A stretch of 56,948 nt of DNA from Mycobacteriaceae bacterium (lineage in GTDB: Bacteria; Actinomycetota; Actinomycetes; Mycobacteriales; Mycobacteriaceae): NCBI GenBank assembly GCA_051646185.1, contig JBOFCS010000055.1, forward strand, positions 1 to 56,948, given 5' to 3'. Both the position numbers and the translations under genes were made by a program. Below, in pieces: positions 1 to 56,948 of the stretch. A model generated the notes under the pieces. That model had not been told where the DNA came from. It saw only the letters and a list, made by a program, of their open reading frames with translations, and did not search any database. Numbering within the stretch: the stretch's first letter is position 1; every line of letters starts with the position of its first letter.

Positions 1-837
1 ACCAAAAGTATTGCCATCCAACTCATCTTGAAGATCACGGGCCTTCTTCTGCAACCAAGCTTTCTCCGAGGACAGTTGAGAACGATTCGCCTCATCGCGC
101 ACCACCGCCGGAATACCATCACGATTACCCACCCAATCCGGGTGATCCTTGAGCACCGCCGCCCGCTGCGGCTCCGTCAACGTAGACCACCACCCATTGC
201 TGCTCGCCGCATTCGTCCGAGTATCCGAAGAAGGTAACGACGGCGGCTCCACCACCGATAACCCACCCTGGTTGTACCCCGCAGCCGCAGCAGCCACCAC
301 ATCTGTGGTACCCCCATCACTGATTTTCCCAGCCAACGCAACCGAAAGCACTGCCGCACAATCATGTTCCACATCAGTAGCCGTGCGCACCAGCTCCGCA
401 CAGCGATGCTCCAACTCCATCTGAAGAGAAAACCGATACGCCTTCTCCTCCGCACTGATCTCTGTACCAGGAGGCAGTGCATCCTTAACGAAAGGACCAG
501 AACTGCCTGAGGTATTCACCAGAACAAACTGGTGCGCAGCGGCACTATACTCAATATCGATAAGAACATGCTTCAACGCTTGAACACAATCCTGGGTTTC
601 TATTGCCAACCGGCGAACAGCGGCCACCGCCGCAGCAGCATCAGTGAGATCATCGGCCACCTCGGCAAAAGAACCCCGTGCTGCCTGAGCAGCTTGTCCC
701 TCCCAGGCCGGTAACCGCCCCACCTCGCCCAACTGAAGAGTCAACTCCTGCACACTCTCAGCTTTAGCCTTTAACGTCGAAATAATACTTTCCAACGCAG
801 CGGTATCCCACTTGCGAACATCATCTATCGTTGCCAC
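1..837 (-). CDS. Partial secreted-type protein (C-terminal part lies beyond the window edge): N-terminal WXG-like helical domain followed by the start of a DUF1023-type alpha/beta-hydrolase region
   Basis: Not in the ORF track (GTG start, no stop inside the window). Hand translation of the minus strand from GTG 837..835 (GGGAGGA SD-like 7 nt upstream) is open for 279 codons down to base 1. It reads VATIDDVRKWDTAALESIISTLKAKAESVQ...LPAWEGQAAQAARGSF (W-x-G) ...NGWWSTLTEPQRAAVLKDHPDWVGNRDGIPAVVRDEANRSQL, a motif I recall from actinobacterial DUF1023 hydrolases. Confidence 0.55.
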   Translation of the reverse strand, partial: MATIDDVRKWDTAALESIISTLKAKAESVQELTLQLGEVGRLPAWEGQAAQAARGSFAEVADDLTDAAAAVAAVRRLAIETQDCVQALKHVLIDIEYSAAAHQFVLVNTSGSSGPFVKDALPPGTEISAEEKAYRFSLQMELEHRCAELVRTATDVEHDCAAVLSVALAGKISDGGTTDVVAAAAAGYNQGGLSVVEPPSLPSSDTRTNAASSNGWWSTLTEPQRAAVLKDHPDWVGNRDGIPAVVRDEANRSQLSSEKAWLQKKARDLQDELDGNTFG

Positions 838-982
838 CCCGCGAATCCTCCCGGTATTGTACTTGTTTATGTAGCACTTGCTTTTACCTCTAGTTACGTG
901 GTACAGGTTACTATAGTACCAACCAGTCCTTGAAGTCCAGCCTTCGATAATGCCGGACTCATACACCAGCGGGGAGTCTTAG

Positions 983-1300
983 ATGCCTAACGAATTTTTT
1001 GTCAACCTTGACGAACTTACCCACTACGAAACGACAGTGCGGAAAGCAGAAGAAGAAGCACGGCCAATCTGGGAGAGTGCCACTCGAGCTCACGAAAATG
1101 CCACGAACGCCTGGCTCGGCGGGGCCGCAACCACCGCCTTCACTGAACTCACTAACCGCTGGAAAACACATGATGCCCAACTTTTGAACAGCATCACCGC
1201 ACTAGCAGACCGGCTCGCCGACAACAAAAAACTTTTCATCACCACCGAACAAAACAACACCAACCGATTCCACGGCATACAGCTCTCACTCTTTGCTTGA
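983..1300 (+). CDS. WXG100 (ESAT-6-like) family small protein
   Basis: 105 aa, predicted helical. Central W-x-G motif (NAWLGGAATTAF). GGGGAG SD 6 nt upstream of the ATG. Divergent from the WXG-hydrolase gene at 1..837. Confidence 0.6.
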   Translation: MPNEFFVNLDELTHYETTVRKAEEEARPIWESATRAHENATNAWLGGAATTAFTELTNRWKTHDAQLLNSITALADRLADNKKLFITTEQNNTNRFHGIQLSLFA

Positions 1301-1315
1301 AGAGCTCGTACTCAC

Positions 1316-2461
1316 TCAGTGCGCATGAGTGTTCAATCCCCAAGGCGGTAGCGGGTCTTGATAGTTTCGCCAGGCTTGTGGACCCTCCTGCATTTCACTA
1401 TCGGTAAGCAAAGCTGAGTCAAGTAACGCCTGCGGCGCATGGGTATCGAGCCGAACACCAATAAAAACAATCTCCTGCCCTGGGGTCACGTCTGTGGATT
1501 CCCATAGCTGTGCGGGCTCTATCACCAGGTTTGGCCCGGCTTGGGACCACACCGCAGCTACCTCTGGTCTACTCGCCACCCAACAAAAACCTTTGCTTCG
1601 CAATAGACCCCGCATTTTATCTAGAGCAGTCGCAAGTCGATCAGGATGAAAAGGGCGATCAGCGCGATACGTGACGCTGCTAATGCCATATTCCTCAGTT
1701 TCCGGGGTATGCCCACCGGCAAGTTCTTCATCCCAGCCCGGTGCCTGGGCAGCTAATTCTGGGTTGTATAGGCCTGTACTGAGCACTTGATCGAGGGGCA
1801 CTTCACCTTTGACTGTTTGCACTATCTTCGCCGTAGGGTTAAGCCTACTCAGCACTGCTTCAACGGTCGCAACTGCTTGTGGGGCAACTAAATCCGTCTT
1901 ATTGAGTAAAATAACATCGGCAAATTCTACTTGATCAACTAAAAGATCAGAGATCGACCGGGCATCTTCCGGGGCTGCTTCAAGTTTGCGATTAATGAGG
2001 GTTTCACCACGGGCCAGCTCGGTAACAAAAGTAGAAGCATCCACCACTGTCACCATGGTATCTAGTTGCGCAACACTGGATAACGTAAAACCGTCTTCAA
2101 ACTCCCAGTCAAAGGTAGCCGCTACCGGCATCGGCTCAGAAATTCCGGTGGACTCAATCAGGATGTTGTCATAGCGCCCTTCGGCGGCCAGTCTGGTGAT
2201 TGATTCGATTAAATCCTCGCGCAGGGTGCAGCAGATGCACCCATTGGTGAGCTCTACCAGCTTTTCTTTGGTCCGATCTAGATGGGTTTGCGCCGCTAAC
2301 GGGCCATCGATGAGTTGAGCATCAATATTGACCTCACTCATATCGTTAACAATGACGGCCACCCGACGTCCTTCTCGATTGGCTAAGACGTGGTTAAGCA
2401 GGGTGGTTTTCCCTGCACCAAGGAATCCTGAAAGGACAGTGACCGGTACCGTAGACGCCAT
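1316..2461 (-). CDS. COG0523/CobW-family metallochaperone GTPase (zinc-homeostasis type)
   Basis: P-loop [24 protein letters not shown] motif GCICCTLR and a CobW C-terminal-like region. Start set to ATG 2461 ([12 protein letters not shown]); the TTG-initiated extension to 2515 would read through the putative Zur box. Confidence 0.85.
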
Positions 2462-2465
2462 AAGA

Positions 2466-2487
2466 TTATGATAACCATTTTCATTAA
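2466..2487. promoter_or_regulatory. Putative Zur box (zinc uptake regulator operator)
   Basis: TTATGATAACCATTTTCATTAA (other strand TTAATGAAAATGGTTATCATAA). It is an AT-rich imperfect palindrome resembling actinobacterial Zur operators (TGAAAATGATTTTCA-like core), 5 nt upstream of the COG0523 ATG. Confidence 0.45.
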
Positions 2488-2644
2488 TAATGGGTAGTTC
2501 GGGCCTCAACTGCAATGGACGTCACATACCTGAGAACTCAGAAGCAAACTTCCATTCACATAACGGACATCTTTCACTGAGAACATGGAGCTAAGTCGGA
2601 GCAACGATGCTCAGAAGGTTTATCTGATAGCAATTAGGATCCTT

Positions 2645-3547
2645 ATGCTCACCCAAAGAAAACTATTTTCTTTACTAATTATATTATCTGCCACACTAAT
2701 TGGCGCTACTGCGCCATCCCAGGCAGATCCCAATAACTGCCCCTCCCTTTACGTTTTAGCTATCCCCGGAACCTGGGAAACAAGCAACGATGATGAACCC
2801 AAACCAGGGATGCTCAATCTTGTTACCGATGCAGTCAAGAGCAGCAAAATTCGTACAGACTACGTTCACTACGCTGCCACCGCCTTCCCTTGGGAAGACG
2901 AAATCTACGGAGCCTCCAAAGCGCAAGCGATCGCCAATGGTCGCGCCATGCTTGCCACAATGGCTTCCCAATGCCCCAACACAAAAATGGGTATTATTGG
3001 GTACAGCCAAGGTGCTGATGCCGCTGGCGAACTCGCTGCCGAAATTGGCACCGGGTCTGGGGTAATCCCCCCCGATCGCGTAGCTGCAGTGGGACTACTC
3101 TCTGATCCCCGCCGCTCCGCCAGCGATGTTCTGATTGGCCCACCCGCCGAAGGACAGGGAGTCGGCGGACCTCGCATCGGCGGCTTTGGTTACCTCTCCG
3201 AGGTCACCCGAACCTTTTGCGTACCAAAAGATTTGTACTGTGCAACACCCAAAGCTGACCTTGTCACCCGAATCATGGGATTTGTTGCGGTGTCTTCCAA
3301 TCCCAGCTTTGATGAACTTGACCGACGCTGGCTGGAACTACAAGGACTACTAGCAGATCTGACTGCAGCCGGGGGAATACCAACACTTATTAATGAACTC
3401 TCCGAAAATGCATTGGATAACCGCAGCCGACAACTCATAACCTTCTATGGTTCCGGAGCCCATCAGGACTACTACCACTTCGCTGTAGATGAACGCGGAA
3501 CCTCGGCAACCTCCTGGCTAGCTCAATACCTCAGAAGTAAGGCCTAG
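2645..3547 (+). CDS. Secreted cutinase-family serine esterase
   Basis: Signal peptide MLTQRKLFSLLIILSATLIGATAPSQA from ATG 2645 (AGGA SD upstream). Nucleophile elbow GYSQGA. Conserved Cys pairs typical of cutinases. Confidence 0.8.
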   Translation: MLTQRKLFSLLIILSATLIGATAPSQADPNNCPSLYVLAIPGTWETSNDDEPKPGMLNLVTDAVKSSKIRTDYVHYAATAFPWEDEIYGASKAQAIANGRAMLATMASQCPNTKMGIIGYSQGADAAGELAAEIGTGSGVIPPDRVAAVGLLSDPRRSASDVLIGPPAEGQGVGGPRIGGFGYLSEVTRTFCVPKDLYCATPKADLVTRIMGFVAVSSNPSFDELDRRWLELQGLLADLTAAGGIPTLINELSENALDNRSRQLITFYGSGAHQDYYHFAVDERGTSATSWLAQYLRSKA

Positions 3548-3618
3548 ATCACACTTTTTGTGCTAGTTCAGTTATCTGACCCACAACGACTCGGCCCAAA
3601 CTACCCAAGAACGAGTTA

Positions 3619-4398
3619 ATGCGGGACCATATAGGAGTGAGCCACCACCATACGATCCCCGAAGTAATCCCTTCGGCTACCGAAAGCACAACACGGGAAA
3701 CAGCTAACCTGTACCCTCGTGTTACTAGTTTTCGGTCCAGACGAGGAGCATTAACCCCCGCGCAGCAGCGCACCTGGGACAATCTTTGGCCAACAGTGGG
3801 GATGGACGCCTGGTCTGCAAACCAAAGCAGCGGAGCAAAGTTTCTGGATGCAGACGCGTGGTTTGGCAGATCAGCCCCAGTGGTATTGGAGATCGGTTGT
3901 GGCACCGGCACAGCAACCGCTGCCATGGCATTAGCTGAACCAGACGTTAATCTTATTGGGGTTGAAGTCTACCGACCTGGGCTAGCTCAGCTTGTGCAGT
4001 TCATCGAGCGTGATCAGATTCCCAATATCAGAGTTATTCGTGGTGATGCAATGGATGTACTGGAAAATATGTTGGCACCGGCCAGCCTAACCGGGGCCAG
4101 GGTGTTTTTTCCTGATCCGTGGCCCAAAGCCCGGCATCACAAGCGGAGACTCCTGCAAGCAACCACTTTTTCTTTGCTCGCTTCGCGCATAAAGCCAGGT
4201 GGAGTGCTGCATGTCGCAACAGATCATGCGGAATACGCTGAAGCAATCGCAGAGGTCGGCAATGCCGAGCCACTGTTTGCGCCACTGTCATGGCCATCGC
4301 CCATTTCGCATAAAAGACCGGTCACCAAATTTGAAAGTAAGGCAGAAGTGGCAGGCAGTGCTATCGCCGAGCTGATATGGGGGAGAATCAATCTATGA
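3619..4398 (+). CDS. trmB: tRNA (guanine46-N7)-methyltransferase
   Basis: SAM-binding motif VLEIGCGTG and FPDPWPK(A)RHHKRR signature. Synteny with NYN and MmpL3-like genes as in Rv0208c-Rv0206c. The exact start is uncertain. Confidence 0.85.
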   Translation: MRDHIGVSHHHTIPEVIPSATESTTRETANLYPRVTSFRSRRGALTPAQQRTWDNLWPTVGMDAWSANQSSGAKFLDADAWFGRSAPVVLEIGCGTGTATAAMALAEPDVNLIGVEVYRPGLAQLVQFIERDQIPNIRVIRGDAMDVLENMLAPASLTGARVFFPDPWPKARHHKRRLLQATTFSLLASRIKPGGVLHVATDHAEYAEAIAEVGNAEPLFAPLSWPSPISHKRPVTKFESKAEVAGSAIAELIWGRINL

Positions 4399-5069
4399 GC
4401 ATTAGCGAAGAGCTTGATATTGAAGTTTTGACGATCAGCCCTGACAACATCAAACGGGTGTTGCTGGTGTGGGATGCACCTAACCTTGATATGGGACTGG
4501 GAGCAATTCTTGGCGGTCGCCCCACTGCTGCTCACCGCCCACGTTTTGATGCTTTGGGTCGATGGTTACTCAACAAGACAGCCGTCTTTTCTGCGGGATC
4601 AAGTACCCCGGTTGAACCCGAAGCCACTGTTTTTACCAATATCGCTCCCGGAAGCGCCGACGTAGTTCGCCCATGGGTGGAGGCGCTCCGCAATGTGGGT
4701 TATGCGGTTTTTGCTAAACCTAAGGTGGACGAGGACAGCGATGTTGATAGCGACATGCTTGAGCACATCGCCCACCGTTTTAATGAAGGTGGTCTTGCCG
4801 GTCTGCTTGTTGCTTCGGCAGATGGTCAGGCATTTAAAGAACCACTGGAAGCCATCGCCTCTTCTGGTGTTCCGGTACATGTGATTGGTTTCCGGGAACA
4901 CGCCAGTTGGGCTCTGACCTCTGATCTGTTGAAATTTATTGATCTTGAAGAGATTCCCGGTGTCTTTAGGGAGCCTCTGCCCAGGGTCAGTCTTGATACT
5001 CTTCCAGATGAAGGTGCCTGGCTACAGCCATTCCGTCCGTTGTCCGCGTTACTTACCTCTCGCGTCTAA
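4395..5069 (+). CDS. NYN/LabA-like domain protein (Rv0207c-like)
   Basis: Start ATG 4395 overlaps the trmB stop as ATGA, with a GGGAGA SD upstream. VLLVWDAPNLD and VASADGQAF resemble NYN-domain acidic motifs. Confidence 0.6.
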   Translation: MSISEELDIEVLTISPDNIKRVLLVWDAPNLDMGLGAILGGRPTAAHRPRFDALGRWLLNKTAVFSAGSSTPVEPEATVFTNIAPGSADVVRPWVEALRNVGYAVFAKPKVDEDSDVDSDMLEHIAHRFNEGGLAGLLVASADGQAFKEPLEAIASSGVPVHVIGFREHASWALTSDLLKFIDLEEIPGVFREPLPRVSLDTLPDEGAWLQPFRPLSALLTSRV

Positions 5070-5119
5070 TACACACCGTGCGGCCAGCAGCTTAAGAACG
5101 GTAAGGAGCAGTCAGAACA

Positions 5120-7918
5120 GTGTTTGCCAAATGGGGAAACGCCGTATACAACTTACGGTTCTCAGTTATTGCAGCACTAGTTGCCGTGCTGCTCGGTTGT
5201 GGTTTATACGGACTCGGGCTTGAAAAAAAGCTCACCCAGGATGGCTACTTTGATCCTGGTAGCCAATCAGTCACCGCATCCATTCTCAGTGACACTGTTT
5301 ATGGGCGAGACAGCAAGGCTGATGTTGTTGTTATTTACTCGGCACCAGAAGGGAAAACTGTTGACGATCCGGAATTTTCAGCGGAAATCAGCAATCACCT
5401 CAACCAGATTCAGGCCGATAATAAAGAACTTATCCAACAGGTCGCTAGTTACTGGAGCACCCCCACACCATTGTTGACCGAGCCAACTAAAAAATCGGCT
5501 TTTGTCAGCATCGGTCTCAATGGCGAAGGTTCAGATCAGGTACTAAAAAATTATCAAAAACTTGCACCTCAACTTCCCCTTACTGGGGTGCAAACTCAGA
5601 TCGCCGGATTGCAACCTATTGCTGATGCCATTGGCAATGGGGTAGCTTCTGACACCAAACGCGCTGAGCTCCTGGCTTTTCCAGCTGTAGCTGTTTTACT
5701 GTTCCTTATTTTTGGCGGAGTTATTGCCGCATCACTTCCCGTGATTGTTGGAGCGCTGACCATCGCAGGCGGATGGGCAGTGATGAGCATTATTGCGGAC
5801 TTCACTCCGGTCAATACCTTTGCCTCTCCGGTTATTTCCCTTATTGGGCTTGGCTTGGCAATTGACTACGGGTTATTTATTGTCAGTAGATTCCGAGAAG
5901 AAATAGCCGAAGGATACCCAGCCAGAGATGCCGTGCGGAGAACGGTAATGACAGCTGGACGAACAGTGATTTATTCAGCCACTTTGATTGTGGCTAGTTT
6001 AGCGTGTTTACTGCTTTTCCCTCAGGGCTTTCTACGCTCGGTAGCACTTGCCGGAATCACTTCAGTCTCAATCGCAGCATTGCTTTCGGTCACGCTATTA
6101 CCTGCGATGTTAGCGGTTCTTGGTAGAAATATTGATGCTTTTGGCTTTAAATTCCTTAAGAAGACTAAGTCTAAAGAAGAAGTGGAAAAAGGTTTTTGGG
6201 GAAAGCTCACCAACTGGGTGATGCGGCACCCCGGTAAAATTGCCGTACCCGTCATACTTTTCCTTTTGCTTCTTATCATTCCTTTTGGCGGCATAAAATT
6301 TGGCGGTATTAGTGAAAAATATTTACCACCAGCCAATGAAACCCGACAGGCCCAAGAAAAATTTGATGAACTCTTTCCAAACAATCGAACCGAACCACTG
6401 AAACTTGTTGTTGTAGTAGAACCAGAGTTCAACAGCGGCACTGCGGTTAGCCAAGTCGCTAAAGAGGCCAATAAAATTCCGGGTTTCACAGGTAAATTCG
6501 CCCCTCAAGCCACCAAAAAAAATGCTCAGAATAACTCAGTTACAGTCCTGAGCTCAGGCTTAAAAAGCCGTGATACTGCGGCCGAAGCAGTTGACGCGCT
6601 CCGCGCTATAGCTGAGCCTGAAGGAACCACAATTCTGATTGGCGGAACCCCAGCTTTAGAGCAAGACAGTATTGCCGCATTAGGTAAGCACCTTCCGTTG
6701 ATGTTGATCCTTTTAGTCTCCACAACAACGCTTTTGATGTTCTTGGCCTTTGGATCATTGGTGCTGCCTATTAAAGCCGTACTGATGAGCGCTCTGGGGT
6801 TAGGTTCCACACTAGGGGTGCTGTCCTGGATCTTCATTTATGGCAATGGTTCCGGTGTCTTAGATTTCACTCCGGGTCCACTGATGTCAGCGGTATTGGT
6901 GCTCATTATTGCAATTATCTTTGGCTTATCCACCGACTATGAAGTTTTTCTTGTGTCGCGGATGGTTGAAGCAAGAGCTCGAGGTGCAAGCACGCCCGAA
7001 GCTATTAGAGTGGGGACTGCACAAACCGGGCGTATCATTACTGCGGCAGCCTTAATTCTGGTTGTTGTCACTGGTGCCTTTGGTTTTTCTGAACTTGTTT
7101 TAATGAAATATATTGCTTATGGAATGATGACCGCGCTCATTTTGGATGCCACTATTATTCGGATGTTCTTGGTTCCATCGATTATGAAACTCCTAGGCGA
7201 TGATTGTTGGTGGGCACCACGATGGATGAAGGTGGTTCAGCAAAAAATTGGTCTTGGTGAAGTAGAGCTGGACGATGAACGTCATCTCATCGGAGCTGGC
7301 GGTCCAGCTTTTGCTGGAGTTGTAATACCCGAAATTGATGGCCGAGCAATTGTACGTCCACCTGATTCTGTTGAACAGGCTAAGCTAGTCAGCACCATGG
7401 CTTCCCGCCTTCCCGATACCTCCGCTCCGGTACCCCCAGCGCCCTACATCCCTATACCTGCGTTAGAGCCAATACCTGAACCCCAAGTGAGCGAGCCTAC
7501 CACTGCAGCAATTCCGTTGCAGCAGACAAAGACTCATATACCGTCGCAACCGAGAAAACCAGAGGAAACGGTAGATCCTCGGAGTATCGAATCATGGCTT
7601 GGTGAACTGCGCGGAGCACCGGGGTCCATCGATGGTCCGGGTGGCAGAGGTTTTGACACCCAAGGAATTGAAGAAATCCCAGAATTTCTCAAAGCTCGCA
7701 AAACTACGGATGCAGACTTTGTCCCTCCAGCTTTCAATGCTGATGTAGCCGTAGCCAGTCTTGAGCCTGCCCAAAAACGTACGCCTGAAGACAGTGCCAC
7801 TGGGATTCCAGAGGAACCCATCGACAGCGAACAGGATGAGGGTGGGCGTCACCGACGCAGCGGCGAAGGTGGCGCCATTAGCGCTCAGGACTTGTTGCGA
7901 CGCGAAGGCAAACTCTGA
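5120..7918 (+). CDS. mmpL3: MmpL3-like RND/MMPL transporter (trehalose monomycolate exporter orthologue candidate)
   Basis: 932 aa, GTG start. N-terminus MFAKWGNAVYNLRF resembles the MmpL3 start. MMPL 12-TM layout with two large loops and a long Pro/Glu-rich C-terminal tail. Conserved trmB-NYN-mmpL3 synteny. Confidence 0.8.
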   Translation: MFAKWGNAVYNLRFSVIAALVAVLLGCGLYGLGLEKKLTQDGYFDPGSQSVTASILSDTVYGRDSKADVVVIYSAPEGKTVDDPEFSAEISNHLNQIQADNKELIQQVASYWSTPTPLLTEPTKKSAFVSIGLNGEGSDQVLKNYQKLAPQLPLTGVQTQIAGLQPIADAIGNGVASDTKRAELLAFPAVAVLLFLIFGGVIAASLPVIVGALTIAGGWAVMSIIADFTPVNTFASPVISLIGLGLAIDYGLFIVSRFREEIAEGYPARDAVRRTVMTAGRTVIYSATLIVASLACLLLFPQGFLRSVALAGITSVSIAALLSVTLLPAMLAVLGRNIDAFGFKFLKKTKSKEEVEKGFWGKLTNWVMRHPGKIAVPVILFLLLLIIPFGGIKFGGISEKYLPPANETRQAQEKFDELFPNNRTEPLKLVVVVEPEFNSGTAVSQVAKEANKIPGFTGKFAPQATKKNAQNNSVTVLSSGLKSRDTAAEAVDALRAIAEPEGTTILIGGTPALEQDSIAALGKHLPLMLILLVSTTTLLMFLAFGSLVLPIKAVLMSALGLGSTLGVLSWIFIYGNGSGVLDFTPGPLMSAVLVLIIAIIFGLSTDYEVFLVSRMVEARARGASTPEAIRVGTAQTGRIITAAALILVVVTGAFGFSELVLMKYIAYGMMTALILDATIIRMFLVPSIMKLLGDDCWWAPRWMKVVQQKIGLGEVELDDERHLIGAGGPAFAGVVIPEIDGRAIVRPPDSVEQAKLVSTMASRLPDTSAPVPPAPYIPIPALEPIPEPQVSEPTTAAIPLQQTKTHIPSQPRKPEETVDPRSIESWLGELRGAPGSIDGPGGRGFDTQGIEEIPEFLKARKTTDADFVPPAFNADVAVASLEPAQKRTPEDSATGIPEEPIDSEQDEGGRHRRSGEGGAISAQDLLRREGKL

Positions 7919-7919
7919 A

Positions 7920-9788
7920 CTAGAGAGCTTGCTCTAATAAAGTTTTTTTGTTTTGTTCGGCAAAAACTCTGGCATATCGCGTTCCGGTGTACAGCAATAG
8001 CAAACCAGTTACCAGAAAGGCTGCAACCCGGTAGATACCGTTCAACGTAGCCAGATCAAATAGACACAATTTTGCAACCGCAACGCCAGATAAAATTAGT
8101 CCAACACCTAATGCCAGCTTTGTATACTGCTGATACTTTAGACCAGCAAAAAGTACCACAGTAGCAACCAGCATAGCGCTAATAGTTGCCGCTGAATGTC
8201 CAGCGACAAACCCCGCTTGTGTCCCGCCAATTAGCACTCCAGTAGTAATAATTGCAGCAGATCCGCTGTACAGCAAGACAATTACTGCAGCAATCCATAG
8301 TGGTCCCACTAAATCTTTGACCGGAACATAAATTCGATAAAAGCCTGCGACTAACAATCCAACAGCAATAAAAGCCATAAGACTGGCAATAATTGTGGTC
8401 AGTCCTTGATTTTCAAGAGCAGAATCCGAGTTAGCAAAGCTGCGGGGTGGGGCAGTAAATAAGTAGGCGACAGCACCTATTAAGAAAAACCCTAGGCCCG
8501 GCAAGTAACTGAGTTTAGATTTAACCTGAAAACCTAGTGCTATGAGCGCAATTGACACTGTGAATAGTACAATCGGAAGGAAATCCTGGGTTGCCGCCAC
8601 AACACAGGATTCCAAAAGCGCCAGCGAAGCTATAATGACCAAAGCAATCCGTAGATGCCCTGGGCTTTGCGGGGAAAAAACAACTACTAGGGCTAAAATA
8701 GCCGCTAGTATCAGATTGATAATTGCGAAAGATTTATCATGAAACATATTTCCAGACAACATTATTGGCAATACGGTAAAAACCATTGATATTGTTGGCG
8801 TAATATCCCGAACTCCCTGAGGCTGCCTTGCAGTTAACGCCAGAGCACTAACTACTCCTAAAATCGCTGTGATAGAGCACAGGGCAAAAAGGATATACAC
8901 GTCTTTTTTTGTACTGTGCAACCATGATATCTGGGACTGGGCAAGCAATAAAACTATAACCAACGGAACTGTTCGAGCCATATGTAAGGTCGGCCAAGCA
9001 TTACGCCATTGAACAGGAAGTCCAGCGATATGAACCACTAAGAGGGTGCCTATCAACATGATACTGATACCGCTGGTAAGCACCGGCGCCAAGAAACTAA
9101 TACCTAAAACAACAATCACAGACAGTGTTTGATCGCTCCAGCGCTGGGCAATAGCTAGTCCATATCCGGCCGCCGCAAGCGCTAGTATCACACCCAGCTG
9201 CTCAGGAATCCACTGATATGTCACCGTCATGGCAACAATATCGAGGTATAAGCCCGCTATTCCAGTTGCCACCAAGGCCACTGCCCCAGTTTTACCTCCT
9301 GGCCGTTTCACTACCCGCATTCCGATAGCAAGCAATCCAACAGATAGCAGGGCTCCGGCAGCAACACGAAGCTGCGGGGCAAGGAGTCCGGCTTGGGCGG
9401 CAAGGACAAGCAACATCACCACACCGGCGAGAGTGACCGCAGCACCAGCGACCGCCAACACCCGACTAGCCATACCATCGCGTTGCCACCACGGTTCAGT
9501 TTTTTTGTAGCCGGAAGCTACAACTTTCTTCTGCGGATATTGCGGAAAAGGTGTTACCGGAATGGCATGAGTTAACTGACCGGGCGCCGTAGGCGCTATT
9601 GGGGTGACCGGGACCACCCCAATAGGTGTATCTGGCTGCCAATTTTGGGTTTGTGTTGGATGGATTCCTGGGAAGGTTGCCTTTAACTGCTGCAACTCAT
9701 ACCCCACTCGCTGCAACTGCCCGCTTATCGCCGCACACTCACCGGAAAGTCGGTCAAGAACTTCACCTGCACCACTGGGACTATTCAT
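7920..9788 (-). CDS. Polytopic membrane protein, DUF2339-like
   Basis: 622 aa. N-terminal coiled segment (LQRVGYELQQLK) and a Pro-rich linker, then more than 12 hydrophobic helices. Convergent with mmpL3, with a 1-nt gap. Confidence 0.5.
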   Translation of the reverse strand: MNSPSGAGEVLDRLSGECAAISGQLQRVGYELQQLKATFPGIHPTQTQNWQPDTPIGVVPVTPIAPTAPGQLTHAIPVTPFPQYPQKKVVASGYKKTEPWWQRDGMASRVLAVAGAAVTLAGVVMLLVLAAQAGLLAPQLRVAAGALLSVGLLAIGMRVVKRPGGKTGAVALVATGIAGLYLDIVAMTVTYQWIPEQLGVILALAAAGYGLAIAQRWSDQTLSVIVVLGISFLAPVLTSGISIMLIGTLLVVHIAGLPVQWRNAWPTLHMARTVPLVIVLLLAQSQISWLHSTKKDVYILFALCSITAILGVVSALALTARQPQGVRDITPTISMVFTVLPIMLSGNMFHDKSFAIINLILAAILALVVVFSPQSPGHLRIALVIIASLALLESCVVAATQDFLPIVLFTVSIALIALGFQVKSKLSYLPGLGFFLIGAVAYLFTAPPRSFANSDSALENQGLTTIIASLMAFIAVGLLVAGFYRIYVPVKDLVGPLWIAAVIVLLYSGSAAIITTGVLIGGTQAGFVAGHSAATISAMLVATVVLFAGLKYQQYTKLALGVGLILSGVAVAKLCLFDLATLNGIYRVAAFLVTGLLLLYTGTRYARVFAEQNKKTLLEQAL

Positions 9789-9869
9789 AGCCCTAGTGTG
9801 CGTTCTGTATGCCCTTCACCGCATGAGTAATGTTACGCATTTTTACCACTTAACGTGGGTAATCCGCGA

Positions 9870-10565
9870 CTAGGCTGAACTGTTGTGCTCTTGATCTTTG
9901 TCTAAACCATTTTCAATGGCATAACGAGTCAGTTCTACTCGGTTGCCTAATTGCAATTTCCGCAGGGTTGACTGCACGTGATTCTCCACAGTGCGATGAC
10001 TAAGAACAAGTCTGGTAGCAATCTGTTTAGCGCTCATGCCTTTTGCAACAAGACGAAGGACTTCAGTCTCACGGTCTGTCAGTTGCGGTAGGCTGCTATC
10101 AGAGCCTTCCGGGCCTGAAGAAATCCGGCGAAATTCTCCCAATACTAAACCTGCAAGCCCCGGGGTAAAAACAGCTTGACCTGCTGCCGTAGCCATTACC
10201 GCATCAATCAGTTCAGCTGCCGAAGCGCTTTTCACCAAATATCCCGAAGCTCCGGCTTTAATGGCTTCTAGGACATCGTCACGTTCAGCCGAAGCGGAAA
10301 GTATAAGCACCCTACTGGCCGGTGATACTTCAAGTAATTGAGCGGTTGCTTGCGCCCCATTACCATCTGTGAGCTGCATATCCATTAAAACCACTTGGGG
10401 TTGTACTGCTGCGGCAATTCGTCGAGTTGCAGCTACTCCGTCTGCGGTTGCCGCAATCACAAATCCGGCAGCTTCAAGATCTCTTGAGACACCATCGCGC
10501 CACATCGGGTGATCGTCAACCACCATCACCGAAGTTGGCTGTCCTTCTCGTTGATTATCTTTCAC
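9870..10565 (-). CDS. NarL/LuxR-family two-component response regulator
   Basis: Receiver domain (VMVVDDHPMWRDG, MDMQLTDGNG phospho-Asp context, K in AIKAGASGYLVK) plus a C-terminal LuxR HTH (LTDRETEVLRLVAKGMSAKQIA). Confidence 0.85.
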   Translation of the reverse strand: MKDNQREGQPTSVMVVDDHPMWRDGVSRDLEAAGFVIAATADGVAATRRIAAAVQPQVVLMDMQLTDGNGAQATAQLLEVSPASRVLILSASAERDDVLEAIKAGASGYLVKSASAAELIDAVMATAAGQAVFTPGLAGLVLGEFRRISSGPEGSDSSLPQLTDRETEVLRLVAKGMSAKQIATRLVLSHRTVENHVQSTLRKLQLGNRVELTRYAIENGLDKDQEHNSSA

Positions 10566-10574
10566 TTTATCCCC

Positions 10575-11801
10575 CTACCGCATCTGTTTTGGTATTCGTA
10601 TTTCCCATTCTGTTCCTTCTCCCGGTGCTGTTTGTAATGTGGCAATTCCACCCAGATCTCGAACTCGCCCTAGCAAGGAGGCCGATACCCCCAGTCGTCC
10701 TTCCGAAGCCGCTTGGGCTAATCGTCCTTCTGGGATTCCTGGACCATTATCTCTAATGCTCAGTACTACTTCAGTAGCTAAATCTTCAAGCAATACATAG
10801 GCTTTCGAATTTTCTCCAGCATGAATTTCTACATTAGATAGTGCTGCACCTAAAATAGCGACAAGTTTCATTGCCACCTGCTCGGGTAATACCACCGGTT
10901 GTCCCGGAGCTGATACTGAAACCATGACTGAGGTGCGTTTACGCAACAACGGACGCACATCTACCAATAAATTATCGGACACACTGCTTAGCACTGAGTT
11001 GTGGTGATGTTCAGAGATGAGCTCCCGGAGAGCTACTTCTTGTTCCCCGGCAAGAATGGCTAGTTCTGCTGCCGGACCACCTATTTCAGTTCCTTTTCGC
11101 TTCACCAAGGCAAGGACTTGCAGCACTCCATCATGGACTTCACGGGCTAGTCGTTCTCGTTCCTGCGTCGCTGCTGCTACTCTTGCCGCTTTCCGAAGTT
11201 CCTCATGCGCCCGAAAAGCCGTCTGCGCCGCCAAACCCAACGCCAAGCCCACTGACACTAAAACTGGCGCAGTGGCGTCCTGCCAGAGATTCCAGTGCAA
11301 TTGGGATCTCACCGCCGCACTAACACAAGAAAGCAATAGCGCAGAAATAACACCAAATAGCGGGCCACGTAAGACAGCTACCGCAATAACAGCATTGGTG
11401 ACCCATAACGTGGTTGGAAAGGTCTGATGATGGGTATACCAGTCTGCATCGGCAATCAATCTGGTTGACACCATCAGTGCAATAGCCATGACATGGTCAA
11501 CTACCACAATGATCCATGGTTTACACCAACTCTGGGATAAAGCGAGAGCCGAACCTCCTGACCACATTGCCATAATGGCAAATAAAATCCAGCTGAGTTG
11601 TTGGTTTTCATAGTATTGCACCGAAGCAATCTGAAATGTTAGTGCGTAAAGCTGGGTGAGCAATCTAAAGGCTTGGGAAGCCCGCCATAATGGCATAGTT
11701 GCTTCGTTGCCCAGTTCTGCGGAAAGATCCCGAACACTGCGTCGCTCTTCAGCAGTTATAGCACGTCCTGGTAATCGAATATTATTATTCATCTTGGGCA
11801 A
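10575..11801 (-). CDS. Sensor histidine kinase (HisKA_3 type) with multi-TM N-terminal sensor
   Basis: About 5 TM helices, an H-box RLAREVHDGVLQ, and an HATPase_c region (NVEIHAG..., IRDNGPGIP, GLLGRVRDLGG). Directly upstream of the response regulator. Confidence 0.8.
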   Translation of the reverse strand: MPKMNNNIRLPGRAITAEERRSVRDLSAELGNEATMPLWRASQAFRLLTQLYALTFQIASVQYYENQQLSWILFAIMAMWSGGSALALSQSWCKPWIIVVVDHVMAIALMVSTRLIADADWYTHHQTFPTTLWVTNAVIAVAVLRGPLFGVISALLLSCVSAAVRSQLHWNLWQDATAPVLVSVGLALGLAAQTAFRAHEELRKAARVAAATQERERLAREVHDGVLQVLALVKRKGTEIGGPAAELAILAGEQEVALRELISEHHHNSVLSSVSDNLLVDVRPLLRKRTSVMVSVSAPGQPVVLPEQVAMKLVAILGAALSNVEIHAGENSKAYVLLEDLATEVVLSIRDNGPGIPEGRLAQAASEGRLGVSASLLGRVRDLGGIATLQTAPGEGTEWEIRIPKQMR

Positions 11802-11810
11802 CTAGGTAAT

Positions 11811-13052
11811 TCAGTTTTCTGATACTGAATTATGTTCAGTATCAGTTTCAGTATGGTTTTCCATTTTTGGCACGAAACGATCCTTAGGGTGCACCGGATC
11901 GGGGGTAGCCGGGAATAGCGGCACATGCGGGTCTTCGACTTCAACTTCCGCATACACCGCGGCCTGATCTTCAGCAAGTAACGAGCGAATAGCGGTATTA
12001 AGCACTGCAACAATTGGTACCGCTAATAATCCACCAATGATGCCGCCTAAGAGGATGCCGGTTGCTATCGCCAGGACCACAGCCAACGGATGAATACGCA
12101 CTGCCCGACCAAGCAGTAGAGGTTGCAACACATGCCCTTCAAGCTGCATAACCCCAACAACAATGCCAAAGGTGATTACTGCTGAAACCAGCCCTTTGGT
12201 CACCAAGGCAATAAAAACTGCAACAAATCCAGTCAAAAACGCTCCAATGATAGGCACAAAAGCGCCCACAAAAACCAAAGAAGCCAATGGAAGTGCCAGT
12301 GGCACTTGAAGAACGGCGAGTCCCGCACCAATACCCAATGCATCAACCATAGCCACTGCTACTGTTGCCCGCACATAACCGACTAATGATCCAAAACCTA
12401 AGGATCCAGCTACGCGCACTTTTTCACGAGCATTTTTGGGGATGATTCTAGTGACAAATTCCCAAATCTGCGTTCCACCGTAGAGGAAAAAAATTAGAGT
12501 AAAAAGAGACAGTAATGCACCAGTGAGAACATGCCCGATGGTGGTAGCAGTGGTTAATGCTCCACTGGTAACGGTGTCTTTATTGTCTTGGATTGCGTTA
12601 ACAATATTGTCACCAGCAGCATCCAGCTGATCTTGACTGAAATGCAGCGGACCATCAGCGAGCCAGTCTTTGCCTTTATTAATGCTTGCTGTTGCTTGCT
12701 CACTGAGAGCTGGTAATCCCTCGATAAACTGCTCGATAACAAAAGTGAGAATGCCGGCAATAAAACCAATCCCGGCCATAAGCACTACAACCACCGCAAC
12801 TGAGCGGGGAATACCTTTTCGCTGCAACCAATCCACAACTGGTGATAACAGCGCCGCGCCAAGCAGCGCCAGCGCTACTGGAATAACCACTTCAGCCAAT
12901 TCGGAAACAAGGTAACCCACTGCGAATAGCGCAGCCAGCACAACAAGTAATCGCCAGGCCCACTCAGCGGCAATCACCACCATGGGATGCACTGATGCCG
13001 CTGGTGCCTCAGTTATATCGTCGGTATCAGGAGCTTTTTTGGCTGCACTCAC
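11811..13052 (-). CDS. AI-2E/PerM-family transporter (Rv0205-like)
   Basis: 413 aa with 7-8 TM helices. Typical AI-2E C-terminal region (QLEGHVLQPLLLGRAVRIHPLAVVLA). Confidence 0.75.
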   Translation of the reverse strand: MSAAKKAPDTDDITEAPAASVHPMVVIAAEWAWRLLVVLAALFAVGYLVSELAEVVIPVALALLGAALLSPVVDWLQRKGIPRSVAVVVVLMAGIGFIAGILTFVIEQFIEGLPALSEQATASINKGKDWLADGPLHFSQDQLDAAGDNIVNAIQDNKDTVTSGALTTATTIGHVLTGALLSLFTLIFFLYGGTQIWEFVTRIIPKNAREKVRVAGSLGFGSLVGYVRATVAVAMVDALGIGAGLAVLQVPLALPLASLVFVGAFVPIIGAFLTGFVAVFIALVTKGLVSAVITFGIVVGVMQLEGHVLQPLLLGRAVRIHPLAVVLAIATGILLGGIIGGLLAVPIVAVLNTAIRSLLAEDQAAVYAEVEVEDPHVPLFPATPDPVHPKDRFVPKMENHTETDTEHNSVSEN

Positions 13053-13139
13053 CAGACCAGCCTAGACCGAGCGTAAAAAAATTTGCGGAAACGCCCAGTA
13101 TGGGCCTGTTGGTTCCGTTAAATAGCAGTACTGGTTACT

Positions 13140-14252
13140 GTGATAGCTGTGCATCCCCCAGACACTCCACCCGAACACGCACCTACCGGTGCTCATGCGG
13201 AGCGTCCTCGCTTCTGGTGGTTGCGACGCTTTTTGATCGTAGTGGTTATTGGGATTTTGGCTATTGAAGCAATCTTAGTGTGGCCAACGCTCAGTAATTA
13301 TTGGAAAAATGTTGGTGAAATTCGGTGGGGTTGGGTGGCGGCTTCCATTGTTGCTGCTTTTGTCTCTATGGATAGTTTTGCTCAAATCCAGCGAACACTC
13401 CTTGCTGCGGCCGGAGTGAAAGTCCGGCAGCTTAAGTCAACTGCGGTGTATTTGGCGGCAAATTCATTGAGTGTCACCCTGCCGGGGGGGCCAGTCCTTT
13501 CCTCCACGTTCATTTATCGGCAGAGCAGACGTTGGGGCGCTACCCCAGTTATTGCATCTTGGCAATTGGTGATGTCAGGGGTATTACAGGGAATTGGGCT
13601 TGCTTTGCTCGGTTTAGGTGGGGCCTTGCTTGCCGGGGCAAAAACTAGTCCGTTCTCGGTGATTTTTACTTTGGGTGGATTTCTGGCTTTTTTAGTCCTT
13701 GCTCAGTACATCGCTGGACGGCCGGAGGCTTTGCAAGGTGTGGGTGCCACAGTTTTAGGCTGGATCAACGGGATTCGAAAAAAAGAGCCTGATCATGGTG
13801 TTGCACGTTGGGAAGAGATTCTTGCTCAACTTGAAGCGGTCCAGCTCAGTCGAAGAGATGGCGGAAAAGCCTTTGGCTGGTCATTATTGAACTGGATTGC
13901 TGATGTTGGCTGTTTGGCCTTTGCTTGTTATGCCGCAGGTGGGTATCCGAGTATCGCGGGTTTGGCCGTTGCCTACGCTGCTAGTAAGGCAGCAGGTGCT
14001 GCTATTCCCATCTTCCCAGGTGGGCTTGGGGTAGTGGAGATTGTCCTAGTTCCTGCCTTAGTCTCTAGCGGAATGACCGGTCCTGGAGCGCTTTCTGCCG
14101 TCATTATCTACCGTCTGGTGAGCTTTTTATTGGTAGCGATTGTGGGGTGGATCATCTTCTTTATCCTCTTTCGATCACTACGTAATATCGACCCAGATGT
14201 TGACCCTGGTGTGGACATTGAGGCGGAGTCTCCCGAGAGTTCTTCCTCGTAG
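13140..14252 (+). CDS. UPF0104 / LPG_synthase_TM (flippase-like) membrane protein
   Basis: 370 aa, multi-TM. Signature PGGLGVVE near the C-terminus. GTG start. Confidence 0.6.
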   Translation: MIAVHPPDTPPEHAPTGAHAERPRFWWLRRFLIVVVIGILAIEAILVWPTLSNYWKNVGEIRWGWVAASIVAAFVSMDSFAQIQRTLLAAAGVKVRQLKSTAVYLAANSLSVTLPGGPVLSSTFIYRQSRRWGATPVIASWQLVMSGVLQGIGLALLGLGGALLAGAKTSPFSVIFTLGGFLAFLVLAQYIAGRPEALQGVGATVLGWINGIRKKEPDHGVARWEEILAQLEAVQLSRRDGGKAFGWSLLNWIADVGCLAFACYAAGGYPSIAGLAVAYAASKAAGAAIPIFPGGLGVVEIVLVPALVSSGMTGPGALSAVIIYRLVSFLLVAIVGWIIFFILFRSLRNIDPDVDPGVDIEAESPESSSS

Positions 14253-14314
14253 CTGCACCCTCGGATACTCATCCGGCTAAGCATTTCATCGGTCTCAGTA
14301 CTACGGTAAGTCGT

Positions 14315-14698
14315 ATGCAGACTTCAGCGCCAAAGTTCACAACACTGGTTACCGTCGCAGCCACCGATGTTCTCTGCGTTCTTATTTTTGTGATGCTGGG
14401 ACGCAGGAGCCATGCCGAAGCAAGTTCCTTACTTGGTTTTCTCAACACTGCCTGGCCTTTCCTCACCGGTCTGGGGCTGGGCTGGGGCCTTGTTTATCGG
14501 TGGCGAGCCCCCCAAGATATTTTCCCTGCCGGAATCATCATCTGGATCAGTACCGTCACCTGCGCAATGATTCTTAGGGTACTTGTCGGACAGGGCACAG
14601 CCCTTAGTTTTATTGTTGTTGCCTCGGTGTTTACCGGGCTCTTTTTGCTTGGCTGGCGGGCTTTGTCTAAACTTTCCCGGGGTAAAACTCGCGGCTAA
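14315..14698 (+). CDS. DUF3054-like small membrane protein
   Basis: 127 aa with 4 TM helices. The FVMLGRRSHAE motif is typical of DUF3054. Confidence 0.5.
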   Translation: MQTSAPKFTTLVTVAATDVLCVLIFVMLGRRSHAEASSLLGFLNTAWPFLTGLGLGWGLVYRWRAPQDIFPAGIIIWISTVTCAMILRVLVGQGTALSFIVVASVFTGLFLLGWRALSKLSRGKTRG

Positions 14699-14723
14699 TA
14701 CTTTTCCGTGTCAGGGTTTCCCT

Positions 14724-16193
14724 ATGTCTACGACTCTTAGTTCCACCATCAAGAGCCCTACTGACCGCTTGTTTTTGGGTCAACCTTGGGGTTTAGCCAC
14801 TATTTTTGGGGTGGAAATGTGGGAAAGATTTTCCTTTTATGGCATGCAGGGGATTCTTGCTATTTATCTTTATTACTCCGTTTCTCTTGGTGGGCTTAAT
14901 CTTTCTGAGGTTTCCGCGACAAGCATTGTTGGGGCTTATGGTGGTCTGGTCTACCTTTCTACTATTTTTGCTAGTTGGGTGGCAGACCGCCTCTTAGGCA
15001 CTGAGCGAACGTTATTCTACAGCGCCATATTGGTTATGGCCGGGCATATCGCTCTATCGCTTCTACCTGGGCTCAGCGGGGTGGGAGTGGGTTTAATATG
15101 TATTGCGCTAGGCAGTGGTGGGGTAAAGGCTAATGCCACATCCCTAGTTGGTGATCTCTACGAAAAAGAAGATCCACGAAGGGATGCTGGGTTTTCAATT
15201 TTTTATATGGGCATCAACTTAGGGGCATTAATTGGCCCGCTTCTTACCGGGTACTTGCACGATACCCGAGGTTTTCACTGGGGATTTGGACTTGCTGCCA
15301 TCGGAATGGGGGTGGGCTTAATTCAGTATTCAATATTTCGAAAGAACTTGGGGGATAATGGAAAATACCCAACTTCACCTTTACCTTCATCATTACATAT
15401 TTATTATGCGGTAGGGTTTACCCTTGCCCTTGCCGCTATCGTGGCCCTATGCTTTAGCGGAGCCATACATAGTGAAGATTTATCGAATATCGTTGTTGCC
15501 TTAACAATTATTGCCGCTATTGGATATTTTTTGCTCTTGTTACGTAGCTCCAAAGTTACCTCCGTTGAGCGCAGTAGAATCTGGTCATTTATCCCTTTAT
15601 TTATAGGCAGTGCTGCATTCTGGGCACTATACCAACAACAATTTACCGTTGTTACCATTTACTCCGATAAACGCCTTGACCGCACGGTATTTGGCTGGAC
15701 TATCCCGGTCTCGTGGGTGCAGTCAATAAATCCAGTTTTTATTATTCTCCTTGCACCAGCATTTGCCGCACTGTGGACCAAACTTGGTCCACGGCAACCC
15801 ATAACACCAATAAAATTTTCTCTTGGCATAGCCATTATGGGTCTAGCTTTTGTACTATTTATACCGATGTCCGGCGCCGGTGCCCATTCAGCACCGTTGC
15901 TTGGGCTTATCGGCATTCTTTTTGTTTTTACTATCGCTGAACTACTACTGTCCCCAGTGGGACTTTCTATGTCAACAAAGTTGGCGCCCCAGGCTTTCCA
16001 TACTCAAATGGTTGCGTTGTTTTACCTATCGGTGGCGCTTGGAACGGCTTTGTCTGGGACGCTGGCTGGTTACTATACCGAAGAGAAAGAGAAGCAGTAC
16101 TTTCTTGTTCTTGGCGTTATTGCTATCGGAATTGGCGCATTAATCGGAACTTTTTCATCGACAATCAATAAACTTATGGCTGGTATTCACTAA
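14724..16193 (+). CDS. dtpT: POT/PTR2-family di-/tripeptide:proton symporter
   Basis: Start moved to ATG 14724 (MSTTLSSTIKSP...GQPWGLATIFGVEMWERFSFYGM). PTR2 signature FASWVADRLLGTERT. 14-TM MFS layout. Confidence 0.85.
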   Translation: MSTTLSSTIKSPTDRLFLGQPWGLATIFGVEMWERFSFYGMQGILAIYLYYSVSLGGLNLSEVSATSIVGAYGGLVYLSTIFASWVADRLLGTERTLFYSAILVMAGHIALSLLPGLSGVGVGLICIALGSGGVKANATSLVGDLYEKEDPRRDAGFSIFYMGINLGALIGPLLTGYLHDTRGFHWGFGLAAIGMGVGLIQYSIFRKNLGDNGKYPTSPLPSSLHIYYAVGFTLALAAIVALCFSGAIHSEDLSNIVVALTIIAAIGYFLLLLRSSKVTSVERSRIWSFIPLFIGSAAFWALYQQQFTVVTIYSDKRLDRTVFGWTIPVSWVQSINPVFIILLAPAFAALWTKLGPRQPITPIKFSLGIAIMGLAFVLFIPMSGAGAHSAPLLGLIGILFVFTIAELLLSPVGLSMSTKLAPQAFHTQMVALFYLSVALGTALSGTLAGYYTEEKEKQYFLVLGVIAIGIGALIGTFSSTINKLMAGIH

Positions 16194-16306
16194 TCCAGTA
16201 CCAACCTTACGGTAGTTTCCTTTTGTTCATCATGCTTGCCTAGGCTGACCGGAGTAGCTATCCATCACTGACCTAGTGTCAGTACAGCGACGGTTGAAAG
16301 GTTGTT

Positions 16307-17518
16307 ATGCGGTTATCTTTCCAAGCTGGTGTCATGACGCTGCTCGCAGCAAGCCTCTGCGCTTCTATGCCCGCCCAGGCAAGCCCGGCAGCCCTGTCGG
16401 GACAGTGCGTTTTTGCACCAGTCGAAGCAGAGTCAGGTACTGCCTTTGGGCCGGAGAAAATTATTCGGCTCTATCCTTCAGATCTACCGGCCCGTGGCAC
16501 CTATATTTCACTGCTGGATCAGTTCTCAACCTTAGCCACTGAGCACCCTGAGGTCATTGAACAAAATCTTGGTACCACCATCGCCATTAACAATTCAGCG
16601 TCGGCAGCAGAACAACAACGCGCCATCTCAGATAACTATAACGACCCGGCGAGTGAGCTTGCCGAATCACTTGGTAGTGCACTTGGTGAACAATATATTT
16701 CAGCATTAAAATCGGGTAAGTTACCCAAAGTTCGAGCCCTCATTGACGGTGCAGTTGCCCGTGCCGGGCTCTTAATGAGCTCCACTGTTATCGAAAAAGC
16801 TTTCTATAGTAACCCGCGTCCTTTTGTTGCTGCTCCTGAAAGCATTCAACATTACGATCGCGAAAACGGCAGCATTTACCAAGCAGTTTCCTTACCAGGC
16901 ACCGATGGTTCCTACCCTAGCGGCCATACCACCCAAGCCTATTGGAAAGCCTTCTTCCTCGCCTCCTGGCTCCCTGAGTTGGGCCCTCAGATTCTTGATC
17001 GGGCTTCCGAAGCTGGGCACAGTCGAATAATTTTAGGTGTGCACTACCCGCTAGATGTTATGGGCGGTCGCATGATGGGCTCGGCTGCTGCTGCTGACCG
17101 AATGTCTGATCCTGAGTTTCTCCCGCTAGTCCAAGAAGCTGGAGCAGAACTGAGAACTGTTCTTGAACAACAAATTGGCACTGACCTTAACACTTTTATT
17201 GAGTGCCACGATAAGTACAAATCTACATCAGACTCGGTGGCCGATTACCGCGAGCGAATGACATACGGTTTTACCAGACTCAGCGATGCTGATACTGAAG
17301 TGGACGTTCCTTGGGAGGCAGCCGCTTTGCTTCGTCCTGCACATCCTGAATTGACCGATGAACAACTTATTCAGGTGCTGCAACAAACCGCTTTAACGGC
17401 TGGTTACCCCTTAGACAAAACCGGACCGCAAGGCGGATGGCAGCGTCTTGATTTTGCCACGGCTTGGGTGGCGCAGGTCAGTATTGATATTGACGGTAAC
17501 GCAGTGGTACAGAACTAG
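16307..17518 (+). CDS. Secreted PAP2-superfamily acid phosphatase
   Basis: Signal peptide (LLAASLCASMPAQA). Phosphatase motifs K-x6-RP (KAFYSNPRP), PSGH (YPSGHT) and SR-x5-H-x3-D (SRIILGVHYPLD). Confidence 0.75.
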   Translation: MRLSFQAGVMTLLAASLCASMPAQASPAALSGQCVFAPVEAESGTAFGPEKIIRLYPSDLPARGTYISLLDQFSTLATEHPEVIEQNLGTTIAINNSASAAEQQRAISDNYNDPASELAESLGSALGEQYISALKSGKLPKVRALIDGAVARAGLLMSSTVIEKAFYSNPRPFVAAPESIQHYDRENGSIYQAVSLPGTDGSYPSGHTTQAYWKAFFLASWLPELGPQILDRASEAGHSRIILGVHYPLDVMGGRMMGSAAAADRMSDPEFLPLVQEAGAELRTVLEQQIGTDLNTFIECHDKYKSTSDSVADYRERMTYGFTRLSDADTEVDVPWEAAALLRPAHPELTDEQLIQVLQQTALTAGYPLDKTGPQGGWQRLDFATAWVAQVSIDIDGNAVVQN

Positions 17519-17534
17519 GGAGCGTCTGAACCTT

Positions 17535-17575
17535 CCTCAGGGGGTGTCAGCCACAATGGCTAACACCCCCTGAGG
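17535..17575. terminator. Bidirectional hairpin terminator between convergent genes
   Basis: CCTCAGGGGGTGT / ACACCCCCTGAGG is a perfect 13-bp stem, with an inner AGCCA/TGGCT pairing. It lies exactly between the stops at 17518 (+) and 17578 (-). Confidence 0.7.
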
Positions 17576-17577
17576 AT

Positions 17578-18618
17578 TTAGCCACAAATATCACGCAACT
17601 GCTCGATAAGCTTGACCCGGCCAGCTGTATCCTGAGCAATGAGGCTGACATTCAACGTGGTCACTCCCGAAGCAGCGAAAGCCGCTACTCGCTCTTTAAC
17701 GTAGGATTCGGTTCCAATCAGCGATATTGCCCGAACGAGTTCATCGGGAACAGCTGCTGCTGCTTCCTCTTTTTTTCCAGCCAGATAAAGATCTTGAATT
17801 TTTTCTGCTTCGGCTTCATACCCGTAACGGCACGCTAGGTCGTTGTAGAAGTTTTTACCTTTGGCGCCCATGCCACCGATATATAGCGCCATATGTGGCT
17901 TAACAGCTGCCAGATACTGATCAGCGTCATCACCTATTGCTAGGGCTGGGCTGGCAAAAACTTGAAGTTCGCCTAAAGCCGGATCGCGTTTTGCTTTGCC
18001 TTCGGCAAGTGCTGCACCCCAAACAGATTCCGCTTTTTCTGGGTGATACAAAATTGGTTCCCAGCCTTCAGCGATTTCAGCGGTCAAGGCAACATTTTTG
18101 GGACCAAGTGAAGCGATAACAACTGGGACTAGTTCACGAACTGGATAATTGATAAGTTTGAGAGGTTTTCCTAAACCAGTTCCCTTGCCCTCCGGCAGTG
18201 GAATCTGGTAGTACTTACCCTCATACTGCAGCTTCTCTCGGCGCCAGACCTGCCGGCAAATCTCAATAATTTCTCGGGTGCGGGCAAGCGGAGCGTCATA
18301 GCGCACCCCATGAAATCCTTCAATAACCTGTGGCCCGGAGGCACCAATGCCCATAACAAAACGGCCACCGGACACATAATCCAGACCTGCCGCTGTCATT
18401 GCAGTTAATGATGGGGTTCGGGTGTAGAGCTGAAAAATTCCTGATGCCAGTTCCACTGTTTGGGTTTTAGCCGCTAGATAACCAAGCTGACTTACCGCGT
18501 CAAATGAGTATGCCTCGGGCACAAAGATGATGTCTAGGCCTGCTCGTTCAAGCTCTGCTACCTCCTCTGCTGTCTCAATAAAGCCACCTGAATAGTTCAG
18601 ACCTGTGCCTATACGCAT
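17578..18618 (-). CDS. LLM-class (luciferase-like) flavin/F420-dependent oxidoreductase
   Basis: Start moved to ATG 18618 (MRIGTGLNYSGG; AAGGGAGAG SD). Typical LLM features: FVPEAYSFDAVSQLGYLAA, GIGASGPQVIEGFHG. Confidence 0.8.
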   Translation of the reverse strand: MRIGTGLNYSGGFIETAEEVAELERAGLDIIFVPEAYSFDAVSQLGYLAAKTQTVELASGIFQLYTRTPSLTAMTAAGLDYVSGGRFVMGIGASGPQVIEGFHGVRYDAPLARTREIIEICRQVWRREKLQYEGKYYQIPLPEGKGTGLGKPLKLINYPVRELVPVVIASLGPKNVALTAEIAEGWEPILYHPEKAESVWGAALAEGKAKRDPALGELQVFASPALAIGDDADQYLAAVKPHMALYIGGMGAKGKNFYNDLACRYGYEAEAEKIQDLYLAGKKEEAAAAVPDELVRAISLIGTESYVKERVAAFAASGVTTLNVSLIAQDTAGRVKLIEQLRDICG

Positions 18619-18727
18619 ATCTCTCCCTTTATTACGGCGGTACTTGTGAAGTGAACGGTACCTGGTGTGAGTCAAGTTTTTTGTGACCGGAGTGATCAGG
18701 TTGGTAAGCGTTCCGGTCCCCTCAGGT

Positions 18728-18765
18728 ATAGTTTGTGTACAAACTATTTGGATACAAACTATTTG
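18728..18765. promoter_or_regulatory. Candidate operator: 9-bp perfect inverted repeat plus third direct half-site
   Basis: ATAGTTTGT-GT-ACAAACTAT (18728..18747), followed by a second copy of TACAAACTATTTG (18738..18750 and 18753..18765). It sits in the divergent intergenic region just upstream of ATG 18774. Confidence 0.35.
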
Positions 18766-18773
18766 AGGTGGAA

Positions 18774-19154
18774 ATGACGACAACAAAGCGGCCACATCCC
18801 TTGCAATGGGTCGGTTATGTGTATGGCAAGCCCCTTCCCCCCTCTTGCCGCCAATGGGTAGCTAATGATTTAACCGGCGATCATGCCGTTAGCCGCCATC
18901 TTTTTCGTAGCGTTTTTTCTTTCCTCCCCATTTTTGGGGCATTCCTGTTGCTACCCGGGCCATTCCACCTACGAGCAGCTACCGTGCTCCTTGCCCTGTT
19001 TCTCGCCGTTTTCTTTTCTATGGTGTACATGTATCCCAACCGCGCTAGGCGACTACAAAAACATGGTTTAGATCCCAACCTGCAAAACCTCAAAAAACAG
19101 CAGGAAACCGAAACCACCAGAATTAATTACGAAAAGATGTTCCCACCTCGTTGA
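18774..19154 (+). CDS. DUF5313-like small membrane protein
   Basis: Start at ATG 18774 (GAGGTGGAA SD). MTTTKRPHPLQWVGYVYGKPLPPSCRQWVANDL followed by two TM helices. Family assignment is from memory of the N-terminal motif. Confidence 0.45.
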   Translation: MTTTKRPHPLQWVGYVYGKPLPPSCRQWVANDLTGDHAVSRHLFRSVFSFLPIFGAFLLLPGPFHLRAATVLLALFLAVFFSMVYMYPNRARRLQKHGLDPNLQNLKKQQETETTRINYEKMFPPR

Positions 19155-19160
19155 GGAATC

Positions 19161-20435
19161 TCAGCCCACAAATCTTCGTAGTACTTGTTTTAGTGGCGTG
19201 GGTTTTATTCCCTGTTTTGCCAACTCGCGGCGCACTTTCCAGCGAGTAATCAGCACTCCCAAAGCAGCGATGCCCCAGATAGGGTACTGCAAAAGCCAGG
19301 CTAATCGGAATGCGTCAAAGGAATACCCGCCCTGCCAATCCAGCACTAAGCCCATCGCTTCAATAAGTAATAGCGAGGCCAAAAACCCACCAACATTCAC
19401 AATCCCCTGGGCTGTGCCAATGGTCAAAGGCTCGTTAAACGTCCGAGCATAGTCAAACCCAATCATCGAACCTGGGCCGCCCACTGAGATCACCACAATA
19501 AGAAGCACTAATAACCATAGGGGTGCCGGACCAGAAAGACACAAAACCGTGGTCCACAGTGCTGCATTTGATCCCATAATGGCAAGCACTAACCAGGATC
19601 GGCGGAAGGGGAATCGTCCCGTCAGATAGCCAAGTATGGGCCCAGAACTGATGATGGCCATGACCGATACTGTTAAGAGACTCCCTGCGGTGGTAATGGA
19701 AAGCTCTTGAGCAGAAACTAAATAGGGAACTCCCCACATGAGTACAAATGTGGTGATCGAAAATTGGGTTCCCATATGGCTGAAAAACCCTAATCGAGTA
19801 CCAGGTCGCATCCATACTTGCTTTATCTGCTGACCAATTGTTTGTTGAGTGAGTATTGCTCGAGGTTTTACTGTGCCAGAAGGGGTATCAACGATGATAA
19901 GCAGAACAAGTACCCCAGACAATGCGGTAAGTGCAGCGATACTGACAAAAGCGGTGCTCCAACCGGCACTACGTAATACCGCAAGTAGTGGGATGGCTGA
20001 GAGCACTTGTCCAAGTTGTCCAACAATTCCAGTAATTTGGGCCATCACTGGCACTTTAGTGCTGGGAAACCATGCGGTGACCAGCCGAAGTACCGAAATA
20101 AAGGTAAATGCATCGCCAATTCCCACCAGGATTCGTGCGATTGCCACCTGGGGTATCTGCTCCGATACCGCTAGAAGCGCTTGCCCTGCCGACATTGTTA
20201 AGGCACCAATGGCAATCATGATTCGTGAACCATATTTATCTAGAAGCAAGCCAGCAGGGATTTGCAGACCGGCATATACCACCATCTGTAATACAACAAA
20301 GGTGGATAACCATGAGGCATTTACCTGAAACCGCTCGGCAGCTTGCACTCCGGAAACCCCAAAAGAGGTGCGGTTCAAAACTGAAATTGTGTAGGCGATA
20401 ACACCAACCGACCAAATAAGCCAGAGACGTTTCAC
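19161..20435 (-). CDS. MFS transporter
   Basis: 424 aa with 12 TM helices. MFS loop motif LLDKYGSRIMI between TM2 and TM3. Confidence 0.8.
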   Translation of the reverse strand: MKRLWLIWSVGVIAYTISVLNRTSFGVSGVQAAERFQVNASWLSTFVVLQMVVYAGLQIPAGLLLDKYGSRIMIAIGALTMSAGQALLAVSEQIPQVAIARILVGIGDAFTFISVLRLVTAWFPSTKVPVMAQITGIVGQLGQVLSAIPLLAVLRSAGWSTAFVSIAALTALSGVLVLLIIVDTPSGTVKPRAILTQQTIGQQIKQVWMRPGTRLGFFSHMGTQFSITTFVLMWGVPYLVSAQELSITTAGSLLTVSVMAIISSGPILGYLTGRFPFRRSWLVLAIMGSNAALWTTVLCLSGPAPLWLLVLLIVVISVGGPGSMIGFDYARTFNEPLTIGTAQGIVNVGGFLASLLLIEAMGLVLDWQGGYSFDAFRLAWLLQYPIWGIAALGVLITRWKVRRELAKQGIKPTPLKQVLRRFVG

Positions 20436-20553
20436 AGAATAAACCTACAGTGATGATGCATGGAATAACCAATTGTCGGTGTCTTTGGTAATACTGTGTC
20501 GTGGTAATACTGTGAACTCTGTAATGACGTTTATCTTTTGAGGAGCTGTACCT

Positions 20554-21654
20554 GTGCCTTTTGCTGATGAGTTACTCAGCCGCTCGACGGTAACTGAGCT
20601 TGCCGCGATTTTACAGGGTGCTCAGGCTGGGTTGAGTGTTCCTACACTCAATAGCATCAATGGCACCTTATCGGGCACACTCAAGCAAAGACGGGAAGCC
20701 ATCACCGAAGCCTTACTTGCTGATCTTCCACAGGATTTCTTGGTACTACAGAGTCTTATAACAAAAGCCTTAGAGAACAACAGCTTTACTGGCTGGATGA
20801 TCTGGCCGGTCACTGAAGCAGTGGCGGAGCACGCAGTGGCATTCTCAGATAAGACTTTTGAGCAGGGTTTGGAATTATTGGCAACACTTACCCCTAGGCT
20901 TACTTCTGAATTTGCGCTGCGATCCTTCCTTATTGCCGATACGAGCCGTACTTTACAGGTAGTGCATAGTTGGGTGAATCATCCTGATGAACATGTTCGC
21001 CGGTTGGCTAGTGAAGGCACCCGCAATCGCTTACCCTGGGGCAAGCAGGTACCTCAATTGCGTCATGACCTGCACGCCACCGTCAGCATAATTGATGCTC
21101 TGTACCGTGACCCTTCAGAATATGTGCGGCGTTCGGTGGCAAATCATCTTAATGATCTTAGTCATCTTAATTCTCGGCTTGCTGTGCAGGTAGCTAGCCG
21201 GTGGTTAAGTGCCCCAGATAAATTCACCATGAAATTGGTCACCCATGCGTTGCGTACCTTAATTAAGCAGGGGGATCAAAAGGCTTTGGCGTTATTGGGT
21301 TTTAGTTCAGCAAAAAATCTTCACATCAGCGGACCCACACTGTCTACCAAAGAAGTTTCCTTAGGCGAATCCTTGAATTTTTCTTACTGCATTACCAATA
21401 CTGGCAATCAAGCAACACGCCTTGCGGTGGACTATCTGGTATATCACCGTAAAGCCAATGGCACTGTGACACCTAAGGTTTTTAAACTCACCACCAAAGA
21501 ACTTGCTCCCGGCGAACAGCTGAGTGGGTCAAAAACTCATTCATTTAGGGTCATCACGACCCGCACCTACTACCCTGGTCAACATGCTATTGCGTTACAA
21601 GTTAACGGGGCAATAAGTGCCGAAGCCGCTTTTACACTTCACACCACATCTTAG
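20554..21654 (+). CDS. DNA alkylation repair protein family (HEAT-like repeat, COG4335-like)
   Basis: HPDEHVRRLASEGTRNRLPWGKQVPQL and DPSEYVRRSVANHLNDLS repeats are typical of this family. GTG start. Confidence 0.65.
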   Translation: MPFADELLSRSTVTELAAILQGAQAGLSVPTLNSINGTLSGTLKQRREAITEALLADLPQDFLVLQSLITKALENNSFTGWMIWPVTEAVAEHAVAFSDKTFEQGLELLATLTPRLTSEFALRSFLIADTSRTLQVVHSWVNHPDEHVRRLASEGTRNRLPWGKQVPQLRHDLHATVSIIDALYRDPSEYVRRSVANHLNDLSHLNSRLAVQVASRWLSAPDKFTMKLVTHALRTLIKQGDQKALALLGFSSAKNLHISGPTLSTKEVSLGESLNFSYCITNTGNQATRLAVDYLVYHRKANGTVTPKVFKLTTKELAPGEQLSGSKTHSFRVITTRTYYPGQHAIALQVNGAISAEAAFTLHTTS

Positions 21655-23366
21655 CGTGAGGAATCAAAGGTGATTCGCACCGAAATAGGGTCGCTTTGTA
21701 GTGCTTTTAATGTTACTGAAGATAATTGTGAACCGATTTTTCCTTTCATAAAGGTACGACCACGGGCATCTACATCATCTTCTGGATGAAATTCTGCGGT
21801 GCCGCTGAGCCATTTCCCGCGATGCTTTAAGCGCACCTTGGGATTATCGGTGATGTTGTAGGCCCATCCGGCACGACGGCCATGTTGCGAAATAAGCCAA
21901 GCCCCAGTGCTATCAACGTTTACCGATACTGGCACTACCCGGGGCTGTCCGGATTTGCGGCCAATAGTTTCTAGTTCAGCCATAATTGCCGGTCGAATAC
22001 CAATTTTTGCTAATCCCAGGGTTAATGGGTTAGCAAAATAGCGACCAACTATGCGTTCCCTGTGAAATTTTTTGATTGCCCGCTGGGTTGCCGGATTACT
22101 CATAGCTGTTTTTCCTCGCTGTTGTCGGAAGCCACTGGTGCCATTTGTTTTTACGATATATCCCATTGTTTTCCACAGTGGGCGATTAAGATCTGGGTCT
22201 TTGCCCTCTCCTATAAGGTGAATCTGGTTGGCATGCCATTGGATATCTAAGGCCCCATTAATAACTTTGGTATCAATGAATTGTGCTAGCGGTTTGGGTA
22301 CAGACAGTTCGATGGTCCGTACATCAAGTTTTGCTGTTGGTGATTCAAAAATAATTTTTGCCGCTTCTGGGGTGGTGCAGGCTGGCCGACCAATACCCAC
22401 CAAGTCACAGGCTTTGCTGGCTACTGCTTCTTCCATCGCCAATCGGGAGCGGAATCCACCAGTGACGGCTAATACGCTTGTAGTGGCGATGGATCGGACT
22501 GTCTGGGCATATTCAAGAAAGTAGGCTTCCCGGTCTCGGGTGGATTGGGATTTTCCGCCGACCATCATGGCTGGGCTTTCGTAGGTACCACCGCTGATTT
22601 CAATAAGGTCAACGGCTTCTTCGTTGAGTGCGGCCACAACGGCTCGAGATTCTTCTTCAGTGAATCCGCCACGCTGGAAGTCTGCGGAGTTGAGTTTTAC
22701 TCCCACTCCGAAGCTTGGGCTCACCGTTGCACGTATCCGCCGGACTATTTCTAGTAAAAACTGGGATCGTGCAGTGATATCTCCGCCCCATTTGTCGGTA
22801 CGTTGGTTGGATAGTGGGGAAAGGAATTGAGCCACTAGGTAACCGTGCGCTCCATGAATTTGCACCCCGTTGAATCCAGAAGCTTCAGCAATAGCTGCGG
22901 TGATAACAAAGCGTTCGATAATTGCTTCTATCTCTGCTCCGCTGAGCGCCCGCGGGGTACGCGTACCAGGAATACTGGTTCCTATTGCACTGGGAGCTAC
23001 GGGAATACGGTCTGCTACTAATGGATTTGCTTGACGTCCAGGATGATTAATTTGCATCCAGATCGCAGCTCCCCCGTCTTGGGTGGTTTTTGCCCACCGA
23101 GTAAGCCCTTCGATATCACGATCATCTTCAACAACAACATTACCCACTTCGCCTTGCTGGGAGCGGTCAACCATAACGTTGCCGGTTACTACTAAGCCAT
23201 AACCGCCAGCTCCCCAACGTTGGTAGAGTCGTTCTAGTCGGGGGGTTGGGGAATGGAGCGAGTCACCCAGGGTTTCACTCATCGCCGATTTCATTAGCCG
23301 GTTGGACAGTATTTGTCCACAGGGAAGTTCGAGTGGTTCGATTAACGCTGAGGTTACAGTTGGCAC
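21651..23366 (-). CDS. Fusion protein: Old-Yellow-Enzyme-type NADH:flavin oxidoreductase + C-terminal DUF385 (deazaflavin-dependent nitroreductase-like) domain
   Basis: OYE motifs LSNRLMKSAMSE and HGAHGYLVAQFLSPLSNQRTD. The C-terminal ~140 aa (ETIGRKSGQPRVVPVSVNVDSTGAWLISQHGRRAGWAYNITDNPKVRL) are DUF385/Ddn-like. Start placed at GTG 23366 (AAGGA SD 6 nt upstream); the ORF-track extension overlaps the divergent TetR gene. Confidence 0.7.
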   Translation of the reverse strand: MPTVTSALIEPLELPCGQILSNRLMKSAMSETLGDSLHSPTPRLERLYQRWGAGGYGLVVTGNVMVDRSQQGEVGNVVVEDDRDIEGLTRWAKTTQDGGAAIWMQINHPGRQANPLVADRIPVAPSAIGTSIPGTRTPRALSGAEIEAIIERFVITAAIAEASGFNGVQIHGAHGYLVAQFLSPLSNQRTDKWGGDITARSQFLLEIVRRIRATVSPSFGVGVKLNSADFQRGGFTEEESRAVVAALNEEAVDLIEISGGTYESPAMMVGGKSQSTRDREAYFLEYAQTVRSIATTSVLAVTGGFRSRLAMEEAVASKACDLVGIGRPACTTPEAAKIIFESPTAKLDVRTIELSVPKPLAQFIDTKVINGALDIQWHANQIHLIGEGKDPDLNRPLWKTMGYIVKTNGTSGFRQQRGKTAMSNPATQRAIKKFHRERIVGRYFANPLTLGLAKIGIRPAIMAELETIGRKSGQPRVVPVSVNVDSTGAWLISQHGRRAGWAYNITDNPKVRLKHRGKWLSGTAEFHPEDDVDARGRTFMKGKIGSQLSSVTLKALQSDPISVRITFDSSR

Positions 23367-23499
23367 ACAATATCCTTGGTCAGTGTCAGTCACCGGTGTA
23401 GGGCTGACAAATTTTGTTTTTACTGCGGTATGTATTGCAACGTAGTAGACTGATCGTACTACCGCAAGGGTTTGTGCAACTTTTTTTAAGGAGCAGAAG

Positions 23500-24072
23500 A
23501 TGCAAAGTCCCCGCGAGCGACTCATCGAAGCAACCGTTGCCCTCATGAGCGAAGGTGGGGTCAGCGGCACCGGGATTTCAGAGATATTACAGCTCAGTGG
23601 CACCGCACGGCGATCTGTTTACCAAAATTTCCCGGCCGGCAAGACCCAACTTGTTGCCGAAGCCGCCCGTTCTGCTGGCGACCGAGCCAGTGCTTTATTT
23701 GCTGTTTTTACCGATAACAGCAACCCGTTAGAGAGTCTGACAACTTTTGCTGACGTATGGCGGGCCGGGCTGACACACAGTAATTTTGCGGCCGGCTGCC
23801 CCATCGTTGCGGCAGCATTAGCCGGAAAAGCAGCACCGGAAGCTACAGCTGTGGCCGCTGATATTTTTCGTGACTGGGAACACCTGCTTATCAAGCAGTT
23901 GCTTGGCGTTGGAATAGCCGAGCACACTGCGCTATCGCTCGCCACCACCGTTGTCTGCGCCATTGAAGGAGCCGTGATTATGGCTATTGCCAAAAAATCA
24001 GTTGTCCCTGTAGATCGGGTAGAAAAAAGCCTAAAAGAATTGCTTACTATCCATACAACTGTGGTTGGATAA
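23500..24072 (+). CDS. TetR-family transcriptional regulator
   Basis: N-terminal HTH (RERLIEATVALMSEGGVSGTGISEILQLSGTARRSVYQNF). Divergent from the OYE-fusion gene. Confidence 0.8.
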   Translation: MQSPRERLIEATVALMSEGGVSGTGISEILQLSGTARRSVYQNFPAGKTQLVAEAARSAGDRASALFAVFTDNSNPLESLTTFADVWRAGLTHSNFAAGCPIVAAALAGKAAPEATAVAADIFRDWEHLLIKQLLGVGIAEHTALSLATTVVCAIEGAVIMAIAKKSVVPVDRVEKSLKELLTIHTTVVG

Positions 24073-24115
24073 CCTAAGATACGGTATTAGCACAGGAGTT
24101 CAGGGAGGGCAAGAG

Positions 24116-24232
24116 ATGAACCGATCCTCATCTGCGCTGTTGCTTCGACTCGGTGCAGGAGCAGTAACGCTTATTGTTGGCTCATCTGTTACTCCTGTCC
24201 TCGGAGATTGGAATGACCCTAACCACCCATGA
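24116..24232 (+). CDS. Small ORF (38 aa), signal-peptide/TM-like, translationally coupled to the next ORF
   Basis: Below the ORF-track size cutoff. GGGAGGG SD 6 nt upstream of ATG 24116. Peptide MNRSSSALLLRLGAGAVTLIVGSSVTPVLGDWNDPNHP. Its TGA overlaps ATG 24229 as ATGA. It could instead be the frameshifted N-terminus of the next ORF. Confidence 0.35.
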   Translation: MNRSSSALLLRLGAGAVTLIVGSSVTPVLGDWNDPNHP

Positions 24233-24606
24233 GTACTCCTAACCCAGAAGATGAGTTGCCGCCATTGCGTGGCCCTTTCGCCGACGGTGCTTGGACGATA
24301 GATGTGCCGTCGATGCTTTCCGCACATATCGAGGCACGTGAGAAGTTTCAGAAAATTTTGGAGGGTATTCCCAAAACTGTTCTTGTTACTGATACTTCAG
24401 CAACAGTTCGGACCCCCACCGGAGCCGAAGTGCCACAACTGAAGATGGTGGAAAATTTTGCGCACACTCTTATCCAAAATTTTATCGACAGGATAGGTGT
24501 GTGGAATGAAGATTTAACTGACCGCTTCGCTGAACTCAATATGATTGCCGATCAAATCCGCGTCGCTGTCGAAGAAGAACGGCGAAAAAAACCGGAAGGG
24601 AAGTAG
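24229..24606 (+). CDS. Hypothetical protein (125 aa), no recognisable motif
   Basis: Clean ORF ending 35 nt before the degenerate terminal repeat of CRISPR array 1. Acidic and predicted helical. Confidence 0.45.
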   Translation: MSTPNPEDELPPLRGPFADGAWTIDVPSMLSAHIEAREKFQKILEGIPKTVLVTDTSATVRTPTGAEVPQLKMVENFAHTLIQNFIDRIGVWNEDLTDRFAELNMIADQIRVAVEEERRKKPEGK

Positions 24607-24641
24607 AGCGAACTTTCACGCAGCAATCTACTGAAAGTTGT

Positions 24642-25109
24642 TTTGCTATTCACCTTTTGGCGAGACCTTCTATCGAACTTGCGCTCTGGCGGATTATGCG
24701 AGGTCAGAATATGTTTCTATTCGCCTTTTGGCGAGACCTTCTATTGAACTGGGGGATCATTGTATGACCCGACTGATCCACCAGGGTTTCTATTCGCCTT
24801 TTGGCGAGACCTTCTATTGAACAAGACGGCCCTGTGACGGACGTCGATATTGAGCGGTTTCTATTCGCCTTTTGGCGAGACCTTCTATTGAACAGCAAAC
24901 ACTCTCGGGCTTGCTGAGTTCGGTGCGCGTTTCTATTCGCCTTTTGGCGAGACCTTCTATTGAACGCGCATTAATCTGGTCTGCAAGGTATTTCGTGGTT
25001 TCTATTCGCCTTTTGGCGAGACCTTCTATTGAACTATTCAATTCCCATCTATAGTAAATGTAAGTTTATTTCGTTTCTATTCGCCTTTTGGCGAGACCTT
25101 CTATTGAAC
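24642..25109 (-). CRISPR. CRISPR array 1: 7 repeats (37 nt) / 6 spacers, transcribed on the minus strand
   Basis: Plus-strand repeat GTTTCTATTCGCCTTTTGGCGAGACCTTCTATTGAAC starts at 24713, 24786, 24857, 24929, 24998 and 25073. A degenerate copy (3 mismatches) lies at 24642. Spacer lengths are 34, 36, 34, 35, 32 and 38 nt. Orientation follows from the degenerate repeat at the low-coordinate end, the conserved leader at the high-coordinate end, and a transcribed repeat ending in ATAGAAAC. Confidence 0.95.
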
Positions 25110-25288
25110 CCTACCCCAAAAACATGCCACTTGACCAGCCCCAATACCAACGGTATGTACACCACCCCCAAAAAACCTCACCTGAACACCCGACCAACAC
25201 CCCAAAAAACACCAAAAGCACAGGTCAAAGCCGGTGCACACCAAACCCCATTTCCGCCCATCCGCGAACCACCCTCCATCCACAAGTT
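25110..25288 (-). promoter_or_regulatory. CRISPR leader of array 1
   Basis: About 179 nt abutting the consensus repeat, nearly identical (about 9 mismatches by eye) to 34782..34960 next to array 2. Starts about 36 nt after the cmr1 stop. Confidence 0.7.
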
Positions 25289-25324
25289 GTTCATGGTAAA
25301 TCACACTGCCCACTGGCTTCTCAT

Positions 25325-26530
25325 CTAGCTGGGATGCCCGTTGCGCTTCTTTTTACGACGCCAGAGATTCAATAGCTCAATGAAATCACCTTTGGCTGGT
25401 TGGTCTAAATAAGTTTTGACTCCAGAAACCTTCTTAACTAATTTAGCCCCATCTGGCAACAGTTCAGAATAAAAGACATGGGTAAAAACAATGAATTCAT
25501 TTTTCTCGTTTTGCACTAGTTTAATCCATACCGGGGAAGCACGGCGAAGGCTTTGTTTATTCTTGTCCACGCCCGAAACCATCGCTTTGAATCTGGAACC
25601 TTTTTCGAAATAATTAACCGGCAAACCTAAGCCTGCAACGTCATATCTACGGCCAACTGCCCCAGCCCGAATGCTAGTGATCCATTCTGGACTAAACGAA
25701 TCTTTATTTTGGTGATCATTAGGGGCTTTTCCTAACCGGAAGTTCCTCCAAGAAATTCCTGCTGCATTTAAGACGGTCTCCCAGCTATTCTGATTATTTT
25801 GACTTTCACTTCTGAGCGAGCCACCCCACCATTGATGAGATAGGACTGGAAATTGAGGCAGGGGAAGGTCATCATTAAATTCTTCTCTATTCATTTCACC
25901 CCAGCCTGGGTCTCCCAGTTCTGTAATCCACGGTGGAATAGGATCTTGTTGTAAAGCATTCCAGTCTGGTCTCCAAATTTCGCTACGAGATTGCCAGTTC
26001 CCAGGAAGTGCGCCGACAACTTGAGTGCACTCGATTGCCCCGAACCCCCGGCGGACACGTGCCCCTAAACCCCCATAAATAACCCATGCCCAAATAGCAA
26101 GCATAAGTTGCGAATTGATTTTTTCATCATCGGAAAACCTGAACTCAACGATGAATCGAGATCCTGGATTCACATAAGATCTAGATAACTGCCTTTTACT
26201 TTGATCCCAAAGCCCTTGACCTAAAAGATATTTTATTCCTATTTCAGATGTCCAACGAGGTTCTCTATTGTGAGCAAGACTGGGCTGCGCCCTAACTCTA
26301 ATTGCGATGGAGGAAGGCTTCTTTGTAGAACCAAAAATTGCTTCTTCTGCCTCCCATAGGTCGTTAAGCTCGATAACCCCATGTGCAGCCGCCACCGCAC
26401 GAAACCAATACCGTAAAGCCCCACGAATAGATGGCACCCTAATAGGAGAATCATCTGAATCAGGTCCCGCTTCCGCTCCACCGAATAATGGTGAAACAGT
26501 GGTAAATGTAAATGCTGTCCATGGTTTCAT
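25325..26530 (-). CDS. cmr1: Type III-B RAMP subunit Cmr1
   Basis: 401 aa. N-terminal RAMP signature FTTVSPLFGGAEAG...PSIRGALRYWFRA...IFGS. Second RAMP-like half with a G-rich loop (GGLGARVRRGFG) and RRASPVWIKL. AGGAAG SD. The ATG overlaps the upstream stop (TGATG). Confidence 0.75.
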   Translation of the reverse strand: MKPWTAFTFTTVSPLFGGAEAGPDSDDSPIRVPSIRGALRYWFRAVAAAHGVIELNDLWEAEEAIFGSTKKPSSIAIRVRAQPSLAHNREPRWTSEIGIKYLLGQGLWDQSKRQLSRSYVNPGSRFIVEFRFSDDEKINSQLMLAIWAWVIYGGLGARVRRGFGAIECTQVVGALPGNWQSRSEIWRPDWNALQQDPIPPWITELGDPGWGEMNREEFNDDLPLPQFPVLSHQWWGGSLRSESQNNQNSWETVLNAAGISWRNFRLGKAPNDHQNKDSFSPEWITSIRAGAVGRRYDVAGLGLPVNYFEKGSRFKAMVSGVDKNKQSLRRASPVWIKLVQNEKNEFIVFTHVFYSELLPDGAKLVKKVSGVKTYLDQPAKGDFIELLNLWRRKKKRNGHPS

Positions 26531-27900
26531 CAGCGGCTTCCTCTACTTCGTCGCACTCTACCTAATGGCGCTGTAATCGGCATATCCTGCCACATAATCT
26601 GAACAATTAATCCTGCTGTTAACGACCATCCGGTCATTAACAGCACTACCTTAGCGGGCGCTGCCATCATTTCAGCAGGCATGTCTGGTTCTTGACAAGC
26701 GTCGGAGACCTCTCTTGATTCCCAAACGCTAGTTCCAGGATTATTAAGGCAGTTACCCGCTTCGCCGATTTGTGGGACCACATAAACCAGAACAGGAATG
26801 CTCAGTGCAGCTGCGTACAGGGTAGCTATCCCCCAAACAGCTAAGCCCCTTCCCGCTGCTTTAGGTAAAGATGAACCATGACTGTGACATTCAAAAATTA
26901 TGTAGCACAAAGCAATCACTAATAATACGGCACCCAGTATCCACCCATCCTCAGATTTCCACCATCGAGGAGTTAAAGAAATAAGCAAAGCAAGACCTAC
27001 GGCAATGGTTGCTGGGATACGTAACAGAGAAATTTTGAACCACTTCTCACCAAAATAAAAACCAAGGGACACCGCGAAAATTGCCAACGGGATCAAGGCG
27101 GCAATACAGTGAAATCTATTAGTAAAAAAGAGCGTAATAAGACTTAAAGCCGTGAGAGGTCCGATAAGTAACGCCAAGACAGAATCTCGTTTTGATGAAA
27201 ATTGTATTCGCGTTGCTTCCCACACCGCACCTCTTGGCAACCAGTGTTCTTCAGCAATCTTTACCGAAATTCTTTCATGCTCCATTTTATTCAGACTTGA
27301 ATTTACATCATCACTTTTTGATCCGAGTACAAGCAACTCATCTTTTTTCATTTTTTGAGCCAATTCTGTGGAGATATTCTTTGGGTGAATCCAGCTTATG
27401 GCTTTTAGCTCGGATTCAATCCAATCTTTACCTTCACCGCGAATAGCTAACCAGGGGTCGTCTTCCCACGACGAAAGAATTGTGAGCCAACAATCCCGAG
27501 CATTTCGAGCACATTGTTGTAAAGTTTTTTTACCACTTGACATCTGGCCAAGTGGTCCCGATGCGGCTAAACCAACCTCAGGTAAAGATTCCATCCGCAA
27601 GGGGAGCGTCCAAACCAGGAAGCTAAATCGTGCAGACTTTGAGAATAACTCTTTCGGAATAAAATTGCTGTCAGCATTATCTAACCAACGGGCAAAATGC
27701 ATTAATTCAGTAATAACGTTTTCATCTGATTTTTGGTTCTTCAGTAAGACCATAGGATCTTCAAGAGCTAAAGCTAAATGCTCCTTGTCCATGCCAGTTC
27801 CAACTTCGGGTATACGCACGTCTTCCGAAGACTTACTATCTGAGATTCTCAGAACACTTTTAACATAGTGATGTGTATTTAATTCTTGCTCGCTAATCAT
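26530..27900 (-). CDS. Type III-associated membrane protein: ~238-aa unrecognised cytoplasmic N-domain + 6 TM helices (candidate effector)
   Basis: 456 aa from ATG 27900, which overlaps the CARF stop as ATGA. Hydrophobic segments at about aa 240-260, 263-284, 291-310, 319-337, 352-376 and 415-437. Positive-inside pattern (SSKRD, EKWFK..R, PKAAGR, C-terminal RVRRSRGSR) gives N-in/C-in topology. I recognise no catalytic or family motif. Confidence 0.7.
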   Translation of the reverse strand: MISEQELNTHHYVKSVLRISDSKSSEDVRIPEVGTGMDKEHLALALEDPMVLLKNQKSDENVITELMHFARWLDNADSNFIPKELFSKSARFSFLVWTLPLRMESLPEVGLAASGPLGQMSSGKKTLQQCARNARDCWLTILSSWEDDPWLAIRGEGKDWIESELKAISWIHPKNISTELAQKMKKDELLVLGSKSDDVNSSLNKMEHERISVKIAEEHWLPRGAVWEATRIQFSSKRDSVLALLIGPLTALSLITLFFTNRFHCIAALIPLAIFAVSLGFYFGEKWFKISLLRIPATIAVGLALLISLTPRWWKSEDGWILGAVLLVIALCYIIFECHSHGSSLPKAAGRGLAVWGIATLYAAALSIPVLVYVVPQIGEAGNCLNNPGTSVWESREVSDACQEPDMPAEMMAAPAKVVLLMTGWSLTAGLIVQIMWQDMPITAPLGRVRRSRGSR

Positions 27901-28799
27901 ACGATACTCAACAGTATAATTCCGAGATCTGAAATTCTTTTCGGTGGGCCTTCCTGCCAGCATAGCCCTAACAGCTTATTGTTACGAGTATTATAATCCT
28001 CGGGCATATCTATTGTACCGTTTCTGACAGTAACCTCTGAAAGTTTTTTCATATCTTCAGCTAAGTTGACAAAGCTTCTTATCGGAATAAGAACTCTCTT
28101 AGAGAGATCCAAACTTGTTTTATTTAAGCCTGATTCATGAATAACTTGTGCAGTGATCTTCCAATCACGATGCTCGTCAAGCATTGTTTTAATACCTTCA
28201 GCAATAGTAATAAAGAAGGGCATCATCGCCTTAAACCCTCCACCTAGATGGAAAACTATCTGGCCTTCTCCCTCCTTTCCTATATTGTTTCGGACACTGG
28301 TTTCTATTTCACTACCCATTTTTCCGAGTTGGAAAAATATCTCTTTCGATAATTCTTGACTCAGGTCGAGTCTTGAAACACGACAAATGTATACCTGCCC
28401 TGGTTGTATTGAAGATAGACTTCCTGAGTTATCTTCTTCTCCATCAATATAATTGATGGGTTTGCCCTCAGCGTATTTTGCCGCAACAAACACAGCTGCT
28501 CTAAGCCCGGAAGGGGTATCACTAGCTATGAACACATAGGCATCCTTTTCCCGCTCTTCTGAGTCTCTTGTCTCAATGTAAATTGAAGACCACTCCGCAC
28601 AAACTTCAGGATTATTTTGTAGTTCGGTTATTTCTAGACTAATCTTCGGATCTAGCTCATCAAGATTGAGTAGCCCCTCACGCACAGTATTGCTCAAAAG
28701 CTTTCGCACATCACTCTTTGCATCAATTAAATTCAATAAACTTAAAGAATCATCATTTTGAATAGAAAGTCCCACTGGGACAACATGAATAGTGAACAT
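27897..28799 (-). CDS. Stand-alone CARF-domain protein (no recognisable effector domain)
   Basis: 300 aa from ATG 28799 (AAGGGGA SD; overlaps the cmr6 stop as TGATG). CARF hallmarks: MFTIHVVPVGLS (beta1 + G-x-S), CAEWSS, VFIASDTPSGLRAAVFVA, IVFHLGGGFKAMMPF. No R-x4-6-H HEPN motif and no HD or PD-(D/E)xK. The ORF-track N-terminal extension lies inside cmr6. Confidence 0.7.
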   Translation of the reverse strand: MFTIHVVPVGLSIQNDDSLSLLNLIDAKSDVRKLLSNTVREGLLNLDELDPKISLEITELQNNPEVCAEWSSIYIETRDSEEREKDAYVFIASDTPSGLRAAVFVAAKYAEGKPINYIDGEEDNSGSLSSIQPGQVYICRVSRLDLSQELSKEIFFQLGKMGSEIETSVRNNIGKEGEGQIVFHLGGGFKAMMPFFITIAEGIKTMLDEHRDWKITAQVIHESGLNKTSLDLSKRVLIPIRSFVNLAEDMKKLSEVTVRNGTIDMPEDYNTRNNKLLGLCWQEGPPKRISDLGIILLSIV

Positions 28800-29617
28800 C
28801 AGCTTTCCCCTTTCTCGACTGTGCAGTATCCATATCCGGCAGCAGTTTTTCCGCCAAGCCCAAAGTAGCCACAGCCACCTTCGACCCATGAGTAGAAGAT
28901 TTCCACATCTTCTTTCGTCCCACTCACCCACGTTGAGTAGCTTCCACCGTGTACTGCCAGAAACTGAACAGGAACTGGTTCATAATATTCTGCCGGAGGG
29001 CTTTTCACACCACCGTCAGCGTTTCCTTCATTGTAGTACGGGACAACATGCGGGGTTAGCACATCAACTACAATTTTTGGACGGGATTCAGGGTAGGCAT
29101 CTAAAATAGTTATTGATCCCCTACATCCTGTCATACTTACACTTGCATTATTTCGATCTTCCTGGTTTGCAGCGAAACCAAAGATCCTTGTTCTCAGTTC
29201 TACATCAGCACTACATTCACGAGCATAAGCAGCTGCTACCCCCTTTATTGCTGTTGCCGGGATATAAGGGAAACCGTAGGGCGAAGAAAATGATAAATCT
29301 GTTTCCTGCACTGACTCACCACCATGCCCAACGACCATCCGCCACATCGGCTTAATAATAATTTCTAAGCTAGAATATTTTTCTTGCTGGGCAATGTTTT
29401 TTGCCAATAATTTTCTCCGATCAGTAAGTGAAGAGAAAAAATCATCGGTAAGATTCCGGGTTTGCTCAGTAACCGATTGAAGGTGTTCTTGTTTCTCTCT
29501 TGAATCGTCCGGGCCAAGCCAAAGTCGATGAAAAAGCAACGCCTGATTCAGATTTTTATTTTTTATCTTGTCATCCACATTATCAAGGCGGGAAAGCACA
29601 CCATACCTTTGGCTCAT
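28799..29617 (-). CDS. cmr6: Type III-B RAMP subunit Cmr6
   Basis: Start ATG 29617 overlaps the cmr5 stop (ATGA). Motifs GFPYIPATAIKGVAAAY, RIFGF, VLTPHVVPYY, and C-terminal G-rich FGLGGKTAAGYGY. Confidence 0.85.
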   Translation of the reverse strand: MSQRYGVLSRLDNVDDKIKNKNLNQALLFHRLWLGPDDSREKQEHLQSVTEQTRNLTDDFFSSLTDRRKLLAKNIAQQEKYSSLEIIIKPMWRMVVGHGGESVQETDLSFSSPYGFPYIPATAIKGVAAAYARECSADVELRTRIFGFAANQEDRNNASVSMTGCRGSITILDAYPESRPKIVVDVLTPHVVPYYNEGNADGGVKSPPAEYYEPVPVQFLAVHGGSYSTWVSGTKEDVEIFYSWVEGGCGYFGLGGKTAAGYGYCTVEKGES

Positions 29618-29997
29618 CCCTGCTGCCCCTTTTCTTCTACTGTGCATCTGGCATCAGCAATTTTTGATAGCCACTGGCAAAACATCTTAGCTCTCGCTTC
29701 GGCAACTCTTTGCTGTTGCCGTTCTGCCCCAATGAGCGATCCCAGCAGTCCATTTCCATCAGCTCCTGCCTTATACTGAATTCCCGCCTGCTCGCAGGCA
29801 TCTTTCAATACTATGGTTGCCACTCGCACATATTCTTCTTTGTCTTTTTTTGATAACAAAAAGGCACAGCTTGCTGCTAATCCGCTCGTCTGTATGCTCG
29901 CCGGAAGTGCCCTCAATCTAGTTCTTAATACTGAATTAACCTCTTGCCCAAGTGCATTTGACGCAGCAGCTGCTAAATTAGAATCCAAGCGCGTCAT
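29614..29997 (-). CDS. cmr5: Type III-B small subunit Cmr5
   Basis: 127 aa, helical. LPASIQTSGLAASCAFLL and FCQWLSKIADA match the Cmr5 pattern. The ATG overlaps the cmr4 stop (ATGA). Confidence 0.7.
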   Translation of the reverse strand: MTRLDSNLAAAASNALGQEVNSVLRTRLRALPASIQTSGLAASCAFLLSKKDKEEYVRVATIVLKDACEQAGIQYKAGADGNGLLGSLIGAERQQQRVAEARAKMFCQWLSKIADARCTVEEKGQQG

Positions 29998-31022
29998 GCT
30001 AACCACCTGTACTCCCGCTTAGCGCTGCCAGTACCACCTTGTCTCCCTGCACCAGGCTTTGGCACCGGTTTAGGTTTGGCCTGAGCTGTAGCGCTTCCCG
30101 TTTCTTGTTCAGGGACTGCTGGCCTAGGCTCCGCACCTTGGTTTGTACTAAAAATTTTCTCAATATCTTCTGCTTTATGTATCCGGCACCAAAATATGCC
30201 TTTACCAGTTGATTCATCCCCACCAAGTTGAAAAACCTTGCCATTTAATATTTTTTCTAACAAATCGAGATGTTTTTTTTCTCCCGAAAGCACTGATACT
30301 AGAATGGTTTCTGCTGGAAGGTATTCTGAATAAAAAGGTCCGTGCGCTACCTGCTTAGTTTCTTCTTCAAGCTGAATCCGAGCCACAACATCTGTTCCGT
30401 GATTGGCAAGTTCTGAAAAATCACCTGCTTCAACAATAACCACGTCTTCTTCAATCTTTTTGCGTGAGAAGGTAAATTCCTCATTACATGGAAAAACAAA
30501 TTTTGATAAGGAATTACCCAGATTTCTAACAGCATTTTCTGTGCTTACACTGACCAAGATTGGACCAAAAACTTGTTTTCCTTTCCACCCTTCAGTGCCA
30601 ATTCCTCCGTTAATACTTTTTGTATAAACACTTTTCAATGTTGAAGTATCAGCGCCGATAATCCGCGCCTTGCGCGCTAGCCTGGCAAGCAACTGAACTG
30701 AGGTGACCCAGGCAAAAAGCCGATCAAGTGATGCAGCTGGCATCGCTAGAAGCTGGGCATCCCCAAAACTTACAGCTCCTCTGGTTAACCTACTGTCAGT
30801 TTCCCCTGGTGGCTTTGAGCCAAAAATTGCTTCATCTTGTTCCGAAGTGAAACCCGAAGAACGAGCATGATCGCGTAGTGCCCCTTTAAGTGACTGACCC
30901 CAAATTAACGGTAGCCCAGTTCCAGCTTCCCGCTGAATAGGGAGATCAATGCTGGACATGGCTCCTGAACCTCCCGCATGGATAGGGGTTTCAGCAAAAA
31001 GTACTAGCAATCTATGTTCCAT
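29994..31022 (-). CDS. cmr4: Type III-B backbone RAMP / target-RNA slicer Cmr4
   Basis: LLVLFAETPIHAGGSG...SSIDLPIQRE (catalytic Asp context), WGQSLKGALRDHAR, IFGS, QLGGDESTGKG. Start at ATG 31022 (TAATG overlap with the cmr3 stop), or alternatively ATG 31028. Confidence 0.9.
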   Translation of the reverse strand: MEHRLLVLFAETPIHAGGSGAMSSIDLPIQREAGTGLPLIWGQSLKGALRDHARSSGFTSEQDEAIFGSKPPGETDSRLTRGAVSFGDAQLLAMPAASLDRLFAWVTSVQLLARLARKARIIGADTSTLKSVYTKSINGGIGTEGWKGKQVFGPILVSVSTENAVRNLGNSLSKFVFPCNEEFTFSRKKIEEDVVIVEAGDFSELANHGTDVVARIQLEEETKQVAHGPFYSEYLPAETILVSVLSGEKKHLDLLEKILNGKVFQLGGDESTGKGIFWCRIHKAEDIEKIFSTNQGAEPRPAVPEQETGSATAQAKPKPVPKPGAGRQGGTGSAKREYRWLA

Positions 31023-32053
31023 TACCATCTCCCTGTCAAGACAACACCAAAACCTGAATTTACAATTCCTTCAGAAGGATTCAATAATTTTTCGTGATGA
31101 TTATTGGCCCACGCCTGTGCTAAATCTTTATCTCCAAAATCGACGTAAAGCACCGTTCCTGCCGGAAGCGCCCACTGAAGTTGCCGACTCTCCGAGAAAT
31201 TTTTGCGCACGGACGCGGTGGCTATCGGCTGGGGACCAGTACAGCTCATCACGCATAGCGTCGCATCTTCTGGTGACCAAAATTTTTTATCGACCAGACC
31301 CGGAGTTGCTAGATAAATAGCCACTCTCCCGCTATCGAACTGCGGAACCTCGATATGCGGGACTTTGTCGCGCATATTTGCTAGACGAACATGAGCTATG
31401 CGCCCTCTACCGCCTAAAGGAACAACTGAGTTTTTAATTTCCACTGTATCTGAGGAAACACAGCCCAACATGAAAGCTAACTTATCTGCACCACGTAAAT
31501 GTGTTGTTGCGTACAGCATTGATTCCATTGCCGTACCTTCAAATTCGCCAGAATAATGCCGCGCTAGGCCAAGGCGAGGTTCCGCTGACCATCCTGGGCT
31601 TTCTTTATGCCTTTGTTTTATCCACTTTGTGTCTATTTTCTCCCCGAAGCGGATTTCCCCTTCATTTGTTAACCAGTTTTCCATCGCACCGGTGCGAATC
31701 CAACCGCCTAACGTTTTTCCTTCACCAACTGTTTCATGGCTGAACCGATATTCTGAATCTAAGTCATTTCGTTGTGATGTCGAGCGCTCTTCGAGTGTTA
31801 GACGACGAAATTCGGTATCGTCTTTTACGATGTCGACTGGTGTTGGATAGTACGCATTTCCCTCTACAACGACGGTCGGGCCAATGATCATCTCCCCTAC
31901 CTCTTTACCTAATGCGGTGTGTAATACACCTCCGAAGGTACTGGGAGGTGGGGTGATTGGATTTGATATATTCGCTGACCCAGCATCAAAAGGTCTACCA
32001 TCACGAACCATTGCTGTGTCCAGTAGCTCAACTACTACCCATGTTGTTGTCAT
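31022..32053 (-). CDS. cmr3: Type III-B subunit Cmr3
   Basis: N-terminus TTWVVVELLDTAMVRDGRPFDAGS is typical of Cmr3. G-rich loop PLGGRGR. The ATG at 32053 overlaps the cas10 stop (ATGA); alternative ATG at 32059. Confidence 0.85.
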   Translation of the reverse strand: MTTTWVVVELLDTAMVRDGRPFDAGSANISNPITPPPSTFGGVLHTALGKEVGEMIIGPTVVVEGNAYYPTPVDIVKDDTEFRRLTLEERSTSQRNDLDSEYRFSHETVGEGKTLGGWIRTGAMENWLTNEGEIRFGEKIDTKWIKQRHKESPGWSAEPRLGLARHYSGEFEGTAMESMLYATTHLRGADKLAFMLGCVSSDTVEIKNSVVPLGGRGRIAHVRLANMRDKVPHIEVPQFDSGRVAIYLATPGLVDKKFWSPEDATLCVMSCTGPQPIATASVRKNFSESRQLQWALPAGTVLYVDFGDKDLAQAWANNHHEKLLNPSEGIVNSGFGVVLTGRW

Positions 32054-33864
32054 TGGCATTCCTGAGAAAGAAATCGGGCAATAAGCACGGCAGGGAGCGG
32101 CTGTAGAAACTTTCCATTTGACCGCTCTTGCTCTGCAAGCTTGACCAAAGATTTTGCCGATAAGTCACTTCCACCGTGACGGATGGTTAACCGGTGAATT
32201 TCAGCTTTCAGAGTGTCCCAGAGATCTGGGTTATCTTCCGCCGCTAAGCTTTGCATTTCTTTGTTATTGGCTTCTATATCTGCGGCAAGACGCGGCGACA
32301 AAGCATTTGCTCCACTGGGGCTTACGGCCCGCAATAGATCAGCGGCATTACCACCGTCTGAATTTATATTCCATGGTTGTACCGTTCTTGCTCGTTCACC
32401 TCCCCGTCGAATAGCAATCACAGCTAACGCATCTCGGTTTTGGGTGGGAGATATCTGAGCATTTTTTGCTTCATTCAGTGCTTCCCTGACTGATTCAAGA
32501 GCTAATCGTAGCGGGTAAGACATGTGTACGAACACAATAGCGGTGGATGCTGTTACACCTTTTCCCTTGTTAGCTTTCTGCCATAACATGTTTTTGTCAA
32601 CATGTTCGGCAAGAGACTTTCGTAACGTTTCTGCCAAACTTAAAGCCGTTGAGGCTGGGCTGAAAGCCAAAAAATCATCACCCCCGGAATAAATCACCGA
32701 GGAACAAAATTCCGATTTTCTTGCGATTTTCTTCTGCTCTTGAGCCAGTTCGTATAATTGGAAAGCGGCTTCACTCTGCTCATTCAGAGTCCAAGAGTTA
32801 AGGGCCTGACCTAGTCGATCAATATCTTGAGCGATGATAGCGTAATATGGCGAAAGATCAAGATTAATATGGATTTTGGCTAGTTTAAGGATTTCTTTTG
32901 ACGCTTCTCTACCCTTAGCGACAAGTTTATCGTTAATACCTTCATATTCTTTTGCTAATGTTTCTACCCGCCAAAGTTCGGGATATAACCAATCTGCGCA
33001 ATTTGCGAATGAAGTACGACTCCCAGCTGAGGGAGTAGCTCCTGAATCATTCAGGACAGCAATAACTTCTTCTAATTGATTAACCGGACTAGTCAGCGCT
33101 TTGCCGAGATCCTTGTTTTCCGTTTGCTCTAACTTTGCCAGAAAAGCCGCCGAAGCAACGGCACGAGTGGATGAAAATTTTCCTTTAGTGTTTTTCCTTT
33201 TCACCCAGCCAGCTGCGGATAAGTTTTCATCACTCTCATACCTTTGCAGTAACCTTATTTTGGCCGCCGGAATTGCTGGTAGTCCAGCAGATTGAGAGCA
33301 GAGCACTACTTGTTTTTCTATGAATGGGTCAAAAACCTTACTACGCTTTCGAGCGGTCAATGCTCGCTGAGCTGCCTGCCATAAATCTGCGTAGTTACCT
33401 GCGCTTCCTTCCACAGTAATCCAGGAAATATCTGGAAAGCCAGGGGTTTTTATTGGCGTATCTTCTACAAAAACTTCTGCCAACTTATTTTGCCAAAGCT
33501 GTGTCATTTTTTCTACGCATTTTTCGGCAATCGATGCTCCCTGCCCTACATTACAAAGGTAGATGATTTTATTTGTTACAGAAGCACTATCAACCATTTT
33601 GGGACTTGGGAAAACCCGATAACCCTCGTTTTCTGTCACTTCTTCAGCGGCTACCCAGGCTAGTTCTTGCAGAAGCAAGCTCGCATTTGCGACATCGCGT
33701 GTGGTGCGTGATTCGACAATAAATTTTTGAACACCCCCCAGGGCAATAATGCCCATTTCTATCTTCTCAGTAGAAGAGTAACCAGACGCCAAAGCCCCAA
33801 CTCGATCCCGCTGCACAGCCTGCACACCCTCCGTTGACCTCAAAAGACTACGAAGCGCAGACAT
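32050..33864 (-). CDS. cas10: Cas10/Cmr2, cyclase-type palm domains, no HD nuclease domain
   Basis: 604 aa. It opens almost directly with the palm-1 strand GIIALGGVQKFIVESRTTRDVANASLLL. Palm-2 has AIIAQDIDRLG and an intact GGDD (VIYSGGDDFLAF; GGDD codons at 32674..32685). No H-D dyad or extra N-terminal domain. The alternative start at ATG 33756 would make it even shorter. Confidence 0.9.
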   Translation of the reverse strand: MSALRSLLRSTEGVQAVQRDRVGALASGYSSTEKIEMGIIALGGVQKFIVESRTTRDVANASLLLQELAWVAAEEVTENEGYRVFPSPKMVDSASVTNKIIYLCNVGQGASIAEKCVEKMTQLWQNKLAEVFVEDTPIKTPGFPDISWITVEGSAGNYADLWQAAQRALTARKRSKVFDPFIEKQVVLCSQSAGLPAIPAAKIRLLQRYESDENLSAAGWVKRKNTKGKFSSTRAVASAAFLAKLEQTENKDLGKALTSPVNQLEEVIAVLNDSGATPSAGSRTSFANCADWLYPELWRVETLAKEYEGINDKLVAKGREASKEILKLAKIHINLDLSPYYAIIAQDIDRLGQALNSWTLNEQSEAAFQLYELAQEQKKIARKSEFCSSVIYSGGDDFLAFSPASTALSLAETLRKSLAEHVDKNMLWQKANKGKGVTASTAIVFVHMSYPLRLALESVREALNEAKNAQISPTQNRDALAVIAIRRGGERARTVQPWNINSDGGNAADLLRAVSPSGANALSPRLAADIEANNKEMQSLAAEDNPDLWDTLKAEIHRLTIRHGGSDLSAKSLVKLAEQERSNGKFLQPLPAVLIARFLSQECQ

Positions 33865-33954
33865 AAATGCGTACGAACTGCGCGGTCTTCCTATAAGGTA
33901 CTATCGGGCTGAACTTTTGTCGAGCTTTTGAATTTTTATGCGTCACACAATACA

Positions 33955-34781
33955 AGATCTCTTTCTTTGCAGGCGAGACCTTCTATTGAACCCGCGGCAA
34001 CCTCATAGTGAACTGCCACCCCAGGTTTCTATTCGCCTTTTGGCGAGACCTTCTATTGAACAACCCACTTAGAGCAGTCGCAACTCAACGATGCGCGTTT
34101 CTATTCGCCTTTTGGCGAGACCTTCTATCGAACTGGGAAGCGAATCTCAAGCAGGCCGTCTTTGATGGTTTCTATTCGCCTTTTGGCGAGACCTTCTATC
34201 GAACTTCGATTCTTAGGGGTACCGCGTCTCAGTCTCCAGTTTCTATTCGCCTTTTGGCGAGACCTTCTATCGAACGCAGCATCCGAAATGGATGGATACG
34301 CCGAATCGACGTTTCTATTCGCCTTTTGGCGAGACCTTCTATCGAACATTAAAGAAGAGGGTTTGGCCGCAGCGCAATTCCCTGTAGTTTCTATTCGCCT
34401 TTTGGCGAGACCTTCTATCGAACTCGGGCGACGGCGCAAGGCTCCCACGGGCGGGCCTGTTTCTATTCGCCTTTTGGCGAGACCTTCTATCGAACGCTGA
34501 TGATGCTCGCGCACAGCGGGATTACCTCGGGTTTCTATTCGCCTTTTGGCGAGACCTTCTATCGAACGTTTCGATTGAAGGGGACGCACCACTGTCGTTT
34601 GTTTCTATTCGCCTTTTGGCGAGACCTTCTATCGAACTCGGTAGATGTCGATGTAGGGCTAACTGATTCTGCTGTTTCTATTCGCCTTTTGGCGAGACCT
34701 TCTATCGAACCCAAATGGTGGCATCCCCGCGCCCCCAGTTAGGTGTTTCTATTCGCCTTTTGGCGAGACCTTCTATCGAAC
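33955..34781 (-). CRISPR. CRISPR array 2: 12 repeats (37 nt) / 11 spacers, transcribed on the minus strand
   Basis: Plus-strand repeat GTTTCTATTCGCCTTTTGGCGAGACCTTCTATCGAAC starts at 34097, 34168, 34239, 34311, 34387, 34459, 34531, 34601, 34674 and 34745. A T-variant (..CTATTGAAC) lies at 34025, and a half-degenerate terminal repeat at 33955. Spacer lengths are 33, 35, 34, 34, 35, 39, 35, 35, 33, 36 and 34 nt. Confidence 0.95.
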
Positions 34782-34960
34782 CCTACCCCAAAAACATGCC
34801 ACTTGACCAGCCCCAATACCAACGGTATGTACACCACCCCCAAAAAACCTCACCTGAACACCTGACCAACACCCCAAAAAACACCATAATCGCAGGTCAA
34901 AGCCAGTGCACACCAAACCCCATTTCCACCCATCCGCGCACCACCCTCCATCCACACGTT
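34782..34960 (-). promoter_or_regulatory. CRISPR leader of array 2
   Basis: About 179 nt, near-identical to 25110..25288. Starts about 30 nt after the cas2 stop. Confidence 0.7.
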
Positions 34961-34989
34961 ATCCACAAACCATCCACAGGCAGCTCAAG

Positions 34990-35274
34990 TTAGAAAACAG
35001 CCCAAAACAACACTGGCTCCCCCGGCGATGCCTGACCAGAAAGCCCCTTCAACTCCCAACACGACGCACACTGCCGAGCCACAAAAAATGAATCCGTTTC
35101 CGCATCAATAATCGACTCCACTTCTCTGGTCAATAATGCCAAATCTTTTACCCCAATCGTGCACAGAAAAACGCTGTACTGCAAGCGATTTCCCCATCGC
35201 TGAAGCTTAGCCGCCACTTTAGAACGACGGCCGTTATCAACAATGTCATAAAAGGCTAAAACCGTTAGCGCCAT
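34990..35274 (-). CDS. cas2: Cas2
   Basis: Start ATG 35274 (MALTVLAFYDIVDN..., catalytic Asp in beta1), then RLQYSVFLC. Overlaps the RT-cas1 3' end by 10 nt. Confidence 0.85.
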   Translation of the reverse strand: MALTVLAFYDIVDNGRRSKVAAKLQRWGNRLQYSVFLCTIGVKDLALLTREVESIIDAETDSFFVARQCASCWELKGLSGQASPGEPVLFWAVF

Positions 35275-37145
35275 GCTAACCCCGTCCACCGACACTCCGG
35301 GTCTGCCACCGTCGCAGCCAACCTCTGCGCTTGCCGATACACATGTCGGCGAAGACTCCCAGAAAAATCTGGCAGCGCCCCACCTGTCATTTGCAACATC
35401 CGGTGCTCATACCCCTGAGTCAGCACCCGCTTCCCCTCTTTGGTCAGCCACACCCCCGATTCACCATCACCGTGGTACCCATGCTCCGCCGTCAGTGCAC
35501 CCTTACGGGCCAAACTCAACACCACCTGATCTACCACCATCGGACGGAACTCCTCCATCAGGTCCAAAGCTAAACTCGGCCGTCTATCGGAATCTGAATG
35601 CAAAATACCAATACTCGGATCTAAACCTGCTGAGAAAAGCGCAGAAACACACTCCCCCAACAAAATTGCATAACCATAACTCAAAGCAGCATTCACCACA
35701 TCTAACGGCGGCCTACGCGACCTCCCAGAAAATTCACACCACAGCGGCAGCAGAAGCCCAAACGCAGTAAAGTACGTTTTCGCCGCCGCACCTTCACAAC
35801 CCATCAGCTCCGGCACCGAGGTTGCTTGGCGAATGTGCCCCTGTAAACCTCGCATCTGTACCAAACCTGCCCGAATATCTTCTGCATGTTCTCGGCGTCC
35901 AAACCTCTGCACCAAAGAAATTTGATGCCCAATTTTTGCTTCAACCATTGCCGAAGCCAACAAAATTTGGTGCTGCACATTATCTTCAAGTGCCAGCTGA
36001 GTCCGCAACCTCGCCAACCGTTGCGGAGAAGACCCGGAAATAAACTGCCCCTGATAGGAACCGCGACGCGAAAGAAAGACCATTTCCACATCGGAATCAA
36101 AAGCCCACGCGCGCAACCCTGAAGACACACTTACCGACCCAAAAGTAACAACCCGAGAAATATGAGAAGCCGGAACTTCCAACAATAGTTCCTCATCTTT
36201 GGACTCCACCGTTACCTTACCGCGAGTGGTAGCAATACGGCTTCCTTGCCTCCCCGCATACAACACCCGCTGCACCGAATCATCGACTCGCCCTAAACTT
36301 ATCAGTGGTGGATACCGGGTTCCAAAATCCTCACCCAAGAAGCAAAATCCCTCAGAAAAAGACATAACCTCAGTTTTATCTTCGTCAAGGTTCATACCCA
36401 ATTCCTCCAATGCTTGCGTCGCTATTCGCAGCGCTTCCCAAGCTTCACTTTGTGAGCTACAGACAACAGTAAAATCATCAGAAAACCGCACTACAGGAAA
36501 ACCATTGTCTAACAATTTATTATCTAAATTTGTTAGAACAAGATTGCGTAATAAAGGAAAGAGGGCTGCTTCCTTCGATGGCACAGATACCTCAGAAAGC
36601 CCATCCCTAGTGTGAACTCGCCGTGACAACAAAGCTACGATCACAGCATCAAGAGAGGAATCAGGGAGTATTTGCACCAACATTCGTCGAACAAGAGCGT
36701 AAGCAATAGTGCCAAGACAATCCCACACCTTCGCTTGAAGCACCCACGCTAAACCTTCCTCCCTCAGAGTCACCACTGCCTGCACAGCATCAGCTACAGA
36801 CAAACCTGGCCGATCAGCATACGATGCCACCCCTAGGCATCGGTCCACATACCCGGTGATGCCTTTTAGCACAGCAAGTTCCACTATTGTATCTTGGATT
36901 GAAGGAACCGCTAATACCCGAAAACTACTGTCATGCTTAGGTATCTGCACCTCATGGAAATCATGGGGACGATACGTACCATCACGCAGTTGGCCTGCTA
37001 ATGCGTGCAGCCGCTCACTAGCAGACTCAGCAAACTGCGCTACTGCAACCGAGAATTTTCCTTCAACGCTTTGCCGGGCAAGCAGCTCACCCCAGGCATC
37101 TTCCAACGCTGCACGGCTTGTCACAAGCTCATGCAGCGTTGACAT
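35265..37145 (-). CDS. cas1: Reverse transcriptase-Cas1 fusion (RT-Cas1)
   Basis: 626 aa. The N-terminal ~300 aa is a group-II-intron-like RT (FRVLAVPSIQDTIVELAVL; YxDD box as RFSDDFTVV, FSDD codons 36474..36485; LDEDKTEV). The C-terminal part is Cas1 (VVTFGSVSVSSGLRAWAFDSDVEMVFLSRRGSYQG; GCEGAAAKTYF; GILHSDSDRRPSLALDLMEEFRP). Confidence 0.9.
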   Translation of the reverse strand: MSTLHELVTSRAALEDAWGELLARQSVEGKFSVAVAQFAESASERLHALAGQLRDGTYRPHDFHEVQIPKHDSSFRVLAVPSIQDTIVELAVLKGITGYVDRCLGVASYADRPGLSVADAVQAVVTLREEGLAWVLQAKVWDCLGTIAYALVRRMLVQILPDSSLDAVIVALLSRRVHTRDGLSEVSVPSKEAALFPLLRNLVLTNLDNKLLDNGFPVVRFSDDFTVVCSSQSEAWEALRIATQALEELGMNLDEDKTEVMSFSEGFCFLGEDFGTRYPPLISLGRVDDSVQRVLYAGRQGSRIATTRGKVTVESKDEELLLEVPASHISRVVTFGSVSVSSGLRAWAFDSDVEMVFLSRRGSYQGQFISGSSPQRLARLRTQLALEDNVQHQILLASAMVEAKIGHQISLVQRFGRREHAEDIRAGLVQMRGLQGHIRQATSVPELMGCEGAAAKTYFTAFGLLLPLWCEFSGRSRRPPLDVVNAALSYGYAILLGECVSALFSAGLDPSIGILHSDSDRRPSLALDLMEEFRPMVVDQVVLSLARKGALTAEHGYHGDGESGVWLTKEGKRVLTQGYEHRMLQMTGGALPDFSGSLRRHVYRQAQRLAATVADPECRWTGLAWR

Positions 37146-37147
37146 GA

Positions 37148-37873
37148 CTAACCTGCCGCCGCTAAGCGTTGTTGGTCTGTGTTGATCCTGGTGACTCCTA
37201 ATCCTTTGGTGGTGCTACTTCCGATACCAGCAAATTCGGCAAAAGCAAGTAAAGCACCAAACTGTGCTGCCACAGCAGGATCATCACAGGCATAACTCAC
37301 CCGACCCACAAACCCCGATACCATCATCTTCGCCAAAGGCAACACCTGACTACACCCATCAATATCTCGTACCCATAAGTGTTGTGCCGCAGCTTCCCGA
37401 TCAATTTTTATTTGCGGAATCGGCTTAGGGGAAAGCTCATTCCACTTTTCCGAAAGGGAACGGGCCACAGTCCGAGGGTCCGGCCACGGTGACGACCGCT
37501 GCTTATAACGAAAGGTTGTGGGGGTAAGAAAATCTACAGACCACACCTTGGCAACCGGGGCTGACAGAAACTGACCCCATTGAAGTTGTTGCATTACTTG
37601 AGGTTCACCAAGAATTGTTGCTGACTGCGAACCAAAGCGCACAGCACTGTTGGCGGCCACTCGCGAAAGCAACAACTGCTCAGCTTGATTGTTCAGCGTG
37701 CACACTTCAAGCACAGCAACCCCATCAACAACCCGCAACGGACTCACCGACCACGGCTTATGCGAACCCCAATGATCACTGTCTAACCATGCACAAGCAA
37801 CAGCATGGACATAATCGAGCTTTACCAAATCGGGGTCAACCCCACCAACTGGCACTAGCCATCTAGTCAGCAT
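37148..37873 (-). CDS. cas6: Cas6-family crRNA endoribonuclease (divergent)
   Basis: 241 aa. C-terminal glycine-rich loop FAGIGSSTTKGLGVTR is typical of Cas6. Position is 2 nt upstream of RT-cas1. The rest of the sequence is weakly diagnostic. Confidence 0.65.
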   Translation of the reverse strand: MLTRWLVPVGGVDPDLVKLDYVHAVACAWLDSDHWGSHKPWSVSPLRVVDGVAVLEVCTLNNQAEQLLLSRVAANSAVRFGSQSATILGEPQVMQQLQWGQFLSAPVAKVWSVDFLTPTTFRYKQRSSPWPDPRTVARSLSEKWNELSPKPIPQIKIDREAAAQHLWVRDIDGCSQVLPLAKMMVSGFVGRVSYACDDPAVAAQFGALLAFAEFAGIGSSTTKGLGVTRINTDQQRLAAAG

Positions 37874-37962
37874 CTAAACTCCGTCATGTTCAAGATTATT
37901 TTCCCAACACAGGAATACTATCTCGTACCGAAGAGTTTGCATAGCCTTCCCACGACCAAAGG

Positions 37963-37996
37963 CAACAGGCCCCGCCATAATCGACAGGGCCTGTTG
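37963..37996 (-). terminator. Hairpin terminator downstream of ahcY
   Basis: CAACAGGCCC / GGGCCTGTTG is a perfect 10-bp stem with a 14-nt loop, 14 nt after the ahcY stop. It is followed on the minus strand by CCTTTGG. Confidence 0.55.
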
Positions 37997-38009
37997 GGTT
38001 TAGCTCACT

Positions 38010-39485
38010 TTAGTAGCGGTAATGCTCTGGCTTATAAGGCCCTTCAACATCCACCCCAATGTATTCCGCTTGCTCTTTGGTGAGCTTTGTCAGCGAACCA
38101 CCAAGAGCCTCAACGTGAATACGGGCCACCTTCTCATCCAAATGCTTGGGCAACCGGTACACCTCATTGTCATATTCCTGCGGCTTAGTCCACAGTTCTA
38201 CCTGAGCAATCACCTGATTAGAGAAGCTGTTACTCATCACAAAAGAAGGGTGCCCCGTAGCGTTACCCAAGTTCAGCAGACGACCCTCCGACAACACAAT
38301 GATGGAATGTCCATCAGTAAAACGAAATTCATCAACCTGGGGCTTAATGTTGATACGGGTAACCGTGTCATCCGCCTCAAGCCTGGCCATTTCAATTTCA
38401 TCATCAAAATGACCAATGTTGCCTAAAATAGCTTGGTGTTTCATCTGTTTCATATGTTCTAAAGTGATGATGCCCTGGTTACCGGTAGCGGTAATAACAA
38501 TATCAGCCCAACCAATAGCCTGCTCCACAGTTTTCACTTCAAAGCCATCCATCATGGCCTGCAAAGCATTAATCGGGTCAATCTCGGTAACCGCGACCCG
38601 AGCGCCTTGGCTCTTCAATGCCTCAGCACAGCCCTTACCCACATCACCATAACCACAGACCAAAGCAGCCTTACCGCCAATGAGAACATCTGTGCCCCTG
38701 TTAATTCCGTCAATCAGCGAATGCCTGGTGCCATACTTATTATCGAACTTGCTTTTTGTCACCGAATCATTGACGTTAATCGCGGGGAAGCTCAATTCCC
38801 CGGCAGCAGCAAACTGATACAAACGCAAAACCCCGGTAGTGGTTTCCTCAGTCACACCCTTAATCGCCGCAGCCACCGTGGTCCACTTATTTTTATCGGT
38901 CTCAAAACGAGCCCGCAGCAAGTTCAAAAATACCTTGTACTCCGCGGAATGATCATCCTCCACCGGTGGCACCACACCCGCTTTTTCAAACTGTGCCCCA
39001 CGCAAGACCAACATGGTGGCATCGCCACCATCGTCCAAAATCATATTTGCAGGCTCCCCCGGCCAGGTCAGCATCTGCTCAGCAGCCCACCAATATTCCT
39101 CCAGGCTTTCGCCTTTCCATGCAAAAACCGGAACACCCTTAGGCTCCTCAACACTGCCATGCGGGCCAACCACCACAGCCGCAGCCGCATGATCTTGAGT
39201 GGAAAAAATATTGCACGACGCCCAACGCACCTCAGCACCAAGCGCAACCAGAGTCTCAATCAACACCGCAGTCTGAATGGTCATATGCAGCGAACCAGAA
39301 ATACGGGCACCTTTCAGAGGTAACACCTCGTCGTACTCCCGGCGCAAGGCCATCAACCCCGGCATCTCATGCTCGGCTAACCGAATCTCTTTGCGACCAA
39401 ACTCCGCCAAAGATAAATCGGCCACTTTAAAATCGATACCATTAATGACATCCGGGCTCAGGTCCAATGCTGCTGTACTACTCAC
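38010..39485 (-). CDS. ahcY: Adenosylhomocysteinase (SAH hydrolase)
   Basis: 491 aa. [33 protein letters not shown]-binding [10 protein letters not shown], and C-terminal [21 protein letters not shown] are all classic AhcY. Confidence 0.95.
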
Positions 39486-39771
39486 GTGTGCTCAATGCCT
39501 CTCTACCAGCGGTCAGATATTGGCCACCTGCCAATATTCCCATGCACCCAGGTTATCGGGTCTTCCGTAGTTACTCCGGCAGACCCAGTACTTAGGGGGT
39601 ACTTCAGCAATTGTGCCAGCAACTCACCGTAGGCTCCAGGATCAGCCTCCCGTCTGTTTGTTAAACAAACCTTCAGTTAGCCAAGAATTTTCACGAGTAC
39701 AATGCACAATGAACCGATAACTCCTGTTAATGCCACAGCGCCTTAATCGCAACACCCCCAGAAAGGACCCC

Positions 39772-40407
39772 ATGCACCTGCCCTCGTCTTCATCTGCCTT
39801 AGCAATTTTCACTCACCCCAGCACAGGCATCGGAAGACACCACATCACAGCCTGTGCTGCTGCTGTGTGCCTAGCAAGCAGTATTGCACTGCTTGCCCCT
39901 GACAGTGCCGCTGCCGAAACCGCTGTATGCAGCGCCCCGCTAGATTCCGTACTGCAAACTTCTGAGCAGCTCACCGGCTGTGCTGCTCAAGCAGACTTTG
40001 GCAGTGCTTCCCTCGCCGCTGATACCGGGGACGGAGCTGCCGTTGCTTTAGCAAATATCTATGCCAGCTCAGCAAGCCTCAATACTGGGGTGGACGGGAG
40101 ATCCATCGCCGAGGGCCATAGTGGCGGAGCTGCAGCCGCGATTAACACTGGGAATGGTCGGGCATTAAGTACCGCGGGCACACAAGGCCGAGCTTTTGCG
40201 TTAACCCTTGGCGAAGAAAACTTTGCTAGCACCACCGCCATCAACGGAAGCTGGTCTTTTTCGGTGGCCGGTCCTGGCGGCTTTGTTTCCATCGGGCCTG
40301 AAGGTGCGTTCTGCGGAGCCGGGTTATCCTTTGGTGCTGATATCATTTCTGGAAACGGTTGTTTTAGCGATGGGATAACCACATGGACTCTTCGACCAAA
40401 CCAGTAG
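39772..40407 (+). CDS. Hypothetical secreted Ala/Gly-rich protein
   Basis: Start at ATG 39772 (GAAAGGA SD). Signal-like segment HHITACAAAVCLASSIALLAPDSAAA. Low-complexity A/G/S-rich body with several Cys. No family recognised. Confidence 0.45.
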   Translation: MHLPSSSSALAIFTHPSTGIGRHHITACAAAVCLASSIALLAPDSAAAETAVCSAPLDSVLQTSEQLTGCAAQADFGSASLAADTGDGAAVALANIYASSASLNTGVDGRSIAEGHSGGAAAAINTGNGRALSTAGTQGRAFALTLGEENFASTTAINGSWSFSVAGPGGFVSIGPEGAFCGAGLSFGADIISGNGCFSDGITTWTLRPNQ

Positions 40408-40414
40408 CTGCCCC

Positions 40415-41179
40415 ATGACGCTAAGCGCTATTGACATTCGCCGAGCCAACGATCGGCTCAGCACTCGCATCCAGTGGCTTGACTCCAAACATTCCTTTTC
40501 CTTCGGGCATCACTACGACCCACGCAACACACACCACGGGTTGTTATTGGTCAATAACGATGACATTGTTGCACCCGGACAAGGCTTTGATACACATCCA
40601 CATAAAAACATGGAAATAGTGACCTGGGTTCTCAGCGGCTCACTGGTGCATCAAGACTCCATCGGCAACTCTGGAATCATTTACCCTGGGCTTGCTCAAA
40701 GAATGAGCGCTGGAACTGGGATTTTGCATTCCGAAAAAAATGATTCCTGGCGACTACCAGACAGTACCAGCAATCCACATACCGAGCCCGTTCGCTTTGT
40801 TCAAATGTGGGTCACTCCAGATACCACCGGAACCTCGCCTAGCTATCAACAACTAGAAATAGAAACTGAACTCACCTCTGGCAACCTGATTCCAGTGGCT
40901 AGCGGGATGGCAAAATATCGTGATTCTTCAGCAATCACTATCGCCAATAAAAACGCTACCCTTCATGTGGCCCGATTGCTTCCCGGCCAATCAATCCAGA
41001 TTCCCGAAGCTGCTTTTGTTCATATTTTTCTCACCAGTGGAACTGCCGATATGGAAACTGTTGGGCAGCTTAATGCTGGTGATGCCGTGCGGCTTACCAA
41101 CTCGGGGGGGCAAAACTTCACGGCCGACAGTAGTACGGAAGTTCTGATCTGGGAGATGCACGTTGGCCTTCACGGTTAG
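40415..41179 (+). CDS. Pirin-family protein
   Basis: Cupin metal motif GFDTHPHKNMEIVTWVLSG, HSFSFGHHYDP, and GILHSEKN. Confidence 0.85.
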   Translation: MTLSAIDIRRANDRLSTRIQWLDSKHSFSFGHHYDPRNTHHGLLLVNNDDIVAPGQGFDTHPHKNMEIVTWVLSGSLVHQDSIGNSGIIYPGLAQRMSAGTGILHSEKNDSWRLPDSTSNPHTEPVRFVQMWVTPDTTGTSPSYQQLEIETELTSGNLIPVASGMAKYRDSSAITIANKNATLHVARLLPGQSIQIPEAAFVHIFLTSGTADMETVGQLNAGDAVRLTNSGGQNFTADSSTEVLIWEMHVGLHG

Positions 41180-41194
41180 ATCAGAACTTCCGTA
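41134..41194. terminator. 17-bp perfect inverted repeat spanning the pirin stop codon (convergent-gene terminator candidate)
   Basis: TACGGAAGTTCTGATCT (41134..41150) and AGATCAGAACTTCCGTA (41178..41194) with a 27-nt loop. The left arm lies inside the pirin coding sequence. Confidence 0.45.
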
Positions 41195-41199
41195 GCACT

Positions 41200-42189
41200 T
41201 CAGTTAATAATATCCACTCGGGTAATGCGCGAAGCCAATACCTCTACGAACCATAAAGTTCCATCTGGTCCAGCTGTAATACCATCTGGCACTCCCAACG
41301 GATCCAAACCAGCTACTTCAGAAATCTCACCTTCAGGGGTAATCTTGCCTACCCGAGAACCCAGGTATTCAGTAAACCAAATGTTGTTATCCGGCCCAAC
41401 TGCCAAAGATACGGGTAAGGCACCAAAAGACAGGCCGACACCAAACTCCGTGACCACACCCTCAGTACTGATTTTTGCTATCCGATTTCCAAAGGTTTCG
41501 GTAAACCACAGATTGCCATCGGGTCCGGAAATAATATTCACTGGACCAGAAAACGGGGTGATGCCCTGAGTGAAGGTAGTAACTTCACCAGTCGGGGTTA
41601 TTCGGCCTATTCCGCCAAATCTCTCGGTATACCAAAGATTTCCATCAGGGCCTGCAACAATATCAGTTGGCATAGCCAACGGGTTCGCACTTAATGGAAA
41701 TTCAGTGACCTCACCTTCGGGAGTAATCCGACCAATACGATTACCAACGGTCTCAGTGAACCATAAATTTCCATCAGGTCCGGCCGCAATGCCAAAAGGC
41801 TGGGCACCAAAGGATATTCCAGCTGAAAACTCAGTGATGTCACCTTCAGGGGTAATCCGGCCAATACGATTACCCAAAAGTTCAGTAAACCAAAGATTTC
41901 CATCCGGGCCAACAGCAATTCGATCCGGGCCACTTAGTGGGCTCAGTCCTGCTGAAAACTCAGTGATGTCACCTTCAAGGGTAATCCGACCAATACGATT
42001 ACCCAAAGTTTCAGTAAACCATAAGCTCCCATCTGGCCCTGTCGTGATAATCGCCGGTGAGCTCAGCGGTGCAAGCGGGTACTTTGTCAGCACCACGTTA
42101 TCTTGAGCTTGCGCAATCGATATTTGAGGTATCACTATGGCACAGACAGCGATACTCACCGTCATTACCTTGGTTACTAAGGTCTTCAT
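41200..42189 (-). CDS. Secreted beta-propeller protein, virginiamycin-B-lyase (Vgb)-like repeats
   Basis: Signal peptide MKTLVTKVMTVSIAVCAIVIPQISIAQA. Seven ~41-aa repeats of the form GPDGNLWFTE..GNRIGRITPEGDITEF. The ATG overlaps the upstream stop (ATGA). Confidence 0.65.
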   Translation of the reverse strand: MKTLVTKVMTVSIAVCAIVIPQISIAQAQDNVVLTKYPLAPLSSPAIITTGPDGSLWFTETLGNRIGRITLEGDITEFSAGLSPLSGPDRIAVGPDGNLWFTELLGNRIGRITPEGDITEFSAGISFGAQPFGIAAGPDGNLWFTETVGNRIGRITPEGEVTEFPLSANPLAMPTDIVAGPDGNLWYTERFGGIGRITPTGEVTTFTQGITPFSGPVNIISGPDGNLWFTETFGNRIAKISTEGVVTEFGVGLSFGALPVSLAVGPDNNIWFTEYLGSRVGKITPEGEISEVAGLDPLGVPDGITAGPDGTLWFVEVLASRITRVDIIN

Positions 42190-43118
42190 CGTGTTAATTC
42201 CTTTACCAGAAAAAGTGTTTGAGTATTAAGAGCTTTTACTAACGATTGTCCTATATAAATACCAAAGTGACCCTCTTCATACCGTTCAAGTTCTGCTTGC
42301 GCTCCTAGTTTTTTAGCAGCTTGAAATACCGGTCTTGCTGGAGTTAAGTCATCAAGTTCACAGGCATGCAACTGAATTCGACAAGGTAATTTGTCTAAAT
42401 AGTTCACCGGACGTAACCAAGGAAAGCGTACAAAATCTCGCAGACCTACCCTATTTTTCCAATGAGGACCGACGATTGTGCTGAGTTGCTCATAAGATTC
42501 TGCCGAAATATAGGCAGCATGCTCACCAGGCTTTCCGACACTAGTAACGTATACCGGGTCCTTCCCTGACCATCCAGCTAGAACATCTCGCGCTAACGAG
42601 ATCCCTAGTTGCACCCCTCGTCGTAAAGGAATTCTGGTCATCAAAAATCGGGCCGTGGCGAAATTATCAAGATTGGGAACCTGAGCGACTACAGCGGCAA
42701 TATGTTGATCCTCGGCAGCACAGGCAATAACAGTTCCACCTGAATATGAAGTACCCCACAAGGCAATTCGCTGTGGATCTATGCCAGGAAGCTTGCGAGT
42801 TGCGGCGACAGCGGCATGGTAATCAGCAAGTTGTGCTCGAACATTCACTACATCGCGGGGATTTCCATCGCTATCGCCCCACCCTCGATAATCAAAGACC
42901 ACAGATGAAATCCCAGCCCGAGCAAAAGTTTCTGCATATAACTGCAATCCGCAGTCTTTGGTAAGCGAAAATCCATGAGCAAGAACAACAGCTGGAACTC
43001 CAGATTTATTTGCAAGACTTGCATTCACTGCCGGATATAACCAGGCTCGAATAGTTGTTCCAGCACTTGCAAACTCAATTTCTTTACGTTCTACATGCGT
43101 AACAGCTGACTCAGTCAT
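42186..43118 (-). CDS. Alpha/beta hydrolase
   Basis: Nucleophile elbow GTSYSGG. Paralogue of 53825..54733. The ATG overlaps the upstream stop (ATGA). Confidence 0.75.
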   Translation of the reverse strand: MTESAVTHVERKEIEFASAGTTIRAWLYPAVNASLANKSGVPAVVLAHGFSLTKDCGLQLYAETFARAGISSVVFDYRGWGDSDGNPRDVVNVRAQLADYHAAVAATRKLPGIDPQRIALWGTSYSGGTVIACAAEDQHIAAVVAQVPNLDNFATARFLMTRIPLRRGVQLGISLARDVLAGWSGKDPVYVTSVGKPGEHAAYISAESYEQLSTIVGPHWKNRVGLRDFVRFPWLRPVNYLDKLPCRIQLHACELDDLTPARPVFQAAKKLGAQAELERYEEGHFGIYIGQSLVKALNTQTLFLVKELTR

Positions 43119-43531
43119 ATTTTACCTCCTGACTGAGTCAGATCAAGGACTAATACTCGTCGGGTAAGGCCGCTACCTAGACCTGCTAATTTGGGAACTT
43201 GCTGGTCATGAGCATCTGCAACTCGTAATGCTTTTATTTCATAGGTTTTTCCAGAACGAATAAGCCCACCACCACTTGCTGCAAGTAGATTTTTTACCCA
43301 CTGAGCATCTTCACCATAAGGCAATCCAATGCCTATTCTATTGCCTTTTTTGAAGGCTAAAACAGGTGTGCGATAAGTTTTTCCGGTTTTTCTTCCATTA
43401 TGAATAACAACTGCCCAGGGTGGTAAATATGGTGACCATAAAGACTGAATTCGGTTTGTTACCCGCTTATTAAAATGCGCGAGCCAACGCGGAAAGGCAA
43501 AGCGCCGTGAATTGTAATCGGTTGGTGCCAT
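43115..43531 (-). CDS. DUF385 / deazaflavin-dependent nitroreductase-family protein
   Basis: FNKRVTNRIQ...VIHNGRKTGKTYRTPVLAF...YGEDAQWVKNLLAAGGG pattern. First gene of a three-gene overlapped operon. Confidence 0.7.
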   Translation of the reverse strand: MAPTDYNSRRFAFPRWLAHFNKRVTNRIQSLWSPYLPPWAVVIHNGRKTGKTYRTPVLAFKKGNRIGIGLPYGEDAQWVKNLLAASGGGLIRSGKTYEIKALRVADAHDQQVPKLAGLGSGLTRRVLVLDLTQSGGKI

Positions 43532-43620
43532 AAAATACATCTTCCTCTGAGCCTAGATGATCGGTTCGCAATCACTGCATCCATGATTGTGTCGAGAGTC
43601 ACACTAGAGCATAGAACTCT

Positions 43621-43644
43621 TTAACGCAAGTACCCTCGCGTTAA
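43621..43644. promoter_or_regulatory. Candidate TetR operator palindrome
   Basis: TTAACGC-N10-GCGTTAA, in the gap between the TetR gene (43696..44274) and the DUF385-hydrolase-Vgb-like operon. Confidence 0.3.
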
Positions 43645-43695
43645 GCTCCAAATATTGCCCTGAACAGGGTGCTTAATGGAAGAAGTCAGCCGATT

Positions 43696-44274
43696 TTACT
43701 GGACTTTAATTCCATATAAGACAACATCAACGAGTCCCGTAAGAAAAGTTTCATCAAGCGGCTCTTGAGTAATTAAAATGCGCATATACAGCGGTGCAAT
43801 CAAAGGCTCAAACACCAGCTTACGGTCAATGTTGTGACTAACTTCGCCACGAGCAGCTGCACGATCAACAATGCCACTTATCACCGAGAGCCGTGCATGC
43901 ATAAACTCAGCACGAGACTTAGCAACTCGTGAATTATTTACTGGCATCACAGCAATTTTGAGAAACTTTAATCCATTTGGTGATTGCAAAAATACAGCCA
44001 ACCCTCGTAAAAACTGAATAAGATCGGTGCGAAAATTTCCAGTATCAGGAAGCGGTACTTCAATAGCACTGCGGCTCAACAATGCGCCGACCATAAGCTC
44101 TTCACGAGTTTGCCACCGCCGATAAATTGAGCTGATATGCACACCGGCCCGTTGTGCAACCCCGGCTATCGTAAGTTCTTCTGGCCCTTTATCAAAAAGC
44201 TCAGCAAGCGTAGCCCCAACAATAGTTTTATCAACTGCAGCCCCGCGCCGATGCGCTGGCTTTGACTCACCCAT
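43696..44274 (-). CDS. TetR-family transcriptional regulator
   Basis: HTH LTIAGVAQRAGVHISSIYRRWQTRE. Confidence 0.8.
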   Translation of the reverse strand: MGESKPAHRRGAAVDKTIVGATLAELFDKGPEELTIAGVAQRAGVHISSIYRRWQTREELMVGALLSRSAIEVPLPDTGNFRTDLIQFLRGLAVFLQSPNGLKFLKIAVMPVNNSRVAKSRAEFMHARLSVISGIVDRAAARGEVSHNIDRKLVFEPLIAPLYMRILITQEPLDETFLTGLVDVVLYGIKVQ

Positions 44275-44427
44275 AAAGCTCAGGCTATCTCACCCAGACC
44301 GCACAATCGCGCACTAGGCTTAAGAACCAGCGGACACCACAGGAATGTCCCAGGTTATTTCTAGCGGACACCCAGCAGATCCTAGCAAAATGACCTTCAT
44401 ATTCACGATCACCAACAGGAGAACGCC

Positions 44428-45351
44428 ATGAACAAAGATGTTGAAATCAGTCGCGAGCGAGTCAGCAGACGCCGAGCATTGGCTTTAGGTGGCACGATTG
44501 GACTCGGCGGATTAATCTCCGCATGTTCAACAAGCGGTGATAATTCATCAGCGACAACGAATGCCGCATCCCAAACCAGTGCAGCTCATTCCGGTGATTC
44601 TAGCATTGCCGCCGTTACTAACGCCGAACTTTTGTCCTTACTTGACCAAGCCCCACAATGCAGCATGAGCAAAGAAACCACCCAGGGGCCCTACTGGTTT
44701 GATGTCGATTCCATTCGCTCTGATATCCGCGAAGATCGCCCCGGACTTGCCCTGAACCTAGCGCTACGTGTTCAAGATATTAACATCTGCAGCACAGATG
44801 GAAAACCAGCTGGAATTTCCAACGCGGTCGTTGAAATTTGGCATTGTGATGCCGGTGGAACCTACTCGGGTTTTGAATCAGGTTCTTTACAAGCCAACAG
44901 CGGAGGGCAAGGTACGCCCCCGGCGGGGAGTGTACCACCACAAAACCAGGGCAGCTCTACATCTGGTGGTGAAACCTCTAATGGTTCCTACAGTGTTGGC
45001 GATAGAGAAGCAACCGCCACCGATGACAGTACGTATTTGCGTGGCGCCCAAACCACTAATTCTGCTGGAATTGCTGAATTTACCACAATCTACCCAGGCT
45101 GGTACCGGGGGCGAACGGTCCATATCCACGTTAAAGTTCATATTGATAAAAAGACGGTTGTGACAACCCAGTTATTCTTCCACGATTCCATAAATGACAC
45201 GATCTTCGCCGAGGTATACCCCTATAACGAGCACACCAGACGGGACACCACAAATGCCAACGACAATATCTACGATTCCAGCGGTCTTGTTGAAGTTTCC
45301 AGGCAAAGCGACAAAGTGCTAGCGGCAATCAACCTGGGAATTGACCGTTAA
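44428..45351 (+). CDS. Tat-exported intradiol-dioxygenase-like protein
   Basis: Twin-arginine signal SRRRALALGGTIGLGGL. C-terminal GWYRGRTVHIHVKVH is typical of the intradiol dioxygenase fold. Confidence 0.65.
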   Translation: MNKDVEISRERVSRRRALALGGTIGLGGLISACSTSGDNSSATTNAASQTSAAHSGDSSIAAVTNAELLSLLDQAPQCSMSKETTQGPYWFDVDSIRSDIREDRPGLALNLALRVQDINICSTDGKPAGISNAVVEIWHCDAGGTYSGFESGSLQANSGGQGTPPAGSVPPQNQGSSTSGGETSNGSYSVGDREATATDDSTYLRGAQTTNSAGIAEFTTIYPGWYRGRTVHIHVKVHIDKKTVVTTQLFFHDSINDTIFAEVYPYNEHTRRDTTNANDNIYDSSGLVEVSRQSDKVLAAINLGIDR

Positions 45352-45357
45352 ATTCTG

Positions 45358-45396
45358 GCCATCCTGGCACTATCGCCGTGATAGTGCCAGGATGGC
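45358..45396 (+). terminator. 17-bp perfect hairpin (5-nt loop) after the dioxygenase-like gene
   Basis: GCCATCCTGGCACTATC-GCCGT-GATAGTGCCAGGATGGC. There is no obvious U-tract, and it ends 3 nt before the pepO GTG start. Confidence 0.55.
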
Positions 45397-45399
45397 AGG

Positions 45400-47373
45400 G
45401 TGACTTCCGTATTACCTAACTCCGATACCCCCTCTGGAATTGACTTTTCCTTTGTTGATTCACAGATTCGCCCACAAGATGATCTCTTCGCTCATGTCAA
45501 TGGGCAATGGCTCCGGGATTACGAAATACCCGCAGATCGCGCTGTTGATGGTGCTTTCCGAGTGCTCTTTGACCGTGCCGAGGAGCATGTTCGCGATCTC
45601 ATCACCGAAGCTGCCGAGGCTCATGCTGGGCCAGCTACTGAGCAGCAGCGCATTGGCGATCTTTACACCAGTTTTATGAACGAGGAAGCTGTTGAATCCC
45701 TGGGCATCGGTCCTCTGAGCGATGAACTGACCCAGATTACTGAGGCAGCAGATATACACAGTCTTGGGCAAGTGCTTGGGCGCTTGCAGCGCAGCGGAGT
45801 TGGCGGATGGATTGGCCATTATGTCAATACCGATGCCAAAAGATCAGATAGATACTTACTGCACCTGACTCAATCCGGTTTGGGACTACCCGATGAATCG
45901 TATTATCGTGAAGAAGCCCACTGCGAAATTCGCGCTGCCTACCGTGCTCATATTGCGGCTATGTTTCGCCTTGCCGGTATCACCGCAGATGCCGAACAGG
46001 TGTTTGAGCTAGAGACAAAAATTGCCGCCAACCATTGGGATGTAGTGCAATCCCGCGATGCTGATCTTTCGTACAACCTGCTTACCATTGCAGATCTTTT
46101 GCATACTGCACCCGAATTTGGTTGGGAATCTTGGTATTCCATGCTTAACATCCCCGCTGAGCATTACGCCGAAGTAGTGGTACGTCAACCTAGTTTCCTT
46201 AGTGGCACTGCGTCATTATGGATAAATGAGTACCTTGACCAGTGGAAGGCCTGGGCACTCTGGCAGGTAATTCATGCTCGAGCGCCATTTTTAACACGCG
46301 CTTTTGTTGAAGAAAATTTTGCCTTTTACGGAAAAGCTCTCAGCGGCACTGAAGAAATACGAGAACGTTGGAAACGGGCAGTATCGCTCGTGGAGGAGCT
46401 GCTCGGTGATGCTGTGGGTAAACTCTATGTCGAGCGTCACTTCCCTGCTCAGGCAAAATCTCAGATGGAAGTACTTGTTGATAATCTCATAAAAGCTTAC
46501 CGCCGCAATATCTCTGAGCTTGAATGGATGAGCTCAGAAACCCGAAAACGAGCCCTAGAAAAACTGGAAAAATTCACCCCAAAAATTGGCTACCCAGCCC
46601 ACTGGCGAGACTACTCACACCTCATCATCGACCGTAATGATCTGATCGGAAACTATCGACGAGGTTACGAGGCAGAGTATCAGCGTGACCTGAATAAGCT
46701 TGGCGGTCCAGTAGACCGAGATGAATGGTTTATGACCCCACAAACGGTTAATGCCTACTATAACCCTGGAATGAACGAAATAGTCTTTCCCGCAGCTATT
46801 TTACAGCCTCCCTTTTTTGATCCGCACGCTGATGATGCGGCAAACTACGGGGGGATTGGTGCGGTAATTGGCCATGAAATCGGGCATGGATTTGATGACC
46901 AGGGCTCAAAATATGATGGCGATGGCAACCTTGTGGACTGGTGGACCGATTCTGACCGGGCCGAATTTAGCAAGCGCACTGATCTATTGATCAAGCAGTA
47001 CAATAACTTTGAGCCACAAGGGCTTCCAGGACATCATGTCAACGGAGAATTTACTATCGGAGAAAACATTGGCGATCTCGGTGGTTTATCGATCGCACTA
47101 GTGGCCTACGAAATTTCTTTGGGAGGAAAACCAGCCCCCGTGATCGATGGTTTCACTGGATTACAGCGAGTATTTTTTGGCTGGGCACAGGTATGGCGGA
47201 CAAAAGCCCGTGATGCCGAGGCTATCCGTCGCCTCTCTGTCGATCCGCACTCACCGCCGGAATTCCGTTGCAATGGTGTGGTCAGCAATATTAATGCTTT
47301 TTACGATGCCTTTGATGTCACACCGGGAGATGCTCTGTATCTGGATCCAAAACAAAGGGTGCAGATTTGGTGA
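45400..47373 (+). CDS. pepO: M13-family zinc metalloendopeptidase (PepO / neprilysin-like)
   Basis: 657 aa. HExxH as VIGHEIGHGFD, downstream GENIGDLGG, and N-terminal RPQDDLFAHVNGQWL. GTG start. Confidence 0.9.
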   Translation: MTSVLPNSDTPSGIDFSFVDSQIRPQDDLFAHVNGQWLRDYEIPADRAVDGAFRVLFDRAEEHVRDLITEAAEAHAGPATEQQRIGDLYTSFMNEEAVESLGIGPLSDELTQITEAADIHSLGQVLGRLQRSGVGGWIGHYVNTDAKRSDRYLLHLTQSGLGLPDESYYREEAHCEIRAAYRAHIAAMFRLAGITADAEQVFELETKIAANHWDVVQSRDADLSYNLLTIADLLHTAPEFGWESWYSMLNIPAEHYAEVVVRQPSFLSGTASLWINEYLDQWKAWALWQVIHARAPFLTRAFVEENFAFYGKALSGTEEIRERWKRAVSLVEELLGDAVGKLYVERHFPAQAKSQMEVLVDNLIKAYRRNISELEWMSSETRKRALEKLEKFTPKIGYPAHWRDYSHLIIDRNDLIGNYRRGYEAEYQRDLNKLGGPVDRDEWFMTPQTVNAYYNPGMNEIVFPAAILQPPFFDPHADDAANYGGIGAVIGHEIGHGFDDQGSKYDGDGNLVDWWTDSDRAEFSKRTDLLIKQYNNFEPQGLPGHHVNGEFTIGENIGDLGGLSIALVAYEISLGGKPAPVIDGFTGLQRVFFGWAQVWRTKARDAEAIRRLSVDPHSPPEFRCNGVVSNINAFYDAFDVTPGDALYLDPKQRVQIW

Positions 47374-47377
47374 CCGC

Positions 47378-48262
47378 TTAGTTCCAATCTCCAAGACCAT
47401 CGGAGGCGCTTAAAGTGCCTCCGATGGTGTTTTTTACAATCAGCGGAACACCTTTCTGAATGTTCTCAAAGAACCATTTACCGTTTTCAGTACTCACATT
47501 AAGGCAGCCATGGCTAACATTGACCCTCCCCTGGCTACCGACTGACCATGGTGCAGGGTGTACAAAAATCCCACTGTTAGAGATCCGCGTGGCATATTCC
47601 ACATAGGTTCGGTAACCCTCGGGTGAATCCACCGGAACCCCATAGGTTGAAGAATCCATATACATATCACGGAATCGCTCACCCACAATGTATGTTCCAT
47701 TAGGTGTTGGGTTCTTGCTGCTACCCATCGAGGTAGGCATGGTCTTGATGACTTCACCATTGCGAGTAATAGTAATGGTTTTAGTGGCATCATCTGAAAT
47801 AGCAACTACTGCATCGCCAATACTGAAAGTAACGTGAGCATCCCCTGCATCCACGGTAACGGTAGTATTAGTCGGCCAGAATGCCTCGGGACGCCAACGA
47901 AGTTGACTATTAGTGAACCAGTAAAAATGCCCTGGAACCTCGGGCTGAGAAGTCACCCGAATAGCGGCCTCAGCAATAGCTCGGTCCGCAATGGGAGCAC
48001 TAAAGCTGATGATCACCGGTTGGGCAACACCCACCACTTCCCCATTGCCGGGATTAAGAGTTGGCGTAGCAAAATTAGCCGGACCTAAAGGCGGCAAGCC
48101 TGAAGGAACCAAAGGGTCTACCGAAGGGAACAGTGCGGGAATACCAGGAATATCCGGCCCGCCAGGCCAGAGCGGTTCAGCCTGCACCGAAGCTGACCCA
48201 CAACTGATAGTTGTCAGGGCAAGCAGCATAACTTTAGCTAAAAAACGACAACCCAACTGCAT
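47378..48262 (-). CDS. L,D-transpeptidase (YkuD domain)
   Basis: Catalytic motif SHGCLNVS. Signal peptide begins at ATG 48262 (MQLGCRFLAKVMLLALTTISC); the ORF track extends to 48319. Confidence 0.85.
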   Translation of the reverse strand: MQLGCRFLAKVMLLALTTISCGSASVQAEPLWPGGPDIPGIPALFPSVDPLVPSGLPPLGPANFATPTLNPGNGEVVGVAQPVIISFSAPIADRAIAEAAIRVTSQPEVPGHFYWFTNSQLRWRPEAFWPTNTTVTVDAGDAHVTFSIGDAVVAISDDATKTITITRNGEVIKTMPTSMGSSKNPTPNGTYIVGERFRDMYMDSSTYGVPVDSPEGYRTYVEYATRISNSGIFVHPAPWSVGSQGRVNVSHGCLNVSTENGKWFFENIQKGVPLIVKNTIGGTLSASDGLGDWN

Positions 48263-48367
48263 GTTTACTCCAATACCGGGTTTGTGCCCAATTATTTGCA
48301 TTGCTCTGCTGGCTATCATGCCACCTATATCGGACTAAACAAGTTTTACCGACTTAGCTCCGGTGCA

Positions 48368-49009
48368 TTAGATCGAACCCAATGCCTTAAGTGTTACCTG
48401 AGCCTGTTCTAACTGTGCAGATAATTCTGCTACTCGCTGCTGTGCTGCTTCCCGCGCTTGATCTAACACTTCGGCAACAGCCTCTTGCACCGCAGGCTCC
48501 CCTAGCGCATCAACGGCCTTAAGCACCGCTTCGGCTGTGAGCACGATGGGCTTTCCTGGTCGTTTACTACCCACGGACACAGCCACAGACCATTGCTCAG
48601 GGCTCACCGATTGGATAACTATCGATACATTCTGCACTGCTTTGCGCCGACGTGGCGCTGTTTTTGCCGGTGAAGGTCCACTCTCAACCACAGCTTGTTG
48701 CACCACCTTGACCGCAACCGGCTTTGAAACCACTGGTTTGGAGGTCACCGGTTTAGGTTCTGAATTTTGTTTTAAGCGGAGTTCTTCTGCCTCATAAGGT
48801 AATTCATCGTCTATCCCTTTCGGGCGAATTGTCACTGTGGTTCCAGTTATAGAAATAACCCGCGCCGAAGAACCCGCCTCAAGCCCCAAAGTAGGTACTG
48901 CTTCACGCAAGTACACCGTGGCCCTACGCCCCGCCTTTAAAGATTCAGCAAGCATCGCCAGCTGATCATGGGTGAGAGCATCAGCTGCAGAACGACGACG
49001 TGGTGGCAT
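48368..49009 (-). CDS. Conserved hypothetical protein
   Basis: 213 aa. Basic N-terminus, a short KPV(T/V)SKPV repeat linker and a C-terminal coiled coil. No family recognised. Confidence 0.45.
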   Translation of the reverse strand: MPPRRRSAADALTHDQLAMLAESLKAGRRATVYLREAVPTLGLEAGSSARVISITGTTVTIRPKGIDDELPYEAEELRLKQNSEPKPVTSKPVVSKPVAVKVVQQAVVESGPSPAKTAPRRRKAVQNVSIVIQSVSPEQWSVAVSVGSKRPGKPIVLTAEAVLKAVDALGEPAVQEAVAEVLDQAREAAQQRVAELSAQLEQAQVTLKALGSI

Positions 49010-49091
49010 AGCAACCTCTCCAGGTAGTATCTTTCGTACATATGTGCGATAACACTACCAGGGTTGGTAACCGGTGCATTAGCATGGACGA

Positions 49092-50111
49092 ATGAGCGAT
49101 CCAGATCCCACCCATTATCCTATGATCAGCCGTAGCCAGGCTGAATTGGAGAAATCGCTACTCGGTGGAGAACGCAAATACACCCGGGCGCAAGTGGCTG
49201 AACTTGTTGGGGTTCCCCCAGATCGCACCCGCGCGTTATGGATAGCGATGGGTTTTGCCATGAGCGAGGACCCCGAAGCTGTTATGTTCACCGATGGAGA
49301 CGTTGCCGCCGTTCGATCCATCACAACACTAGTTGATAGTGGCGCACTAGCACCTGAGCTAGAAATATCGGTTACTAGAACTCTTGGACAAACCATGTCT
49401 CGATTAGCCGAATGGCAAGTAGCCGTAATGAATGCACAGGTTAAGCAACTAGATGACCAAGAATTTCACGATTCCACGAGCGCTCAGGAAGCTTTAGGCT
49501 CTTTAGCCGCTGGTACCGTGCCGATCATTCAAGAACTACAGAACTACGTGTGGCGTCGTCATCTTGCGGCCACGGCTGGACGGTCCTTACGTAATTTCAC
49601 CGAAGAGACGGATAATCGAATCCTCAGTGTCGGTTTTGCCGATATGGTCGGGTATACCCGCCTCACTCGGCAATTAGACATTACAGAACTCACAGAGCTG
49701 CTAGAAGATTTTGAATCTACCGCAACCACCATCATCACCCAGGGCGGCGGTTGGGTGATCAAAAATGTGGGGGATGAGGTTATGTTTGCCGCTGAAAGCC
49801 CACTTGATGCCGCATTAATATCCCTCAATTTACAAGAAGCAAACCTTAACGACCCCCACTCACCCGAACTGCGCGTTGGACTTGCAGCTGGTTCTGTACT
49901 TGTACGCTTTGGAGATCTTTACGGATCGGTAGTCAATATTGCTGCACGGCTTACTAGTTCAGCTAGACCCGGAACAGTTTTAGTCGACGAAGAGATAGCA
50001 GAAGCATTATCGAAAGAACCAAATCTTTACCTAAAATCATTAAGACCCTTACATGTCCGGGGGTTTAGCAGACTAAAGACTTACACCCTGCGTAGAGCTA
50101 AGAGTATCTAG
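49092..50111 (+). CDS. Class III adenylate/guanylate cyclase with N-terminal HTH-like domain
   Basis: Cyclase core ILSVGFADMVGYTRLT...IKNVGDEVMF...LRVGLAAGSVLVRFGDLYGSVVNIAARL. Confidence 0.8.
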   Translation: MSDPDPTHYPMISRSQAELEKSLLGGERKYTRAQVAELVGVPPDRTRALWIAMGFAMSEDPEAVMFTDGDVAAVRSITTLVDSGALAPELEISVTRTLGQTMSRLAEWQVAVMNAQVKQLDDQEFHDSTSAQEALGSLAAGTVPIIQELQNYVWRRHLAATAGRSLRNFTEETDNRILSVGFADMVGYTRLTRQLDITELTELLEDFESTATTIITQGGGWVIKNVGDEVMFAAESPLDAALISLNLQEANLNDPHSPELRVGLAAGSVLVRFGDLYGSVVNIAARLTSSARPGTVLVDEEIAEALSKEPNLYLKSLRPLHVRGFSRLKTYTLRRAKSI

Positions 50112-50114
50112 TTT

Positions 50115-50630
50115 TTAATGGCTATATTTGTGAAAACCATTGTTTAACAATATTATTTGCAATATATGCGCAACTTCCGGACCCATCACAATTTCCAAAA
50201 GTTCAATATGTGTTTGAACAAAATTAGGCCCATGGGCGGGTCCAGAAGAATTATCCAGATGATGCGCTAATTCGTGTAAAACAACAAGTTCCCGCAAAGC
50301 CCAAGCCTGATTGGCACGGTGTATCGGCAATGCAATTGTTTGAGTATCGGGCTCATAATGTGCCGCTGTTAGTCCTTTGCGGGGTCTAATTAATACTGGC
50401 TCAATAGCTTTAGCCCACCGATTGTGGATATCCCTCAGGCTAAGAACCCTATCTACATACTTCTGAACCGAATCAATCGAAGCAAACTTTACTTCTACCG
50501 GCAGGGTGAGTTGGGCGCCAAAAAATTCCAGCACCGGTAACCCATTTTCAGCAGCCCGATCAAATATAGTCCGAAGAAAGTTCTCGGCTTGATACACCGC
50601 TGAGCGTTGACTATCGCGCTGAATGCTCAT
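50115..50630 (-). CDS. Putative metallohydrolase (TIGR04338-like)
   Basis: N-terminal RDSQRSAVYQAENFL and HExxH-type VVLHELAHHL. The ATG overlaps the upstream stop (ATGA). Confidence 0.6.
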   Translation of the reverse strand: MSIQRDSQRSAVYQAENFLRTIFDRAAENGLPVLEFFGAQLTLPVEVKFASIDSVQKYVDRVLSLRDIHNRWAKAIEPVLIRPRKGLTAAHYEPDTQTIALPIHRANQAWALRELVVLHELAHHLDNSSGPAHGPNFVQTHIELLEIVMGPEVAHILQIILLNNGFHKYSH

Positions 50631-51448
50631 TTTTCTAACATTTTTTTTGCGCCGCCGATTTCTCGCTGTCCACCCAACCGAGCCTGCTTACCTGCCCGAT
50701 CTCCAGCCTGTCTTGCATGCAAAGAATAGCCGGAACTTGCTGTTGTAGCCCGCCAAGTACCTCGCGCCTGAGATGCCTTTCGGTAATGCTCTTTAAGTTC
50801 TAGATCTTTATTCCGTAAAACCACGGCCATATTGTGAGCAGAGTTTTCTCCAGACTTTCCTTCGGCCGCACTCATCGCCGATTGCTCTGCCTCACGTTGA
50901 GCTTGAGCTAACCGTTGCCCCACTCGCGACCCAAACGCTAACTGAAAGTTAATTCTTGCCGTAATCGTTGCTGTTGGCTTTTGTACCACCGCTCGCATCT
51001 TTCGACCCCGGCGCCGAATCATAGTAACTGTTTCACTCACCGAATCTCGATATGCTCCTGAAACAATATATGCCTCAGTTGCTTTCACCATTTGGACCAC
51101 AAGACTAGCATACAAGGCTTCGCAGGTACGAATATCACTGTCAAAACCATAGGCATAGACAAAAGTGGAATTTGTGGCCACATCACAGGTAACAGCATTA
51201 GCTTGAGCAATAGCAACAAAAAGCTGCACATAGGTTCGCAGACCTTTAGTTCCCGCATCCCCGATGCTGATCGTTCGTTGTACTGGTACCGACCGCCGCT
51301 CTTGGGCCGAGCGATGAGCACGAGCAACAGCCAGGTCAATAGAAGTAGCCGTTGCTAGTCGCTGAGCTGCCTCCATAAATGCATTCGCTTCGTACTCATT
51401 ATCGGTAGACTCAGCCTGTCGCAGTAGTGCACCAATGCGGGTCAACAT
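50627..51448 (-). CDS. DUF2786-domain protein
   Basis: N-terminal IGALLRQAESTDNEYEANAFMEAAQRLA is the characteristic DUF2786 helix pair. Start taken as ATG 51448. Confidence 0.6.
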   Translation of the reverse strand: MLTRIGALLRQAESTDNEYEANAFMEAAQRLATATSIDLAVARAHRSAQERRSVPVQRTISIGDAGTKGLRTYVQLFVAIAQANAVTCDVATNSTFVYAYGFDSDIRTCEALYASLVVQMVKATEAYIVSGAYRDSVSETVTMIRRRGRKMRAVVQKPTATITARINFQLAFGSRVGQRLAQAQREAEQSAMSAAEGKSGENSAHNMAVVLRNKDLELKEHYRKASQARGTWRATTASSGYSLHARQAGDRAGKQARLGGQREIGGAKKMLEK

Positions 51449-51570
51449 TTTAACTTCTGACACTGCTACTCCCACTACTAGTGATGGCGCTACGGTTGCA
51501 CTGACGACCTACTCTATGGTACTTGGATACCTAGCTTGTTTACTTAGTTGACAACTGACGTGAGGAATTT

Positions 51571-53766
51571 ATGAACACCGGCGCTACACAACCTCAGCTT
51601 AAGCGGAGTTGGCCCTTCTTCAGCATCTTCGCACTTGCCATCGCGATGTTCCTCATCGGTGGTGGTGGCACTTATTTTGAAAGCAAGCTCTCTGAGGTGC
51701 AAGAAAACAACCAGGCTACGTTTCTTCCCAGCACTGCTGAATCAACAATTGTCGCTAATGAATCAAAAAAGTTTCTCAGCGTCGAAACAAGTCCAGGCTT
51801 TGTTATTTTTCATCGCGACACGGTCCTTAGCCCCGAAGATCGGATCTCGATCAATAAGGCACTCAACGAAATAAAAAAAGTTGAGGGTGTTGACCGTGAT
51901 GGAATTATTGGTCCACAGTTTGATTCCGAATCAACAACAGCGAATATTTTTGTTCCGCTAATAGCAAGTAGCAATGGGGAAGAAATTGGCGTAGACGAAT
52001 TAGCTAAAGTTAATGCTAAGGTACTTGAAGTAGCAAAATCTGCGGTTTCCAACGAACTTCAAGTTCTCCCAGCAGGTTTGACCGGGTTATTTACGGCATT
52101 TAACACCGCTTTTTCCGGGATTGACGGGGTGCTACTACTTGCTGCAGTGCTTGTTGTCTCCCTGATCTTATTGGTGATTTATCGATCCCCAGTGTTGTGG
52201 ATACTTCCGCTACTATCTGCACTACTTGCTTTAGGTTCTTCTTCGCTAGTCATCTACTTCCTAGCAAAGCATGATGTACTCACCCTCACTGCCCAAAGTC
52301 AAGGAATTTTATCTGTTCTTGTACTTGGTGCTGGTACTGACTATGCGCTACTGCTTATTTCACGCTATCGCGAAGAGCTGCATATCTATCCCAATAGATT
52401 TGACGCCATGATTAAAGCGTGGAAAGAATCTCTTCCTGCTATTTTTGCCTCGGCAATCACGGTTATCATTGGGGTACTCTGCCTAACATTGTCTGAGCTT
52501 AATTCCAATAAAAGCCTTGGACCGGTTGCTGCGATCGGCATTGTCAGCACCTTCCTAGTCATGATGAGTTTCCTGCCGGTGATCCTCACCCTACTGGGAC
52601 GATGGATCTTTTGGCCTCGAATACCTCGACCTCAGCAATCAATGAGTACTGCGGAAAACGGATTTTGGAGTAATCTTGCAAAAGCCATCACCCAACGACA
52701 CCGCTTCATTTGGGTAGGAACAACTGCAGCGCTTTTACTATGCGTCATGGGGATGTTTAGCCTGAAAACTGAAGGTCTCACTGCTCAAGAAAGTTTCAGC
52801 AACCGACCTGATGCCGTTGTAGGACAAGAAATTTACGAAGAAAAATTTGATAAGGGAACTGGAACACCTGCAATAATTTTGACCAATGCCAATTATGTTG
52901 ATGACATCATCGCAACGACCAGTAAGGTTGAAGGGGTCTCACAAAAACCCGGATCAGTCTGCATCCAACCTGATCTCACAAAATTATCAAATCTGCTCAA
53001 AACCGGAGTGCCCACCAATACACCAATAACTGGTTGCTTGCCAACATTTCTTAATGTCCAGCCTATTGATGGAAAAATAATTGTTAATGCGGTGCTAGCC
53101 AACCCCCCGGATTCGCCTGAGGCATTAAAAACGGTGGAACAGCTACGCACCAGCCTCCGTACCATCGAAGGAGCTGAGGCAAAAGTAGGTGGAAACAGTG
53201 CACTCAATCTCGATATACAAACCGCGTCTGTCCGAGATAGAAACCTCATTATCCCGGTTGTTTTACTAGTGATATTTATAGTTCTGGCACTACTTCTACG
53301 CTCTTTATTAGCTCCGCTCTTACTCATTGCAACTGTGGTGCTTTCCTTTGCTGCAACGCTTGGGGTCAGTGGCTTAGTCTTTGAACATCTACTTGGATTT
53401 GCCGGGGCCGATCAGTCTTTCCCATTATTCGCTTTTGTTTTCTTGGTAGCCTTAGGAATTGACTACAATATCTTCTTAATGACCCGAGTCCGTGAAGAAA
53501 CATTGCAACATGGAACGAGAGAGGGAATTACCCGAGGACTGGCGGTAACAGGAGGCGTCATTACCTCAGCCGGTGTTGTCCTAGCTGCTACGTTCGCCGT
53601 ATTAGGAGTTGTTCCGCTGGTGTTCCTGGCCGAACTCGGCTTTGCTGTTGCCTTTGGAGTACTACTAGACACCATCATCGTGCGGAGTATTCTTGTTCCA
53701 GCACTCGCACATGACATCGGTAAAAAAATCTGGTGGCCTTCAGCCCTGGCTAACGGAAAAGACTAA
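51571..53766 (+). CDS. MMPL-family RND transporter (second copy, short form)
   Basis: 731 aa. Two 6-TM bundles with the conserved GAGTDYALLLISRYREE and ALGIDYNIFLMTRVREE motifs. Confidence 0.85.
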   Translation: MNTGATQPQLKRSWPFFSIFALAIAMFLIGGGGTYFESKLSEVQENNQATFLPSTAESTIVANESKKFLSVETSPGFVIFHRDTVLSPEDRISINKALNEIKKVEGVDRDGIIGPQFDSESTTANIFVPLIASSNGEEIGVDELAKVNAKVLEVAKSAVSNELQVLPAGLTGLFTAFNTAFSGIDGVLLLAAVLVVSLILLVIYRSPVLWILPLLSALLALGSSSLVIYFLAKHDVLTLTAQSQGILSVLVLGAGTDYALLLISRYREELHIYPNRFDAMIKAWKESLPAIFASAITVIIGVLCLTLSELNSNKSLGPVAAIGIVSTFLVMMSFLPVILTLLGRWIFWPRIPRPQQSMSTAENGFWSNLAKAITQRHRFIWVGTTAALLLCVMGMFSLKTEGLTAQESFSNRPDAVVGQEIYEEKFDKGTGTPAIILTNANYVDDIIATTSKVEGVSQKPGSVCIQPDLTKLSNLLKTGVPTNTPITGCLPTFLNVQPIDGKIIVNAVLANPPDSPEALKTVEQLRTSLRTIEGAEAKVGGNSALNLDIQTASVRDRNLIIPVVLLVIFIVLALLLRSLLAPLLLIATVVLSFAATLGVSGLVFEHLLGFAGADQSFPLFAFVFLVALGIDYNIFLMTRVREETLQHGTREGITRGLAVTGGVITSAGVVLAATFAVLGVVPLVFLAELGFAVAFGVLLDTIIVRSILVPALAHDIGKKIWWPSALANGKD

Positions 53767-53780
53767 TGCCACAATAGCTT

Positions 53781-53820
53781 AAGGGTGGTTATCGGGAATT
53801 GATCTACGATAACCACCCTT
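53781..53820. terminator. Bidirectional hairpin terminator
   Basis: AAGGGTGGTTATCG / CGATAACCACCCTT is a perfect 14-bp stem with a 12-nt loop, between convergent stops at 53766 (+) and 53825 (-). Confidence 0.7.
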
Positions 53821-53824
53821 TCAG

Positions 53825-54733
53825 CTAACCTACCGGAACATGCTCCTGTAGAAAAGCGATCTGATCTTTGATAGCACCTTCAAAAGCCTCGCCAACGTAG
53901 ATGTCGAAATGCCCTACAGGGTAGTGGATTACTGTGCCATTCTGTGTCGATTTTGCGTAGCGTAGTGTGGGCTTTACTGGAGCTACTGAATCCTGATCGC
54001 AGATGCAAAAAAGTACTGGAGCCGCCACCTTACGAGCAGCCCGCCCTGGATGCCGCAATGGGATATCCAAAGCAACTCGCGCTGCAACAGCATTAGTAAA
54101 CTCGGTGCCCTTTGGAACTAACGATAGGTAGCCTTTTTCCACATCTGGAGCATTCATTAACGCAATACTTCCAGCCGGACCGGCAAGATTAATCCGGACC
54201 GGCTTACGCCCAAAGATACGGGAAATATTGTCACTAATAGCTAGAACAGCGGCACCAATCACCCCACCAACACCCAATGTCCTAGCGGAAGCACTTCCAC
54301 TAGTGAATGGGCACTGTGCAATAACAGCAGCAACCTGAGCGTCCTTTGCGGCTGTTACCAGGACATGCCCGCCACCAAAGGATGTACCAAAAATTGCAAC
54401 TTTACTAGGATCAACACCAGCAATTGTGCGAGCAAAAGCGATAGCAGCCTGCCAGTCCTGACGCTGCTTTTTGACATCGAGGAGCTGACGCGGTTCACCC
54501 TGGCTAGCACCAAAATGTCGATAATCAAAAACCAAGGCCGCATAACCTGCTTCAGCAAACCGCGAAGCATAGGCATCCAGGCCCATTTCCTTGATCGCAC
54601 CTAAGCCATGTCCCAGTACAACTATTGGAAGATTTGCTACGCGTGGCTGCTTTGGTCGATATAACCAGGCAGCACAGGTCTGCGACTGTGAGCTAAACGT
54701 GACATCGGTGCGTTCATAACTGGGGCTACTCAT
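53825..54733 (-). CDS. Alpha/beta hydrolase (paralogue of 42186..43118)
   Basis: GTSFGGG nucleophile elbow. Collinear similarity to the other hydrolase (VVLGHGLG.../FDYRHFGASQG.../AAVIAQCP). Start ATG 54733 has an AGGGAAG SD. Confidence 0.75.
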   Translation of the reverse strand: MSSPSYERTDVTFSSQSQTCAAWLYRPKQPRVANLPIVVLGHGLGAIKEMGLDAYASRFAEAGYAALVFDYRHFGASQGEPRQLLDVKKQRQDWQAAIAFARTIAGVDPSKVAIFGTSFGGGHVLVTAAKDAQVAAVIAQCPFTSGSASARTLGVGGVIGAAVLAISDNISRIFGRKPVRINLAGPAGSIALMNAPDVEKGYLSLVPKGTEFTNAVAARVALDIPLRHPGRAARKVAAPVLFCICDQDSVAPVKPTLRYAKSTQNGTVIHYPVGHFDIYVGEAFEGAIKDQIAFLQEHVPVG

Positions 54734-54799
54734 AGCTGTATCTTCCCTCATTAGTGATCTAAGACATAAACAAGCCTTAACCTTCCGTAGAATCCTTTA

Positions 54800-55468
54800 C
54801 TAGTCAAGCACTAATCGACTCGCCTCGCTGACAATAAGTTGTGCCTCTGCTGGCGGCATCCCCAGCAACACCATCCCAGAAATAGCTAGAGTCTCTCCTC
54901 GGTCAACCACATCACCTGCAACGGCTACCTCCAGTAATGACATGGCAATTGCTTCGTTCATCAGGATCAGAATTTCCGCTGAAACATAATCAGAGAATTT
55001 TCCCTCGCGCTGGCCTTCTTCGATCATCTGCTGGCATACCATCCGCACTGGTGAAAGCAACTCACGAATCCGACCCTCACCAATTTCACGTTTGGCCATA
55101 CTCAGCAAAACTCTGAACGGATCTCCGGCTTGCCAAATACGTAAGGACAATATCGCCAGTTTTAACGCAATGTCTTTGTTTCCGGTTTCTGCAGGAGCTG
55201 AACTACTCACCACCGCATCTATCGCGGCTGCAGCTTCGGAAGCTAGACCTTCAATCAAAGCTTCCCGGTTCGCGAAGTGTGCATAAACGGTACGTCGAAC
55301 CACTCCTGCGGCCTTAGCGATATCATCCATACTCGCATCAGGATTTGCTGCATAAACGGTGATTGCCGCTTCAAGAATTTTTTTTCGGTTAGCATTCGAA
55401 CCACTTTTACGGGGCCTAAAACTAACCTCACGCGCGATGTCAACCAGTGGTTTTAATGTTTTAGCCAC
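54800..55468 (-). CDS. TetR-family transcriptional regulator
   Basis: HTH MDDIAKAAGVVRRTVYAHFANRE. Divergent from an MFS efflux gene. Confidence 0.8.
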   Translation of the reverse strand: MAKTLKPLVDIAREVSFRPRKSGSNANRKKILEAAITVYAANPDASMDDIAKAAGVVRRTVYAHFANREALIEGLASEAAAAIDAVVSSSAPAETGNKDIALKLAILSLRIWQAGDPFRVLLSMAKREIGEGRIRELLSPVRMVCQQMIEEGQREGKFSDYVSAEILILMNEAIAMSLLEVAVAGDVVDRGETLAISGMVLLGMPPAEAQLIVSEASRLVLD

Positions 55469-55589
55469 ATTCTTACCTCACATCTTCCTTGCTTCCTCAG
55501 TTCATCTTACTTGCACGCTGCTGTGTAAATAACTACTCTGCACAAAGATGTGTAATTGAACCGAACAACCGCATAACAAAGGGTGATCC

Positions 55590-56948
55590 ATGACTCTGCT
55601 AGCTGACATTCCCGTAGTAGAAATGCACCGACCATACTCACGACGCTGGTACGCACTTGCCGTGTTATGCCTAAGTCTGCTGATTGTGGTTATGGCTAAC
55701 AGCGCACTACTTGTTGCAGCACCGGACATGACCATGGACCTTCATCTCAGCAGTAGTGATCTGCAATGGGTTATTGATGGCTACACCGTTCCCTATGCCG
55801 CCCTCATGCTGCTTTGTGGCGTCCTTGGCGATAAATACAGTCGCCGTGGTTCCTTAATCATTGGGCTTATCATCTTTGCCGCAGGCGCTGTCCTTGGAAG
55901 CTTGGCGGCGGCAACAGAAACTGTCATTGCCGCCCGTATCGTGATGGGCGTGGGGGCAGCAATCATCATGCCCGCCACACTGTCTTTGCTAGTTGCAACC
56001 TTCCCTAAAGCCGAACAAGCCCGCGCGATCGCAATCTGGGCTGCTACTTCAGGCCTAGCTATAGCTGGCGGTCCGCTTTTGGCTGGTATCCTTTTAGAAA
56101 GTCACTCCTGGAGCTCCACGTTTCTGATTAACGTTCCAATAGCGGTAGTCGCATTAATTGGTTCACTCATCTTGGTGCCTCCATCTAAAGCTCAAGATAT
56201 GGGTCCGTTAGACGTAGTCGGTGGGGTTCTTTCAGTAATTACCATCGGCACAATGGTTTACGGAATAATTGATGGTTTTCATTCCGGGTGGAATAACACT
56301 GCCATCACGACAATCTTCATCTCAGTATTGAGTTTAGTATTCTTTATCGGCTGGGAGCTTCATCATGCCCAGCCATTACTTGAGGTGCGCCGCTTTCTTG
56401 ACCGTAGTATTAGCGGAGCAATATTGTCAGTCACCCTACTATTTTTTGCTGCATTTGGCGTAGTTTACTTTGTAGCCCAAGAGTTTCAGTTTGTACTAGG
56501 CTATGGACCCCTTGATACTGGCATGCGATTACTACCACTTGCTGGAGCAATTTCGGTAGCCTCACTGCTCACCGGTAAAGCTACGGAAATAATGGGAACA
56601 AGAGCATGCATATCAACCGGAATGATCATCGCCACTGCAGGAGTACTCTGGCTGACTCAAGTAACCAGTGATTCACGCTATGAAGACTTTCTTATTTCCT
56701 TACTGCTATTAGGTTTTGGACTTGGACTCAGCGTACCTCCAGGAACCGATCTCATTATGAGCAGATTCGGAGATAAAGATCTTGGCGCTGCAGGTGGAAT
56801 GAACGACACCGCAATTGAATTAGGCGGCTCATTAAGTATTGCAATTCTTGGTTCCATTTTAGCCACGAAATACCGAGACCACATTAATAATGTTATACAA
56901 ACCTTTCCACTACCCAAGCTCAAGGAATCTCAGGCCGAACAAGCCAAT
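55590..56948 (+). CDS. MFS transporter, DHA2 (EmrB/QacA-like) drug-efflux type, partial (runs off window)
   Basis: Not in the ORF track (no stop in the window). Hand translation from ATG 55590: MTLLADIPVVEMHRPYSRRWYALAVLCLSLLIVVMANSALLVAAPDM...GVLGDKYSRRGSLIIGL...IVMGVGAAIIMPATLSLL. I spot-checked parts of the 453 codons to the window edge and found no stop; the absence of any competing plus-strand ORF in the track supports an open frame. Confidence 0.75.
   Translation, partial: MTLLADIPVVEMHRPYSRRWYALAVLCLSLLIVVMANSALLVAAPDMTMDLHLSSSDLQWVIDGYTVPYAALMLLCGVLGDKYSRRGSLIIGLIIFAAGAVLGSLAAATETVIAARIVMGVGAAIIMPATLSLLVATFPKAEQARAIAIWAATSGLAIAGGPLLAGILLESHSWSSTFLINVPIAVVALIGSLILVPPSKAQDMGPLDVVGGVLSVITIGTMVYGIIDGFHSGWNNTAITTIFISVLSLVFFIGWELHHAQPLLEVRRFLDRSISGAILSVTLLFFAAFGVVYFVAQEFQFVLGYGPLDTGMRLLPLAGAISVASLLTGKATEIMGTRACISTGMIIATAGVLWLTQVTSDSRYEDFLISLLLLGFGLGLSVPPGTDLIMSRFGDKDLGAAGGMNDTAIELGGSLSIAILGSILATKYRDHINNVIQTFPLPKLKESQAEQAN

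What the first reader, a model, noticed from the sequence alone, without database searches (positions are those of the whole stretch)
26530..28799. Split CARF sensor + 6-TM membrane protein embedded between cmr6 and cmr1: candidate undescribed cOA-to-membrane effector of a type III-B system
Seen:
- Two genes without any Cmr-subunit features sit inside the effector operon.
- 27897..28799 (300 aa) carries CARF hallmarks (HVVPVGLS, AEWSS, FIASDTPSG, FHLGGGFK). The ~50 residues beyond the CARF fold show no HEPN R-x4-6-H, HD, PD-(D/E)xK or other catalytic motif.
- 26530..27900 (456 aa) has a ~238-aa hydrophilic N-domain I cannot assign. It also has six hydrophobic helices with a clean positive-inside pattern (N-in/C-in, RVRRSRGSR tail).
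- The two genes overlap as ATGA. Each is also stop/start-overlapped with a structural cmr gene.

Established:
- GGDD Cas10 makes cyclic oligoadenylates that switch on CARF/SAVED effectors.
- The membrane-linked type III effectors I know have different architectures from a separate CARF protein plus a large polytopic partner. These are Cam1 (CARF fused to TM helices), Csx23, and CorA with NrN/DEDD partners.

Inference:
- Either the CARF protein senses cOA and gates or activates the membrane protein, giving depolarisation, dormancy or abortive infection.
- Or the membrane protein senses cOA through its own N-domain and the CARF protein is a ring-nuclease off-switch.
- No Csx1/Csm6, Can1/2, Card1, NucC or CalpL-like gene is present, and Cas10 lacks HD. 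This pair is therefore the only visible signalling output of the locus.
Basis: partly seen in the sequence, partly recalled or inferred. Interest (0 to 1): 0.9.

Follow-up and report, generated by a model that had tools for sequence, protein, structure and literature searches.

The report
Cam3 membrane protein with CARF partner
The two odd genes inside this type III-B CRISPR operon are a divergent copy of a gene pair already catalogued by bioinformatics (a CARF7 sensor-like protein plus the six-helix membrane protein "Cam3"/Mem_01). Nobody has tested it experimentally, and it is probably the locus's only signalling output.

Summary
On the minus strand, a 300-aa CARF protein (27897-28799) and a 456-aa protein (26530-27900) sit between cmr6 and cmr1. 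The 456-aa protein has an N-in/C-in topology, a helical cytosolic domain and six TM helices. Start and stop codons overlap at every junction.

The pair is not undescribed:
- The membrane protein matches PADLOC Mem_01 (E=1.7e-42).
- It fits "Cam3" of Hoikkala et al. 2024: type III-B, helix-rich N-domain plus 6 TM, always directly downstream of a "Cami1"-annotated gene.

In 55 species-level genomes, all Actinomycetota, the CARF gene lies directly upstream of the membrane gene in all 51 loci where that stretch is held. Of the 47 loci with sequence on both sides, 44 show the full cas10-cmr3-4-5-6-CARF-Cam3-cmr1 order. The other 3 are attached to a different type III backbone.

What I add:
- The partner belongs to the CARF7 clade. 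Its best structural matches are Cami1 and the Crn1 ring nucleases Sso1393/Sis0811.
- It lacks the RelE nuclease, so it is not Cami1.
- Cas10 has GGDD and no HD.
- No other effector is detectable in the window.

Hence the pair is the likely cOA (probably cA4) output at the membrane. Sequence cannot settle whether the CARF protein gates Cam3 or merely degrades the signal. I found no experimental study of it.

The parts
37148..37873 (-). cas6
   Evidence: Pfam CRISPR_Cas6, E=1e-20
35265..37145 (-). RT-cas1 fusion
   Evidence: Pfam Cas_Cas1 2.7e-79 plus RVT_1 3.2e-12
34990..35295 (-). cas2
   Evidence: 43% identity (E=2e-26) to the Pfam-annotated Cas2 of locus L002
34025..34781 (-). CRISPR array A: 11 repeats of 37 nt, GTTCGATAGAAGGTCTCGCCAAAAGGCGAATAGAAAC
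   Evidence: 0 matches expected by chance
32050..33864 (-). cas10/cmr2, 604 aa, GGDD at residue 394, no HD domain
   Evidence: Pfam Cas10-Cmr2_palm2 and Cmr2_N; TIGR02577; motif check
31022..32059 (-). cmr3
   Evidence: Pfam Cas_Cmr3, 3.2e-34
29994..31028 (-). cmr4
   Evidence: TIGR02580, 3.2e-57
29614..30006 (-). cmr5
   Evidence: Pfam Cas_Cmr5, 1.6e-10
28799..29647 (-). cmr6
   Evidence: TIGR01898, 2.8e-30
27897..28799 (-). CARF7-clade protein, 300 aa. CARF domain about 1-235 plus a roughly 65-aa C-terminal domain that is unassigned (by position it corresponds to the HTH of Sis0811). No RelE. Predicted cOA-binding residues S12 and G187-G188-x-K190.
   Evidence: PADLOC PDLC01938, 3.9e-32. Foldseek hits to Cami1, Sso1393 and Sis0811. 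Conservation across 57 partners. No RelE.
26530..27900 (-). Cam3/Mem_01-family membrane protein, 456 aa. Cytosolic helical N-domain 1-240, six TM helices (241-436), conserved cytosolic tail WQDMPITAPLGRVRRSRGSR.
   Evidence: PADLOC Mem_01, 1.7e-42. Hydropathy and topology. AF2 secondary structure. 260 family representatives. Conservation by region.
25325..26530 (-). cmr1
   Evidence: TIGR01894, 4.1e-20
24642..25109 (-). CRISPR array B: 7 repeats, the terminal one degenerate

Best explanation

**Shown.**
- The locus is a complete type III-B system whose Cas10 keeps the cyclase motif and has no HD nuclease.
- The 300-aa protein is a CARF7-clade CARF with its ligand-pocket residues under strong selection and no effector domain.
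- The 456-aa protein is a 6-TM protein (predicted N-in/C-in topology) of the Mem_01/Cam3 family.
- The two genes are always adjacent, in the same order and usually overlapping. They travel together even onto a different type III backbone.

**Inferred.**
- Target-RNA binding makes Cas10 synthesise cOA. This is most likely cA4, which Crn1 and Cami1, the characterised CARF7 relatives read about here, use.
- A dimer of the CARF7 protein binds it and, as a separate subunit, switches on Cam3.
- Cam3 then perturbs the membrane (depolarisation or leak), causing growth arrest or abortive infection.
- The conserved Ser12/Lys190 pocket may also slowly cleave cA4, making the module self-limiting.
- In short, it would be a split version of the fused CARF-TM effectors.
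For: **Cyclase-only system.**
- GGDD and no HD in the window Cas10.
- 44 of 44 related Cas10s keep GGDD/GGDE.

**No other output.**
- No other effector or CARF/SAVED protein among 52 non-cas ORFs of the window.

**CARF7 identity without an effector domain.**
- PADLOC CARF7 profile and structural matches.
- The CARF+RelE profile PDLC01033 matches only its CARF half: positions 6-151 of 294 for the window protein and 1-143 of 294 for L049.
- Ten partners hit only Cas_APE2256 in Pfam.
- The 51 partners extracted from the loci come out at about 240-340 aa, mostly 296-337 aa. Typical Cami1 is 360-407 aa.

**Ligand pocket under selection across 57 partners.**
- G10 49/49, S12 46/49, E69 98%, D94 98%, G188 100%, K190 as 47 K and 10 R.

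**Obligate linkage.**
- CARF lies directly upstream of Cam3 in all 51 loci where the upstream stretch is held.
- The same holds when the search starts from the CARF side.
- No replacement by another ring-nuclease family was seen.
- Three loci carry the pair beside a type III-D/H-like system with fused RAMPs instead of cmr genes.

**Shared history.**
- Both genes co-evolve with the cmr genes, r 0.73-0.85.

**Conservation in Cam3.**
- It is highest in TM3-TM6 and the cytosolic C-tail. Invariant charged or aromatic residues are R91, R102, R135, W138, R294, E337, H341 and R351.
Against: - Nothing here shows the two proteins touch. The partial correlation of CARF and Cam3 distances, after removing the shared locus history, is only 0.10, against 0.40 for cas10-cmr3.
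- No CARF-Cam3 fusion exists among 161 family representatives.
- The CARF protein has the architecture and the Ser/Lys residues of stand-alone Crn1 ring nucleases. It could therefore simply be an off-switch.
- Membrane effectors are often paired with signal-degrading enzymes: Cam1 with ring nucleases in 81% of loci (PMC12409355).
- Both AF2 models are low confidence (pLDDT 61 and 64).
- No multimer prediction was possible.
- Hoikkala et al. themselves suggested Cam3 may be an accessory protein.
- The ligand and the membrane activity are entirely inferred.
Confidence: 0.45

Rival explanations
1. Cam3 is a self-sufficient effector. It senses the Cas10 product through its own cytosolic N-domain, as Csx23 does with a non-CARF domain. 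The CARF7 protein is a Crn1-type (Sis0811-like) ring nuclease that degrades cA4 and protects the host from a dangerous membrane effector.
For: - The best structural matches include the CARF7 "large stand-alone ring nucleases" Sso1393 and Sis0811, with alignments spanning about the full length of both proteins.
- The N-terminus aligns so that S12 equals the catalytic S12 of Sis0811, and GGxK supplies the Lys.
- There is no excess CARF-Cam3 co-evolution and no fusions.
- The Cam3 N-domain has invariant Arg, Trp, Phe and His residues (R91, F94, R102, R135, W138, H219) that would suit a nucleotide pocket.
- Precedent of membrane effectors linked to signal-degrading enzymes (PMC12409355).
Against: - Linkage is complete and always to the same CARF family across very divergent loci (mean distance about 1.5) and across two type III backbones. 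No swap to Csx16, Csx20, Crn3 or similar occurs, unlike Cam1.
- Ser/Lys conservation is not diagnostic: non-cleaving TsCard1 keeps them too (PMC9638899).
- K190 is Arg in 10 of 57 partners.
- Most of the Cam3 N-domain is poorly conserved (PMC11229360).
- It has no detectable similarity to any known nucleotide-binding domain.
Confidence: 0.3
2. Cam3 is a non-toxic membrane anchor or scaffold that localises the Cmr complex and/or the CARF protein at the membrane. This is the anchoring idea of Shmakov et al. 2018. The real output would lie elsewhere in the genome or be target-RNA cleavage alone.
For: - The genes are embedded among structural cmr genes rather than at the edge of the operon.
- Partial distance correlations of CARF-cmr5 (0.38) and Cam3-cmr3 (0.32) are in the range of true Cmr contacts.
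- The anchoring proposal appears in 10.1101/270033.
Against: - The pair also occurs beside a non-Cmr type III backbone.
- An active cyclase conserved in 44 of 44 loci, together with a conserved CARF pocket, implies a signalling output.
- The mirror-tree values are near the noise level.
Confidence: 0.1
3. The CARF protein with its small C-terminal HTH-like domain is a cA4-responsive regulator. Cam3 holds or releases it at the membrane, giving a transcriptional rather than a membrane-damage response.
For: - The C-terminal roughly 65 aa end in a conserved ...GL..(x)n..LT..G.. motif.
- In Sis0811 and Sso1393 the corresponding domain is an HTH (PMC9638899).
Against: - The C-terminal domain is modelled with low confidence.
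- It gives no Pfam HTH hit.
- No conserved target gene or operator is evident.
Confidence: 0.07
4. A housekeeping transporter and an unrelated Rossmann-fold protein landed in the operon by chance.
For: None beyond the lack of a Pfam family for the membrane protein.
Against: All 55 species-level loci and all metagenome contigs examined place the pair in type III loci.
Confidence: 0.01

Closest known systems
Cam3 with its adjacent "Cami1"-annotated gene (Hoikkala, Graham & White, NAR 2024, PMC11229360); equals PADLOC PDLC01155 Mem_01
   Same: - Type III-B context.
- A compact helix-rich N-terminal soluble domain plus six TM helices.
- Always immediately downstream of a CARF7 gene.
- No fold relative found.
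- Actinobacterial distribution: Thermobifida and Streptomyces entries appear in their table.
- The window protein matches Mem_01 at E=1.7e-42.
   Different: - The window copy is at most 37% identical to any relative and is alone in its 50%-identity cluster.
- It sits in a genome of about 49% GC, whereas all 55 genomic relatives are Actinomycetota.
- The partner lacks RelE, so the label "Cami1" does not fit, and neither does the inference that Cam3 is merely accessory to it.
- I could not run the authors' own Cam3 HMM.
Crn1 large stand-alone ring nucleases Sis0811 and Sso1393 (CARF7 plus HTH)
   Same: - CARF7 clade and similar length (270-300 aa).
- The N-terminal MxxxHVxxVGxS motif with Ser12.
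- The GGxK lysine.
- A small C-terminal domain.
- Top Foldseek matches (E about 1e-5).
   Different: - Sequence similarity is not significant (E=2.3).
- The C-terminal fold is not established.
- Activity is untested.
- Crn1 enzymes are not obligately paired with a membrane protein.
Cami1 (CARF-RelE, PDB 8PHB/8PHJ)
   Same: - CARF7 domain.
- Best Foldseek hit (E=4.7e-6).
- cA4 is the expected ligand.
   Different: - There is no RelE domain: the protein is 300 aa against 406 aa.
- The CARF+RelE profile matches only over its CARF half.
- There is no Pfam toxin hit.
- It cannot cleave ribosome-bound mRNA in the way Cami1 does.
Fused CARF-TM effectors (Cam1; also Cap1 and Chp1 in recent preprints)
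   Same: A cOA sensor coupled to a membrane-perturbing part. The expected outcome is depolarisation or growth arrest.
   Different: - Sensor and membrane parts are separate polypeptides here.
- Cam3 has six TM helices and a large cytosolic domain of its own.
- There is no sequence or fold similarity.
Csx23, and CorA with NrN or SAM-AMP lyase
   Same: - Membrane effectors of type III systems that sense the signal without a CARF domain.
- CorA is tightly linked to an enzyme that degrades its signal. This is the precedent for rival explanation B.
   Different: - No homology: there are no CorA or Csx23 hits.
- The partner here is a CARF protein, not NrN or a lyase.
- The signal is presumably cA4 rather than SAM-AMP.

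Membership tests
Type III-B (Cmr) CRISPR-Cas | Cas10/Cmr2 together with Cmr1, Cmr3, Cmr4, Cmr5, Cmr6 and a CRISPR array | tested here: met
Type III-B (Cmr) CRISPR-Cas | Cyclase-competent Cas10 (GGDD) | tested here: met
   GGDD at residue 394 and no HD. Enzymatic activity not testable.
CARF superfamily, CARF7 clade | Significant match to CARF7 profiles | tested here: met
   PDLC01938 at E=3.9e-32. Pfam Cas_APE2256 at 22.1 bits is below the 24.8 cut-off for the window protein. Homologues score 27.1 and 28.0 bits.
CARF superfamily, CARF7 clade | Rossmann-like fold closest to CARF7 structures | tested here: met
   Foldseek hits to Cami1, Sso1393 and Sis0811, E 5e-6 to 5e-4, probability 0.99-1.00. 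TM-scores are only 0.33-0.44 because the model has pLDDT 64.
CARF superfamily, CARF7 clade | Conserved ligand-pocket motifs: a Ser/Thr after beta-1, and GGxK | tested here: met
   S12 in 46 of 49, G188 in 57 of 57, K190 as 47 K and 10 R
Cami1 (CARF-RelE) | C-terminal RelE-family nuclease domain | tested here: not met
   The CARF+RelE profile is matched only at positions 6-151 of 294 and 1-143 of 294. No RelE or ParE Pfam hit in 10 partners. Length is 300 aa against 360-407 aa.
Crn1 ring nuclease (large stand-alone type) | CARF7 domain with the Ser12/Lys169-equivalent residues | tested here: met
   These residues are also kept in non-cleaving Card1, so they are not diagnostic.
Crn1 ring nuclease (large stand-alone type) | C-terminal HTH domain | tested here: inconclusive
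   The C-terminal roughly 65 aa are modelled at pLDDT about 50 and give no Pfam HTH hit.
Crn1 ring nuclease (large stand-alone type) | Metal-independent cleavage of cA4 to A2>P | not testable with these tools
   Needs biochemistry.
Cam3 / Mem_01 | Helix-rich N-terminal soluble domain followed by six TM helices | tested here: met
Cam3 / Mem_01 | Encoded in a type III-B locus immediately downstream of the CARF7 ("Cami1"-annotated) gene | tested here: met
   The window. The CARF gene is directly upstream in all 51 related loci where that stretch is held, and 44 loci carry the full cmr set.
Cam3 / Mem_01 | Sequence match to the family profile | tested here: met
   PADLOC Mem_01 at E=1.7e-42 over residues 80-448. 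A relative, L049, scores 3.6e-118. The Cam3 HMM of Hoikkala et al. (Figshare) was not available, so identity of Cam3 with Mem_01 rests on description, context and taxa.
Cam1 / fused CARF-TM effectors | CARF and TM helices in one polypeptide | tested here: not met
   They are separate genes. No CARF signal in 161 Cam3-family proteins.
CorA / Csx23 membrane effectors | Homology to the CorA or Csx23 families | tested here: not met
   No Pfam, NCBIfam or PADLOC hit other than Mem_01. No PDB sequence or fold match.

The most novel reading that the evidence does not exclude
The CARF7 protein, which has no effector domain of its own, is a free-standing cOA receptor that gates a separate polytopic membrane protein. 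This would be the first split (two-polypeptide) sensor/effector pair in type III CRISPR signalling, with a new membrane-effector fold and built-in signal degradation. The module can plug into different type III backbones.
Probability: 0.35. Interest if true: 0.75.

Novelty: new member of a known kind. Interest (0 to 1): 0.45.

Why it matters
Cam3 is one of the few type III CRISPR ancillary families that is recurrent (about 260 clusters at 50% identity) yet has no known fold, ligand or activity.

If the neighbouring "Cami1" is in fact a RelE-less CARF7 protein, these systems have no known effector at all. The CARF7-Cam3 pair then becomes the obligatory output rather than an accessory.

That makes a concrete question testable: can a CARF protein activate a separate membrane protein in trans, or does Cam3 carry a new cyclic-nucleotide-binding domain?

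The window supplies a highly divergent copy from a genome of about 49% GC. This is useful for defining which residues are truly invariant and for heterologous expression.

Tried and rejected
**Searches that found nothing**
- Pfam and NCBIfam on the membrane protein, and Pfam on 40 family members, gave only two chance-level hits: DUF3704 and SLATT_fungal, E about 0.005-0.007, each in 1 of 40.
- Foldseek of the membrane model against PDB gave a best E of 1.1. The model has pLDDT 61, so this is uninformative.
- The PDB sequence search with the family profile gave nothing significant.
- Rfam and tRNA scans of the window were empty.
- Literature searches for an experimental study of Cam3 or this pair found none in the held library.

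**Limited or blocked searches**
- Word-indexed homologue search found no relatives for the CARF protein alone and only 4 with a profile. Partners had to be taken from loci.
It was redone with 5 sequences, giving pLDDT 64.
- The Makarova 2020 CARF paper is not held.
- Provenance and taxon of the window could not be established. No exact-sequence contig is on record, and the five window proteins found are singletons at 90% identity.

**Leads followed and dismissed**
- A possible second CARF protein in the window, a PADLOC "CARF3" hit, traced to 9870-10565(-). Only residues 159-205 match the C-terminal end of the profile, i.e. the HTH of a likely response regulator, not a CARF domain.
- The three apparently cmr-less "orphan" pairs are actually beside another type III subtype.
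- Mirror-tree analysis showed no excess CARF-Cam3 co-evolution (partial r 0.10). The method is crude and does not decide the matter.
- A search for CARF-Cam3 fusions found none.

Full report
**1. Observation**

The window carries a complete type III-B CRISPR-Cas locus on the minus strand. In transcription order:

| Gene or feature | Coordinates |
|---|---|
| cas6 | 37148-37873 |
| RT-cas1 | 35265-37145 |
| cas2 | 34990-35295 |
| CRISPR array, 11 repeats | 34025-34781 |
| cas10/cmr2 | 32050-33864 |
| cmr3 | 31022-32059 |
| cmr4 | 29994-31028 |
| cmr5 | 29614-30006 |
| cmr6 | 28799-29647 |
| first gene of the finding (CARF) | 27897-28799 |
| second gene of the finding (membrane) | 26530-27900 |
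| cmr1 | 25325-26530 |
| CRISPR array, 7 repeats | 24642-25109 |

The ATGA overlap between the two genes and the TGATG overlaps with cmr6 and cmr1 are real. All quoted motifs are present.

Hydropathy gives six TM helices: 241-259, 265-283, 290-308, 320-338, 357-375 and 418-436. The cytoplasmic loops and tail are basic, and the 376-417 loop is acidic and cysteine-bearing. This fits an N-in/C-in topology.

Cas10 has GGDD at residue 394 and no HD.

**2. What the two proteins are**

*The 300-aa protein.*
- It matches the PADLOC CARF7 profile PDLC01938 (E=3.9e-32) and, weakly, Pfam Cas_APE2256.
- An AF2 model (pLDDT 64, pTM 0.71) finds Cami1 (8PHB, E=4.7e-6) and the Crn1 ring nucleases Sso1393 (3QYF) and Sis0811 (7PQ3) as its best PDB neighbours.
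- According to PMC9638899, Sis0811 and Sso1393 are CARF7-plus-HTH "large stand-alone ring nucleases" with catalytic S12/K169.
- The window protein's N-terminus aligns so that its S12 corresponds to Sis0811 S12. GGGFK supplies K190.

*It is not Cami1.*
- The CARF+RelE profile is matched only over its CARF half.
- Ten family members hit nothing but Cas_APE2256 in Pfam.
- There is no R-x4-6-H motif.
- The 51 partners extracted from related loci come out at about 240-340 aa, mostly 296-337 aa. Typical Cami1 proteins are 360-407 aa.

*The 456-aa protein.*
- It has no Pfam or NCBIfam family.
- It has no PDB relative by sequence or by (low-confidence) fold.
- It matches PADLOC PDLC01155, [quoted passage not shown], at E=1.7e-42.

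**3. Relatives and context**

A word-indexed search found 12 homologues at about 35% identity. An exhaustive HMMER search found 260 cluster representatives, 63 of them at E<=1e-30. The window protein is alone in its cluster.

Nine metagenome and MAG contigs show the order cmr6, a roughly 300-aa CARF-like gene, the 6-TM gene, cmr1, and then cas6, RT-cas1 and cas2. The same order is found when starting from the CARF protein.

A scan of one genome per GTDB species returned 55 loci, all Actinomycetota: Pseudonocardiaceae, Nocardiopsis, Micromonospora, Streptomyces, Thermobifida, Frankia and others. I scored six-frame ORFs with HMMs built from the window and its closest loci.
- All 51 loci that hold the stretch upstream of the membrane gene have the CARF gene directly upstream of it.
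- Of the 47 loci with sequence on both sides, 44 show the full cas10-cmr3-cmr4-cmr5-cmr6-CARF-membrane-cmr1 order.
- Eight further loci are cut off on one side and show part of that order.
- The remaining three loci lack cmr genes. They lie beside a different type III system with Cas10h and Cas5_IIIh profiles, fused multi-RAMP Cas7 proteins and Csx25.

So the pair is a portable module. The CARF partner of one of these three loci matches PDLC01938 end to end (1-298 of 301, E=6e-77). That profile therefore is this partner family.

**4. Literature**

Hoikkala, Graham & White (NAR 2024, PMC11229360) defined "Cam3".
- It occurs in 12 type III-B loci.
- It is always immediately downstream of the gene they annotate as Cami1.
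- The function is called "enigmatic", and Cam3 "may be an accessory protein".

Their Cami1 table lists Thermobifida halotolerans III-B proteins of 315 and 323 aa without any Pfam hit. It also lists a Streptomyces cyanogenus III-B protein of 316 aa with a weak APE2256 hit at residues 87-219. That is the signature of the partner family studied here. The same table also holds RelE-less archaeal proteins of 237-321 aa, among them a 277-aa Sulfolobus entry matching Sso1393 in length and Pfam domain.

Shmakov et al. 2018 had already flagged uncharacterised membrane proteins stably linked to type III loci and proposed membrane anchoring.

I found no experimental work on Cam3 or this pair in the held library up to autumn 2026. 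Recent membrane effectors (Cam1, Csx23, Cap1, Chp1, the Panoptes CARF-TM) are sensor-plus-TM fusions in one polypeptide, and I found no similarity to them.

**5. Mechanism**

*Shown.*
- The cyclase motif is kept in 44 of 44 related Cas10s. An HD dipeptide near the N-terminus appears in only 4.
- The CARF pocket residues are under strong purifying selection in 57 partners: G10 49/49, S12 46/49, E69 and D94 98%, G188 100%, K190 as K or R.
- Nothing else in the window resembles an effector. The single "CARF3" hit is the HTH of a likely response regulator at 9870-10565.
- Both genes have evolved together with the cmr genes (r 0.73-0.85), and faster than them.
- Cam3 conservation is concentrated in TM3-TM6 and the cytosolic tail (W437, D439, P441, T443-L446). 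The N-domain has a few invariant residues: R91, F94, R102, R135, W138 and H219.

*Inferred.*
- The pair is the cOA output of these systems. The ligand is probably cA4, the ligand of the characterised CARF7 relatives Crn1 and Cami1.

*Favoured reading (0.45).* The CARF7 dimer is the receptor and switches on Cam3 in trans. The pocket perhaps also cleaves cA4, making the module self-limiting. My main argument is the invariant, exclusive pairing across large divergence and across two type III backbones. A mere off-switch would be expected to be lost or swapped, as happens for Cam1.

*Main rival (0.30).* Cam3 senses the signal itself, and the CARF7 protein is a Sis0811-like ring nuclease. Three results support this:
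- the Crn1-like architecture of the CARF protein;
- the low partial CARF-Cam3 distance correlation (0.10, against 0.40 for cas10-cmr3);
- the absence of fusions.

Ser/Lys conservation cannot discriminate between the two, because non-cleaving Card1 keeps both residues.

*Less likely.* Anchoring or scaffold roles, and a transcriptional role for the CARF protein.

**6. Verdict**

The finding is real and well observed, and its functional inference is reasonable. It is a new and unusually divergent member of a pair already catalogued (Mem_01 / Cam3 with a CARF7 partner), not an undescribed system.

The useful additions are these:
- The partner lacks RelE, so the published "Cami1 plus accessory Cam3" reading does not fit this family and the pair is the sole candidate output.
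- The family is much larger than the 12 published loci: about 260 clusters, and 55 species.
- It also attaches to a III-D/H-like backbone.
- A defined set of invariant residues is now available for mutagenesis.

Interest is moderate (0.45). It would rise to about 0.75 if a split CARF-to-membrane gating mechanism were demonstrated.

Noticed in passing
L045:8021-20248; L049:1073-11068; L052:3576-11044: Three genomes (Nocardiopsis ansamitocini, Marinitenerispora sediminis, Marinactinospora rubrisoli) carry the CARF7-Cam3 pair beside a different type III system instead of cmr genes. That system has PADLOC Cas10h and Cas5_IIIh hits, 650-950-aa fused multi-RAMP Cas7 proteins and Csx25. The L045 Cas10h has AGDD (twice) where GGDD is expected.
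   Followed up: partly
L063:9569-12749: One uncultured Actinomycetota locus has two tandem Cam3-family genes, both weak matches (E=2e-31 and 5e-26), between the CARF gene and cmr1.
   Followed up: no
whole window (1-56948): The window is about 49% GC, and the five of its proteins found by exact look-up are all singletons at 90% identity. All 55 genomic relatives of the pair are Actinomycetota. The flanking genes include MMPL, an F420H2-dependent quinone reductase domain and a luciferase-like monooxygenase. The source taxon could not be determined, so either a low-GC or deep-branching host or horizontal transfer is possible.
   Followed up: partly
window:9870-10565 (-): A 231-aa protein hits the PADLOC "CARF3--CARF" profiles (E=2e-8), but only through residues 159-205 against the C-terminal end of the profiles. 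That region is an HTH, probably of a response regulator. This false positive could be mistaken for a second CARF protein.
   Followed up: yes
window:3619-4398 (+): A 259-aa protein matches the PADLOC mad2 profile (methylation-associated defence, E=1.9e-14) over residues 85-208. It may be only the ordinary Methyltransf_4-type methyltransferase that Pfam finds somewhere in the window, but I did not check that the two hits are the same ORF.
   Followed up: no
window:41200-43118 (-), tandem repeat 41698-42024: Two adjacent genes (329 and 310 aa) lie here, with 129-bp internal tandem repeats. One ORF of the window hits Pfam Vgb_lyase (2e-131) and these are my guess for it, but I did not map the hit to an ORF. 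They appear unrelated to the CRISPR locus.
   Followed up: no
L001:1428-3819; L002:14009-17570: Two Pseudonocardiaceae loci share neighbours outside the cmr operon: a 526-561-aa HTH_31 protein and a PCMT-type methyltransferase. L001 also has a 2H/LigT-like phosphoesterase (2_5_RNA_ligase2) next to it, which could act on 2',3'-cyclic phosphate products. The window has no equivalent.
   Followed up: no
44 related loci: After removing the shared locus history, distance matrices still correlate for CARF-cmr5 (0.38), CARF-cmr4 (0.30) and Cam3-cmr3 (0.32). These values are similar to known Cmr contacts, while CARF-Cam3 reaches only 0.10. It may be noise, but it hints at contacts with the Cmr complex.
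   Followed up: no
PMC11229360, supplementary sheet 'cami1': The published Cami1 set includes proteins too short to carry RelE: Pyrobaculum 237 aa, Sulfolobus 277 aa, Thermobifida 315 and 323 aa, Streptomyces 316 aa. The category is therefore broader than CARF-RelE, and counts of Cami1 co-occurrence may be inflated.
   Followed up: partly
window:24642-24678: The repeat of array B furthest from cmr1 is degenerate (3 mismatches), as expected for the old end of an array. Array B repeats differ from array A repeats by one base (GTTCA versus GTTCG).
   Followed up: no
A5 family members: One of 40 Cam3-family proteins gives a marginal Pfam hit to SLATT_fungal (E=0.007), the SMODS/SLOG-associated 2TM effector domain. 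This is at chance level for 40 searches. It is recorded only because SLATT domains are predicted pore-forming effectors of nucleotide-signalling conflict systems.
   Followed up: no

What the first reader, a model, noticed from the sequence alone, without database searches (positions are those of the whole stretch)
26530..27900. 456-aa membrane protein: unassigned cytoplasmic domain, CHSH loop and Cys-pair extracytoplasmic loop
Seen:
- There is no signal peptide.
- Residues 1-238 are hydrophilic (W-rich: ARWLD, DCWLTILSSWEDDPWLAIRGEGKDWIESELKAISWIHP).
- Six TM helices follow.
- The predicted cytoplasmic loop between TM4 and TM5 carries E-C-H-S-H.
- The long acidic loop between TM5 and TM6 carries two Cys (GNCLNN...SDACQEPD), compatible with an external disulfide.
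- The weak SD and ATGA overlap imply translation coupled to the CARF gene.

Inference: this looks like a ligand- or partner-gated membrane-perturbing protein or channel rather than an enzyme. I recognise no family.
Basis: partly seen in the sequence, partly recalled or inferred. Interest (0 to 1): 0.65.

Follow-up and report, generated by a model that had tools for sequence, protein, structure and literature searches.

The report
Cam3-type CRISPR membrane protein, CARF-paired
This gene encodes a six-helix membrane protein of the little-studied "Cam3" family; it always sits next to a small signal-sensing (CARF) gene inside type III CRISPR operons of actinobacteria, and it is probably the part of the immune system that acts on the cell membrane when a virus is detected.

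Summary
Window 26530-27900 (-) encodes a 456-aa protein with a cytoplasmic all-helical N-domain and six TM helices. It is translationally coupled to the CARF gene upstream and to cmr1 downstream.

The protein matches PADLOC Mem_01 (E 1.3e-42) and fits Cam3, a family described by bioinformatics only in 2024 and called "enigmatic".

An exhaustive search found 260 clusters. All 51 genome loci are Actinomycetota, and a roughly 310-aa CARF gene lies directly upstream in 52 of 52 loci where that region is present.

That partner is a CARF7 domain plus a short wHTH-like tail. It has no RelE, so it is not a canonical Cami1. Every linked Cas10 is short and keeps GGDD. The pair also occurs beside III-D/H-like modules.

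Cam3 is therefore the only candidate output of cOA signalling in these loci. I think it is most likely a membrane-perturbing effector, either gated in trans by the CARF dimer or binding the signal itself.

Of CHSH, only E337 and H341 are conserved. The Cys pair is specific to the close subfamily. The AF2 model (pLDDT 88.5) has no relative in the PDB. This is a divergent new member of a known but untested family.

The parts
26530..27900 (-). cam3-like gene (456 aa plus stop): the finding itself
   Evidence: ORF and translation. PADLOC Mem_01 E 1.3e-42. 260 family clusters. AF2 pLDDT 88.5, pTM 0.89.
27193..27900 (-). Residues 1-236: cytoplasmic all-alpha N-domain with conserved R91, R93, F94, R102, R135, W138 and R223
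   Evidence: No hydrophobic segment here. AF2 helices with pLDDT mostly above 90. Conservation. No Pfam or PDB relative.
26587..27192 (-). Residues 237-438: six-TM bundle. TM3 and TM6 are the most conserved. R294, G302, Y333 and R351 are invariant; E337, H341, Q434 and W437 are conserved in at least 91%.
26650..26775 (-). Residues 376-417: acidic extracytoplasmic TM5-TM6 loop with C384 and C402. It is variable across the family, and the Cys pair is found only in the close subfamily.
   Evidence: 31-36 of 109 sequences have two Cys; loop length ranges from 18 to 59 aa; median net charge is -2.
26533..26586 (-). Residues 439-456: basic cytoplasmic C-terminal tail (D-x-P-I-T-A-P-L-G-R-x-R-R), among the best-conserved stretches of the family
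   Evidence: mean top-residue frequency 0.67. This stretch supplied the pattern used for the locus scan.
27897..28799 (-). Partner gene: 300-aa CARF7 (Cas_APE2256-type) domain plus a wHTH-like C-terminal domain of about 65 aa. It has no RelE.
   Evidence: PADLOC CARF7--CARF_RelE profile, positions 64-234 only, E 6.9e-32. Pfam Cas_APE2256 only, in 27 of 29 homologues. PDB: Cami1 CARF core 5e-5, Sso1393 0.064. C-terminal profile hits only an ArsR wHTH wing, E 0.18.
25325..26530 (-). cmr1, whose start overlaps the cam3 stop
   Evidence: TIGR01894 4e-20; TGATG overlap.
28799..33864 (-). cas10/cmr2 (32050-33864; GGDD at residue 394; no HD), cmr3, cmr4, cmr5 and cmr6
24642..25109 (+). CRISPR array 1: seven 37-nt repeats
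34025..34781 (+). CRISPR array 2: eleven 37-nt repeats
34990..37873 (-). Adaptation and processing genes: cas2 (34990-35295), RT-cas1 fusion (35265-37145), cas6 (37148-37873)

Best explanation
**What it is.** The gene encodes a divergent member (about 35% identity to its nearest relatives) of the CRISPR-associated membrane protein family catalogued as PADLOC Mem_01. The family is very probably identical to Cam3 of Hoikkala, Graham and White (2024).

**Where it sits.** It forms an obligatory two-gene module with a RelE-less CARF7-wHTH protein. The module lies between cmr6 and cmr1 of a complete type III-B (Cmr) locus. The Cas10 of that locus is short, has no HD nuclease motif and keeps the GGDD cyclase motif.

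**Proposed mechanism (inferred, not shown).**
1. Binding of target RNA makes Cas10 synthesise cyclic oligoadenylate. This is probably cA4, as for other CARF7 proteins.
2. The dimeric CARF7-wHTH partner binds the signal and changes conformation, as Crn1-type Sis0811 does.
3. The partner then engages the Arg-rich cytoplasmic N-domain and/or the conserved basic C-tail of Cam3.
4. This switches the six-TM bundle into a state that dissipates membrane potential or integrity, arresting the infected cell.
5. Slow ring-nuclease activity of the CARF domain (S12 and the GGxK lysine are retained) would reset the system.

**Shown here:** the architecture, the topology, the family, the obligatory gene pairing, the absence of RelE and HD, and the conservation of GGDD. 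**Inferred:** the identity of the ligand, the CARF-Cam3 contact, and membrane perturbation as the output.
For: **Family**
- PADLOC Mem_01 match at E 1.3e-42 over 377 of 440 profile positions. Distant members hit the same profile at down to 1e-170.
- The published description of Cam3 matches: type III-B loci, directly downstream of a "Cami1" gene, a helical N-domain and six TM helices, no structural relatives, and AF2 pLDDT of about 90 (against my).

**Pairing**
- The order cas10-cmr3-cmr4-cmr5-cmr6-CARF-Mem-cmr1 recurs in essentially all loci.
- A CARF profile hit lies directly upstream of Mem in 52 of 52 loci that include that region.
- 4-nt overlaps between the two genes are common.
- In L040, L044 and L048 the pair lies beside a III-D/H-like module instead. 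Both genes in those loci share the same nearest relative, L021. The module therefore moves as a unit and does not depend on Cmr proteins.

**Cam3 as the output**
- All 45 Cas10 palm hits keep GGDD, and these Cas10s are about 600-680 aa. The window's Cas10 has no HD in its first 120 aa.
- The CARF partner has no effector domain. Pfam finds only Cas_APE2256.
- The alignment to Cami1 ends at residue 186 of 406, and only about 65 aa follow in this protein.
- That 65-aa tail resembles a wHTH wing.
- No other accessory gene lies in the operon.

**Functional surface**
- Seven conserved arginines and E337, H341, Q434, D439 and the C-tail all lie on the cytoplasmic side.

**Precedent**
- Cam1, Csx23, CorA, Cap1 and Chp1 are type III effectors that depolarise membranes.
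- Sis0811 transmits cA4 binding to its wHTH domains (PMC8643638).
Against: - There is no experimental data for any family member. [quoted passage not shown]
- No CARF-Cam3 fusion was found among the longest family members, so a physical interaction is not supported by a fused "Rosetta-stone" protein.
- I could not run an oligomer or complex prediction, and I could not inspect the model's coordinates. There is therefore no evidence for a pore.
- The conserved R/E/H/Y/D cluster would equally fit an enzyme or a ligand-binding site.
- The partner has the architecture and catalytic residues of a Crn1-type ring nuclease, so it may be only an off-switch.
- Identity with the authors' Cam3 HMM could not be tested.
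Confidence: 0.5

Rival explanations
1. Cam3 is both sensor and effector. Its Arg-rich cytoplasmic domain binds the Cas10 product directly and opens or activates the TM domain. The upstream CARF7-wHTH protein is simply a Crn1-type ring nuclease that degrades cA4 to limit toxicity.
For: - The partner has the Crn1 (Sis0811/Sso1393) architecture of CARF plus a wHTH of about 60 aa. It retains the Ser (VGLS) and Lys (GGxK) that are catalytic in Sso1393.
- Membrane effectors such as Cam1 are accompanied by ring nucleases in 81% of loci (PMC12409355).
- Cam3 has seven conserved cytoplasmic arginines.
- No CARF-Cam3 fusions were found.
Against: - The N-domain matches no known nucleotide-binding fold.
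- 100% adjacency with overlapping reading frames is tighter than the usual loose association between ring nucleases and effectors.
- In three homologues the lysine is replaced by Arg, and in several the Ser by Asn or Thr.
Confidence: 0.22
2. Cam3 is a non-toxic accessory protein. It would act as a membrane anchor or scaffold that tethers the Cmr complex (for example through Cmr1) or the CARF protein to the membrane, as was proposed generically for CRISPR-linked membrane proteins in 2018.
For: - The gene is embedded among structural cmr genes and translationally coupled to cmr1.
- Shmakov et al. proposed anchoring for such proteins (bioRxiv 10.1101/270033).
- Hoikkala et al. suggested an accessory role.
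Against: - The pair also occurs with III-D/H-like modules that have no cmr1, and in L040 it is convergent with them.
- An anchor would leave these HD-less, cyclase-competent loci with a sensor but no effector.
- The strongest conservation is inside TM3 and TM6 and on the cytoplasmic face, which is more than a passive anchor would need.
Confidence: 0.13
3. Cam3 is a membrane-embedded enzyme or transporter, for example a lipid- or envelope-modifying hydrolase or transferase, or an exporter or degrader of the signal. It would use the conserved R294/Y333/E337/H341/R351/Q434/D439 cluster as an active site.
For: Invariant or near-invariant polar and charged residues cluster at one membrane face. The consensus E-x-R-x-H-G plus invariant Tyr and Arg looks like a catalytic site.
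Against: - No similarity to any known membrane enzyme or transporter in Pfam, NCBIfam, PDB sequences or Foldseek.
- The family is never found outside type III CRISPR loci in the 51 genome hits.
Confidence: 0.1
4. The CARF7-wHTH protein is a cA4-responsive transcription factor (Csa3-like) and Cam3 is an unrelated passenger gene.
For: The partner has a CARF plus wHTH architecture, and its tail gives a weak hit to the ArsR wing.
Against: - The C-terminal domain is not basic.
- The two genes are inseparable in 52 of 52 loci and move together.
- Cam3 is not found elsewhere.
Confidence: 0.04

Closest known systems
Cam3 (CRISPR-associated membrane protein 3; Hoikkala, Graham & White, NAR 2024, PMC11229360), also PADLOC-DB PDLC01155 [quoted passage not shown]
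   Same: - Found in type III-B loci, immediately downstream of a CARF7 gene.
- Compact helical N-terminal soluble domain plus a six-TM bundle.
- No structural relatives.
- Strong match to the Mem_01 profile.
   Different: - The window protein belongs to a diverged subfamily: about 35% identity to its closest relatives, 20-28% to the main group, and Mem_01 E 1e-42 against 1e-170 for the main group.
- It has a longer acidic TM5-6 loop carrying a Cys pair.
- The published family comprised 12 loci; here it reaches 260 clusters, all Actinomycetota, plus III-D/H-like contexts.
- The paper calls the partner Cami1, but here the partner has no RelE.
Cam1, Csx23, Cap1 and Chp1 (cOA-gated CARF/TM membrane effectors of type III CRISPR)
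   Same: The proposed output is the same: membrane depolarisation triggered by a Cas10-made cyclic oligoadenylate, in loci that rely on signalling.
   Different: - Those proteins carry the sensor and the TM domain in one polypeptide, with 1-4 TM helices per chain.
- Here the CARF sensor and the six-TM protein are separate gene products.
- There is no sequence or fold similarity.
CorA-type type III-B effector with its NrN or SAM-AMP lyase partner
   Same: It is a membrane protein with a large cytoplasmic N-domain, embedded in III-B loci, and paired with a small soluble signal-handling protein.
   Different: - CorA has two TM helices, forms a pentamer and responds to SAM-AMP.
- There is no CorA Pfam hit here.
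- The partner here is a CARF, which points to cA4.
Cami1 (CARF-RelE mRNA interferase; PDB 8PHB/8PHJ), compared with the partner gene
   Same: The partner's CARF7/Cas_APE2256 domain is the closest solved relative (E 5e-5).
   Different: - Cami1 is 369-406 aa and has a C-terminal RelE.
- The partner here is 300-330 aa, and only about 65 aa of wHTH-like sequence follow the CARF domain.
- No RelE or ParE signal was found.
Crn1-type ring nucleases Sis0811 and Sso1393 (PDB 7PQ2, 3QYF), compared with the partner gene
   Same: - Same CARF7 plus wHTH architecture and similar length.
- The catalytic Ser after beta-1 and the Lys in GGxK are retained.
- cA4 binding in Sis0811 moves the wHTH domains.
   Different: - Sequence similarity is only marginal (E 0.064 and 0.95).
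- Crn1 is mostly crenarchaeal and stand-alone, not welded to a membrane-protein gene.

Membership tests
Cam3 (Hoikkala et al. 2024) | Encoded in a type III-B CRISPR-cas locus | tested here: met
   cas10/cmr2, cmr3, cmr4, cmr5, cmr6 and cmr1 were identified by Pfam and NCBIfam. The same holds in the homologous loci.
Cam3 (Hoikkala et al. 2024) | Always immediately downstream of the gene annotated as Cami1 (a CARF7 protein) | tested here: met
   A CARF7 gene lies directly upstream with an ATGA overlap, and this holds in 52 of 52 loci. Caveat: this CARF7 protein lacks RelE.
Cam3 (Hoikkala et al. 2024) | Compact helix-rich N-terminal soluble domain followed by a six-helix TM bundle, with no convincing structural homologue | tested here: met
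   Hydropathy. AF2 model with pLDDT 88.5 and pTM 0.89. Foldseek against PDB and BFVD gave no hit with E below 1.
Cam3 (Hoikkala et al. 2024) | Significant match to the authors' Cam3 HMM or reference sequences | not testable with these tools
   The profile is on Figshare/GitHub and no accession is given in the held text or supplements.
PADLOC Mem_01 (PDLC01155) | Significant full-length match to the profile | tested here: met
   E 1.3e-42, 144.5 bits, residues 65-469 of the 477-aa form matched to profile positions 57-433 of 440.
Cam1 / CARF-TM fusion effectors | CARF (or SAVED) sensor domain in the same polypeptide as the TM helices | tested here: not met
   No CARF or SAVED hit in this protein in Pfam, NCBIfam or PADLOC, and none in 60 family members or the 10 longest members.
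CorA-type CRISPR effector | CorA fold: cytoplasmic domain plus two C-terminal TM helices with a GxN motif | tested here: not met
   Six TM helices; no CorA family hit.
Cami1 (for the partner gene 27897-28799) | CARF7 domain | tested here: met
   PADLOC CARF7--CARF_RelE profile positions 64-234, E 6.9e-32. Cami1 8PHB CARF core, E 5e-5.
Cami1 (for the partner gene 27897-28799) | C-terminal RelE-family ribonuclease domain | tested here: not met
   No RelE or ParE family at E up to 1 in 29 homologues. Only about 65 aa follow the CARF domain, against about 220 in Cami1. The C-terminal profile hits only an ArsR wHTH wing.
Crn1-type ring nuclease (for the partner gene) | CARF7 (with or without wHTH), with the catalytic Ser after beta-1 and the Lys in GGxK | tested here: inconclusive
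   The architecture and both residues are present (VGLS; GGGFK) and mostly conserved (residues per PMC8643638). Sequence similarity to Sso1393 and 7PQ2 is marginal (E 0.064 and 0.95). Enzyme activity cannot be tested here.

The most novel reading that the evidence does not exclude
The CARF7-wHTH protein and Cam3 form a split sensor-effector pair. A soluble CARF dimer binds cA4 and, through its wHTH movement, gates in trans a separate six-TM protein whose fold has no solved relative. This would be the first type III CRISPR membrane effector controlled by a stand-alone CARF. It would show that a Crn1-like scaffold can act as a signal transducer and not only as an off-switch.
Probability: 0.33. 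Interest if true: 0.75.

Novelty: new member of a known kind. Interest (0 to 1): 0.5.

Why it matters
Cam3 is one of the few recurrent type III CRISPR ancillary families with no assigned function, and nobody has tested it.

This analysis sharpens the question in three ways:
- In these loci Cas10 can signal but cannot cut DNA.
- The only CARF protein present has no effector domain.
- Cam3 is inseparable from that CARF protein.

Cam3 is therefore the prime candidate for the immune output in a large group of actinobacterial systems, including Streptomyces, Micromonospora, Nocardiopsis, Thermobifida and Frankia.

If this is confirmed, it would add a new membrane-effector fold and possibly a new logic, with sensor and effector as separate proteins. 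It would also correct the annotation of the partner as Cami1.

If Cam3 turns out to be only an anchor, these systems would lack a known effector, which would itself need explaining.

Tried and rejected
**Searches on Cam3 itself**
- Pfam and NCBIfam on the protein found nothing. Pfam on 60 family members gave only scattered chance-level hits, including a single SLATT_fungal hit at 0.0073 that I do not trust.
- PDB sequence searches with profiles A1 and A4 found nothing below E 0.1.
- The first AF2 run, with 13 sequences, was poor (pLDDT 60.7) and was replaced by a run with 109 sequences.
- Foldseek against PDB and BFVD gave best E above 1 and TM-scores below 0.25. A housekeeping transporter or enzyme fold is therefore rejected.
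- A search for CARF-Cam3 fusions among the longest members found none.
- The viral contig scan found no relatives.

**Searches on the CARF partner**
- The word-indexed homologue search found only the protein itself. A profile search found only uncharacterised family members of 311-330 aa, plus one 227-aa hit and the window's own 300-aa protein.
- A RelE domain in the partner is rejected.

**Other**
- Rfam on the window gave no hits.
- I could not identify the source organism. Sequencing runs are coded, and the two window proteins found in the collection (AdoHcyase and Cam3) are each the only member of their 90% cluster.
- P0177 (locus L057) looked like a degraded locus and was uninformative.
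- The Cami1 paper (Science 2023) is not held.
- Chance adjacency of a housekeeping membrane gene is rejected by the 52 of 52 synteny.
Full report
**The observation**

Window 26530-27900 on the minus strand is an open reading frame of 456 codons. Its ATG overlaps the TGA of the upstream gene (…cgtATGAtt…), and its TGA overlaps the ATG of the downstream gene (…cTGATGa…). A longer 477-aa reading from the ATG at 27963 is possible. However, the homologues start at the shorter position and many share the same 4-nt overlap.

The first 238 residues contain no hydrophobic segment. Six Kyte-Doolittle peaks follow at 241-259, 265-283, 290-308, 320-338, 357-375 and 418-436. They coincide with six long helices in a confident AlphaFold2 model (pLDDT 88.5, pTM 0.89).

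Across 109 family members all six segments stay hydrophobic. Lys and Arg are concentrated before TM1, in loop 4-5 and in the C-tail. Loops 1-2 and 3-4 are poor in charge and loop 5-6 is net acidic.

**The surroundings**

The gene lies inside a complete type III-B locus, all on the minus strand:
- cas6 (37148-37873), an RT-cas1 fusion (35265-37145) and cas2 (34990-35295);
- an 11-repeat CRISPR array (34025-34781);
- cas10/cmr2, cmr3, cmr4, cmr5 and cmr6 (28799-33864);
- a CARF gene (27897-28799), the membrane gene, and cmr1 (25325-26530);
- a second, 7-repeat array (24642-25109).

Cas10 is only 604 aa. It has GGDD at residue 394 and no HD dipeptide in its first 120 residues.

**It belongs to a known family**

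Pfam and NCBIfam have nothing for this protein. PADLOC-DB, however, has a profile named [quoted passage not shown], which matches at E 1.3e-42 over 377 of 440 positions. I could not verify where that profile originated.

The literature search turned up Hoikkala, Graham and White (NAR 2024, PMC11229360). They defined "Cam3" from 12 type III-B loci. According to that paper Cam3:
- has a compact helical N-terminal soluble domain and a six-TM bundle;

Their AF2 statistics (pLDDT 90.2, pTM 0.873) are like mine. No other held paper mentions Cam3 in a CRISPR context. I could not score the window protein against their HMM, so identity with Cam3 rests on matching every described feature plus the Mem_01 hit.

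**Size and distribution of the family**

The word-indexed search found 12 relatives at about 35% identity. The exhaustive profile search found 260 clusters at E no greater than 1e-3, and 63 at E no greater than 1e-30. They split into about 22 full-length members of the window's subfamily and a larger group of about 500-aa proteins at 20-28% identity. The Mem_01 profile hits that larger group at down to 1e-170.

A scan of one genome per GTDB species returned 51 loci, all from Actinomycetota. They include Pseudonocardiales, Streptosporangiales, Micromonospora, Streptomyces, Nocardiopsis, Thermobifida, Frankia symbionts and Mycobacteriales. None was found in IMG/VR viral contigs. The window itself has about 49% GC. 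Its AdoHcyase and Cam3 are each the only member of their 90% cluster. I could not name the organism.

**Synteny**

tblastn with the window's Cas proteins shows cas10-cmr3-cmr4-cmr5-cmr6-CARF-Mem-cmr1 in essentially every locus. With a profile of the CARF partner, a hit lies directly upstream of the membrane gene in 52 of 52 loci that include that region. The four loci without a hit are contigs that begin inside the membrane gene, or a locus where the membrane gene itself was not detected by tblastn.

Three Nocardiopsaceae genomes (L040, L044, L048) carry the pair next to a different effector module: Cas5_IIIh, large fused Cas7_IIId/Csm3 proteins and Csx25. In those genomes both genes have the same nearest relative, L021. 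The two genes are therefore a module that moves together and is not tied to Cmr subunits.

**The partner is not a canonical Cami1**

The partner is 300 aa here and 305-340 aa throughout the family.
- Its N-terminal 235 residues or so are a CARF7/Cas_APE2256 domain. The evidence is PADLOC CARF7--CARF_RelE profile positions 64-234 only (E 6.9e-32), Pfam Cas_APE2256 in 27 of 29 homologues, and the CARF core of Cami1 8PHB (E 5e-5).
- The alignment to Cami1 ends at residue 186 of 406. Only about 65 residues follow in this family.
- No RelE or ParE family is detected at E up to 1.
- A profile of the tail alone hits only the wing of an ArsR-type winged helix (E 0.18; "eGyayere..grrwrLTpfGeglr").

CARF plus a wHTH of about 60 aa is the architecture of the Crn1-type ring nucleases Sis0811 and Sso1393. 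In Sis0811, cA4 binding drives a corkscrew movement that displaces the wHTH domains. In Sso1393, S11 and K168 are the proposed catalytic residues (PMC8643638). The equivalent Ser (VGLS) and Lys (GGGFK) are present here and mostly conserved.

The supplement of the 2024 paper lists a 316-aa Streptomyces cyanogenus Cas_APE2256 protein from a III-B locus among rows with 369-380-aa Allochromatium and Desulfonema proteins. This is consistent with their Cam3-linked "Cami1" being this RelE-less form, but I could not confirm it.

**What is conserved in Cam3**

TM3, TM6 and the C-terminal tail are the best-conserved segments. TM1, TM2 and the TM5-6 loop are the worst.
- Invariant across 109 sequences: R294, G302, Y333, R351 and L446.
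- Conserved in at least 90%: R91, R93, F94, R102, R135, W138, R223, W313, E337, H341, P376, G430, Q434, W437, D439, P441 and T443.
- All conserved charged residues lie on the cytoplasmic side.
- The tail consensus Q-I-L-W-D-D-R-P-I-T-A-P-L is the family's signature.
- The Cys pair occurs in 31-36 of 109 sequences, all from the close subfamily. Elsewhere the loop is about 25 aa and has no cysteines.

**Fold**

Foldseek of the confident model against 350,542 PDB chains and against BFVD gave no hit with E below 1, and TM-scores stayed below 0.25. Profile searches of PDB sequences were also empty.

**Mechanism**

All 45 linked Cas10s keep GGDD and are about 600-680 aa. These systems can therefore signal, and they appear to lack the HD nuclease. 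The only two accessory genes are a CARF sensor with no effector domain and Cam3. By elimination, and by analogy with Cam1, Csx23, CorA, Cap1 and Chp1, Cam3 is most likely the membrane-acting output.

I favour gating in trans by the cA4-bound CARF-wHTH dimer (about 0.5, counting the family assignment as near certain). The main alternative is that Cam3 binds the signal itself and the partner is a ring-nuclease off-switch (about 0.2). An anchoring role fits poorly with the III-D/H contexts and would leave these loci without an effector. An enzymatic role cannot be excluded, given the conserved polar cluster.

None of this has been tested experimentally. I could not run complex or oligomer predictions, and I could not inspect the model's coordinates.

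**Verdict**

It is a divergent new member of a catalogued but uncharacterised CRISPR ancillary family.

Noticed in passing
L040:5716-8453, L044:6580-9068, L048:6439-9044: In three Nocardiopsaceae genomes the CARF-Cam3 pair is not inside a cmr operon. It lies next to a type III-D/III-H-like module (Cas5_IIIh, fused Cas7_IIId/Csm3 proteins of 700-950 aa, Csx25). Both genes share the same nearest relative, L021, which has a III-B context.
   Followed up: partly
window 34990-37873: The adaptation module has an RT-Cas1 fusion (626 aa) with cas6 and cas2, so the system may acquire spacers from RNA. RT-cas1 recurs downstream of cmr1 in many related loci.
   Followed up: partly
window 24642-25109 and 34025-34781: Two CRISPR arrays with the same 37-nt repeat flank the cmr operon. 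Array 1 and the first repeat of array 2 carry ...TATTGAAC, and the rest of array 2 carries ...TATCGAAC. The first repeat of array 1 is degenerate (3 mismatches). Spacers were not analysed.
   Followed up: no
window 24001-34000: GC content drops to 0.43-0.47 across the CRISPR-cas locus, against 0.48-0.53 in the flanks. This suggests the locus was acquired horizontally. All relatives are in high-GC Actinomycetota, whereas this window is about 49% GC overall.
   Followed up: no
window 38010-39485: An S-adenosyl-L-homocysteine hydrolase gene lies directly next to cas6. It is probably housekeeping, but SAM-derived signals (SAM-AMP) exist in other III-B systems. The protein has no relative at 90% identity or above in the 15-billion-protein collection.
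   Followed up: no
window 41698-42024: A 129-bp tandem repeat (2.5 copies, 79% matches) lies inside a virginiamycin B lyase-like beta-propeller gene (41200-42189). It probably reflects repeated propeller blades.
   Followed up: no
window 24229-24606: A 125-aa ORF with no Pfam hit lies between the TetR gene and CRISPR array 1.
   Followed up: no
L042:1489-1974 and L020:7617-9110: One Pseudonocardiaceae MAG (M3-B1_metabat2.bin.28) carries two cmr-CARF-Cam3 loci. L020 has an intact copy of the main-group type. L042 has a copy of the window's subfamily in which the Cam3 ORF is reduced to about 161 aa, apparently through an internal deletion.
   Followed up: no
L001:1428-3819 and L002:14009-17570: Near several related loci there are genes for a large HTH_31 protein, a PCMT-type methyltransferase and, in L001, a 2H-phosphoesterase (2_5_RNA_ligase2). 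The phosphoesterase could act on 2',3'-cyclic phosphate products of cOA cleavage.
   Followed up: no
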